Counted from the stretch's first letter, positions 1 to 64,000 are shown. The stretch is 64,000 nucleotides of DNA from Bugula neritina (GCA_964035545.1 OZ037766.1:10840722-10904721); one strand, 5' to 3'. The notes: generated by a model not told the origin, from the sequence alone. Program-made: numbers and translations.

Positions 1-14
1 CACTCTTTAACTAG

Positions 15-3000
15 GAAGTACGTGAAAGAGCAAAAAGATATAGGAGCCAAGATATCGGTTGTGTCAAGCTTGCAAATGAGTAAAGTGCAAGAACAAACCA
101 AATCATTAAAGCATCTTCTCTCCACGGTGTCTGTAGGACTTCACCGTAACATTGCAGCTCTGGATAAACTAAAGAAACAAACATCACAGGTAAGGGTGTG
201 TTATTGCTCAAAGTTTGCAGAAAAAATATTGTTGTTCAATTCAAAACTTTTTGTTACTTCATTTTCATTACTTTCAACAGTAAACAGCTTTTATAAGACT
301 GCTTTTTGCAAAGGTTTTAGATTTGTCTTCTTTATTATGAAACTTCAAAATTTAGAAGCATGATATATCAATAAATTTAATAATTAAATAAACCATCCAT
401 ATGCATTAAACTGGTATTCATATTTGATTAAACACTATAACTAACAATCAATTTGAACATCTGGCCGTTATTTAATTTTACTTTGAATGTGTGATGAAAC
501 TTTAAAGCAAGTCTGTAGTATAGCATCACAATTTTTTTCTCAAAGTGATGATTGTTTTAAGAAGCAAGATTGGCTCTCATTTTGTAGTATATGATGTAAT
601 TATTTTCTGACTACTTGATTAACTTTAAAACTTTAAGCAGTATGACTTTTGTGTCTCAAGCTGAATGAATTTTGTAGTTTCACATACAGTATAATACTTC
701 AATTTGAATAGTTGCTACTTTTGAAATGTTTGAACGTAGAAGAGAAATAACTGCACAATATTTTTATAATACAACAAGCCCCGCAATGACTACTTTAAGT
801 AGATGGGTTTTTCTGTAGGAGTTACATAATGCCGAGATGGCATACAGAACCAAAGAAACGCCACCAGGACTTCAATACGAAAACACTGCTCCTAACCAAT
901 ACTTTCACGATCTGATGATGTCATTTGACGAGAGAATGGCTTTGTATAGGAAGCTGATAGAAGATACTGAAGGTTATATAGTTGGGGCACAGCAACGGGG
1001 TGCCGTTTCTCCGAAAGGTCTGTTGAATATACTTGACCTTGGGTACTAAAAGGGTTGATCACAGACCTATTATGTTGAAACACTGCTAATTCAGGCAAAA
1101 TATTTTATTACAAGGTATAGGTTTATTTTCTAGATATTAAAACTTGAAACATCTTCTTAGATTTTGACAAAAACGAGTTTAAAATTTGTCAATTAGCCTT
1201 TCTAAAAGTATAAAGAAGCTACTACTGCTACTGCTACTATTACTAATACTGCTACTATTACTAATACTGCAACTACTACTAATACTGCTACTATTACTAC
1301 TATTATGGCTAAAAAATTCAATTTTGCTCCAATAACATTGGTAAAATTTGAAATGTTTTAAATACAATTATTAACAAGCACCAATACCAACCGTACTATA
1401 ACAGTTGTCTAATTATTTTGTTCTATATAATCAACTAGCCAGACACAGTTTATTCTTGTAATTTATTTCCTAAGGTTTATTATATAATACTATAACTGTG
1501 TAGATTGTAGTTAAAGCTGGTGTGTTGACTGTATCTATTTAGGTGACCTTGAGTGCCAGCATTTTAGCTGCATTTATGTCAAGTCTATAGTTTGTTTACA
1601 AATATATAATGTTTAAAATATATTTGTTTACAGTATGTATATTAGCCATATATTACAAAGACATGATGAATTTGCTTTTTTCATTTAGATATTTTCACTT
1701 GCTTGAAGAAATTACACGAAACTTTCATAGCTCTAGCAGCTCAGCTGCATGGCATTCACGAACAGGTGAAGGTAGGAACGTTTGTCAAAATACTTTACTT
1801 TATTCCTTGCTTTTGCTAAAACTTATTAATTGCCTTGGCAATAACAAACATTCACTCGAAATTTTGAGCAGTTACACAATTTTTTTGAAAAAGGGCAGTA
1901 AGCTTTAAGCTGATACAGGTTCCAAAAATTTTTAAAACATTTCATCAGAATGAATGGGAACTAATGGGTCACAATTCATTATGATAATTGACAATGTTTA
2001 TGTTAAGTATGCTTTAAATAACATTGCTCTGATCAATTTAGGAACAAAAAGAGCATTATCTGACATTCCGAAGGGTGTTCCATGGTGAAGAGACTGACAT
2101 ATTTGAAAAGAGGAAAAGAGAAAGCTCCAACAGGTCTAAATTATCTCGCACCTCTCAACCCGGTGGTCCAACTCCTTTCACTGGCCTCTCAAACTTTGCC
2201 GCTATGATGATGAACTCGGCAATGACACGCCAAGTAACTCCGCAACAGCCTGGTAAGGGAACTCTCTTTTAGTTACTTCCCCCACTTTCACTTTGCACTA
2301 CTTATTCAGCATTTATTCACTATGCACTTCACACCTGTCTCTCACTATTCACCTGTCACTATTCACCTGTCACTATTCACCTCTCACTATTCACCTATCT
2401 CTCACTATTCACCTGTCTCTCACTATACACCTGTCTCTCACTATTCACCTGTCTCTCACTATTCACCTGTCTCTCACTATTCACCTGTCTCTCACTATTC
2501 ATCTATCTCTCACTATTCACCTGTCAATATTCACTTATCTTTCATCATCATTCCGACTCTCACTCTTCCCATACTCATCGGTAAGTTAGCTGTAATTCAA
2601 CATCGCTACAAAATCTCACTCATGTAAAATACTCATAATATCATTTATATTTGCATATTATTCGCATCAATTAATTGTCAAACCTTGATATGGTCTAGAA
2701 GTGTTGATTTTAAATCAATAAGCTAGTTATATATGTGTGTATGTGCTTGATAGAATATTTGTTTTAAAATAACTGAGTGGTTAGTTTCTTGTGTAACAGG
2801 ACTGTATGAACCAAATAGGAATTTTTAAACTACTCTCACTGTAGCTCATTGTGTTATACTGATAATGTCTACCTTGATACTAGGTTTGACTACTATGACT
2901 GCAATGCCTGGATTTGGTACAGCCACAACTCAACCTCCTACAACTGGTTTATTTGGAAGTGAGTTATTTTTTATCTAATTTTTGCCATCTTAGAACAATT

Positions 3001-5954
3001 ATAAAAACATCATAAATTTAATAGTCATTGAATAATCTTTATATAAAACAAATGACGCGATTTTAAAGATGGGGATTAAGATTCTATTATATAGCCTTTA
3101 TGAAATAACTTTGTACAAATAGTGCTATCTGTAAAGCTTGGTTTACTAAATGGTGTAGAACTCTGTGACACAGCAAGTGTAGGTTTGTGATTCACAAAAT
3201 GTGACCTGATGATTTATGATGCATGTAGATATTCAACTAGTGTGTAATCACTGAACGGATGTAATAATAATAACATGCTATATTATGATAGTCCAGCATA
3301 ATATACAGGGAGTATTAATCATTGGGGTAAACTTCTGAAGACTGGCTATGTTTTTATTTAATTTTGGAATAATGATGAAACAAGCCATTATGTATCAGCA
3401 ATGATGGTTTATTCCTTATAGATACTAGTAGTTTGCCAACATTCGGAGGATTTGGCACACAGCCAACCACGGGAGGAAGTTTGTTTGGCAACACTGGGAC
3501 AGCCAAGCCAGGTATACGGCAGCCTAACATTGAATTTTTGCTCTCTAATTATAGTACTTACTCCATATCTCACTGAGCTACGGATCCCAAAAACTTAATT
3601 CGTGTCATAGTAGAATACCAGATTTAAATCACGGATCTGTTAAATTTCGCAATTTTGTCCCTATACACGCATAAGCCACAAAATGGGTGGGGAGGTCCAA
3701 GCCCTTCTTATGACCTATGGAAATTCATGAGAAAAAGAGGGAGCACTGTACACGCATTAGTTGGAAAGAGCGGTGTGTGAGTAAATGCATGTATGTAGGT
3801 GTGTTAGTTTTTATTCAATGTTTCATGCATTTGATAGCATTATGCAACTGTTTACGTTATTTATTCCAACTAGCATGTTGCTCCGTAAACTGTGGCAATG
3901 CATTCTACAATATAAGACACAAAATGCCAAAAAAAATATTCATTTAGCAAATGACACTTTTGTCCTTCTTCAACATGTAGTTTATTGCTTTAATGCATGT
4001 ATCTGTATGCTCATTATAAATTATGCTTTTTGATTTCATAATCGATGTTAGGTGGTGGAAGACTTATAAATACACATTGGAAGTAGCGCTTGGTGTTGAA
4101 CCCAAAGCCAACACTTTGTGATCAGATCTCTGTAGAATTTATTCCAAGCAAAATGTTACTTTAGTTTTGAATAGTAATGTTGATGTCAAAAAGTGCTCAT
4201 ATCACGCGAATATATGTGTGTATTTTATAGCATTCAACTTTGGAGCAGCAACAAGCAGCGCTGCCCCAGCCTTTGGTTTCTCAAACTCAGCCGCTGTCAC
4301 CAGCAAACCATTTGGTACACTCTTAGTTCTACGCTATGTCTGTAGTCAGCAAATGTTGTTTATGCTATACTTGTTGGACTAAGGCACAACTATTTTAAAG
4401 TTTAGAACTAGAAGCATTCTGTTGAAAAATCAATGACGATCTTTTACCAAAGTATTTCATCTCTAAATTTTATAGTGAAGTGTACAGTTTATAACCTAAA
4501 TTGTCTATTTTAGGTTTTGGTTTTGGCTCTACTACTACTACTACAAATGCTGGAACATCTGCATTTAATCTTGGCTCTGCCCCAGCCTCTAAACCTACTG
4601 GTAAGGTTGATTGGAGTTCACTTTCTATTAAATGCTTTCTTTCACTGCAGTTGCATAGCATAATATTGTTTGCAGCCTCTACTAGAGAGTGTGTTTTTAT
4701 TGTTTTCAATGCTTATTGCCTTCACTTGCTACTAGTTAGATTCTAACTGTTAGACTACCTCTAACCTAAACCAACTTAGCACAAACTTTGCTGGCATCAA
4801 ATAGGCGGAGTTACGTATCATCTGTTTATAGGTTTTGGGTTTGGTTCAAGTGCATTTGGTAGTGCACCTGCTCAATCTACTACTTCGCTATTTGGCTCAG
4901 CCGTGAAGCCTCTAGGTTAGTTTGGTGTGTGGTACGTACTTTACTTTCACTGTTATTTTCTCAAACAGCACGCTACTCTTAGAATATATCATTTATTTAA
5001 TAGCAACATCTTATTATATGCAAAATAATATTCTATAATAGATTGTAAAACTAACGCATTAACCTTGCACTGTAAGATTCGTCTTACCAATATATTATAT
5101 AATATATTTGTTATCTTATGAACCAATCAATTTTATTAAAGAGTTGCTTATCCTTGATTTGGTGACTCATCATATAGTGAGCTCATTATAGCTAGTTTGT
5201 AAATCTTTGCTTTGGTTTATATAAATTTGATAGAAATAAAAGCATTAATTGTCGTTTCACTGCAATAAATAGAATAGAGCAGTCAGCACCCCATATGATG
5301 CTTGATCTAGTCATCCTGTAATATTATAAACTTGTTGAGAATGATTATAAAGTTCTGAGTATCCAAATGAATCAATTCCTTTAGTTTCTTTTAGTGGATG
5401 TTATATCTTGACTCAAAATTTATACTACAAATAATTAAAATAGTTATTTCCTGTTTCCCGCTATAATTAGCTTCATTTGGTTTTTTCTAGTTATATTTTA
5501 GTCTCACTATGTTGCACACAAATTATATAATTATGTATAATTTGTGTGCAGTTACTGTTTTGGATTTGTTCTCTCATCAATACCAAATATATGTTTCATA
5601 TGTGAATGCTGAGTACACTAGCATTGTACCTACTGTTTTCAATTTTTTTTAATTTAATAAACAAGCAGTTATGTTTGTATTTATATTGAAAGGTCTTGGC
5701 GTCTTTTGTAACCTAAAAGTTAACTTGGACTTTTATTTTTTGAAATATCTGCATTGATTTTGGTTAAAACACTTTTTGTGTTGTTCTAAATGAGTTGGTG
5801 AAGCACTTCCTTAGTATTTCCTATTTTGTTGTGTCACTAGCTCTTGAAGTTTGTCATTTTATACACTTGTTTTTTAGGGAAGGTGACTCCAAGTTTGGTG
5901 TTGAGCACACCTGGCTTTGCTTTAGGCACACCCAGTAAAAGATCGTTTAATTAA
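15..5954 (+). CDS. NUP58: Nucleoporin p58/p45, 3' part (5' exons lie outside the window). Exons ~15-189, 819-1017, 1689-1771, 2042-2252, 2884-2958, 3422-3511, 4231-4314, 4514-4600, 4832-4915, 5878-5954
   Basis: The spliced peptide (KYVKEQK..ELHNAEMAYRTKETPPGLQYENTAP..ETFIALAAQLHGIHEQVK..GPTPF) matches the Nup58 coiled-coil core. It is followed by FG-repeat exons. All introns are GT-AG with compatible phases; TAA at 5952-5954. Confidence 0.93.
1218..1303. repeat. Imperfect (CTA/TTA/CTG)n trinucleotide microsatellite, intronic
   Basis: ctactactgctactgctactattactaatact... visible directly. Confidence 0.85.
2325..2540. repeat. 18-bp minisatellite (CACCTGTCTCTCACTATT)n in a NUP58 intron
   Basis: About 12 tandem copies; it explains the spurious LSLTIH/SHYSPV ORFs. 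Confidence 0.95.
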
Positions 5955-7137
5955 ACTTCACAAGTTTACATTGACTATTCTATTTTTATTGTAGAGTTTC
6001 AACTATGCTTGTTAGTAGTACAATATTGAATAAAAAAATAAAGCATTGATAAATATGTTGCAACTCATGATGATGGTGTCATTTTACATTTCTATATTCA
6101 TAAGTTTGGCATTTATTCTAAAATATGTTTTTTAGTATTTCGATTTAATTGGCATGAATATTAGTGATGTTTACTATAAATATGATAGAAATATAATAAA
6201 TATTAGATATTTCCTTTGCCATGAATAACTAATTTCAACAATAGCCATAGAATTTTATTCAATAAAATCTTATTTGCTGTTTGTGATTTCACAGTCTTCA
6301 TCTTTTCTCAGTGAGTCTTTAATTGACTATTGTCTATGCTATAGCTGCTAAAATATGTTCCCACCTCTACTATACATCAGCACCTTCAAAAGAAACTCCC
6401 TTGTTGTTCCATTAACAACAATAAATAAGTTAATAAAGGCCATTAGAACCTCAAATATTTGTTTATATCAAAGGACTTCTTTTAAAGCAGCATTTTCATT
6501 ATGCTTACTGTTAGTGCTTACTTTCAAAACTATTTATATTTAAAAAAAACCTAATAAATCACTCAGTTAAGCTATAATCTGTTAGTCATGCTATCAACAC
6601 ATTTAATGTAAGTCAGCTGCTGGAGAGATAACTGGGGTGTATGAGGTGCAATATTCTCAGGTACACTTGTCTTAAAAGTCAGTTTAGTGTCAATGCACTT
6701 GATAGTGTTGTCATGAAGTGTAAGTTTAGAATTATCAAGTTTGCATAGTATTCCTCTGTATCATTATATATGCTTACAGTATAGTTTATAATTGATAGCT
6801 GATTTTTGGTTATTTGCATCAGATTTGTGAACTAATTATAGAAACTTTTTTGTGAGAATTATAACATATTTCCCTTTCCTATAGGAAACTGCTACTCTGG
6901 TGGCAAAAAGGCCAATTGTTTTGTCAAAAATGGATATGAAAGAATTGAGTCTTTATAAATCAGTGCACTTGGAATACAAGGAGAACATTGTTTGATGAGA
7001 CCTAATATGTTACTGCCACAACTATTACATGTAGTGGGCCAGTGATCACTCAAAAGGGCAGAAGCTTTTAGTAGTAGAATTTCTATTGCAATCGCTTGAA
7101 ATTATTTTTAAGACACGGCTACTTATTACCGTCGGAT

Positions 7138-10100
7138 ATGGGGCGGGTGCTTTTGACACTGCATCTTCTACTATACTTTGCAGAGGTTTCTCTAATAATA
7201 TTTCTGTTGACAATGTTTTTACAAGATAGCTACTGGCGAATCACATTCTGCCTGTTACTTTTCAGCAGTTTCTTGAGCAATATATCATCCTATGCTAGAA
7301 TTGGTCAGACTATGGACTTCTACCACAAACCATGCGGTCTATTTACTTGTGCTCTTCTTCACATCTTACAGCTAGGACTCCTGTGGAGGTATATTAAGAT
7401 GTTAATCATGTATGAGGATGCCGACAGTCGAGATTTCATGTGTATTAGACTTCTTCACACCTGTTCATGTAGCGTACCTGTTTTACTCTGCATCATTTCC
7501 AAATATTTGGATAAAGACGAACAGCCTCTTTACATAGTTTTAGCTGCTGTGTGTTTCATGTCTTCAATTTTAACTTTTGCAACGTTCAGTCAGTTTAACG
7601 AGAACATTCATCATAGTATAAGTGCTGTACTTAGTACACTATTATGGAGGACATTCACATTATTTTCTCGTCTGTCAGCGCTGACTTTGTGTCTAATAAG
7701 CATACATGGCTTGTGGGCCTTGATGGTTCTTGGTGCTCATTTCATTGTCTTGATAATTTGGTATCAACTGCGAGAGCAATCTAAACAGGACAAATGTACC
7801 AAGCTGCGTATGTGGCTGTTGGTTTTAGCCTTCGCCGACACCATAGATTTAACTATTGCAAATTACAAAATTGGTATTGAATGGTTGGTAGGATATTATG
7901 CGACTATATTGTGCGAAAGTACTATAATAGTAATAATTCGGTACGCCTCACTCGAACAGCCTTACAATTCGCAAGACGCTCTATGGCTAGTGACTGTATT
8001 TGCCAGTTTGGCGCTCGGTTTACTACTTTCTCTGATCACTATGGTTCTCTCAGTCAAAGAGCAGAAGAAGACAACTCTGCAAAAAACTCTCAAGTGTTGC
8101 TGTCCTGGCTCACTGAGAGGACATTCAGATAAGTTACCATATGTCTGGGATTCATATGAAACGAAGAGGAAACCAACTTGCTATGCAAACAAAGCCTTTG
8201 AGTTTGAAGAAAGACAGAAACACGTAGATATTATCAACAACCCTCTCGGAGTGAGTGACGTTGTATCACTAAGTGCCAACACTACTCCTGGTGTGAGCAG
8301 CCCACACACCAACAAGAGCCACCTATCCTCACCCTTAGACCCACCAAGATCCTTAGCTCCAGCACTTGCAGACGATGCTGAAACTCAGAGACAGGTGATT
8401 GAATAAACTTTTAGTATGTTTAAAGGCTTCAGTGAGTATCAGAAGCTTGAATTCTTATACAATCCAGGGTTGGGGTAATTGTAATTTGTAATTGTAATTG
8501 GTTGTAATTAATTACATTTTTTCAAGTAATTGAATGTAATTTGTAATTGATGTATGGAAATGTAATTGTAATTGTAATTGTAATTAATTACATGTCTAAT
8601 GTAATTGATTTTTACAATTACTTTATAATTACATGTCAATTACTTCAAGCTTTAAAATCTTAAAAAATTCATATTCTTCCTACCATGCCCACTGTTAAAT
8701 AACAAGTTCAGACTAAGTCAATGTGATTATATAGTATTACTGATGAGAACAAAGGAGATTCACTACTGTCAAAATTGCCCCTGCTAATTGGAACCTAGAA
8801 GTGAAATTGCATAACTTCTATTTACACTGCTGTGAAAAGTTTAAGGACACCTCACTGTTTTTCCCAATAGCTATGTTCCACGCTAATTTTAAGACATAGC
8901 AAAAGCATTCCCATAGACATGGTGCCTATCAAAAAGATCCTTAAGATCTCCTTATTTCATTCATACAAATTATAAGTGTCTCTTTTTACGACCTCCCAAA
9001 ATTTGGGTGAAACAATGAGATACTATCCCTATATGGGAATTATTCGATGCTCTCACAATTTGTGTGTACTGTATGACATCAGAATATTTTACTTAAAATA
9101 TAGAAAAATATTATATGTGATTTGTCATACACCTTATAGCAGCATTGTACCACACAATGCACTCAATTTTAGTATCAATATTTTTTTGGCCAGCCTTTAT
9201 TCTTAATCACAAGTCGGCAGCGACGAGGCATCGACTCGTACAGCTTCTCCAACTTGTTTTGAGACACGACATGATGCCATGCATGAATTACAGACTCTAT
9301 GAGTGTCCCCTTAGTTGTTGGCTTCTTTGAGGAAACTATTTTAGCCATTCTTGACCCATAATTTTTTATAGGGTTCAAGTCAGGGCTTAGTGCCGGCCAG
9401 TTCAGCGTTTAGACCCTCAGCCTTTTCATCCACTCTTTAATAGTCTTCGCCCAATGGCATGGTGCTTTGTCATCTTGAAATAGGTCAATTTCATTTAAAA
9501 AAAGGTTTTTTACAATTGGAAGAAGTTTAGCATTGAGATTATCTATATATTTTTGGGTATTAACATCATTCCAGAGCAAATACTGAGTCGACCTACACCT
9601 TTTTGATGTCAAAAACAACCCCAGAACATAACACTGATTATAGCTTAACTGTTGTAAGTATACATTGGCGGCTATATTTCTCATACTGGTATCTTCTAAC
9701 ACAACAGTTTCCAGCATGAGCGTTCACATTAAATATGGATTCATCTGAAACAATTACTTTTTTTCTAATCATTACTTGTCTAACTACCATGCTCCCTGGC
9801 CCACCGTAAACGGCCTCTTTGCTGCTTCTCGGTTGGTAGAGGCTTCCTCTTGCTTTGCGGCCACGTAAACCATGGCTCAACAATCTTGCCTTATCATGGA
9901 TGTCGAATCTGGTGTTCCTGTTGATTCTGATCATTCCTTGCCAACTCAGGACTTGTTTTATGGCAATCCTTCTTGCTGATCCCAATGAGAACCTTGTCAT
10001 CTCTGGATGTGCTTATTTTTGGTCGTCCACTTCCAGGTCATCTGCTACACTTCCAGTCTCCATAAACTTCTTGATAATTTGATGTATGGTTGTCTTTGTT

Positions 10101-11959
10101 TTGTCAACATTTTCAAATATGTTCCTAATTTAATAACCTTCCTTATGCAAGAAAATTATTACAAATATTGCTTCTGAAGTAAGATTTACAGCTCTCATTT
10201 TGTTTATGCGAAGCACCCAAGTGGACACCATGTAAAAGCTCACAACTAAACGACAGACTTCAAATTGTGGAGGAAAGTCATACTTTATGATAACATGATA
10301 CCATGCACAAAGTCAAATTTCACTATCTAGCCTTCTGTGGTTATAAAAATCGATAAACTCTGGTTACATGATAATACAGGAGTTGCACTTCCGTAGCTGC
10401 TTGTGTAGTTGGCCCGAAAATGGGTGGAAAAAATCACAACAGGAAGAATTCATATATAAGGTGGAAATTGTAGAGCACATTCTGGGTCATTTTGATATAT
10501 AGAACTTGCAAGAAAATAATAAGAACTTACAAGAAATGCCTATTAAGCAAGCTATATAGAAACTTCTGCAAGCGTCCTTAAACTTTTTCACATCACTGTA
10601 TCTCTTGCGAGAACAAAAGTAATTGTAATTGTAATTAATTACATTGCCATGTAATTGTAATTGTAATTAATTACATTACTATTTGACTGTAATTATAATT
10701 GTAATTGTAATTGACAAATTCTCATGTAATTGTAATTGTAATTAATTACATTCACATGAAATTGACCCCAACCCTGATACAATCACTATTGAGTATTGTA
10801 AAAAGTGTTTCGGCATGCTATAGCATATACAATTTTAGTTTGACTATGCAATATTTTCAAAATTATATCCTGTACAATTGATTTTCACATTTAAAACGTT
10901 TATAGTATATAGATGCACATTTAGAAAAATAATTGTCAAATAATGAAAATTATGCAAAACAGTTGTCTTATAAGCCTAGGACCACACTGTGCGTATTTTC
11001 GCATGCGAAAATTTAAACCACGAGTAGCAAAGGTGTCCACTGTATGCGTTGAGAAAACATTCGCACTTGTCGTTCAGCATTCTGAACGCAAGTGCGAATC
11101 GTCTCTGTCGTCGTCACCTAATTGGCTGGTAGTTATTTAGGGAGCCCAATTCTTTTATTTTAGTGCTATATTCCAGTAAATTGTGTTTTATTAAAAGCGA
11201 GTGCGATTTAAAAATAAAAGCTTTATTTACACGCATCACTGACGCTACAGTGGACACCTTTGCTACCTGTGGTTTCAATTTTCGCATGCGAAAATATGCA
11301 CAGTGTGGCCCTAGGCTTATAAGACAACTGTTTTGCATAATTTTCATTATTTGACAATTATTTTTCTAGGAACTATGAATTGTGATGCAATAATTTTATC
11401 ATCCCTTTGTCATCAATACATACAGCTTAGTTACTTTTATTTTCAGATAAAAGTAGAAATTAACAGGCATGGGGTTATATCTAGTTCAGGATCGGATAAC
11501 ATACCACTGGTACAGCATGTAAGTAATTCCAGAACTGATAGAATATACCAAACACCAGAAAGACATCATCAACGAAATACAAAGAGAGAATCACCTTTCA
11601 CTTCAGTAACTCATGCTAGTAAACCACAGGCCCATGCTTCTCCAAGAGACACGCCTCCTCGTAGGTTACTATATCTTACACCAGCTGGGTTGATGAGAGG
11701 TAATGATATATCTGATGATGAAATTCACAAGTTATACTCAAATAATTCTAAGAGTTATAGTCAGCGAGATTTGCGACCCCGTTGGGTGAATTTAAATAGA
11801 ATTTATTACAGCAATTTTTCATCTTCAGAGAATGCGATTGATACAATGTCATGTGACACAGATGACTCATACACATTAGGAAATCATTCAACAGAAAAGA
11901 AAAAAATTCCTAAATCAAGATGGAATGTGATAAGAGGAGAATTTGAAACACCGTTATGA
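7138..11959 (+). CDS. XK-related (Xkr/scramblase family) membrane protein, divergent. Coding exons 7138-8394 and 11447-11959
   Basis: Multi-TM N-terminal region with XK-type motifs (HILQLGLLWRY, WRTFTLFSRLSAL, YYATILCES), followed by a long Ser/Pro-rich tail. The phase-0 donor CAG|GTGATT at 8394 joins TTTCAG|ATA at 11447 in frame. First ATG at 7138. Confidence 0.8.
8825..10598 (-). mobile_element. Tc1/mariner transposon, full length but decayed
   Basis: ~26-bp imperfect TIRs (CACTGCTGTGAAAAGTTTAAGGAC / GTCCTTAAACTTTTTCACATCACTG), TA on both flanks, and an internal transposase remnant. Confidence 0.92.
9175..10198 (-). pseudogene. Tc1-family DDE transposase pseudogene
   Basis: Fragments spread over several frames: LHKEGY*..IIKKFMETGSVAD, VIVSDESIFN, FQDDKAPCH, WPALSPDLNPIK (catalytic E replaced by K), YESMPRRCRLVIKNKGWPKKY. 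Contains stops and frameshifts. Confidence 0.9.
10922..11368. mobile_element. MITE / foldback element with ~123-bp inverted arms
   Basis: 10922-11044 is a near-perfect reverse complement of 11246-11368, with TA at both outer ends. It produces near-identical ORFs on both strands (MKIMQNSCLISLG...). Confidence 0.9.
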
Positions 11960-12523
11960 CCAAAACAGTCAACACATTGATTATCATGTGCTTGTATCTG
12001 CCATTTTTTAGAAAGATAAAGATTTTTCTTCTTTTACAATGCATTACAGACTTTATTGTTTGGCTACTTAGTATAATAGACATTCATATGTGCAAATAAT
12101 TTAACGTAAAGCATTGTAAGTTTGGAGCTACAGTTGTTATAAAATATTATATCACATTTACTTTAACAATACTCATATAAATTTATATTATAATAATATA
12201 AGCATATATATATATATATATATATGTAGTTGACAATAACATCATGGCATGATGATTATGTGGTGTGATTAAATATTGGCGACAATGAAAGACAGGAAAA
12301 TAAATATTTATGCAAATAAAATAAATTGTCTGCTTCTCAGCACCATAAAATATTCATAATACCAGCTGACATACCTTATGAGTTCTGTAATGAGGCAAGT
12401 GCATTATAGAATAACTTAAATAAATAGATAAAATAATAATTTTTAGGGAGAAAAGCACTGATTTACTTGCAGGGCCTTTAGAGTTTACAAAATATAATAC
12501 AAACAGCATTACAGTTTGTTGAG

Positions 12524-15500
12524 TCAATACTCATCAATGTTGTCCCACGTTTGTTGTCTGGACTTCTTCTTTCCCTTCTTTGGTGTCGGCATTCTAAGAG
12601 CCTCCAGCTTGGTAGGCTTCCTCATACTAAGCTCGTCATTGTTGGTTGCATGGTGGGCGCCGTGCACCGCAGCCGCTCTGATGTCTGCACTCCTCGGCTG
12701 ATGTGAAGAACCTGACGGACTGCTACTTCCATTGGTATATATTGCAGCTCCTGAAGTGCTCCCTGGTAAGAAATGCAATACTTTATGCTGCAACTCATCA
12801 GTTGATTCTTATGAACACACTGTTTGGACCAGCTGCATAGGATTGTTCAACTTGATGATTTTATTACATTTTACATTACATTTTACATCATTACATTTTT
12901 ATTACCATAAAAATCAAATAAGAATAGAAAAGGTTTTCATCGTAGCAATAGCTAAATAAACAAATTCAAGCAGGTGGCACAAAGGATATTCCAAAATTTA
13001 TTAGACGCTATACAAAATTTTTAATAAAAAATACTCTCCTAAAATAATCTAAAAGTACAATATCTGATTCTCTCAACATTTTTGTCTACCTGCATATTTG
13101 CTTTGCTCAGTTTCACTCAGTAGTTTGCTTTGTCTGGTTGTCCTGAAATAGTTGCTAGGAGTATTTTCTCCAGATGTTAACTTCTGGTAGAATGCATCTT
13201 CTTCAGGATTTGGGTCATACACAGAGCGTCCATTACTAACATGGCGTGCACCAGGCTGTCTTCCCCCAGGTATCATTCCTAAAGAGATATCACAAGTAAA
13301 ACATATATAGAGTACATAGCATTTGTTGAGTGCACATCCTGTTGAAAGTTACAAGATTGAATACAATTTTCTAATTAGAAAGTATGCAGACAGTAAGCAT
13401 GGACTTTCACAAGTTTTCTGATTACTATTTTGAACAAGTCATAAAATTACCTGCAGCAGGTAAAGATGTTTTTTCTATTTTCATTGCAGGCAATATCCAT
13501 CTGCTTTCTTCATCATCATACACACACTCAGTTTTTATTCTAGTAAATAAGAGATCCATGAAATAAATAATAGTTTGTAGATATATTATGTTGTAAAATA
13601 ATTCAGTGAGGCCCATCTTTGATGTTATACCGCTAATCAATAACATAAACTCTTTTGAGAACATGATTCATGTGCTTATGCCATAGCATCTTATTTACAT
13701 TTTGCTCCAACAATATTCCTATTTGGATTATAATTAACTCTGCAAATCTGTATAAGAAAATGTTGAAAAAAGAATGGAGTGAACTTGAGTCAATTTCAAA
13801 ATGGCTGTTTCCTTGCCACAAACTACATGCAGATACATTTAGTTATTCAATACGTTTCCACTAGTAATTCATAATGAACTTACTTATCAAGGTTGCTGTA
13901 GTTGCAGTCGCGTCTAAGACAGGGATGTATCCTATCAAGAAGAGCTTGACTAAGTTCAGATTGTTTTTCTAGTTTACGAATCGTATCCAAATAATCGATT
14001 CTGTCAAATTCAAACTCTGACTGCAAGTCGGTGATGTCTCTTTGTAAAGCCTTGTTCTATAAAATATAGCAAACACTAATACATATAACTATATAGCAAA
14101 CACTAATACATATAACTATATAGCAAACACTAATACATATAACTATATAGCAAACACTAATACATATAACTATATAGCAAACACTAATACATATAACTAT
14201 ATAGCAAACACTAATACATATAACTATATAGTAAACACTAATACATATAACTATATAGCAAACACTAATACATATAACTATATAGTAAACACTAATGCAT
14301 ATAACTATATAGCAAACACTAATACATATAACTATATAGTAAACACTAATACATATAACTATATAGCAAACACTAATACATATAACTATATAGTAAACAC
14401 TAATACATATAACTATATAGCAAACACTAATACATATAACTAGTCAAATTGTTAGTATTAGCAGTTGGTAATCCCTTTTATCAACAAAATATATTTTTTA
14501 CAGTATGGCATGTTAAATATATACAGCATACAATCAGATAGCAGTACCTTTTCTTTTTCATTTTCGTATCGTTTTTTCATAGCTCTCAGTTCATCTTGTA
14601 CAGTGTCATATATTTCCACCATGATTCCATCATCATCACCTTTGGCAACAGCGTCTATAATGAAAAAAAGTTAAGAAATGACCGAAATAATGACTATCAA
14701 TAAATTTACCCAAAAACTAAGTATATATATTGTCCCGTTATTGATATCTACATGACAAAATATCATAATCATAATACATTATCACAATCATTATATACAA
14801 GAATAATATAATAATATAATGATATATACATAGAATAATAAATTTATTTATATAAATAGTATGCGTTAAAATATAAAGTTACTAAAATTAATGCAAAGAG
14901 TTTTATTACTGAGTTATACGTATGAATGTACATGTCTGCCAAACCTGCAAGAGCAAGACGCTTCTCCTCAGCATGACGCTTTTTCTTTCGTCTCCGTTCC
15001 TTAATCTCAGAATTACCCACAGCTTCTCCGCCAACCATCTGCTCTTGAAGCTCCTGTAACCTGTTGTGAAAATTTTGGCAAATCAACATTATAGGGGAAG
15101 AGGCTGTAACATGTTTATTTATTGCATCCTGTTATCTTCTATAATAAATTTAACTCTCAAAAATCTAGCTGAAAGGAATTATTGTTCAGTCTTCGAAATT
15201 TTCTCAGTGTATAAATTTGTATGCTCTTTGTTTTCATTTGAGGCATAACAGCATATTATAAGATGTACTGGGATTTTGCCTTCTCTGTGTAGCAACTGTT
15301 TTGTATGGATAAAAGAAACTTAAGAAGGCTATAAATCTAAAATACTATACTTCAGATACCTTCACAGTTCAACTGAAAATTGAATAAGTGTTTTAAAACA
15401 CAAGTATTTTATTTGACAAGGTTGTTCAAATTGACTAATTATATGAGATGGACCAGTGAGCTATAATTATTTTAGCTTACTAATATATAATGTAAAATAT

Positions 15501-18500
15501 TCTCTATTTCATTGCAATTAAACATCTCACAACAGTCAAGTTATAACTATTATAATGTATTTTCTGCTGCAAAAATTTTTTTTACAATACTGCATGCACT
15601 TTTATCTAAAGACAATAAGAAAGGTGTTGCATTGAAACCAATTTTAACTTCTTTATAATTTCGTTTTTCTACATGATATAAGTTTGACTAATAATAACAT
15701 ATATTGCTAAAAAATTCATTTATAGTGTATAAATCAATAATGTATATGGCAGCACTGTTTTTTATGAAAATGCATAAAACAGGTGAATATGTAATGAAAA
15801 TGATGTCCAAACAATAGAAAGTAAAAGCTAATCATATTCATTCTGCTAAAACGGGTGCAAATCAAAACAGAAAATTAAAATCTCAAAACAACAACAATGG
15901 ATACCTTTCAAATGCAATCACACGATCACTTTTAGAAGTCATACTAAAGATATCAAAGCATAGCATGTTATAGTATAGCATGCTATAGTATGGTATGTTA
16001 TAGCATAGTATGTTATAGTATGGTATGTTATAGCATAGCATGTTATAGTATAGTATGTTATAGAATAGCATGTTATAGTATAGTATGTTATAGAATAGCA
16101 TGTTATAGTATAGTATGTTATAGAATAGCATGTTATAGTATAGTATGTTATAGAATAGCATGTTATAGCATAGCATGTTAAAGTAGAGCATGATGTAGCA
16201 TAGCATGTTATCTCTAGTAAAGCTAAAACATAATTACAAATTTATGGCTTTGCATTATAATGATGCAAGACAGCAGCTTAAAGCTTTAATAGTGTTAACT
16301 GTTATTAAAGTCCTTATATTTAAATCACAACAACTAGTGTAATTGCGAGTAAATATGTATATACATAAACTTAAACAACTCGCTTTCTGTTTTATAAAGT
16401 TACTGCAACTGCTGCTATACGTCAACAAGAGAGGAAAAGCTAATCACACTAGCTGCTAAAGCAAAGTGACTACTACGAATCTGAAGCTATCAGCACAAAT
16501 ACATTAATATGTTCTATTTAAAAAGGTGATAAGTGAAAAAACCTGTACCTTTTCAGAGCTTCTGCCTGCTGCAGCACATCTGGTTTGTAATTCATATCCG
16601 AATTTCCATCAAAATCGCTGCCAGTGGGTGATGACCTGGGAGCAGAGGTGGGAGATGTTCGCTGCCTCTCACTGGTCACACTCTCCACTCTCATCACAGG
16701 ATCTGCTGAAAACCATGTAAGTTATATTGCTATACAGCTTCACCTCAACAGCTGTTACTATGACTTTGTATGTGTAGTTTCAAATCAAACATTAATTTTT
16801 AAAATAAAACATATTTTATGAAACTTTACCATTGAAGCTCAATTATGGTCTCATCAGTTAATTATAGTTACTACTATATTTAATTAGAAGTTCTCAAAGT
16901 TACAGTTGTGGTGATTGGGATTATGCAAATTCAGTATTATTTATGTCAACTCATATAAAAATGTTGCTTTTTAAATATATGAAAGTCATATTTATATTAT
17001 CAATTTATGCAAGTTTATGCAATAATCTAATACCTTAGGAATTTATTGAAATTGCATGTAATTTGACTTGTAACTAGTTTTTTTAAACTAGATAAATACT
17101 GTGTAGATATTAATTAGATGCTAGGTAAATATAATATTGATAATAAATCATGTCAACTTAAATCAACACAGAATTTACTACAAACCATTATTAGCTGGTT
17201 GATCTTCAGGGGGTAGAGCTTCATTATTATTTTCTACAATTACAGTATTGTATTTTATTATAACCTATCTCAATAATGCATCAAATGTACTTCATTATGA
17301 ACTACAAATCTAACCAAAGTTTACATACTGTATATAACACAACAATCATGAAATATAGGGTGCTGTGGAAACAGGAAAGTTTGTCAAAATATGCTCTTCT
17401 AGAGTTTAAGAACGTGAAATTTGTCTGTATTTGCATGGAAAGTGGGGTGTTTTCAGTCATTTGTGCAAAACCTACCACCATAAAAAAATTAATGAATTAT
17501 ATATTACTTGAAAATACAGCTACCAATAATTATCTTTAGCAAAATAAATGTGGATTCAAAAATTTAAAATGTAGACACTGGATAGCATTGCAGGTAAATT
17601 GAAATAGACTAATTAGTCAACATATTTTGGCAAACAAAATTAAACCCAGTGACCAACCACAATTCTGATAGGAAAAAGCTAAATGAGTTTCAGATTTTCA
17701 AATAGTTTTGCAAATAAAATGTGCATGTCATAGGCAGTATTAGTTACCGTAGTAACTGAAAACACCCCACAATATAATTGGCTGAATAAACCAGCAAGCA
17801 AATATATAAGAGAAGGTAACACATCACAGCATTGCTTGGAGCATAGCATGAACAATACCAACTATCCAGTACCTACCATATCCCAAGACTGAAATAAGTA
17901 AAAAGAATCAATCAAATTTAAGTAAGACTAAGTACATCTAAAGTTTACTTTAAATGATACCAGATCTTACTAAAAACAGTGACACATGTCATTATATACT
18001 CTTGAATGTAGTGATACATTTGATCAATCAAAACAATTTTCACTTTTTCAAACTTCAAATGCTTTGGTTTAACTTTCATAGTTATAACTACAGACATACT
18101 CGTACTAAGCCAAGTACAAGAAGAACAAGATTTTACCTTCAGATGTACGCGGAAGTAGACCGGCATGTTTCCCTTCTACATCTTGTATTTTGCTATCATA
18201 ATATTCCCTTAATTTATTCATATCCTCTTCTAGTTTGGACTTATTCACTCTTTCTTCTTCATATTTAGATTTGAGTTCTTCAAGCTGCATTTCATACTCC
18301 TACCAAATCCACATGATGTGAACATGTTATCTTATAATGCATCGTATAACTCACGCCATAAATGACTATTTAAATTTTATGCAATTGTAAGAGAAAAGTT
18401 GAAGAAAATTGCAGTAATTGTAATTATCAACAGGTCCTGCCACTAAATCCCATTTATTTTGCACAAATTTCGCTTCGTCCAGAAAATCTTGCAAAGACAG

Positions 18501-21500
18501 TTGCATGCTGCACATATTTTTTCCAAAATTCTATAATTAGCTTTATCTCTACCTTTCTAATCTCTTCCTTTTCTACTTCGAGTTCAGCTGAGTCTGTATC
18601 AGTCGTCGGTACTGTTTTGGGTTTGACTGGTTTAGAAACCGATGATGCATTTGCTATCAACGCATTTACTACAAACATTACAGGGAAAGATTTCACAGCT
18701 GTTGCTATGACTACAACTATAACAGCTACTCTTTAACAAGGGTAGACAATTTAAACATGTTCTAACATTGGTAATACATTTTAAACAAAGTAGGTGTTTA
18801 CAGTAAGGATGGCACGCAAAGGCTATTGGTTTTACAGGTATAAAGAGAGAGCACTTGAACATTGTCTATAACATACACTACTAGCACGCACACAATTTAT
18901 CAAACCTACAAGAATTTAGATGAGACTAGCAACTAGCTAATTCATGATCGAATAACTTATATTGTTTAAGGCATATGAATTGAACATAGCAAACTATAGG
19001 TACATGAACAAGATATGCTCATGGTTATTGCATTATAAAAAAATTCGTTTCAAGCTAGATTATCTAAGCAAATAAATCTTTAAATAAAATGAGAATAAAA
19101 TATTCTAGCTTGACTAGTGAGTAAAATATATGCTAGTTTGTAGAAGGCACACGGATTTCTATGGTAAATAAATTATTGTACTATATTATGATACAGATGA
19201 AATACCTGTGTTTGCTGAAGACAGCAATGCAGCCACTAGAGAAATCATAGTTTATAAGTATACACAAATAATATATCACAAAATGTTATTCATAAATATC
19301 CAAAATTATTGAAGGTAAAGTTTTTTACTCCAGCCACATGTATAATAAGTGAGATAAAATTTAAAAAACCAAGCTCAAGTCCAGCTGTTCAAACAAGAAA
19401 CCAATGTTGAAAGATTATTTAATTTACTTTCTTATTAATTTGGTAAAATGCTGTCCATTCAACAAAATTAATTTAGTTTGGCATTCTAATTTAAAAGATA
19501 AATTTATTTAAGTTCTGATACATCATAGGTTTAAAAAAACAGGACTTAATTTATTTGTTGGCCCAGAATAATATAATTTTAGATTTTTCACACTAATTCC
19601 AGTATAAATATAAACGGGATATAATATGATAAAAGATTTAAACTCACAGTCTATGTTTCCATCTCCCATCTGTCCAGCAAGCAGAGCTCTGAGTTTAGTT
19701 ATCTCCTCTTGATACTCCCGTAGCAGGGCGTCTTTTGGGTCTTCATTTATCTTGGGTTTATTCTTGATGTTTTTAGCTCGATTAGCATATCTATTTAATG
19801 ATAACACATTGCCCTTATCATAATAGTATAATGCATATTACATATATATAATAGTGTAATGCATATTACATATATATATAATAGTGTAATGCATATTACA
19901 ATAGTATAAGACATGTAATAGTGTACTACAATAGTATAAAACATGTAATAAAGGAAGAATAAACATCATTTTAACTCTGCTAACTAAGAATTGCAAGATC
20001 AAAAAATTAAGTAAAGCAACAATTTTGGTCTCCTTTTATGACTAAAGCTGACATTGTAACATAATGTGTCAGTAAACAGCATAGTAGGTAGGTCAAAGTT
20101 GTACCGATCCCTAAATGAATTATTACTATTCTGATACTTATATAAAATTAGGATAATTTCAATAAATATAAGACCATGTCATCATCCCCTAATCAGAAAA
20201 TCACAATTACATGATCTAAATAAAGTATGAAAACTATCATGGTATCACTGAAAACTCAACAGTTCTCAAGTTGCTAACTGTTACATGTATACTCAAAGTA
20301 TAGTGGTACCCACATGTGTATAAGACATAATGGTGTATAAGACATAATGGTGTATAAGACATTACATAGACACAATACCTGAGGGTGCTGAGTGTCTCAT
20401 CATAGTTATTATCAGCAGGTGAGAGACAGGCCACCATCAAAGTTTTAGTATTTCCTCCCAGCGAATCCTGCAGAAGTCTAGTCAATTTAGAGTCTCTGTA
20501 CGGTATATGTTTGGACTTGCCATCCACCAGGGCAGAGATCACGTTACCCAGTGCAGACAATGAGAGGTTGATCTTAGTGGCTTCTTTCAGTCTGTCACCT
20601 GTAGCTCCTACAAATACATACACACATAGTAGCTATATTGTTTACTGATAATCACTTTTGAGCATACAAGCACTAGAGAGTTGTACCTTTACTTCACAGC
20701 GAAGTTCAAACTACCATTGGTGGTAAAAGCATGAGTTCCGCTTAAGACAATAATGTGCAAAAAATAAATGGTTTTCAATTAAGTCGAGATTTTAATTGTT
20801 TAAGTTTAGTTTTGCTGGATGTGTGAATTTCTTGACTTTATTAATTACTTTCTTAAATATGGAAATTGTTAAAAACAAATTTTTCATTTAAGATAAAGCA
20901 AATATTAATGATGAGACTCAAAATTATTCAGTCAACATGAGTCCAAGTTTTACTGTTTGTGATTTAAGCCAGCTTTAAGAAGATGCATGTGTAAAGCACT
21001 TTACTACACAGTATACATGTCCAGCACAAGTCATGACAGCCATAACTAACCTGTCTTGGCTTGTCGTTCACTACCAGCCAAATCAACGAGATTCAGTTTT
21101 CCAGCTTTGATGTGTTCCTCTCCTGCCTCATCAACTGTTGCCATCTCCAGTTGTATGGTGAAGATGGAGTGACTGCGTGACGAGTCTGCATTCATTAGAG
21201 TTGCACCGACAGATCTGTTCTTCCAGCCCAAAGCCATGACTTTCTCACAATCTCCCACATTGTGTACGGGATGCAGAGACAGGCCTACATAGAAATTACT
21301 TGCTTAAAGGGCAAAGGAAAATACATTCATGTAGCAAAACTACTTGATTCAATCCCTTTAATAACGGTGCTGTAATTGCTTTTATAGTATTTAAACTCTA
21401 ATTGCATCCATATAAAAGTCATATTTAAAAACTCACGTGGGTTATATCTTGTTCAACAAAAACAATGCAAACAACCTTAAAAACAAAATTTTATTAGCAC

Positions 21501-24500
21501 AAGACTGAAAGCAATATACACAGCCATATATAATTTCTTTTATAAATACTTGAAAAATTAATCTACTGCAATATTATGCTATGGCTACAAACTGAACACT
21601 GCTCTTAACAGTGTCTGTGTGTCATAGAAAGCAGCACTTTATGTGAATGATGTTGAAGAAAACATGCAATGGTAAACTTAGTAGCCCATGAAAGAGATTT
21701 ATTAGCCTGTAGGTATTGCTAAGACAGCTGGCCGGAGTTACTAATGCTACAGTAAAACTCTATTTTTTAAATAAAAACAAATAAATATACTTGTTTAAGA
21801 TTTCTAACAAAACATGTTTTCTTTTAGGCTAGGTAGTTGCTGCTGATGTATCTTGATTCTGATTGTTATGTGAATGTCTTGAAATACGTCATACATCACA
21901 AACTGCATATAGCTGGCTCTTGTTTTAAAGTAAATGAGTGATTTGTGAATCAAAATTTTTACAATAGCTGCAGGAATCAATAAACTTTTGCACAACTAAA
22001 TTAAAGTCACATAACACTATTTAGTTTTGAGCCAGTTGTTAACTATGAGTGTGCAAAATATAGTATGAAGTAGTCTGGAGTTTTGTATAACATGATTGTA
22101 CTACACAGAAATCAATTAGCAGCATATTGTATGTTGATGCAAAATGTTTGAATAACACAGCTTAAGCTATTGAAAAACTTTATTAGCAGCTAATATACTA
22201 TTGAAAATCTGTCAACAGAAACAGAACAAATGAAAATACAAGCAATTAAAGCCAATGTACAGCTACTGCACCTTTGGAACAGCTGAAAGTTACTATTTAT
22301 CATTTGTGAGGTTTGTTTTGTGTCTGTTTAAAATGTATACAAAAAATAAAATTTGTCATAACAAGGCAACTGTATTGTATATTGTGTGTGAAATAGTATA
22401 CCAGCTAACTGTAGTCAAAACTACATGAAACACAGGCATGCTGCATAAATAGCAAGTTAATAATTAATATTATAATTTGTGTTTGTAGAAATATGCCACT
22501 ACAATTTAGTATGGTGGTTTCAAAAGTTTTTAATAAAAACCCAGCTTTCTGAAAACTTTTGTTAACTATTAGATCTGCAAATTAATTTTCATGAGTAAGT
22601 TATGGATACTATACAATACTGGGATACTATACAACACTGAGATACTATACAATACTGGGATACTATACAATACTGGGATACTATACAACACTGGGATACT
22701 ATACAACACTGAGATACTATACAACACTGGGATACTATACAATACTGGGATACTATACAATACTGGGATACTATACAATACTGAGATACTATACAATACT
22801 GAGATACTCTACAACACTGAGATACTATACAACACTGAGATACTATACAATACTGAGATACTATGCAATACTGAGATACTATACAGTACTGGGATACTAT
22901 ACAATACTGGGATACTATACAATACTGAGATACTATACAATACTGAGATACTATACAATACTGGGATACTATACAATACTGAGATACTATACAATACTGA
23001 GATACTCTACAACACTGAGATACTATACAATACTGAGATACTATACAACACTGAGATACTATATAATACAGAGATACTCTACAACACTGAGATACTATAC
23101 AACACTGAGATACTATACAACACTGAGATACTATACAATACTGAGATACTATACAACACTGAGATACTATACAACACTGAGATACTATACAACACTGAGA
23201 TACTATACAATACTGAGATACTATACAATACTGAGATACTATACAACACTGAGATACTATACAACACTGAGATACTATACAATACTGAGATACTATACAA
23301 TACTGAGATACTATACAACACTGAGATACACCAATGCATGTACAAATGCATAATGTTGCGTATCAAAGAATGAATATATTCAAAAACTTACCAGAAACAT
23401 AAACGCCCTTTTCAGGATGCTCCTTGAGATCTAACTTCTGTTTTGCATCTTTACCCAACAAATCTCTAACATCTTCATTATAAATCTCAAGGTAAGATGC
23501 ATGCACTAGGAATCTACACCCTTCTGTTACAGATATGGTCTCAAATATGTGATCAAATGCCCTGTGAACAACATAAAACATGTTTGTGGCTATCAAAATG
23601 ATTAAAATGTACTATAAGAAAAGGCAAGAGAAACCATGTCATGTTTACTATTGGCAATTGGATTGATAATTCTACAAGCAATGAACAAATATTACATAAC
23701 ATAACAAATGTTGAAAATAGAGACATCTCATATTACACAAATTATTCCATCTTCTTGAATAGAGAAAAGCATGCATGCATTAAAATTCAATTACTAAAGT
23801 AATGATAGACTATATGCATATAACTTTTCAAAAAAAATGGTCTTAATTTTTTTGATGCAACATATGGGTTAGTCGTCAATTAAAATTATTCAGTGTCCTT
23901 TTTAACATGAAAGTCGACTCAAACCAGCACAGGCTGGTGCAAGGTGTACCTTGGAATTATCCCTCGCTGACTTGCAGGGTCGGTGATGCCTTGCATACTA
24001 AAGGACTTTCCACACCCAGTTTGACCATAAGCAAATATGGTGCCATTATAACCTTCTGTCACGCCCTGTACAAAATAGGAAATCTCAAACTAGTAGTCAA
24101 TAATCAGCTGATTAGGCAAGAGAGACAACTTTGCAAGGTCAAATATTGTTTCACTTATAGCAAAACTTTTGACTTTATATTTAAGTGAATCATTTGTATA
24201 CTGTTAGCCTAATGCTACAGGCTTAGGATAATATACAATACAAAAACTAAATAATCATATTTCACTGTTTAAGGTTTGTTGTTACTACTGGTTGCTATTT
24301 ATAATATTACTGCATATTGATCAGCATATTGATTACCTTTGACATCACAACATAAGAAGATAATAATGACATAAGCAAATTCTAGTACTGGCTGAGGTGT
24401 ATTCTATATAAAATTAAAACAGCTGATTTGAAGGTGGAGCATTAAAGGCTACATATGTTTCTACATAAAATTAAACTGGAATTAGGTATTTATGTAAGTG

Positions 24501-25538
24501 GCATTACTGCTTTATCCAAGTTATATAACAAGCATCAGGTTAATAACCTAAAGATTAGAAAAACCAATAGTTTATTCAATGCAGTATCTGAGCTGTACTT
24601 GTTATAATCTTTATGTTACAGACTTGTATGTAGATAAAGTACAACATCTACTACAGCGGATTTTTAGTTCTTTATATTTTCATTTAGCAACTGTGCTTAT
24701 TATACACAGAAATAGTATCACACAAACAAACAAAATTGAGAGCAAATTTTAATATTTGAGAAAATCACAGTCTGGTAAATTTAGCTTACTTTTAAATTTT
24801 GGCAACAGCATGGTATTATATGAATGCTATGTATAAATTGTTAACCAATATAACCATCAGTATAATATGCATATGAAACTCATATATGACCAATTTGTAA
24901 ACAATAATTTAGTATATACTATCGAGCTTTGTAGTAATGATAGTTACTGCAAAGTAATGATTAGACCATATTTACATCCCTCACTCATTTGTAGCACAAA
25001 GTATCACAATTATACTTGTACGATCTTACAAGCCTACACAAATTCAATTGGGTAAGACTATAACTGCCAAGTAACACTTAAAGTATTTGGAACTTAATAT
25101 ATATGCTTATATGCTTACATGTATAAACCAATGGAAATATAAAGATTTTGCACAACATGAATCTTCATTATATTGCACAGGCATAATTATGCACCTATAA
25201 GTCATTTTGTATTGCAAGCTTTACAAAGTACAGCACATGTAGAACTGGCATAAATCACATTACAAATTAGAGAGTACAACACATTGAAAATTGTGCATAC
25301 AATTTCTCACCTCAACTAAAGGATAAGCAATATCAGCATAGATATTTTCTGTTGTTGAATCAACAAAATAAGCTCCATCAAACGTAAATGTCTTTGGTGG
25401 TGCTTTTTCGTCAGCAGGATTGACTATTGAGCATTGGCCTTTGGCTCCATTCATAGAAACTACACATTTGCATTTGAGATCTTTTTCTCTGGTATTTATA
25501 GGACGGCACCTGACTATGACTTTTACTGATTCAGACAT
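12524..25538 (-). CDS. KIF17: Kinesin-2 homodimeric IFT motor KIF17/OSM-3. Exons ~25311-25538, 23950-24065, 23392-23561, 21051-21284, 20379-20607, 19648-19790, [19206-19235], 18553-18653, 18137-18299, [17877-17888], [17186-17233], 16549-16705, 14945-15060, 14548-14654, 13884-14056, 13451-13539, 13090-13278, 12524-12762
   Basis: Motor motifs [29 protein letters not shown] and [13 protein letters not shown]17-type tail [28 protein letters not shown], and C-terminal [16 protein letters not shown] resembling the KIF17 basic ciliary-targeting signal. Phases are consistent throughout. Confidence 0.93.
14064..14442. repeat. 27-bp minisatellite (TATAGCAAACACTAATACATATAACTA)n, ~14 copies, directly beside a KIF17 splice acceptor
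   Basis: Visible tandem array. Confidence 0.95.
15958..16211. repeat. 15-bp minisatellite (TAGCATGTTATAGTA-like) with partial 30-bp higher order
   Basis: Visible tandem array. Confidence 0.93.
22605..23328. repeat. 18-bp minisatellite (GATACTATACAAYACTGR)n, ~40 copies, in a KIF17 intron
   Basis: Visible tandem array; source of the spurious ILYNTE ORF. Confidence 0.97.
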
Positions 25539-25539
25539 A

Positions 25540-25555
25540 GTTAGCCCTTAGCAAC
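25540..25555. promoter_or_regulatory. Candidate RFX X-box-like site next to the KIF17 ATG
   Basis: GTTAGCCCTTAGCAAC has a perfect TAGCAAC half-site but atypical spacing. KIF17/OSM-3 is a ciliary gene. Confidence 0.3.
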
Positions 25556-27099
25556 CTCAAAGAAGAAAAATAATTATGAAAGACACAAGTGGTGACAAAA
25601 TTTAATGAGATGAAAAAACGAAAAATCAGTAAATATGATTATTTTTTATACATTTTTCTTGCAAATAAATTCAACATGAAAAAACATTTTTTCACCATCT
25701 TTAGCCTTAAAATATTAGTAAATACCAAAGTTCTTTTTATACATTTGAAAATTTGCAGTAGTGACCATATGTTGAAACTCATTGTTTGCAATTTTCATTC
25801 TAATATACTTCTAATAATGCAGGCTGTGGCCACAATAGCTAAGCCTATAGACAACATAAAAATAATTTACATTTGTTTAAATGTTTTTGTTTGCTAGTAT
25901 TATGCATGCAGAAATTTTTTTTCAACAATAACTTTGGCTAACAATAGGCTAAAGATTCTACAGAATATTGGCCAGTTTAGTGTCACAAGGTTCAAACCTA
26001 GCGTGAGAAAACATTCCTTGAGTTATATTTATACAACTATATCTATATATTACCAGTGTATAAGTTTCCCTAAGAATTAAATATGCTTGTTAGCTACAGT
26101 AACTGAGAATATATTTATTAACTTTAATAAGTAGTAAACTTTTAAGGTTTATCATTATTGCTATTATATAATTACTAGAACAAGCATTTTACTCATGCTA
26201 ATATTTACCAGGTTTAGTATTAGTATTATTATCACAAACTCTAAATTGATCAATAGCAGTATTGGATTTAGTTCAGCTGCTACAGAAATAGTTATAGTAA
26301 CCAAATTGTAACTCAACAAAATAAGTTAGAATAGACAAGTAGTAGAAAAGAATAAAGTAGCAATAAATAACCCAAGTATTTTGTCAAATTAAGAATTTTA
26401 TCCCAACATAACATAGATCTTAATTCACAATAAAAAATATTCAAATTAAATTATATCTCATCACATAGTTTCTTTGTCACTGGAACTTCAAATTGTTTCA
26501 ATCAACTGTGCTAAACCTCTAACAAATTAGTATATTTATTCCATTAATACTACTAGTTTTAGTTATACTGCAAGTGTAAAAGCAATCATGATTGCTAATG
26601 GCCTATCACTGATGGCATTAATTAGTAGCTCTGACCCTTATAGTGACAAATTTCTTGTACTAAAACCAAGCATGAAAAACTTCTTACTGCTATAATAATG
26701 ATAACAGTAACTACTGAATTGTTAATATAACTACAATCATTATACTAAGCAATATTTGTATTAACATTATCATTATGATCATTATTATAACTATAAGTAT
26801 AACTTGAGCCATAGTCAAACGTTGTGCTCATTTAGTCATTATATGAGTAATTCTATTAGCATATTTATATGAATAAATAAATTTCAGAGCTATAAGACCA
26901 AGTATAAGCAGTAATTCAACTAATTATAGTTCTGCAGCTACAAGTACAAGTACAACTGCAAACTAGTATAGGTGAGTGTACAAGCATTTTCGCTTTGATT
27001 GAGTCACACTCACAGTCACTGTCATTTACTATTAATAATACTATTATACATATAATTCTAAATTTCAATGTCTGTCTAATGTCTATAACATGCTTTTTA

Positions 27100-27480
27100 A
27101 CACTTTAAAGATACACATAGCAAAAATCATGATCGTTTTAGACAATTATCCTCCAATTTGTTAGTAGGCTTTGCTATATCCCTGCCATTCATTGCTGATT
27201 GCCTAGCGATCAGCTAACAATATTTTATTGGAAAGGAATTTGCTATAGCCTCTGCATAGAAATGTTAAAGGCAAAAGGATATTGCGAGAAAGTATCGATA
27301 ATTACAAAATTATGTTCGCAAGAATTAACTTTCTAAGTGTAAATCCCACGCTATACTTTCGTCCTTGGCCCTAAAGATTATTCTGAAATTAAATTTTATT
27401 TGCCAAAAATCGGCTACGCGCCCAATTAAAAGCTTCGAGAGGCAGTTCAGCAGTATCAGTAAAAAAACATGTAGGCTCTG
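27100..27480. promoter_or_regulatory. Probable bidirectional promoter region between KIF17 (-) and WLS (+)
   Basis: Locally CpG-richer segment midway between the divergent start codons, flanked on both sides by periodic low-complexity tracts. X-box-like ATTGCCTAGCGAT at 27198-27210. Confidence 0.4.
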
Positions 27481-29458
27481 TAACTTGTAGTTGTACACCC
27501 TAAGTTTACAGTGGCTTTAACAAGCTGAGACTGAAGGCTGAACGAAGTGTGACTGTTACTATTATACTCACAACAAAGGAGTATATTAATTCATTAGTTT
27601 TTCATCAGTACTTTAGCTGTATAACTATAACCATACCATAGGCATGTCACTAAATGAGATATAGCCATAAGTCTGAGACTAAGTCATAACTTCCATATTG
27701 ATATTCATATTGATATTCATTTTTCATATTGATATTCATACTCATATTTGATTATTGATATACTTATACTTATAATAATAATTTTTACTAGTAGTAATAG
27801 TTATACACTACAGTGAGTTAATGTTATAGTTATACTTCTTTATACTTATACTTATAGTTATTACTTATTACTATTAGTTATATTAATACTAATACTAATA
27901 CTGTAATAGTAATAGTAATACTTGTAGTTGTACAATTTTGTGGCTACACCTACAGTTGCAGTTAAAGTTAATCACTTTAATGTATAATAAATCAAAATAT
28001 TAGTGTTGCTCATGCTGTTACTCATTACTCATTAGTGTTACTGTAAATTTGCAACTAAAGACAATTGCAATGTAAATGTTACACTTACTGTAACACTTAC
28101 AGTTACTGTTAGTGTTACTGTTAGTGTTAGTTATAGAAGTATCATAGTCATACTTTCATACACCATAGTCAATGTCATACTCATATCGAGTGATATTCAT
28201 AAATCATAAGGTATACTGATATTTGTACTGTCATAGTGAATGTGATAGACTCATACTTATTCTCATACGGATATTTTGCACTTTCACTTTGACTTGCAGT
28301 AACAGTTACAGCTACTGTAAGTGTAAATGTTACTTGTAGTTGGTGTTAGAGCTACACCACTTGTAGTGGTTAGTTGTTACTAAAGTTACTGTTAGTGTTA
28401 CACTTACTATGACTTAATCTTACTCTTGCAGATATATAATTAAAATAATTATTATTAAGCAAAAAGTAATAATGATCAGGTTTCACGTGATATTCAATTC
28501 TATGCATGCATTAATTGGATAAATATTTTTTATAAAGCTGCCATGGTAAGCTGAAAATTTAGCACATGTAGTTCAAAGTTGCTCTAGCTGAAGTGTCGGT
28601 TATTTGTAAAATTGTCAGTGGCCATACTCAAGAATTTTGGCCTTTTTTGTTAACAAATCCAGAGAAGAAAAACTGATTTACTTGTTTTGCTCTTGCCAAA
28701 GTTTGTGCTGAATTAACTGAAGGTCGTGTATTTGGTATTTAGGAACTGTATTTTATACATTTAAAAGTATTCTAACTGGATGACACTAGCTTGTGTGTGC
28801 TAGATATTTTGTGAGAAGCATCATTCCTTTATATGAAACTTGAATTTAAGTCACTTTCTTTCTTAGTCATTTCAGAGATACTCAATTTTGAACAATATCT
28901 CAAGTTGGTTGAAAAGCTAAGTGTTTTGATCAAATGATTGGAACACTTGGATATGTTTTGCCATACTAAGATCATTGGTCACTACAATATGATCTTTGTA
29001 TTGCAAAATTTTTATATCTACTCTTAATATCTGCAAATTGACATTAGTGAATATTAAAACTCACATGTCAACAAAATACCTTTGGAGAATAACAATAATG
29101 CAAATAATTTCCAAAAGCAGGTTCAATTTGCACTATGCAAGTTTTATTTTTCTGCTAGTAATTTAAGCTTTGATTATTATTGTTATTATCATTATTATTA
29201 TTATTTCAATGCTCATGTTAGAGTGGTTTTATTATATCTGAAAAGTATTTTATATTTTGTCGAACTTTTAAGTTTCAATAAAGTCATTTTATATAATTTT
29301 TTCTCACAAGTTGGCAAAAAACAAACTAGGTTGACTCATAAATAGAACATGTTGCTCTTTATAGATATCATAGCCTACATAAATGTTGAAATAAGTGGTA
29401 AGAAGGCACTCTTTTGAATTATGGAACATCTTACCTTTGCAGATTATACTGTGAAAAA

Positions 29459-32400
29459 ATGGCTGGAGTGATACTTGAGAATCTGAGCACCAAGAAGCTT
29501 GTACCAATTTGCATTCTTTTAATGGCATTTTCATTGACTTGCTTTATTATTGGAGGAAAACTAGGTATGTGCGATAAAGTTTTACAAATAACTTACTGGG
29601 ACACACGCACAGATGTGTTTGAATGCACTTACATGTATGTTTATGTCCCTACTAACTTACCCTATTTTTATCTATAAGCAGAGAAAGTTTAATTGCCACA
29701 GTTTTTCAAAAATATTCCGATTTAGGTATGGTATTTTTCGAGTAGTTCATGAGGTAGTATAATATAACCTTTTAGTAGGTCTCAGGTTGTAGCTGTTGTA
29801 GCAGCTGTTTCTATTTTTAGCCTGTTACATATCAATAGCTGTTCGATTCAATCTTCATGTAATACTGTAATATCTCCTATACACTGTTTGAATATATTGC
29901 AGAATAAAAACTGTGCACTTATTTGTTTGAGTTCCAACAGTATCAACTTGACACGTGACCACTAGCACATAGTGCCATTGTCTTAGCAACTGCTGATGCA
30001 GATATTATAGATATTGAAATGGATCGTTTTTCCTCTGCACGTGGTGAGAGTCACTGCAGCTAGTCAGTATGTACTAGTAGTGTGTGATTCAGGTTATATA
30101 CCCCAGCATTGTGTCAATAGTCATTAAAGCCATATCAAAGCATTCCTTCTTTCATTAAGCACTGTACTGTTCTACTCTATTGTTCAGATTATAATTAAAT
30201 TTTGATGAATGTGGCCTGACTCATAGCAAGTTTACAACCTCAACCACAATATTTATGGTTTATGTGCGACTACTGTCTATAATATTATATATAGCCTAAA
30301 GTTAAAAGACAATTTTAGAAGTCTTGTTATGACCTGACAAGTAATGTTAAGAATATATAATCTTTTTACATTATATGTGATTAGGTTTAGTTAGCTTCAT
30401 ATGCCAAGTGCCAAGCTACTTTTATAACCAACCTATAGTGATATGTATAGCACTCTTATACACTACACACGCACACACACACCCATACTATGTGTGTATG
30501 ATTTTGTGAGCACAGCATTTAGTTGAGTTTGTTCTACACTTGCTGAGCTTACCTACTGTTATGGCTGAACAAGGTGTAATTGTTGTAGTCCCTGACCCGG
30601 TGCACACACAGAATGCTATAGGTAACTGGTGTAAGAGGCAGTTTGTAAACAATACTGAAGTGAAGTGGTATCCTTCCAGAGGCAAGCAGCCGTGTGACAG
30701 ATTGGATGGTCCTGATGACAAAAGGATCTCCACCGTAAGACATAGCTATCTGATCTCACATGCACATGTCAAGAAGAGTTGTATGTTGTTAGCCAGGTTT
30801 TAGGGTATATACAAAATACCATTATTGATAATATATAACATTATTGATACATCGAATCACTTTATTATAACTACTGCACACCAGCTTTCATTGCTAGGTG
30901 ATTTGATATTAATTTAAATTCCCATATGACAAGGGTTTTCAATATACTTTTGGTTAGTAGATCTTCATTTCTGGAAAATCGTAGGATTATAGTTGAGTTG
31001 ATCATATTTGATGTATATTCAGCTCCTACTTTCCAAACATATATCTGTATGCTTTTAGCTGAAAGCTGAGGACATTGTATTTAGTTTTCAATATCCATTA
31101 CCCCGAGACAATGAGGAGAAGCTAATGAGCAGGTGGTTCATGTATCACTTTGCTATTGTCAACTTCAATATTGAATATAAGCAAAACAACAATCCAGGTA
31201 TGTCTTACCTGCAGCAGCCTTGTTGGTCTAAACTTGAAATCTTTATGTTAATGAAGACTTAGGAAATGCAGTGTATTATGTCCAAACTATAAGAAACTAT
31301 AAAAATAAGTTGAGTGAGACAATAATCTTCTCTAATACTAGACTCTGTAAACAGTGCCACAGTGTCTGCTACGCTTAGTGAAGAACTGATGTATTGGCAG
31401 TGATAGGTGTTGCTACTGTGTCGAGCAGGTGAGAATGCTAAGCTAAAGCTGATTGTCAGTGTTGGGTATAAAGATGATCCAAAGAGTGATCAGTGGCTAA
31501 CATTGCACCATGAGAGAGAAGTTGATAGAACACTGCAGTGTGCTCCACCTAGCACTGTGAGTATTCGCACCACCCACCCGCTTTACCTGAGGTATTGTTC
31601 AGACCCCTGTCTATTGGCTGTTGCTGTAGGAAATTGCTAGAAGCAGCACCTAGGTGGTGGTCACTGAGTGGCTCTCCAGTTTGGAGTCTGAACAAACTAT
31701 GTCTATGTAAACTCTGCACTCAGTCACACCCAATTCAGTGCTGCCTCTAGCGATTCCTGATGCTGTATAAAAGCACTTGGTACATGATGTTTTAGCTCAA
31801 GGACGGCTACCGGTGGGAGTGTGATTTTATAGACCTGTTTGAGTTTGGTAGCATGCCACACAAACAGTACTTGGTGAACATAAGACTGCCACCCAACTCA
31901 CAGACAGGGGATAATATAAACATTGGCTACCTTTCTGGAATTGATCTTGTGGTAAGACAACCCAAAATATTACATTGTCAAGTACCCATGTTTTTATGAG
32001 GTAGCGTGAGACCATGTATGCTTATAGTGTGCAGTACTCAAACTGTAATATGTTGTTATTACACACTTCATGGGAATATTTTTTTAAATTACTTTCTATG
32101 ATTAATTGACATAAATTTTACGATGCAAATAAAAGCAATACTGCTCTTGTGTGTTTAATATAAACAAGTTTATGATGTAGTGGTTTGCCCAGACTGGAGG
32201 TTTTACTCTCTACTTTATGGTTATGAAGACTGTGTTCTTTGCTATGATTTTACCTCTCACAATATGGAATTACAAGCGTGTGTCCGACCTCAACAGACCT
32301 GCAGTCTTCCTAGAAAAGTGAGTCTTTAGACAGCATAAAATGCTAGTAATGTTTTTTCTATAGGTCTACTATCTTACAGCGTGTTACTCTTATGCTGTTT

Positions 32401-35400
32401 TAATGTTGTAGACTTTCCCTGGCTTTGGCAATATCAGCGTTACTTCTCAACTGTAAGTATAATTTGTATAACTTTTCAAACGAAGCATTTAATCAAATTA
32501 AACAATAGTTATATATATCAATGCTTAAGGATTTAGTGTTGTTTTCACTGTGCACTAGCATTTTTTGCAATTCTGAAAAATTCGCTAAATTGGGTTGTTG
32601 AATGATATGACTTCTGTTTTGTTTCATGTTTAAAATATTATTTAACATAATATAATATACATGTCATCCTGCTATATAGTTATTAATATTTTTGATAGTT
32701 GATTAATTTCTAAAATAAGTTGTGCTGTAACAAGTTTGAAGTGATGTGTAAATTGTCAAAGGTGAAAGTTGACGTTAAAATTATAAATTGTTAATTCAAT
32801 ACCTAACATTAATACCTTATGTTTGGAAGTTAAGATATTAGCAAAAATTAAAACTGAACAGTTTATATGCTCTTTAAGACTGATTGGCTTCTCTATCAAC
32901 ATAATTACATAATATACAGTAATTTCTTATTTAATACTACTTGTATTATATACCTACCCAGTTGTTATAGAAAATATTGTTAATGAAAGCATTAAATATG
33001 TAACATTTTAGTGCCAATTGACTGGCTGACTCTGGTGATTGAGATGAAGTTCATGCTGCTATGGAGTGACATAAGACAGGGCTTGTTCCTTACTGTACTA
33101 CTCTGCTACTGGGTGGTATTCGCTAGCGAGCATATGATGGTAAGTTACTACGGCTAGAGTTGTCTTCTTATTAAAATTGTCTTTTATTACTTATAATTAG
33201 CCCTAAATGTTTGAAGTTTTCTAGTTTTATCCTGTTACTATGCATACATGTACTTTAAAAATAAGTTTACATAATGATAACATATTACAGTAATGATAGC
33301 TTTAGATTTTCACTGAATAATTTAATAGAAATTAGTTTCTGTATTAACATATTGTATGTTTTACTTTGTCTTGTGTCTGTTTTAGTGATAGAGGTTCTGT
33401 GGTTTAATAATTTCTTACAATATGTTCATTAGAAAACCTGATCTAATAATGTCTACTTGTTATTTCTAGTTTGTTTTCTGTGCTTCTTGTTTTGCAATAA
33501 TTATTGAAGAAAAATTGGTGAATTCTTTTTTCTTTCAGGATGATGTAAAGAGGGGACAGCTGAGCAGTTATTATAAACAATTATCTTTTGTTATGTTTGC
33601 AAGCGCCCTTATGTTTGTTTTCGACATTTGTGAAAGGTTAGTCAAAATGATCCAGTTATGTTCAGAGCAATTCTCTTACTAATGATGAAATGCAAAATCT
33701 TATCTTCAAGTTATGTTCATATGCAGGTCAATTTGTTTAACTAAATACTTAACAAGCAGTTCTGTCTAATTGGCATTTTCATTAGCAAGAATTAAATTAT
33801 TAGCTGTAATTGTAATTAAATTAAACTTGGAATCAATAATCAATAATAAATTAACTCTTCTACTGTACTTGTATTCAGAGGAATCAGAATAATGAACCCC
33901 TTCTTCACCCTCTGGGCGAGCTCTACTGGAACCAAAGTGGCTAAGGCTTTTCTTGGACTCGCCGTGGCATCTGCAATCATCTATTTCTTGACGTTGGCTG
34001 TCATTGTCATCAAAGCCATTTACAACATTTGGAAGAAAAAATCTCAGTTTAAATTTATGGCAAAAGGCTTGCAAATACATTACATGGTGAGTTGATGTAG
34101 AGCCAAAGGTTCAACTATCGTATAAATTTCTACTGATGTTACTAAATAATTATAATTGTTGATGATTTGTATTTAGTGAAAGAAAGTAGGAATTATCGTG
34201 CCTTGCTAGCATGCATTATAATTGGTTTCCGTTTTATCTGAAGAGATGAAATGGAGAAATTTTGAAAAATGATGATTCAATTATTTATTACTTTAAAAGT
34301 TCAATGATATCTACGCAAACATCATCAGCTACTTCATCAACTCTCGTAAATGTTTTATAGCCCAAGTTTTACAAACCGTGTTTCACTTCTCTCACCATGA
34401 AATTGTGTGATTCCCTTCATATCTATATAATATTCTAATCTCTGTTTTGCAGAGTATAATCTACAGATTTTACTTTGCGCTGATGTTCAGTGTGGTATGT
34501 TCTATCTTGACTGTGGCGGCATTTGCTATGGGGCAAATATACGAGAGTCGATGGCGATGGGAATTGGATGAGGAAGTAGATGTTGATGAAGTCGGTGTTG
34601 TGGATGGACAGCACGCATGGGATGTGAATCTTAAAGATTTCAAAGTCACAACAGCATTTCAGTTAGGTAAGTTGAAACCTCAAACCTAACTAGTTATGTT
34701 ATTATGAATTATTTTCTCATAAGTGAGGGGTGACATACAGTTGTGTGACGTAAGAAATGTAGAAGTTCAGGTCTTGTAGTCTTTTGATGTTTCTAATTCT
34801 AATATTTCTTGATTTAATAGACTATAATGTTTTATTTTCATAAATCTTCTAGCCATCCTGTATTGTGAATGTATAAGCTAGTGATGTAGTAAGTGCACGC
34901 TATTTCCATCTGATTGTATGCACAAGTAGGATGTGGAGTGTGTATGCTTGCTATACATCATGCTATTGTACTGTTCATAGGTGTATACGGAACTTGGAAT
35001 GTCTATGTTATGGTGATGCTGATATTCTATGCTCCTTCTCATAAGCAGGCTGCCCTGCCTGTTGATGCTGATGGTGAGACTTAAGAACTCTTTGGTTGCA
35101 TTTCTCTAACCATAACCTTATTCAAAATTGGGGCACACATTTTAACTGTTTAACAGTGAAGAAATATTCACCCCCTAAACCAGTTCATTTTGTTCACTTG
35201 TGGACTTCTTTTATTCACTAATATTTGATTGCTTTATGCAAAGTATTTGCATTGAACATTTTTTGATCACCTTTGTAAGTTTGAAAATGTTTAATATATT
35301 TTCTGTATTATAATTACTTTATAAGCTTTTCATCAACTTCTTGCAGGAAATGAAGAGGATGAAAGAGTTGAACTGACTTCTCTATCTTCTGGTCCAACTA

Positions 35401-35948
35401 CTAGATCTCGCTCTGCTGCCGCTGTTTCTACCTTTTCAACTGGTAAGTTAAATTATTTCATTTGAATTACTCCAATAGTTTTATTATTCTTCTACAGGTA
35501 TTGTTTGAAGTTGTCCTCTCATAACGTCAAATTGAAGAATAATTATTAAATACTGAGCTGTAATGAGTTATTTTAATGTTATAATGAATTGAAATATTCT
35601 CAAATGGTAAACAGTTTGTATCGTGTTTTTTTCTGAAACAACATAAGTGTGGTCCTCTTGTATTTAGCTTGTTGCCAACAATAGAGTATGTTTTGCTACC
35701 TAAAAACTTTATTGCTTTCAGCAAGTTATAAACCATTAAAGGTATTTTTTTTAATTATACCATTTCTTAATTTGTGGCTGTAATAACAAATTATTGTTTC
35801 TGAAAATCTGTTCTCTAATTCTGCTCTCGTACAATTCACAGAAGATGCTACTGACGAGACAGTCAACTTGACCTCTGGGCAGCAGGTCAGCGACCAGCAC
35901 CAGGCTCAGATACACTCTCTGTCTAGCCGACCATCACATCTAGACTAA
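29459..35948 (+). CDS. WLS: Wntless (Evi/GPR177) Wnt secretion factor. Exons ~29459-29564, 30589-30734, 31059-31197, 31429-31556, 31796-31951, 32181-32317, 32412-32452, 33012-33139, 33539-33636, 33879-34086, 34453-34666, 34981-35073, 35347-35442, 35842-35948
   Basis: MAGVILENLSTKKL, LFEFGSMPHKQYLVNIRLP, QTGGFT, SDIRQGLF..WVVFASEHMM, FDICERG..NPFF and GVYGTWNVYV..YAPSHK are all Wntless motifs. GT-AG introns, in frame. Confidence 0.95.
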
Positions 35949-36776
35949 CTGCCTTACACTGCGTTTCCATCATTCACATTACATGAATGGATTTTTCATT
36001 GCTGCTTGGAAACAGTTACATCGAATGAGACCACAACCAGTTCATGGAAACCGCAACCACAAATTAACCCCTTCAAGCATCCATTCACATAATGCACAGT
36101 CATGGAAATGCAGTGTTACACTACTTTGTACTACCTTGTAGCTTCAAGTTGCTACACCACAAGTACATAATTCGTAGACAGACGCTGCTTTGAGGGTGGG
36201 AGACTTCCATACTTCATTTTTCATTGTTGATATTTTAGCAGAACATTTTAACTAAGACAGATCTTAGACCTGTGAAGAAATTTAAGATAAAATAGTTGTA
36301 ACTTTTTAAGTTATAGATCTCTTAATGATTGTAGCTTTAGTCATTTTGTTATCCATGACAAAAAATTTTAGTCAATTTTTATAGATTTTATAATATTGTA
36401 TCTCTCTGTATCTCTTATTGCTCTACTTATTGGAGATTCTTGAATCTGTACTTATACACATCTCATGTGCTTTTATATTCTTCTTTATTTTGTGATTGTA
36501 AATGGTTGCATTTTAACTCACTCAATGTACTCAAATAAATTCATGCTCTTTATTGAGACTCTGTTAGTCTTCACTCATAGTAACAATATGTCAACTTTAT
36601 TTTCCACCCTAAAATATTTTGAAAGCATGTAGCTGGTCTATTTCAAGTTAGAAATTGCAGCAACTATTAGTATTAAAACACTACAGCAATAAGGTTTTAA
36701 TACAGCATACCATTGCTTTGTATAAAACCGTCTTTATTTAAATGCCAGCTTGTTTCTAATCAACATTTTTGGTACT

Positions 36777-36790
36777 GTTACCATAGCACT
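36777..36790. promoter_or_regulatory. Candidate RFX X-box upstream of the IQ-motif gene
   Basis: GTTACCATAGCACT is close to the GTTRCCATRGCAAC consensus and lies ~480 bp upstream of the ATG. Confidence 0.4.
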
Positions 36791-37256
36791 GTTTGACAGA
36801 CAACTTTGTAATAAAAACCAATTTTTCTTTCAATTCAGCTGAAGTGTTAAAATCCAACACCTTGAGTGGCAAATCACTAGATTTAGGAAGCTTAGCTGGT
36901 GCTAGTAATTGTTAAAATACAGCTGTGAAGTACTTACACCGTTTATCCATTCAAAACTTATTTGTTAACATCTCATTAGAGCAAATACAGCTTTTTACCT
37001 GATCAAATACTTGTCTTTATTGTTATAACTTATACATAGTGATAGGCTTCAGCTTTTTGTAGGGGCTATTATATCATTTCAAAGCAGTGCACCAAGTTCT
37101 ATTGGACATTTGTGTGAAATTTTAAATCCTGCAAACATTTTGCTCTAGTATTAGGCTATTGATTAAACAACATTCAATTTATGGTGGTAACAGGCTTATA
37201 ACTAACTTATCTTATTTTTTAATTGATTGTTATATTTCTTCCAATATACCATAACT

Positions 37257-40200
37257 ATGAGTTATAACATGGAAAATGAACCAGTTATTCAACTAACTGA
37301 AATGACTTGGGAAGATCTTTCAGCATTTAAAAAGCGAAAACGACCGTAAGTATTGCTATTATATTATATTATTTCCAACTGTAAAGTTGCCTTTAAGTAA
37401 AAGCTTGTTAGTGAAATTGTTGTGATAAATTTTGTCATTAAATAACATCACTGTATGAAATATGCAATCTGCCACATTTTACCTGAATGGTAGAGATTGA
37501 CAGCACTTAGTATATTTAAAATGGTTTGTAGGAAGAAAGCAGTAGATCTGACAGAGGAAGAAATCATCTTAAAGGAGTCTCGCCAGAAGCAGCTTCAGAT
37601 AGCAGCTGAAAGAGAAAGAATTACATATTTCAGAAGATACCACAAAGCTGCTCTTATCATCCAGAAAGCATGGAAAATGTAAGCATAACAACCTGACCAT
37701 GTAGTTGACATTCTTTTTATATAATTATGTAGTTGATGAATTAAATGTATATCATATCTATTTCGTAGAGTTTTGGTATCATAAAATATTATATTGTAGC
37801 TACACTACAAGTCAAGTTGAATCTCTACTGTTTTGACCCAAAAGTTGTTGTTGTGATTTAATGACAACAATTAATATGTATGTGTCAATTTTTTAAAATG
37901 AGATGAAACTAAAGTTAAACTTTATCAGGTGGAACCGCTAAAAGTAAAAATGTGAATCTGCACTAATTTTGATCCAAATTTAAAGAGGAAAATTATATAC
38001 AAGGTTTTAATTATAGGTATATTATATGTATTATAATATATAACTAATGTTGTTATTATAGTCAAAACATGATTGCTATTTAGGAATTTGTTTTATACAA
38101 ATTATAAACAAGCTAAAAAACATTGTCAAGACTCAACACAAGTAGTGATTAAATATAGAATTTTCCTTTTTTATTGTTATCTTGAGCAATGTTTTAGATT
38201 ACGCAGTGTTGTATTAAGTGTAGACAAGTTTACAGGATTTTAGAGTTAATATTTGTACTTTGTTAAGCAAGGAAAAAATAATGTTTATTACAGCCAATGG
38301 TATAGCAAAATATTAAGTTACTGCAGAAAACCCCACTTCTTCTATTGTAGCTTTGGTGAAAAATTATTACTTGCTGTAAAAGATCAACTTTGCCACCTCG
38401 TCCTGTATTCTCACCTGCTGCAACAATGCCCCAGTATGCAATTATATCTCACGTTTCAACAGTCCACAAATCGCACAATAACTACAAAGCTATACCTTTC
38501 ATGAGACACAGAATATTGTGTTCCCCTTATTCTAGTTTATATGATTTAAACATTGGTTATAATCAAAAATATTTGATTATATATTTTTTCATTTGCTAGG
38601 TTTAAATTTAAGACTAAAGGGATTTTGAAAAATGCAAGAGATGCGGTTAGAAAGAAGAGGCTGGATGCGGGAGAGTTAGAATGGAAGATGCAAATAGCAG
38701 CGTGTACCATACAGCTAGCGTGGCGAAAGTATGCCAGACGGCAACTAATGAAGAGGATAAACAGCACTACAAACGTAACTCTACATATGTGGGACGCAGA
38801 GATGTTAGCTATGAAGCAAAAATACAACTTACAAAGAATTTACAGTAAGAAACTACATTTAATAAATTTAATTAATATAATTCTGTGCCCCATATTTCAA
38901 TTAACTAAAAAGAATTTCCATATATTATGACTTTTCTGTTGACAGTTATTCTTTCATCTTATGGCTATTAAATATAAGATTTGATTAGAACCATTTTTAT
39001 TAGAGGTTCGCCCAAAAAAAGCAGCTATAAACCCACGTGAGTTTTATGGGTTTTGGGAACTATGTTCGAACTTGAAGAAAGATTTTAACTAAAACATAAA
39101 AGTTGTTTATAATTTGATATATATTATATATATGGCTGCTAACAAGATATTTCCTTTGTTTGAAGTAGTTTAACTAGCAATTACTGCTGGTACTGTTAGT
39201 TGTTGGTTGTCATATAACATTCTTTATGTTCTTTTCATGACTCTAAACAATAAGCACAATTTTATAGCTAAACATCTCCCATTTAAATTATATCCATTGA
39301 AGGGTTTTACCAATATTGCATGTCATTAGTGACTTTTCTTCTTTTGTGATAAGAAATATTGATTGATGTTAAATGAAATCACATTTGAAAAAAATTGATT
39401 TACTATTTGTTTGCTTAAAGAGTTAATGTGGTGTAAATTGCAAATAATACGTATATTTGCCTGGTCAACCTTTTCAGGGATTACAATACATACCTTGTGT
39501 CAGCGATCAAACAGGATACGGCAAACATAGACGGTCTGTTTGCTTCGCATTGCTTGGCAATAGCACTTTATTTAGCTAATGCCATGAAAAACTAGTGAGT
39601 TAAAAACCCGATTAGAGTTTCCTGCCAAGCATCCCAATATTATGTTATAACTTGATCCTTCAGTCTAACGATGATTACAGCTAAGTAAATGCTGAAAATA
39701 ACATAACAGTGCAATGTTTAAACTGTAACTTATATGCTGATATTTATATGTTTAGACATACCTGAACAAAATGTTATATTATTGATTAAAAACATCTAGG
39801 GTTATTTTTAAAACATTGTCCGCTTTTGTCAAAAAAATTCTTGATCTATTGCCTGACATGAGTTTTCTAAGTTTTAAGTTTCTGAAACATTAATTTTAAT
39901 ATCTGTTTTTATAGTTATTGTTATGTTGTTCAAAGTTTAATCGATTTAGGTATGACAAAAGTGGCATCAATAATTGTGAAAGTTAAAGAGGTTATTTTAA
40001 AATTTGAAATATAAATGTAAAAGCTAATATATTTTATTTTATAATGAATAATTACAATGCATTATAGTTATTATTTTTCTTATACATTTAAAAACCTTTA
40101 ATAAATTAGAACTATTTACATCTGGTGGCATTAATTAATATAGCAATAAAAACTATAAGATGAGTACAAAGTATATTTAGAAGTAACCTTACAGTCTTAT

Positions 40201-40510
40201 AGCATAATTTTGATTGTAATAAAATCTAGATAAGATTCTTGTTTCATAGCATAATATTCTGAAATAATGTTTCTTGTTGACAGGTGAACAGCTGTATGCC
40301 CCACACTGGCACCCATCTTCACTCTCCATAGAAAGGCCAGAGTGGCTGTCCTCTCACCCTTCACCTGCTGCCTTGTCATTTAACTTTGCCATCAATCAGT
40401 ATACTCAGCCATTAACTCTGTGCACTCAAGACTTTTTCAACTCTGAAAAGAGAGCCAACAGTATTCAATACAGCCAAATAGAGGAGCTTGACAGGCAAAT
40501 TCAAGGTTAG
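37257..40510 (+). CDS. Uncharacterised IQ-motif (calmodulin-binding) protein, ~235 aa. Exons ~37257-37345, 37532-37678, 38600-38844, 40284-40510
   Basis: Four phase-compatible GT-AG exons. Two IQ-like motifs (AALIIQKAWKMF; AACTIQLAWRKYARR) and a basic KKRKRPKK cluster. Start and 3' end are less certain. Confidence 0.72.
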
Positions 40511-40719
40511 TCTAAACTCTAAAGTCATGTGTCAATATGCAAGTTTTGATTAAAGCTTACTATCTGTGTAACTTTTTAACAACTAAAAGCAAATCATTTT
40601 CTAAATTTGGATAATGCCATCAAATATCTGTAAGCAATACCATTGAAATAGTAAATAATTTGCACAGATTGACTTTTTTATTGTCATTACTCATTAGTGA
40701 AGTAGTGTTGAGGTAGGTT

Positions 40720-40869
40720 CAGTAATGGAGAAATTGAGAAAAGCCTGTATTCTAGATTAGAAATGTAGCAAAAGAAGTTATGTTCTCGCAAGAATTTCAA
40801 CCCACGGCCCCAACCAAAATTTAGCAATAAAATTGAAGAACTTAGGCCATCTCCATTTCTCCACGACTG
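40720..40869. repeat. Imperfect ~33-bp inverted repeat pair (degenerate MITE or hairpin)
   Basis: CAGTAATGGAGAAATTGAGAAAAGCC versus the reverse complement of the right arm, CAGTCGTGGAGAAATGGAGATGGCC. No TSD seen. Confidence 0.55.
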
Positions 40870-41649
40870 CTCCCAAATGGTGGTGTTTTATGCACTTGAA
40901 TTCCATGTCATGTACATAAATATATATAATATTGGTGTCAGTAGTCAAAAATGTATAGCAAAGATTGACTCTTGTTTGTAGAAGGAATAGTTCAGCTTCA
41001 CTTGCCTCTAAATGCAGCAGAGGAGTCTACGCATTACTCATACAACATGACTTAGTTTGAGAAAGCTACTGTATTTTATTTATATGAAAATATTATTTTA
41101 TGCTGCTTAAGCTACTTGGTTTTCCTTCTTATGTTCAGGTTTAATAAATTCTCTGTATTTGAAACTCCTGTTGATTATTTTTTGCTTTTAACCCAAGATT
41201 TAAACTATAAAACTAGGTGTTTAAACAAGTTAAAGCCGCATAAATACTGGAAACTGGAAAATAATGACCACATAATATTATCAATTAAACATGATAGGTT
41301 TGGTTAATATATCTAGTAAATTTGTGCATTACTACTCTGTAATTTTGCAACTAATATGCATATCTGTGCACATAATAGTGATCTAAACTCTAAAGTATTT
41401 TTTCTTACAAAGCAATTTCATAGTAATAAATTATGTTTAAGATTCTTTTCCTATTCTTTGTTTTTGCTCTTCTTCACACTTCTATGTGTTTTAAAGCAGA
41501 TATTTAATAACCATCATCATTCAACTGACTATAAGGTAGAAATATTGAGTTAACTAAATAAACTTTAGCTATCTGTTCACTTTTTATTACTCTGCAATAC
41601 TATTTTTTATTATCATGTTTCATTAAAATGTATTACATAGTAGGCATAA

Positions 41650-41850
41650 GGGAGTGTCTAGGGTTTAGAGTGTTTGGCTTAGCAAACACGAAATCATGGG
41701 TTCGAACCCCAGTAAAGGCCAAATTGGTGATGCTAGGAAGAGCATCTAGTCATAAATGCTCTTGTGCCACATATGAATAAGTAGTCGGTAGCCCGCTTTA
41801 AAAAAACTTTTCCATCAGGGCTAGTGGCTGTAAACTTGCGCGAGTGTTTT
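41650..41850 (+). mobile_element. tRNA-derived SINE, copy 1 (intergenic, upstream of NOB1)
   Basis: A-box-like head, B box GGTTCGAACCC, core GATGCTAGGAAGAGCATC..TGCCACA and tail AAACTTGCGCGAGTGTTTT. Colinear with copies 2 and 3. Confidence 0.82.
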
Positions 41851-42274
41851 ATTACATTATAATAGGTAGGTAGAGAAATTATTACTTAATTAGTTAACGC
41901 ATATAGCTCTATAAGCATTGCTTTTTAGACAGCACTCTACAATCTACATGATAGCATTTAGAACTCAATATATAACCTATATTATTTTTAAAATATTCTA
42001 AACTCAAGAAAAGCTCGACTATAGTTTAATATTTGCACCAAGCCAGACCAAACGATTTGCCAACATAATATTTGACTAAAATAAGAAGTTATCTCTTCTC
42101 GCAAACTGTAACAAAGTATTGCGTTTCAATAATAATAACATACTTTAGTTCGTGATTTTATATACAGTGTGTAGAAAATAAGGGCCATACAACAACGTTC
42201 ATTTAGCGATACATTATAAATAACTTTGTAATGATTTTGCAATAGAACATTATTTTAGAAAAGAAATAGAAAGC

Positions 42275-45200
42275 ATGGCCACTGTTGAGCATGTGATTGT
42301 AGATTCTGGTGCTTTTATCAGAAATGCTCCCGTAAAGGTGAGTTAGTTATTAACTAATATAATTAATATATAACCAATATTTTATATATATTTTCCATTG
42401 TTCCAACCTCAGCAAGGCCTAGGCCCTAGGGCTAGAGTAAGAGTAGGCCTAGACTAAGACTTAGAGTTACTGTTAGAGTAGCCTAGTGTAGTGACACTGA
42501 CTGTGAGTGTGAGTACTGAGTAGTGACTGTGAGTGTGAGTATGGCTATGGGTATGAGTATTGATTCTTTAATCTTTTGCATTTTCGCTTGACACTTCTGA
42601 CTTCTGGCTTCTCACAGTGAGTGGTGGCAATCTGAGTCACTGTCCCGTGTCAGACTCAGTTAGTTACTGTCAATGTTACTGTGAGACTGGGTGTCATTCA
42701 CAAAGAATTAATAGTCATAGTCATACTGTGTTTTATCTGGCAGTAGTAAACAATTAGTAGTACTAGTAGTACTATAATAATAATTTGCAAGGCAAATTGA
42801 AAATGAAAATTAACTGATATATCATACTTTCATAGTAAAAGAATTTGCCAACATTCCCATTGTATTTGCAGTATGAGCACTGTGAGTATATCTAACTTGC
42901 TACCTAGTCATAACTAAAGGTACTACTACTAGTAATAATTGGATTAGCTGTAGGTCAATGCCACTGCAATGTCTCAAATCAAGTTGGGTTATGACTTATG
43001 ATTATATAAATAAGTATAGGAAACATACACCAGGCCCAGCTGCATAATTATAACAAAAGTTCTTAGGATGCACAACATAAGTTTTTTTTGTTATATCAAT
43101 TGTGTGAAATATAATGTTTTGTCTGTAAAAGAGAAAATAAATAAAAAAATGCCTTTAGTGTTTTAGGTGTTTTAATAAAACAAAATGTCCTGGTAGATCG
43201 CATGCTTGCATATATTTGACTGTGATTTAAATTCTTTTAATAGTTTTTGGTTATAGGCATTGGAAGTCATTCATAGCCTTACGATGACAAAAGTTATGTT
43301 CTTAAAGACATGAAAGTTTTGCCAGAAAGACATTGTATGTAATGAAATGACTATAAATTTTGATCGTTTTTAGGATATCAGTGAAAATGTCTACACAATA
43401 GCAGATGTCGTGTCTGAGATAAAAGATAAAGCTACTAGACAAAGACTGCAGGTTCTCCCATATGTTATAAAGTTTGTTGAACCTGATAAAGATTGCCTGC
43501 ATATTGGTTAGTAGTTGCTCTTTAATCTGTTGGTAAAAAAAAACAATAGAATTTAGAGCACAAGTTAGTATATTACTATTATGATACATAATATGAATGC
43601 CAGCAGTGCTTGCTAGCTTAAAGTTCTGAAAATTATTTACTCTTGCTTTTTACAGTCACGGAGTTCACAAAGAAAACAGGAGACTATATTAGCTTGTCGG
43701 CTACTGATCTTCGACTCATTGCACTGACATACCAGTTGGAAAAGCAACACGTTGGCACTGAACATTTAAAAACTGTGCCAGATAGAAAGGTAGAATTGTG
43801 TATTTTTTGTTTATACCTTTTTTATTTGTCTTTGCATTTTATTAGGTCCTCAATTGTTTTAGTTTAAAGTGTGAGCAGTGCAATTTGAGATTTAGAGCCT
43901 GAAGTTTTTTTATGATATCTATATGTTAGCTCTACATTGCAATGTTTCATTACAGCTCACATTATCCCAGTTACCCCATTCACATTGATACTAATGGCGT
44001 TGTGTTTTCTCTATTTAGATAGAGCTAAATTCAGGCCATCATGGGGGTTTTGGAACAGAGATCGCAGGGTTTTACCTGAAAAACAAGGCCAGTGGTGTGT
44101 CTACAGCAGAAAGTGAAGATACAAAAAGCACAGAAGACCCTCCCTCTAGTTCAGGTATACCGAACTGTGACGAGGAAAGCAATGGCACTGATGAACTGTC
44201 ACCCAGTGAGAACCTCTCTACCGAGGAAGTTAATAAGAGGTCAGTAATTTTAAGGCATTTGCATCTAGTTGCTGTATTCCTTCTCTGGATTTTGAGATAA
44301 TTATATGCAATGCAAGCTTTATAAAGTACCTACCAATATATATGCAATCTTGACTCTTTATTGGGTAATAATTGTAGAAAAAATTTAAAGGAGCTCTTGT
44401 GTTTTATTATAAACACTCAAGTCAAGCTTTGGTTCAATGCTTGATGTCTTCAAAATGCTGGCTGGTAAAATATCGATCTTTTCTAGCCTCTAAAGTCTAG
44501 CAAGTTCAGAAAAAAGCTAGCTATGTTGGTTGTTTTCTCTTTGAAAAAGAGTAATCAAAAAGAAGGCATCCGCAACTGTAGAATATTGGCTACTGAAGCT
44601 CCTGTAAAAATTCAAATGCTTGGTTTTAAGATTTTGGTCACGATCAGGTTTATATAGTGTGTTTTATGGTCTGTAGGTAGATTTGTTCGTAGTTGTCTTC
44701 CCACAGTATGTTGTGGTAAGATCTAAGTGTCGTCATTTGTTTTAATGAGACTTTTTTACAGTTTGTCTACTTCTTTCTACTTCTCAGTTAGCTTGTGCTT
44801 ATGGAAAGGAACTGGTTATGCTCGTGAAGTTATATTTCTCAGCAAATCTTTCATATTCTTCACTGACATAGCAATACTTGTCTATACTTGATTATAAAAC
44901 ATCTCCACCCTAATTGATATGCACTCTCCAAAATGTGGTGGGATCATTTTGCCGGTCAATGTTTAGGCTGCCGAATGATGGAGATGTTTTAAATGAAGAC
45001 ATACCTGAAGGTGACTCATCCAGTGATGAAGTTGCATCAGATGATGATGATGAGGGGTGGATTACTCCAAGTAATATTGGTGAGATGAATAAAATGATGG
45101 CCGGTACGTCTATTGGCGGGGAGACAACTTCATCATGCAAAGTCGGTTGTCTTACCACAGATTTTGCAATGCAGGTTAGACTAGATTATTTAGCATCAAG

Positions 45201-46611
45201 TTTAAAATAAACTATTTTAATAGTATTCAGTTGAGGGAATGGAAGTACAAAACCATTTTTATTTGACAGTAATTGTAGAAGCTTGGCAGTTTTTAACTTT
45301 TAGATCTTGGATTTTAAAATTCTAGTCATTAAAATAGACTTTTTTGTGCTCCTAATTGTTTAGCTCATTAAATTTCTGCTTATTTCAGAACCAGTTTGTG
45401 TTATTTAGGTGTCGGCTTTGCATGTACTTAATTGAGATGTATTTAAAGCCAATATGTATATATGATATATGGATAGTGGATACATAGTAAATTACAATTT
45501 ACTATTCACTGCTTGTAAATATAAGATGTAGTTCAAGTAAATAGAAATGCATATCTTAACCTTCCTTAGTTTTTGTAGAATGTACTCATACAGATGGGAC
45601 TGAATGTTGTATCAGTTGATGGTCTTCTTATCAAAAAAGTGAGAAGTTTTGTGCTGAGGTGCTTTTCTTGTTTCAAGTGAGTTGTGTACATGTAAAGTAT
45701 TTTGCCTTTTTAAAGCTATAAACAAGTTTTTATAGAGTTAGTGTGTAATCTTGTAGTTTCAAATTGATGATGTCTCAAAATATCTGAACTAAGCCATCTC
45801 TATTTGGTGTCGAGAGCTTTTTTATAGCTGTTTTACTATTATATAACTGCCGTTACTCACTGGCAATTATGTTGTGTGTATATTTACTTAAACTGTTTGA
45901 ATATATAAGAAGTCCTCTCCAGGAATGCCATTGAACCAGGTTTCTGTTATTTCGTAGAATATCGACAGATACCAGCAGACAGTTCTGTCATCACTGTGGT
46001 AATCAAACTCTGAGGAAGTTGACTGTATCTTTGAATGAAGATGGTACGATGCAATACTTCCTCTCCAAGAAGCAGTTCCGAATTCGTAAACAGGTTAGTG
46101 TTGTATTCAGGGAATGTTGGGCTGCGATAGTAGACAAAGGACTACTTTCACTCTTGCCACCTATTGGCCATTCCCAAGGCCATTTTGTTCTACCAACAAC
46201 TCAATGCTATAAAAGTAGACGGTGCAAAAGCCAATAGTATAAAAAAGATTGGCATTCATATTATATAAAATCTATTGCACCACAGTTATCAAAAAATGGT
46301 TAATTTACAAAGCATGCTCACACATTGCACCAGATGAATTGACAACAGTTATTCTCTTTTAGCCATCAATACCACTTCCTAAAGGAGGTAAATATTCTAA
46401 CTATCCTAAACTAACGGAGGACCAGAAGCTACCCCAGAGGAGACAAGCTAGACAGAAGAAGCAGCACTACGGTGTGTTTGACCCAGACTATATCGCTAAC
46501 AGCTCTCCATTTGCTTTGCGTGACACGACCAGCAGGTCAGCTATGCTTGGAGCTGGCAGAAACTTTAACAAACGTGATCCCAACGCCGGACCACGTCGCC
46601 GTAAGAAGTGA
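42275..46611 (+). CDS. NOB1: RNA-binding endonuclease NOB1 (18S rRNA site-D cleavage). Exons ~42275-42337, 43374-43506, 43656-43789, 44019-44239, 44967-45174, 45579-45676, 45958-46093, 46363-46611
   Basis: PIN-domain motifs VIVDSGAFI, VVSEIKD, KKTGDYISLSATD, DDEGWITPSN and CLTTDFAMQNVLIQMGL; zinc ribbon CFSCFK..FCHHCGN; C-terminal PKGGK..SPFALRDTTSRS. Confidence 0.96.
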
Positions 46612-46777
46612 TGGGCTGTCTTGAAAATTCTCTTTTATTCAACTAATAAATAAATTTTCTTCTAAATATAATAATGTGTCTCATCAAAATTAAAATTTAT
46701 GTAAGCATTTTGTTACAAATTATAATTAAATATTGAAATAGATATTTCCTTTTGAACCTGGTTCTTTAATGTTTCTT

Positions 46778-49700
46778 CTAGCCAATTACATTCTTCTGAC
46801 AAGTGCTTGTAGTGCCGTAAATGTTGCAGCAAAAGTTTTGGTCGTAGAACTTTCCAGTCCTGAGACTTGTGGTACAGGTAGATGGTCTAGATCTCACCAC
46901 AAAATCAATCTCTTTGGTAATGGATCTTCTCAACTTCTTGCAAATAGCTGAATCTATATAGAACACATTTAGAATTTGTAAAATGTTACTGTAATTTATG
47001 CCATAAATGTTTGGTAGAATTAAATTAATGAAGTGTTTTCAGGCTGAAAATATAACCACCTTTATATCTGAATAAAGTATTGGATGTTCATATATGGAGT
47101 TATAGATTTAAAGAAAATTAATGATGGAATCATAAATATTTGCAAATAATATATTATAGTTGGTGTAATCGAATAACACTCACCAATGCCAATAGTTCCA
47201 TAAGGTGTGATAGCAGCTTTTTTCTGTTTTACTACCTTTTCAACTGGAAAAATTATAATATAATATAAACTGAATATATATTAAACTGAAAATTATATAT
47301 GCCAAAATTGTCACCCACAAATACGAAGTGATTTCATATAGCACAAGTAGCATGTTGATCTAGACATTTCTATTGGCATTGCTATGGGGAACAACTATTG
47401 AAATCATTTCTAATCATGGTGTATGGAATTAAACCTGTAACCAACTTCTATAGTTAAGATAGCAGCATGTATATAGAAGCTATACTTACGTCTACTCTGA
47501 CACAGTGAATTGCAAATACTTGAGAAAGTTGTGCAGCTGTACCGGGTTGAAGCAACTGTTGGCTTGACCTTAAACTCATTCGATACATCAGAAGCTCGAA
47601 TATTTTGAAATATGGTAGAATATCCACTATATCTTAATCCAACATAGCAGTCACAACTGTAATAGTAAAAATTATTTTATATTACTCAGTGACTTATATA
47701 ATGTAGATATTTTAACCATGATTTCTTGAACTATGATTGCTTATATATGTTACACACATATATATAAGTAGTCTACTATAAGCATGTTATAGGTACTTCC
47801 TCTATAAAGTGTACCAATATTTGCCATGAAAATTTCCTTGAATATGGTTGGTGTAGAATAGCTGAATAACTAACCTGGCTCTGTAGACTGTTGACGGCTT
47901 TTTAGTGCTTGCATTGGGCCTGTAGGTGCTGTTGAAGGGTTTGTAGGTGGTGCTAAAGTAAGGCTTGTCGGTTGTATTAGAAGGGTAGTATGTGCTTCCC
48001 GATCCAGCTTTGCATCTTCTATAATAACTGCTAGTACCTCCTGAGCAGCAGAAGTTATAATCCAGTGTTCGGATGTACGAGCGGTATCGTGAGTTAGAAC
48101 ATTGCCAGTTGTCTAGCACACTGTACAGCTTTAGTTGAGAGGACTTGCCAGTGTAGTAGATGGGCTTGTATATTCTTCTACAGGCATTATTCTCTGCAAT
48201 ATCATCAACAAACTTAATGCATACTACTGAATATATGGTATTACTAATAATAATATTCAGTTCATACTATAGAATGATAATACAAACTGCAATAACAATC
48301 TCAATATCTTTTAGTAAATTTCATCAAATAAGTTAGTATGTAGTATTATTTATATTAATATAAATGTTCTGTGTATAATTATTAAACTTACTTATTCCAG
48401 TTACAAGGTTAGTATTGAGAGGCAATCCAGAAACTGGCTTCACAACTAAAATAAATTTAACATTAGTGGTTTTCATAGCTGTTGGGCACAACTTTGGTAC
48501 CCACAATAAATATCCACAATATTACAACTACATACCCCCAATAAACGCCCACAATAATAATTGTATAATTTGTTAAGTTAATTATAGCAATGCCCAAGCT
48601 ACACAGGATAGTTAAGGGCAACCTTTTAGCTGCAACTGCCTTGCTGAGGTTTGCATTGTAATCATATAAGAATTCAGTACCAGTAAAATAAAATCTCACC
48701 TAATTGTGCTTATAGAGTCAAAATTTAAAAACTATGTTGTAGATCTTGTTTTTCCCCAGTGCAACTTTTTTGGAAATTTCAATTTTCATTTTTTTTGCAA
48801 AGTTATAGACAAAAAACTGCCCAATTTTGGCCAATTTTGCCAGAAAAGCTGACTTTTCAGTACCAGTAAAATATCTCAGCAGCAAAAGATGATATCTGAA
48901 TAAAAATTGCACTGCTGGAATCCTGAGATATTTCTCCAGTGCATCTTTTTTTCATTTTCCAATAACTCTGCTAGATTGCCCATAAATTGGTGATTTATAC
49001 ACTGAAAATGCCATATTTTTTCATAAGAAACTAGCAGCGCGCAGTGCTTCACGCTTCAATGAGCACTTAGGGATGAGAAGATATTGGCGCGTACATGCTA
49101 ATTATAGGCTTGCTAGCTGGCAGGCTATTATGAATAGCTCGCTTTGTACTTTGTTTATGTAGCACCCATAATGGAATGTTGATAGATAACGCAGCCCTAA
49201 TGAAGGTTGTTGCTCATTGGCTGTAGTTTAATCTTAGGCTAAACAAATGCAAGTAGGCAACACGCATGCCACCCGCAGAGCAATATTATTCTAGAACCTG
49301 AACTACATTTTGAGAGAAATTTATGATATTCTTAGTGAGGATGCCCTTAACTATCCTGTGTAAGTCTCTCCATGCTTTCTTATAGCATGATCACTGCCTT
49401 CTTCCACATTTTTAATTTAATCTCGGAAAATTTTTGCTATGAGTGGCGGCATTATTCGCTATGGGAAGGGTTAGAATAAACATGTGATCAATATTTATTC
49501 CAAGGATATAATACAGCTCTACAAAATGGTGAATATTTAGCTCTTTTATGTTTGAAATTTGTTAATGTTACCAGATTTCACAATATAGGCCAACTATTTG
49601 CACAGACATCATCTAAATTCTCAAATTTTTGAATATTAAGATTACATGAGTTTTAAAAAATAATTGATCTAATTGAAAACTGTTGAAGTTACATGGCAAG

Positions 49701-52700
49701 ACTGCATATGCTATACACTCAACACAACCTATAAACTTATAAATGGTTACCTGCTTATACAAAACAACATACAATAGCATACGAGCAACTATTAGCATTA
49801 CAATTCAACTTTAACTTAGTGTAAAATAGTTGGAAATGCATACCAAATCTGGTGCAGCTTTGTTTGCAGAGTTGCTGTGCCGGGTAGCACCCCTTGGTGA
49901 ACGATACAGTGACCGTGTAGGCAGCTGACAGCAGCTGCTCCACTCCGTTGTTTATATACACAGGAACACACTGACATCTTCAAACAAAGTAGTTTCTAGT
50001 TCACCATGATGTCTTATATGCAGCAGCTTGAACATTTTATGCTTTACAAGGATTCTCATTTTTTCATATAATTGGCTGAATTGACTTACTTTATGGTCTG
50101 AGATGATTTTGGAGTTGTGGAATAGTAAGGAGTAGATCTGCAATCAGCAATTAAAATTAAGCAAGTTTATGATTATAATAATTCATCTTTAGTAACTATA
50201 AACCTGATTTATGAAATATAAATATTCTACTATGTTGCATCAGCAATTATTGCGACCTTCTAATATATCTGCTTAGGCCTATACATGTATAATAGATGTA
50301 TTGCCAACATATAGTAATTGAGGCTTACTTTGTAGTGTAGATTTTAGGGGGTCTGCTTGCTGTCGTGTAAGAGGCATCACATTTCTTGGTATATCTCTTA
50401 TTGTTACAGCAAAAGTAACCAGTATCCAGGGTGGCCACAATCGATGATGTCATGTTGGTGCATGTCTTCAAATCTGAAGTAAGTAACAGCTTTGCTCTGT
50501 TCCCCGAGTAGATGTTCTTTTCTACCCCACAGATTCTGTCACCTTGAATTATAAAATTACGAGAGTTGAAAGCATCCTTCGCTTAAAAGTGAGTAAAACA
50601 GATTTGCTATAAAAAGTTAATTATCAGCATTTTTAATGAGTTTTAGCTACTTTCAGGTGATAGACGTGGAAAAGTCTTGCTAGTAATTCATTGACTGAAT
50701 CATCTAAATAATGCTGCAAAGTGGCATGCAGACATATCAGCTGCTTAACTATGTTTATTGCAGTTTTTGAGATAAATCTTGATGCAGCATTTTAGCAGAA
50801 ACTAGATTTTTAAAATTTTTCCCTTATTTGTAGCATGTAATGTCAAATTTAAGTTGTATAACAAAAATGTGATCAACTGCACATAATGTCACGATGTAAC
50901 TAAATACACATGGGACGTACCTACAGATCTGCCAAAGTAACTGGATGAGAATGGATCAGACTTTGTGTAAGAGTAGGTATTGGCTCCAGATCGCATGAGG
51001 TTCCTATACTGATTGGCTGTTAAAAACGCAAAGCGAATAATATTAGTTTATAGTTGGTATTAAAACTCTAATAATTAGAGAAGAAGACTTTTTGAGGTGT
51101 TGTCTGTATAATTTATAACAATTATATTTGTGAATCTTGGAACTGTCCATAAAAAGAGTTAACAAATTGAGTAAATAATTAGTGTTATAACGACATATTT
51201 ATGAAAGAGAAAATTATTGTCTAGACGTCACAGTAAAATTTTTTTATCTATTACTAGTTAACAGCAGCCTAATGTTAACATTGACATGTAGCTCAGTAAC
51301 ATCTCATGCAGATGCTGAACTCTTTTTATATTAAAAAATAGTTAATTAGACAAACTTGCTGAACTAGTATACTTGTTCAAATAGGCTGTGTTGTATGATG
51401 TAACATTACCACTAATAGTATACCAGATGCTATACTAAAGAAATGTTTCAACGGTGAAAATGAAAATGCTAAAAAATGGCTTACTGGTTTTGCAATATTG
51501 CTTGCATTTTTGCATGCCTGCATCACAGTCTTCAGAAGAGAGAATTGTGATATTAGTAGGCGGTGGGAGAGCTGTTCCAATAAACGTGTCGCCATAGTTT
51601 TTGAACACGGTCAGCACGCATTTACACCTTAAAGCAAAGTATTATACATAATTTACTGTAATATATCTACAAAAATAGTTCATTATCATTTTAATTTCAT
51701 TTTCAATCAAATGAATTCTTCATTAGAACAGCGGAGGAAGGTAAAGGCTGCTAAAATCTTAGACTTCACTCATAATGCACCAAAATTTTTCCCAAATAAT
51801 GAAATTCATCAACTGAGAAAATGCTGTAGAAAATATTCTACAGTATCCTCTACATATAGTCTACAGTATACTCTACAGTACATCTTACACTCTACAGTAT
51901 TTCCTACAGTATATACTACAGTGCACTCTACAGTATATTATATAATACACAGATGCAATTATAATTACTAGTTCCATTATTACATGGCTGTATATTGTTG
52001 CACTGAGTGCGTCTTCAATCTCTTAATTCAGATAAAGAAGTAATATAATGAGATGACTTACGGCAGCACTCGAGGTGGCCTGCTGCACTTTATATTTTGC
52101 CCTTTTCCATCACAGCAGAAATTCTTTTCCAGTAAGTGAACCTCTTGGGGTCTAAACCCACATTGAGGGAGGTGGCTGTATACATACAACTCGGCCCCAT
52201 CTCCAAGCAACTTCGACTTGTAATCTTCACATACAAACTCACCTGTAAATCAATTGAAAAGTATAAAGGAAAAAAACTCATCTTAAATTGTACAATATAG
52301 GCATTTAAAATAGTAGTAATAATTACATATTATTATAATTATAATAGTATTATACATTATTAATTGAAAATGTATGTGAAACTTTTAAATCATACTATAA
52401 TAATAAGAAACACTATGCTGTAACTACAACTAGCCTATTGTTCCTTGGAGCTTAGGTCTTTGGGAAACTGGAATCTTTAACAACTTAAGGAAGTCTTGTC
52501 GAACAATAATCTGTCTCAAGCCACCAATATTGTTCACACGAGTTTTCACATCTGGAAACATATTAGCTAACTGTAACATGTGTAACTACAATGAAAACAT
52601 ATGTAGCTACATTGAAAACATGTGTAACTACAATGAACACATGTGTAACTACAAACAAAGCAATGTAATTATAAGGGGAACATAATATAAAGAATTCTTT

Positions 52701-55700
52701 TTTAAAACTAGCTATCTACAATTTTTGAAATTTTAGTAATAATACATAAATTAAGAAATACTTTTTACTTTTTTTATGGATTAATGCACAGAAAAAGGCA
52801 TTTGTAGTCTATTCAAAATATATGTTCTCATAAATGCACTTTATGATAGAAATATTTCTGCTTTGCTGTTGTGAAAATCTATGTTTTGTCTCAAAAGCAG
52901 CTAATTCATGGAAATAATTAGTTTTGTTGCAAAACAAAAGACTATGTTCTCTCATGAGCATCAATGTCTGCGAACATCAAAACAATGTGGTGCCATTGTT
53001 ATTATTTTACCACCAACTCCTTCACCATTTGTCAATGGTTCCTAATTTACCGAGCTAGCTATTTTTAAAAAACTATTATATACCTTTGCATATGCAGTAG
53101 TTAATAAAAGTTTAAAAACTTTTCTAAAAACATAGCTATTCTACGTGTCAATTATTTGGCAACTTATAGAGATTTTTAAAAAAGCGGTTTTTGCAACAAA
53201 ATGGTACATGCTTTGTTGAAAAACGTGAAAAGGTAAATTTCAGAAGTAAAAACTGCTTATGCTATTACATTAGTACTTGTATATAAACATTATAACACAA
53301 AGTACTGGACAAATAAAAGTATAGCTGGTCTTGGAAATACATACACTCTATATGCATAACTGGAAGAACGGAGACTATGCAAATTGAAGTTAATAGTTTC
53401 CTTTGTAAACTATTTTCAGTCCTTAAAATATAGTCAAACTTACACAATTTGCAGAAAGCATCACATTTTTCTTTAGCAGCTAAGCAAGGATCTTTGAACA
53501 CATCTGGGATATTAATAGTGTAGGTACCCTCTGGCAATGCATTTGGAAAGTCTCTCAACAGTTGGTGTGAGCCATCTTGTTCAAATCCCAAGGAACAAGT
53601 GCAGTCCAGTGAAGTGCTTTGTTTGCTAGGCATAGTAGAAGCTGGAGTTTTGGTAGCTTTTGTGGTAGGTTTAAACTTAGCAGTAGTTGTAGTGTCAGGC
53701 TCATCAACAGTTGTAGTTTCAAGTTCTTTAACAGTTGTAATCTCAGATTTTCCACGAGTTGTAGTTCCAGGTTCTTCAACAGTTGTAGTTTCAGGTTCTT
53801 CAACAGTTGTTATCTCAGGTTCTTCAACAGTTGTAGTTTCAGATTCTTTAACAGTTGTAGTTTCAAGTTCTTCAACGGTTGTAGTTTCAAGTTCTTTAAC
53901 AGTTGTAATTTCAGGTTTTCCAAGAGTTGTAGTTTTAGGCTCTTCAACAGTTGTAGCTTCAGGTTCTTCAACAGTTGTTATCTCAGGTTCTTCAACAGTT
54001 GTAGTTTTAGGCTCTTCAACAGTTGTAGCTTCAGGTTCTTCAACAGTTGTAGTTTCAAGTTCTTCAACGGTTGTAGTTTCAAGTTCTTTAACAGTTGTAA
54101 TTTCAGGTTTTCCAAGAGTTGTAGTTTTAGGCTCTTCAACAGTTGTAGCTTCAGGTTCTTCAACAGTTGTTATCTCAGGTTCTTCAACAGTTGTAGTTTT
54201 AGGCTCTTCAACAGTTGTAGCTTCAGGTTCTTCAACAGTTGTAGTTTCAGGTTCTTCAACAGTTGTAGTTTCAGGTTCTTCAACAGTTGTAGTTTCAGGT
54301 TTTTCAACAGTTGTAGTTTCAGGTTCTTCAACAGTTGTTATCTCAGGTTCTTCAACAGTTGTAGTTTCAGATTCTTTAACAGTTGTAGTTTCAAGTTCTT
54401 CAACGGTTGTAGTTTCAAGTTCTTTAACAGTTGTAATTTCAGGTTTTCCAAGAGTTATAGTTTTAGGCTCTTCAACAGTCGTAGCTTCAGGTTCTTCAAC
54501 AGTTGTAGTGTCGTCTATGATTGATTCAGCTGTAGTTGTGCTTGCTGAACCAGCTGTAGATACACCATCATCACTTGTACCGTGGTCGATCTCTGTAGTG
54601 GTAAAGTCTTGCTCAACAGAATGAGTTACTTCCAGATCTGGAGTGGTGGGTTCGTCAGAGATTGTGGGAGGTTTTACTGGCCAAATGATTTCCTCATCAG
54701 ATTCCTTGGACTCTATATAGGTTGTCAAGAACACATGAATTAGCCTTTTAACTTTTGACTTTCTTTCTGACAAATAGTGTTGCATACATAATGAAACAAA
54801 TGGATATGTAGGCTAAAAATGTAACCTACATGTATTATAGTACAGATGCGTGTTACAGTAAGAAAGACAACATATTGTTGCAATACATGCCAGGGAACAA
54901 ACCAATTTTACACAGTATACATATCAGACATTTTTTATAGTCCCAAACCATGATTTTTGCCAGGCAAACTGTTTCCCCCTCATCCCTCCTCCGCTAATTT
55001 TATCTAAACTTGGGAAAGCCACTTTTGTTGATTCATACTTTTATTTGACCAAATTATTAATTTTATAGCTGCCTTCTGACAAGCCTATTTATATGTGCTA
55101 TGGAGCAAATATGTTCTACTTTGTTAAGTAATGAAATGTGGGAATGTGGTAAACATAGTAAATAATGAAATTAGATTTTCCTTATAATAATTGAATATCT
55201 GCAGAAAGCTTCAACAATACCCCATGTATAACTACCCAAGTTGTGAACCTTGAATCTCTTGAAAATTCCTGATTTAATTTTCATTAGCTGCTATGTGAAC
55301 TATGAGATTTGCATTGCTCAAGAGTAACTGTGTATAAGAAATACTTATAGATCCAAAAAAGTAATTACAAAAACGAATAAACTTATTCAAACTTTTTATT
55401 TGTTTTGAAAAGCTAAAATATATAATTAAGATTTTACTTTGGTCTAACTTCTCTATATTCTAAATATAGATACATGACTGACAATTGGAATGAGGATGTG
55501 CACTTTGATACAAATTTTCAAAAAATATAGGCCCTTGGCCTTTGGCTCTTGTCAACACCTACTCACTTGTACTGTAGTCGAATAAGAAGTTGGTTTCTTT
55601 TCCAAAATTTTGAGAGCCATGGCTAAACCTTATTTTACATCTAGAAGTTTCCTCGTCAAATTGCAATGGCATTGAAACACCTTCGGTGTTCTTCCCACAG

Positions 55701-57933
55701 TAATAGGGAAGAGAAAAGAAGGCGGTCTCTTCAAAGTTGTTCGACTCGTATACTACTTGAACCAGTTCATCACAGCTGGTATTTATTGCCTAAAGATAAA
55801 ACATGTTGAAATTTTAATAATTTTGAATATAGCTTTTTGTAAATATATTTAATTAGCCACATGCTAGAAATTACAAAATTGCATTTTTAGTGTTGCAAAT
55901 AGGGCTGAAAATTATAATATCACATGAAAGTTGTTTTTTACAAATACAGTAGCAGCTTGCAATGTTTGAATTACAGTTAATTAACATACTATATTTTCAT
56001 TATTCACATATTAAGAAGAAAAGAGGGGTCTAGGGGTTAGAGCACTGGCCTAGTAAACATAAGGTCAGTGGTTCGAATTCTATAAGTAAACGTCATTGGA
56101 TATGTTAGGAAGAGCATCCAATTATAAAATTTATTCCTTTGCTACAATAAATAAAAGTCCTTAGTCCGCTAAAAAACCAGTCTATTACGGTTTCTCGCTG
56201 GGATGGTAACTACAAACCCATGCATGAGTGTTCTTTTACTTAGTAAAAAGTTCCTATACATCCAATAATTTAGGTAAGGGGTCTCTTTTGAGGCAGGCAT
56301 TCTTATAACAAATGGTAGCACGCGGAGAAGTAGATTGAGATGATATTTATAAATTTAAGTTGCATATAGTCAAACTAGGCTAACAAGCTCAGTAGTAAAA
56401 AGGTAGGAAATTTTAAAAAGCATGTAACACTTCTCAGACAAATAAGATATCCCTAATTTAAACCCTTACTCTTGTTTATATATTTATTAAACAAACAAAT
56501 ATATATTTTTATCTATTGCAAAAGTCAATATAAATTAATTTGTAATAAAAAATATTAAAAATTTAAGCTTTACATTTGAAATATAATTCATATAGCTAGG
56601 TATTGTAAGAAAATTTATTTTTTGGCCAATAAAAATATAATTGTATTTATTGTATTCATCTACTGACGCATGACATAGCATTAAGCATGAGCATGACGAG
56701 CCCCATTTAATGTTGAGATACTAAGAAGCGCTATAATTCAGTATAAAATTGTTACCAGCAGACGTAGATGAAGGGAAAGTCTTTTACCAGCCTCCACGGT
56801 AACTTCACAGTCATCAGGTATATTTGGCACTTGGTTTTCATCACTAGGGAAGAGTCTTATGAATCCATTGATAGAATAATCACCCACAGATACAGTTTTG
56901 CCACAATTGTTAGCCACAATCACTGAAAACCCAAAAAAAGTAATCAAAGAATAACAAAAAATAGTAAATTAATAAAAATTAAAGTTCCCGAATAGTTTCC
57001 TTCAGTTGAAAAAAAGGTAAAAGCGTCTAAAGAATTGAAATTTATAGTGCAATTTTAATTGTAGCTGTCCTAAAACAAAAATGGCTTACTGCGATTATTT
57101 ATTGTCACTTTTATGTAGAAAAACAAGCTCAACAAATATAGATTAAAGCACCATTCTTGTATATATGTACATTTCTCCTTATAATATAATATAAGATGTG
57201 AAACAAAAACAATATTTCTAGGAGCAATTAAAGAAACAATATATTAGAATAATAATGTTGTGTGTCTTTTATACATTATTAGAAGTTAAAACATAAACTA
57301 AAACTTTATATTAATTTGGCTAATAAGTGATTATTTTCAAATACTTGGTGATATAATAGGCTTTTATCCACTATTGGTCACCTCCATTTAAATGAACTAA
57401 AATTTATCGCTAACTGTTTCGAATTCTGATAATGATATTTCATAGCAGAGTTTATATCTGAACATCCTTTTTACTAATCAGAGTCTTTTGTCACATTGTA
57501 GGAAGCACTGTTATCAACTTGTCATAACACTAATATGATTGGCATTCTGCTAGTTTTTATTCAACGAAATTACCAAGACTGGTTATGTAATGGTAAGTTA
57601 GAAAAACGTCCTGCAGCTATAAGTGCTGCCAAATATTTGTCTTACATATACATGAAAATCCGCGAAAAATAATGCAAGCAAAAAGATTTTTGCTAGTAGT
57701 AGCCAAATCAGAGATATGATTGATATTAGATCAATGGACTTAAAATACAGAAAGTATGAGTAGCAGGTTTTGATCCGGTCTGCATGCATAAACTTAAATA
57801 TATCTATATTAATCTGTCATATAACTGCTGTGTATAATATTTGAATGTGGTATATAAGTACGTGGTACCTACCATCAGCTTTACCTTGACCTACTAATAG
57901 ACAGCCAACTGCCAAAATGGTGATGAGCTTCAT
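46778..57933 (-). CDS. Secreted protein A (~1126 aa): signal peptide, CUB-like domain, acidic Thr/Glu mucin repeat, 4 x 10-Cys module. Exons 57873-57933, 56756-56922, 55567-55789, 53444-54712, 52435-52551, 52062-52242, 51485-51627, 50921-51016, 50329-50542, 49844-49977, 48392-48445, 47875-48193, 47490-47656, 47184-47243, 46778-46953
   Basis: Signal peptide MKLITILAVGCLLVGQGKA. CUB-like pattern NCG..GFI..P..C.V.V.AGKRLSL..SCDELV..YCG..IRF..F.Y. The 15 exons sum to 3381 nt (a multiple of 3) with no internal stops. One GC donor; no TM segment. Confidence 0.82.
48602..49360. mobile_element. MITE with TA target duplication (Tc1/mariner-type non-autonomous)
   Basis: Perfect 19-bp TIR CACAGGATAGTTAAGGGCA / TGCCCTTAACTATCCTGTG, flanked by TA on both sides. 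Internal direct repeat TTCAGTACCAGTAAAATA. Confidence 0.85.
51835..51937. repeat. Short degenerate tandem repeat (CTACAGTAT..)n
   Basis: ~6-7 CTACAGTA units at ~14-bp spacing. Confidence 0.7.
52575..52653. repeat. 21-bp tandem repeat (ACATGTGTAACTACAATGAAA), ~4 copies
   Basis: Visible directly. Confidence 0.8.
53683..54510 (-). repeat. Coding 24-bp tandem repeat (TTVEEPET-type octapeptide, ~34 units) in gene A
   Basis: (TTCAACAGTTGTAGTTTCAGGTTC)n variants on the + strand, in frame within exon 53444-54712. Confidence 0.95.
56024..56238 (+). mobile_element. tRNA-derived SINE, copy 2 (intron of gene A)
   Basis: Head GTCTAGGGGTTAGAGCACTGGCC, B box GGTTCGAATTC, core ATGTTAGGAAGAGCATCC, tail GCATGAGTGTTCTTTT. 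Confidence 0.8.
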
Positions 57934-58449
57934 GTCAACGCATTAGCTTTCAAAATGCAGCTGAAAATACGCCCAACCATGCAAAGAGAGAAGGTAAAAT
58001 TGAGCATAGTTCAACTTTCAACTTTTATTAATAGATTAATCTTATCAGATATATCTTGGTTCATGGTCAAATGTCTGCAGATAAGTAAGTATGATAATGC
58101 CTTCGATCTGGTTAATACAATCAAAATAAACAAACAGGTTGGCATGCGTTATCTAAGGTCTAGTTCAACAGCAAAATAGAAAAGTTGCAAATAATTTAGT
58201 ATTCTTGATCAGCAATTAAACGAAACGTCCATTAAGCTAGAAACTATCATGTATTTGCTAAAAATAATTCAAACCAATAATTTGTGAAGTGTTTATTTAT
58301 AAAGTCAAAAAATGTTTGAAGAATAGAACTGGGCATGTATTATTTACATTTATTATTATAAAAAGTAGAATATAAAAAAAATTGAGTTTAATATATATTG
58401 GCGTTAATTAGAAGAGTAGGGTTTGTTAGTTTAACATAATCAAACACAG

Positions 58450-61400
58450 CTACCCCCAGACATTCTTATTGTAACAGGAAGTAGTATCAAAACCATCGCA
58501 ACAGAATTGTGAATCGAATATAGCTCCATCGTCTACAGCACTTCCACATTCAGATGGTCTCGATTGCATGACAAGGTTGATAGGGGTGTTTACTTCATAG
58601 CCCAGGTTTGAACAGATGGCAGATTCTGGAAGCAACATCATACTATTTACTTCATTATAATGCTACACCACAAGAGATATGAATATGAGTATGAATGTAT
58701 GAATATAATTCCAAAGGGAGTAGCCGTGGTGCAGTGGTTAGAGCAATGCCTTCACATTTCACTAAGCCAGCGGTTTGAGTGCACTTCATCGATGATGTTA
58801 GGAAGAGCATTCTGTCATAATTGCTCCTGTGCCACATATAAATAAATCAACAGCCCACTTTGAAAAATGCCCTTTCTAACAGAGGTTCTCACAGGGACAG
58901 TGACTCTAAACTTGCATGAGTTTTTGTAAATGTCATTCAAATAAATTTCTCTCTAGTAGGTTAAAAAGCAGTGACTATAAGTTTAAGCAAATTTGTAGAC
59001 CTCAAAATACTAATGTTCTAAATCTTAGATAGTAAGAGAGACCTACCATAAAATGGCATATCTTCATCAATCACAAATCTTTCCACTACAACAATAGAAT
59101 TTATAAAACTTGACACAAATTAAAGTAACCCATCAAAATAAGCAATAAAATACACGATTATTGGTTTTCCTAAAATACTGAATTGAAATAATATAGGTGA
59201 CTTATGAGCATTACAAACTGGCGGCCTTTCGATAATAATTTTGTAGTGCATATTAATTTTAAAGTAATTTTTGCTGATTCTCCAAATTAAATTTTACCAA
59301 ACCTACCTTTTTGCTGGCATTTAACTTGGCAGATGTCACGAGCTTCACCACAATTGCGCACTTTAGACGTGCTGACGGAAGGAAAACCACCAACAATATC
59401 TGATACTCTCATAGAGTCAAAGCTAGCATGAAATGTATTCTCATACTGAAGGCCAACAGAACAAATGCATCTAAAAATTATATAATATATCGTAGTATAC
59501 TATAGCAATATATTTTATAAATTGACTTGCTAAATTTTAAGCAGGTAAGTAAATAACAAAAAATTATCTGGTCAAAAATTTGCATGTGCTAAACTCTGAT
59601 GTTGGCTCTTTGAGTTGTTTAACTGGAAGCTCAAGATATTATTTTAGTAAAAAAAGTAATCCATAAAAATTTCCCCAGTCTTAAATTTTATGCTACAAAA
59701 CTTTATTATAATATAAGATTATGTTTACATCCAAACTAAGTTAACTTATAATAATGTAGAAATTTAATCCAGTTGATTTCTATTTTTCAAAGATACATAC
59801 CAAACAACCGGATTATAAAGCATGCCATTCAACTAAAATATTGAAAATGCATTTTGAAAAAGTTTTTTTTACTAAAACATACTTGTATTTTTTTAGTCCT
59901 TTTGCCCTCTTAGTAGTAGGGGGGTCAGTGTAATACATGAACGGCGTTGTAGTGTATTGGTCAAGTAGAGACTGACAGCTAGTGTAATATGGGTCACGGT
60001 ATGGCAAGAGGTTTCCGTAGAAATCATTCGTCCAATCATATTGGGCAAACTGGTCATGATGTCCTCCAGCGCAGCAAAAATCTTTTTTCAAAACTTGGAC
60101 CAGCGTCTGATGATGTACATTACGGCACTGTACGTTATCCAATGCGCTATAAACTTCCAATATTGAAAGATCTTTTCCCACATCTGGATTGAACTGAGTG
60201 TTTATTTTTGTACACACGTCATTGGCTGCAAAACGTTGAAATCTAAGCATTATTTGACTTTAAATAATTTATTAACAGTTAAATATTATTGCCTTAGGTC
60301 ATCACAATTATAAAAGATATCAATAGATTGAGAGTAGAAAACACTTGGTTAATGCTTTCTAAAGAACTGCAGAAACATTAGACATCTGTTAACTTACACC
60401 AATTTTGTATTTTTATAATTTGATTATGTGCAACAAAATATTTATAATAGCTTACCAATTTTTTCAACTAGTAAAGCAGGATCTTGAGGTTTCTTGCCAG
60501 CTAGCCCATTCACTGCAAAATGTTTATGTTTATGTTTAATACACAAAATACAATCTATATTGAAAGTAGAGATAAAATCTAAAGTTGCGTTTATACCTTC
60601 ACGATTTTCGGTCAAAAATTCAATTTGGCCGGGTTGAAATTTCTCCGAGTTGCATTGCATTGTAAAAGCCACTCGTTGAAATTTTTGTACTGCGATAACT
60701 TAATCGGCCAATTTTAGAATAGGAGTAATAACTCCTTGTAAACATCGTTATTTAGTTATTACTTTGGCGATTAAACAACGTACTTATACGGTTATAATTA
60801 TATAGCCTACGCCTTCTCAATTATCGCTTTTATGCTTTCCGCTTCACTAATTCACGACGTTTACAAAGGGCATCAAATAGCTATTATGCGAGTCAAATTT
60901 CAATTTCGAAAAGTGAGCAACCGCATCAATATGATTTCAACGAGTTTCAGCTTGACTATAAAGGGGTACCCGGACAAGCATTATTAACTTAAACTCGGTA
61001 CTTTTTTCAGCAGAGGTATAAACGCAACTTTATGTTGTTAGAATTAAACTAGTAGTTTTACACGGAAATATTTGAAGCAAAGTAAGAACTTTTAGTGCAA
61101 CATAAATATAAGTTAGATTATGGATAGCACTTCCATACTGTTCAGTGCTGCACGCATAGAATTAGCCTAAAATCAAGACTCGGCTACAACAGATTCTCAA
61201 GTGAAACCTTATTTCTGTGTAAAGTCTTGATTGCACACCATTATATGCTTACAAAACTTGAGACACTGTTGCTGACACTGGCTTTCTGCAGATGAACAAG
61301 ATGAGAAGGGTATGTCAGCAGTATAGACGGGATAAAATCTTCTCTCCTTGTTGAATTTCTTAGTTCCATTATAATATACTGGAACACACTTACACCTATT

Positions 61401-63737
61401 ATAAAAATACAACCAAAACAAATCTAACAACGATGCATTCTATTATGCATATACACTATACAGTAATATGTGGTTTTGATTCTAAAATTCCAAATTAGTA
61501 TCATAATCAATATTTTTATTTTGAAAAAAAATTAAGTTAAATAAATTATAACACCCTATCTTAAGCAATTTGAGTGCCTAAAATTAGTTTCCAAGAAAAA
61601 TTTGTTAAGCATTCATGACAGCCTCGCAAAGCTTGCACAATTTGCTAATTTTGAAACTTGCTGTTTAATTTAATTCCATAAATATAAAAACCGACACAAC
61701 CTACAAGTGATTGTTTTCAGTAAACATAAGGAAAAGCTAAATGAAATCATATTTGGTTCATTTTCTTAAAAGTATTATTTGTGAAAAATAAAAAGAACTA
61801 AATCAAATTTGATATTAAAATTCAAACTTGCAATATAACCAATTACCATCCAGGAATTGCACTACAATTAGCTGTGATTGGCCAAAGCTTGATTGTAAAA
61901 CTAGGTCAACTTTCTGTTGATTGCAGGCCATTCAATACAATGGCTTCTTTCTAGGGCCACAAAAATTTGTCAAAGCGTACTATTCTATGGTGGCAATAAT
62001 ATTTTCAACCCAATATCGAAACTTGCCTACATGAGCGTAGTAATAAAAGAAATATAACAAATTGCGGTACTTACTTTATGGTACCGGTTGGAGAGGGGGG
62101 TGTAGTAGTACTTGTAAATTTCACAGACGTTTCACTAGTGGGTTTGGTTCTCAAACTAAAATATTAAAAACATACCAGATGACAACTTGCTTGTTATTAT
62201 GACAAAAATATTGTTCTAATCATTACTAAGTAAAACATACTGTAAAACACCATTTAAAATTTCTGAAAAAGCTACAATGAGTTGGAATTTGTTTTATGAT
62301 CAATTCATAAAAAAAATTACTTTACTTTAAATAATGTATTATTTTAAATACTTTATATAGCACATAATTCTTAAACTATTGAGACATAGTGTCAACCAGT
62401 TTACTTTGCCCTGACCTTGTAGATGGTACTGTCGTAGTGAAACAAGGCACACGATTTCCTTTGTCATTGCAACAGAAATTGTTTTCTATTTGGTGTACTT
62501 GAAGTGGGTCAGCAGTACATTGGGGAAGATGGCTGAAGACATGCAGTTTGACTCCTGGAGCTGTTATTGTTTTGTTGTAGTCTTCACAGACAGAGTCACC
62601 TGGTTCCAACAAGTATGTATATCAAAGTTAATGCTAAGCTTACATTCATTACCTTATTTACTATTCCTAGCATTAAAACAACAAACTCAGCTTGAAAAGT
62701 GGAAAACATCCTTTACTTCTAGCCAGCCTCTTATAACTAATTTGCTTATTTTTACTATATATACATATATACAATATATAAAACCAAGAAGCTATTATTA
62801 CTCTAAAATTTACAATTTGTTGTTGCAATTGCTTGGGGTTTTGTTATATACGCTTGTGCAATTTCTATAGTATTGTAACTTATTTTTAAAATCATGTTTA
62901 ATAGTGCAAGAAAAATAGTTAGAAGTAGGATTTTTTTATTTTGCAATCACCAGTTCAGATTTTATGAAATAGTTGTATAGCACAAGAAGTTACTCCATCC
63001 ACTAACTGAAAAGTCCTAGATCCAAACTCCGAGTTAAGAGACAAAATATGGTAGCTATAAAAATTCAGTTGTTAAATATGTCGTGAATTGTGGCACATAA
63101 TATATAACCTTGACTTTGTGGTTATTTATTTAACATAGGTTTCAGCTTCTTTCTGTTTTAATTGAATGTAACCACTAATTAGAAAAAACTCAACTTCATT
63201 TAAAGTCCCTAATCCTGTAAGAAACTCTGATGGTAGGAGTTTTATGCAGCCTTATAGGGGCAGTGCTGCTCAAACCACTTTAGTTGGGTTTCGGGTAGTT
63301 CAAAGTAGTACAGCAGGAATGATGACTGCACCAATAAATCACTATGAATTCGCACTTATGAACTAGTGTGTAGGCTAAGCCAGTGCTTTAATTACCAATA
63401 TGCACTGAGGCTGTTCTCTGAATGGCCATTTATGAAATACTAAATATAAATAAATTGCTAAACTTGAAAGCAATGTTAAAAGTCTCAGTTTTTTTAAAAT
63501 CAAATACGATATACAACATTTTAATAATATTATATTTAATAATTATGTGCCATGCTTAAACCATACGCTGCATAAAACAATATTATAGCTGCTTATTATG
63601 TGTCATAATAAATAAAATACCTAGAGGCTTCAGCAGCTGGGGTCGCTGACTGGGGTCAAGTTGAAGGTACTTGAGGAAGTCATTCCTTGTGACAATCATA
63701 TCCAAATCGTCACTACTGCTCACCCTTGTAACAACGT
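58450..63737 (-). CDS. Protein B, tandem paralog of A (5' part lies beyond the window). Exons 63621-63737, 62416-62599, 62075-62155, 61253-61395, 60456-60512, 59883-60225, 59307-59470, 59047-59085, 58450-58625
   Basis: Exon-by-exon similarity to gene A (VCEDY..SHLPQC..NFCC; CKCVPVY; YSALDNVQC..DFCCAGG; SAIC..SRPSEC..QFCC..KNVWG*) with matching intron phases. Confidence 0.85.
58716..58925 (+). mobile_element. tRNA-derived SINE, copy 3 (last intron of gene B)
   Basis: A box TGGTGCAGTGG, degenerate B box GGTTTGAGTGC, core GATGTTAGGAAGAGCATTCTGTCATAATTGCTCCTGTGCCACA, tail AAACTTGCATGAGTTTTT. Confidence 0.82.
60580..61032. mobile_element. MITE with ~18-bp TIRs and a CpG-rich interior, in an intron of gene B
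   Basis: TAAAGTTGCGTTTATACC ... GGTATAAACGCAACTTTA form a perfect inverted pair. TSD is either TA or a degenerate TTAA; superfamily uncertain. Confidence 0.8.
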
Positions 63738-64000
63738 CTGCAAATAAATTCATAACTGCTATACCAATTTTGCATCACATCTCTTTTTTTCTGTAAAATT
63801 ATATGTTATTTTGGATAACCAGCTTTAATCTAGTTTTATATAGTAGTATGACTTGTTTGGCAATCGTCTTACATAATCTGACGTAGCAGTATAATACTAA
63901 ATTAAGCATTTTATACTTTAGTCTGATGCAAGAGTGCAACCACAACATGATTTTCCACAAATAAATACATTTTTAGGCAGTTTTAATTTTGAATAATTTG

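Follow-up and report, generated by a model that had tools for sequence, protein, structure and literature searches.

A Bugula neritina gene for a secreted, mucin-like protein with four copies of a putatively undescribed ten-cysteine module

A 64,000-nucleotide stretch of Bugula neritina DNA (the window) carries, on its minus strand at 46778-57933, a locus (gene A) that raises the question of which kind of protein it encodes and whether its domains belong to described families. Bryozoans are major fouling animals; to our knowledge, their mucus, cuticle, and larval cement proteins are almost unknown. An earlier note on this DNA had proposed a secreted multi-domain protein in which a CUB-like domain and an acidic mucin region are followed by a ten-cysteine module, resembling insect Fcp3C, that is repeated four times. 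All motifs quoted in that note were found in place on the minus strand, and the secreted multi-domain protein, with its acidic mucin stretch and four module copies, was supported.

Gene A has 16 exons and a product of 1142 residues, arranged as signal peptide, four-cysteine N-terminal domain, acidic Thr-rich stalk, and four ten-cysteine modules (Table 1). A typical signal peptide follows the start ATG, and C10 of module 4 is followed by no hydrophobic tail, transmembrane or anchor sequence; hence, the product is considered to be secreted. RNA contigs were placed on 46701-52700. Spliced contigs from three public runs (X1, X2, and X4, coming from two or more studies) link exons R1x through R4b exactly. 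These runs carry the tool label 'RNA?', and their contigs were taken as mRNA because they are spliced. The RNA-supported junctions are GT-AG, except for one GC-AG, and the frame stays open across 12 RNA-checked junctions, beginning in module 1 and running through to the stop (exons joined by a local script). Exons 1-4, which lie upstream, rest on sequence; the splice sites of the 5' exons are canonical and agree in position and phase with those of the neighboring gene B. R1x, whose donor is GC rather than GT, was confirmed by the contigs. Four exons beyond a reading of two exons per module, reconstructed from the motifs in the note, were revealed: R2x, R3x, R4x, and a linker exon. Disagreement with RNA, which the note had named as a ground for refutation of the splice model, thus applies in part, in these four added exons. 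Since the micro-exons contain no cysteine, the ten-cysteine skeleton of the first reading stays as it was.

Table 1. Exons and other features of gene A and the adjacent gene B (positions in the window unless a contig is given).
Feature	Position	Strand	Evidence or remark
Exon 1: start codon (ATG, 57931-57933) and signal peptide, 20 codons + 1 base	57873..57933	-	phase-1 donor GTAGGT; sequence read
Exon 2: first half of four-Cys 'CUB-like' domain, Cys1 in 'CG' start, Cys2	56756..56922	-	phases 1 in, 0 out, as in gene B
Exon 3: remaining half of the CUB-like domain, with Cys3 and, in 'YxCG', Cys4	55567..55789	-	sequence; 35% identical to gene B counterpart
Exon 4: acidic Thr-rich mucin stalk and R1 a-half (53444-53603: CxC ... 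C x6 C x3 C)	53444..54712	-	sequence
Tandem repeat in exon 4: 34.4 x 24-nt unit, 8-aa VEEPETTT-type	53685..54509	-	Tandem Repeats Finder
R1x: module 1 middle exon without Cys, 39 codons, then GC-AG intron	52435..52551	-	RNA joint 52241/52434 and contig piece 52434-52549
R1b: module 1 b-half (C6, C7, FCC, C10) and short linker	52062..52242	-	RNA joints; alignment
R2a: module 2 a-half	51485..51627	-	RNA joints; alignment
R2x: module 2 middle exon without Cys, 96 nt	50921..51016	-	RNA joints 50540(+2)/50919(+2), 51016/51488; canonical AG and GT
R2b: module 2 b-half and start of Tyr/Thr/Pro/Lys-rich linker	50329..50542	-	RNA joints
Linker micro-exon, modules 2-3, 48 nt, Ser/Thr/Pro/Tyr-rich	50090..50137	-	RNA joints 49977/50090, 50137/50329
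R3a: module 3 a-half	49844..49977	-	RNA joints
R3x: module 3 middle exon without Cys, 54 nt	48392..48445	-	RNA joints 48193/48392, 48445/49844
R3b: module 3 b-half and 46-aa Tyr/Thr/Ser/Pro/Lys-rich linker	47875..48193	-	RNA joints
R4a: module 4 a-half	47490..47656	-	RNA joints
R4x: module 4 middle exon without Cys, 60 nt	47184..47243	-	RNA joints 46953/47184, 47243/47490
R4b: module 4 b-half and stop codon (TAG, 46778-46780)	46778..46953	-	RNA joints
Gene B, 3' part in the window	58450..64000	-	B3b 58453-58623, B3a 59308-59469, B2b 59885-60223, B2a 61254-61394
Gene B, 3' part, continued	linker exon ~62077-62157, B1b 62418-62597, B1x 63622-63735	-	
Gene B, 5' exons (signal peptide, CUB-like domain, basic TTKP/TTRP mucin, B1a)	L002:1085-4177		past window end

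Gene A was compared with a genomic contig from a sibling lineage (L009). Its exons are 92-98% identical (98% for the linker micro-exon), against 86% for introns; dN/dS is 0.15 over 295 codons (exons joined by a local script), and the cysteines covered are all kept (19/19). Gene A is under purifying selection relative to this lineage. An earlier-assembly NCBI annotation cuts the locus into two short 'hypothetical proteins', EB796_023053 and EB796_023054; the present model, RNA-checked from R1x to R4b, supersedes these fragments. R4x also lies within NCBI protein P0002. Another NCBI protein, P0006, contains an 8-aa piece (ICYFCSHF) that occurs neither in the RNA contigs nor in the window; it is regarded as either a lineage-specific exon or an artefact of annotation. 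Gene A is, with high probability, a genuine expressed 16-exon gene for a secreted glycoprotein with a stalk and four orphan modules, and its role would be that of a structural matrix protein.

Gene A has four modules and gene B three. In an alignment of all seven, ten cysteines are invariant or nearly so, and one Ser and an F/Y-C-C motif are also kept. The four modules of gene A are 124-145 aa long and set apart by Tyr/Thr/Pro/Lys-rich linkers. In gene A, a module is made of three exons (a, the Cys-free micro-exon x, and b) with symmetric phases: 2 in, a, 1, x, 1, b, 2 out. Such a symmetric-phase cassette would explain the duplication of the modules. Profiles of either half-module, searched against the 216-Mb genome, picked out exactly seven copies (E = 4e-9 to 4e-23) and no eighth at E <= 1; hence, the shared skeleton is far beyond chance. 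An internal duplication of a- and b-halves within the module was rejected (hhalign probability 0.1%). MAFFT repeatedly laid b-halves onto a-halves. AlphaFold2 gave models of the module with a pLDDT of 49 (22-row alignment) and 39 (single sequence), and in both low-confidence models the C x6-7 C x3 C segment is a long helix. Foldseek against the PDB and an ESM Atlas shape search with the pLDDT-49 model returned only noise.

The module was sought in the catalogues with ten single exons and, via the database proteins P0002:42-174 and P0006:44-183, with complete modules. Nothing significant was found in Pfam, and a family profile of 14 sequences had no match in a PDB sequence search at E <= 10, in agreement with the earlier claim that the module fits no catalogued domain. 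Among 1.84 billion protein representatives, the b-half profile had nine matches, six of them real, each a short piece of gene A, gene B, or a close relative; no arthropod or mollusc protein was among the matches. P0007 and P0009 were discarded as spurious FCC or low-complexity matches. A protein search with the module alignment returned EB796_023053, EB796_023054, and one fragment only, and a search with exon 4 found no longer annotated or RNA-derived protein. By sequence, the relatives of the module are contigs mostly of bryozoan-labelled metagenomes. One eukaryote-type contig from another species (L004) carries the b-half of module 1 followed by three further modules, the same run as in gene A; a metagenome scan with the R1b alignment added two further contigs only, at the same 43% identity level. 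R1x has a homologous exon at 63622-63735 in gene B and, in another species, at L008:81-182. When counterparts of the x-exons were sought in gene B and L004, that of R3x alone was convincing (candidate L004:3786-3824). No named Bugula protein of this type came up in the literature searched. The module appears to be confined to gene A, its tandem paralogue, and these relatives only. Judged from its sequence, it is a real, undescribed, lineage-restricted extracellular domain family, and the locus adds this uncatalogued family together with its clean three-exon cassette.

Other readings of the locus and of the module were weighed against this one. One takes the locus for a repeat, decaying or mis-assembled, whose ORFs form no functional gene; the short pieces of the earlier NCBI annotation would fit it. 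This reading is hardly conceivable, and is refuted by the spliced transcripts of all three runs, the frame open over the 12 checked junctions, and the low dN/dS; the same architecture is also kept in another species and in gene B. The module, or its b-half, might instead be a divergent three-finger domain (Ly6/uPAR, activin/TGF-beta receptor ectodomain). TGF-beta and activin receptor ectodomains have ten cysteines, with CxC at the start and CC...C at the end, as does the module. In the PDB, module 4 weakly matches the TGF-beta receptor type-1 ectodomain (E = 0.05-0.08, 17 bits) over residues 86-119, including C7 and the CC pair; in Pfam, it weakly matches Activin_recp (PF01064) at E = 0.2. However, these matches are sub-threshold (13.1 bits for PF01064, against a cut-off of 20.9 bits) and limited to module 4; the other searched modules score nothing, and neither did the 14-sequence profile in the PDB. 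The module is about 50 aa longer than these ectodomains (about 80 aa), and its C x6-7 C x3 C segment is predicted to be helical, whereas three-finger folds have no such helix. A three-finger origin is very unlikely.

The proposed likeness to Fcp3C leads to a broader reading. In it, the module belongs, as a divergent and multi-copy member, to a family of small secreted proteins spanning the protostomes and maybe including Fcp3C, and gene A encodes an egg-coat or envelope-type matrix protein. Fcp3C is an insect egg-envelope protein; it presumably belongs to Pfam DUF4773 (PF15998), and the earlier note likens its cysteine skeleton to that of the module. The ESM Atlas model of the module (pLDDT 0.70) has arthropod neighbors at TM 0.6-0.7. 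The nearest feature cluster, at 0.91 (206/256 shared), is a 119-aa arthropod family; predicted structures of arthropod clusters of 156 and 119 aa gave TM values of 0.68/0.60 and 0.63/0.69, and a 115-aa mollusc cluster stood at 0.85. However, the two Atlas searches are one source of evidence, scores of 0.9 arise by chance in 4-10% of decoys, and the look-alikes (115-159 aa) have no Pfam family. PF15998 (27-bit gathering score) was not listed for the complete modules at E <= 10, matched none of the half-module exons in Pfam, gave no candidate in a six-frame search of the whole genome, and was present in 0/30 of the nearest Atlas structures; the b-half profile, too, reached no arthropod or mollusc protein. 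Fcp3C and the gene A product are both secreted and cysteine-rich, and the PF15998 model (118 positions) is near the module in length. Nilaparvata lugens Fcp3C is small, at 175 aa, and Fcp3C orthologues have been reported in insects only (PMC5493777). DUF4773 proteins have been reported from mollusc mucus and haemocytes and from insect secretory organs (PMC11431876, PMC12064177, PMC6966819). Fcp3C is a single small insect protein, whereas gene A encodes a 1142-aa bryozoan multi-domain protein with four copies behind a mucin stalk, and so is not a small single-domain secreted insect protein. The link to Fcp3C drawn in the earlier note is unsupported, the comparison having been made through the profile of PF15998, its presumed family. 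We regard the protostome-wide reading as doubtful; the arthropod and mollusc look-alikes may serve as a lead toward a wider family. Should they prove genuinely related, the module would define a secreted domain that is new and shared across protostomes; otherwise, it would be one more lineage-specific cysteine-rich domain, unsurprising and of value for annotation.

The N-terminal domain, common to genes A and B, is about 120-125 aa long. Its four cysteines are conserved between the two genes and spaced 33, 23, and 25 residues apart; the motifs 'CG'/'CA' and 'Y/F-x-CG' occur with them. CUB domains have about 110 aa, four cysteines (paired 1-2 and 3-4), and a CG start. By eye, the length, the four cysteines, and the CG start agree with this consensus, and the gene A domain shares with CUB (PF00431) an alternating hydrophobic pattern, as well as a second 'YxCG' ahead of the last third. 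An intron divides the domain, and exons 2 and 3 were searched separately. Neither exon, taken one by one, matched a Pfam family, CUB included; the CUB-like exon profile found nothing in the PDB, and the ESM Atlas gave no usable match. The CUB identity given in the earlier note was not confirmed by these single-exon searches, and the label would rest on cysteine spacing and the 'CG' start only.

The stalk of gene A comprises 369 aa, with a pI of 4.05, a net charge of -75, 30% Thr, and 9% Pro. Gene B is a tandem paralogue with three modules, intron phases identical to those of gene A, and a basic stalk (net charge +64, pI 12.0, 42% Thr, 22% Pro). Both stalks have the long Thr/Ser/Pro-rich tandem repeats of mucin-type (PTS) sequences, and that of gene A is presumably O-glycosylated in the mucin manner. 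The nearest known counterparts are secreted modular mucin-like matrix proteins, such as invertebrate mucins and matrix proteins containing CUB, which combine a PTS tandem-repeat stalk with cysteine-rich globular domains. In common with them, the gene A product starts with a signal peptide, carries a long tandem repeat rich in Thr and Pro that is flanked by disulfide-rich domains, is built from symmetric-phase exon cassettes, and lacks a membrane anchor. Unlike usual mucins, it has no VWD, C8, TIL, CTCK, SEA, or trefoil domain detected by Pfam; it also differs from known mucin-like matrix proteins in its uncatalogued cysteine module and unusually acidic stalk, as gene B does in its basic one. 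From this composition, the protein may be a structural part of a secreted matrix, such as an adhesive, a cuticle, or mucus. The stalk, extended and glycosylated, would then serve as a hydrated spacer, and the compact ten-cysteine modules and N-terminal domain as binding or cross-linking heads.

Genes A and B have the same heads (four-cysteine domain and ten-cysteine modules) on stalks of opposite charge. They could form a matched polyanion/polycation pair, co-secreted as a complex-coacervate gel or adhesive (e.g., larval cement or cuticle matrix), with the Tyr/Lys/Pro-rich linkers and the cysteine modules cross-linking or binding the substrate. Such a pairing is distinctly unlikely; the oppositely charged neighbor nevertheless suggests a two-component material that can be tested. 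The phase-1 donor of exon 1 (GAT G/GT) is likewise common to both genes.

Gene A, on the minus strand at 46778-57933, encodes a secreted protein without a membrane anchor that carries a mucin-type stalk and four disulfide-rich modules (R1-R4, or A1-A4), and its transcripts are spliced. The architecture proposed in the earlier note (secretory signal, mucin-type repeat stalk, four disulfide-rich modules) is upheld. All motifs quoted there were located on the minus strand, and the exon model was corrected to 16 exons, which sum to 3429 nt (1142 residues plus the stop codon). The window (OZ037766.1, 10840722-10904721) is AT-rich (~32% G+C) and the introns are of eukaryotic type. Two NCBI entries from Bugula neritina, "hypothetical protein EB796_023053" and "EB796_023054", are 98-100% identical to portions of gene A. 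In the public annotation, one gene has been broken up into several "hypothetical proteins".

The initial model, derived from splice sites and phases, had two exons per module, an a-half and a b-half. Contigs from public sequencing runs were placed on 46701-52700, a stretch that covers R1x to the stop codon; exons 1-4 lie outside it. Spliced contigs were found in runs X1, X2, and X4, one of them 1925 nt long, and their joints matched every predicted boundary within this stretch; however, four exons were missing from the two-exon model. A further exon in the contigs, R1x, had first been noticed through conservation between gene A and its tandem paralogue, gene B. The coordinates are listed in the table. 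When the exons were joined locally with the added ones included, the reading frame stayed open from module 1 onward and the only stop was the terminal one; therefore, each module is a cassette of three exons (a, x, and b), with phase 2 at its outer boundaries and phase 1 at both inner ones. An x exon contributes 17-39 residues, none of them cysteine. These exons are poorly conserved, and the stretch they encode is probably a variable loop joining C5 to C6. The intron 3' of R1x (52243-52434) is of the GC-AG type (donor GCTAGT) and is backed by spliced contigs from three runs; its homologue in gene B has an ordinary GT donor (63621). Three other letters at the contig joint 51016/51488 are attributed to a one-base difference beside the junction. 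Splice sites are canonical in exons 1-4, which agree exactly with gene B in position and phase; the identity between the two genes extends to the exon 1 donor "GAT G|GT" and to the "YST|K" at which the mucin exon is joined.

Features of gene A, gene B, and the surrounding window
Feature	Position	Strand	Source or remark
ATG and typical signal peptide	57933	minus	sequence reading
Four-cysteine domain	the two exons that follow the signal-peptide exon	minus	sequence reading
1269-nt exon: acidic Thr-rich repeat; 3' end is the first half of module 1		minus	sequence reading
R1x	52435-52551	minus	in RNA contigs; noticed via A/B conservation
R2x	50921-51016	minus	added by RNA contigs
Linker exon	50090-50137	minus	added by RNA contigs
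R3x	48392-48445	minus	added by RNA contigs
R4x	47184-47243	minus	added by RNA contigs
Stop TAG, after the remaining modules	46778-46780	minus	sequence reading
Gene B, 3' part	58450-64000	minus	within the window
Gene B, 5' part	L002 (stretch past the window end)		taken from the genome beyond the window
Multi-pass membrane protein gene	7096-8406		unrelated
Kinesin-motor exons	~19.5-25.5 kb		unrelated

The database protein P0006 (EB796_023053), which carries complete module R3, contains an eight-residue piece, "ICYFCSHF" (~93-100, between R3a and R3x), that neither the RNA contigs nor this genome contain; it is likely an annotation artefact. An ORF similar to it occurs near position 706, within an intron, in L009, the 2576-nt contig of genomic DNA that represents a sibling lineage.

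Seven modules are present in the two genes, and their a-halves and b-halves were aligned separately. The invariant cysteines follow the pattern CxC ... C x6-7 C x3 C | C ... C ... F/Y-CC ... C, with a conserved Ser and an FCC motif. In the 216-Mb genome, profiles of either half recovered exactly these seven copies, with E values from 4e-9 to 4e-23 and no further match at E ≤ 1. The remainder of the window holds a multi-pass membrane protein, kinesin-motor exons, and other genes, all unrelated to A and B; therefore, the family is restricted to this pair. The two halves were also considered as mutual duplicates, for which no evidence was obtained (hhalign probability 0.1%). Compared with L009, gene A shows 92-98% identity in exons and 86% in introns, with large indels. 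Over 295 codons, dS was 0.17 and dN 0.026 (dN/dS = 0.15), 19 of the 19 covered cysteines were retained, and no stops occurred; gene A is under purifying selection. In a more distant species, the 8.1-kb contig L004 has modules in the same order: the b-half of module 1, then three more. The protein of L004 recurs on contigs with record names starting BRYA16. Pairwise identities were 43-46% for A1-B1, 34-40% for A3-B2, and 31-42% for A4-B3, and A2 has its counterpart only in L004 (38%); thus, the four modules predate the A/B duplication, and the second one is missing from gene B.

The earlier note had likened the module to insect Fcp3C, which we take to be a member of PF15998 (DUF4773). PF15998 was not among the Pfam matches listed for the half-modules or for complete modules R3 and R4, and a six-frame search of the genome with it gave no candidate. 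With no sequence- or profile-level link found between the bryozoan module and Fcp3C or DUF4773 proteins, the likeness is unsupported and kinship with Fcp3C is improbable. Fcp3C of Nilaparvata lugens has 175 aa, chorion formation depends on it, and orthologues are reported from insects only (PMC5493777); DUF4773 proteins are mentioned from octopus skin mucus, oyster haemocytes, and locust pleuropodia (PMC11431876, PMC12064177, PMC6966819). When R4 was compared with the PDB by sequence, the sole similarity was to the TGF-beta receptor type-1 ectodomain; it was sub-threshold (E = 0.05) and vanished with the family profile.

This cysteine module is lineage-restricted and previously undescribed, and the protein that carries it is mucin-like and presumably part of a matrix. 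Pfam returned no significant match for half-module exons queried singly or for complete modules R4 (P0002:42-174) and R3 (P0006:44-183), which bears out the earlier view of it as unknown. Among 1.84 billion cluster representatives, the b-half profile matched nine proteins; the six real ones are all short fragments of genes A/B or of relatives in other samples. AlphaFold2 models of the module were of low confidence (pLDDT 49 and 39), and searches with them returned only noise. The ESM Atlas model of P0002, the database protein with R4, reached pLDDT 0.70 and pTM 0.67. Small arthropod protein clusters (119, 156, and 159 aa) and one mollusc cluster (115 aa), none with a Pfam family, came nearest to this model, both in features (0.91, 206/256 shared) and in shape (TM 0.68/0.60 and 0.63/0.69). 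As a lead from this one source of evidence, these neighbours hint at a wider family. Genes A and B share four cysteines in the N-terminal domain, which also has "CG" motifs and a cysteine spacing resembling that of CUB. Neither of its exons, queried singly, was recognised by any tool; judged from the spacing, a CUB domain is plausible.

Gene B lies directly upstream on the same strand and has the same build. Despite the common architecture and intron phases, the stalks of these tandem paralogues are oppositely charged: the gene A stalk (53604-54710) consists of VEEPETTT-type 8-mers with a pI of 4.05 and a net charge of -75, and that of gene B (L002:1247-2452, where L002 coordinate x is window 63000 + x) of TTKP/TTRP/TTQP 4-mers with a pI of 12.0 and a net charge of +64. 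From sequence, the two products, identical in their heads, could act as polyanion and polycation and together form a coacervate-type gel or cement. The gene A product would be a secreted matrix glycoprotein, in which the glycosylated stalk may serve as an extended, hydrated, strongly charged spacer; partner binding or matrix cross-linking would fall to the N-terminal domain and the compact modules. Tyr, Lys, Pro, Thr, and Ser are abundant in the linkers between modules (47918-48030, 50090-50137, and 50329-50380); among the 46 residues of one linker are 6 Tyr and 5 Lys. Such a composition recalls marine adhesive and tanned-matrix proteins.

Within the 1398-nt R3a-R3x intron, a repeated element at 48500-49500 stood out by its contig depth, which was very high in each of the four runs and reached thousands-fold in X1; many contig ends there are loose. 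Its probable identity is an interspersed repeat of high abundance that may be transcribed. In intron 2 of gene A, a tRNA-like stretch on the minus strand (56020-56210), in which "GGTTCGAATTC" occurs in reverse orientation, resembles a SINE derived from a tRNA. Upstream of gene B, ~29 kb past the end of the window, lies a coding exon similar to ribosomal protein S12 (L003:9606-9986, minus strand); it has no relation to the gene A/B finding. Long simple tandem repeats with open frames (ILYNT, MLxYN, and SLTIHL units) at 22591-23373, 15883-16206, and 2293-2627 were rejected as genes and are non-coding satellites of simple units.
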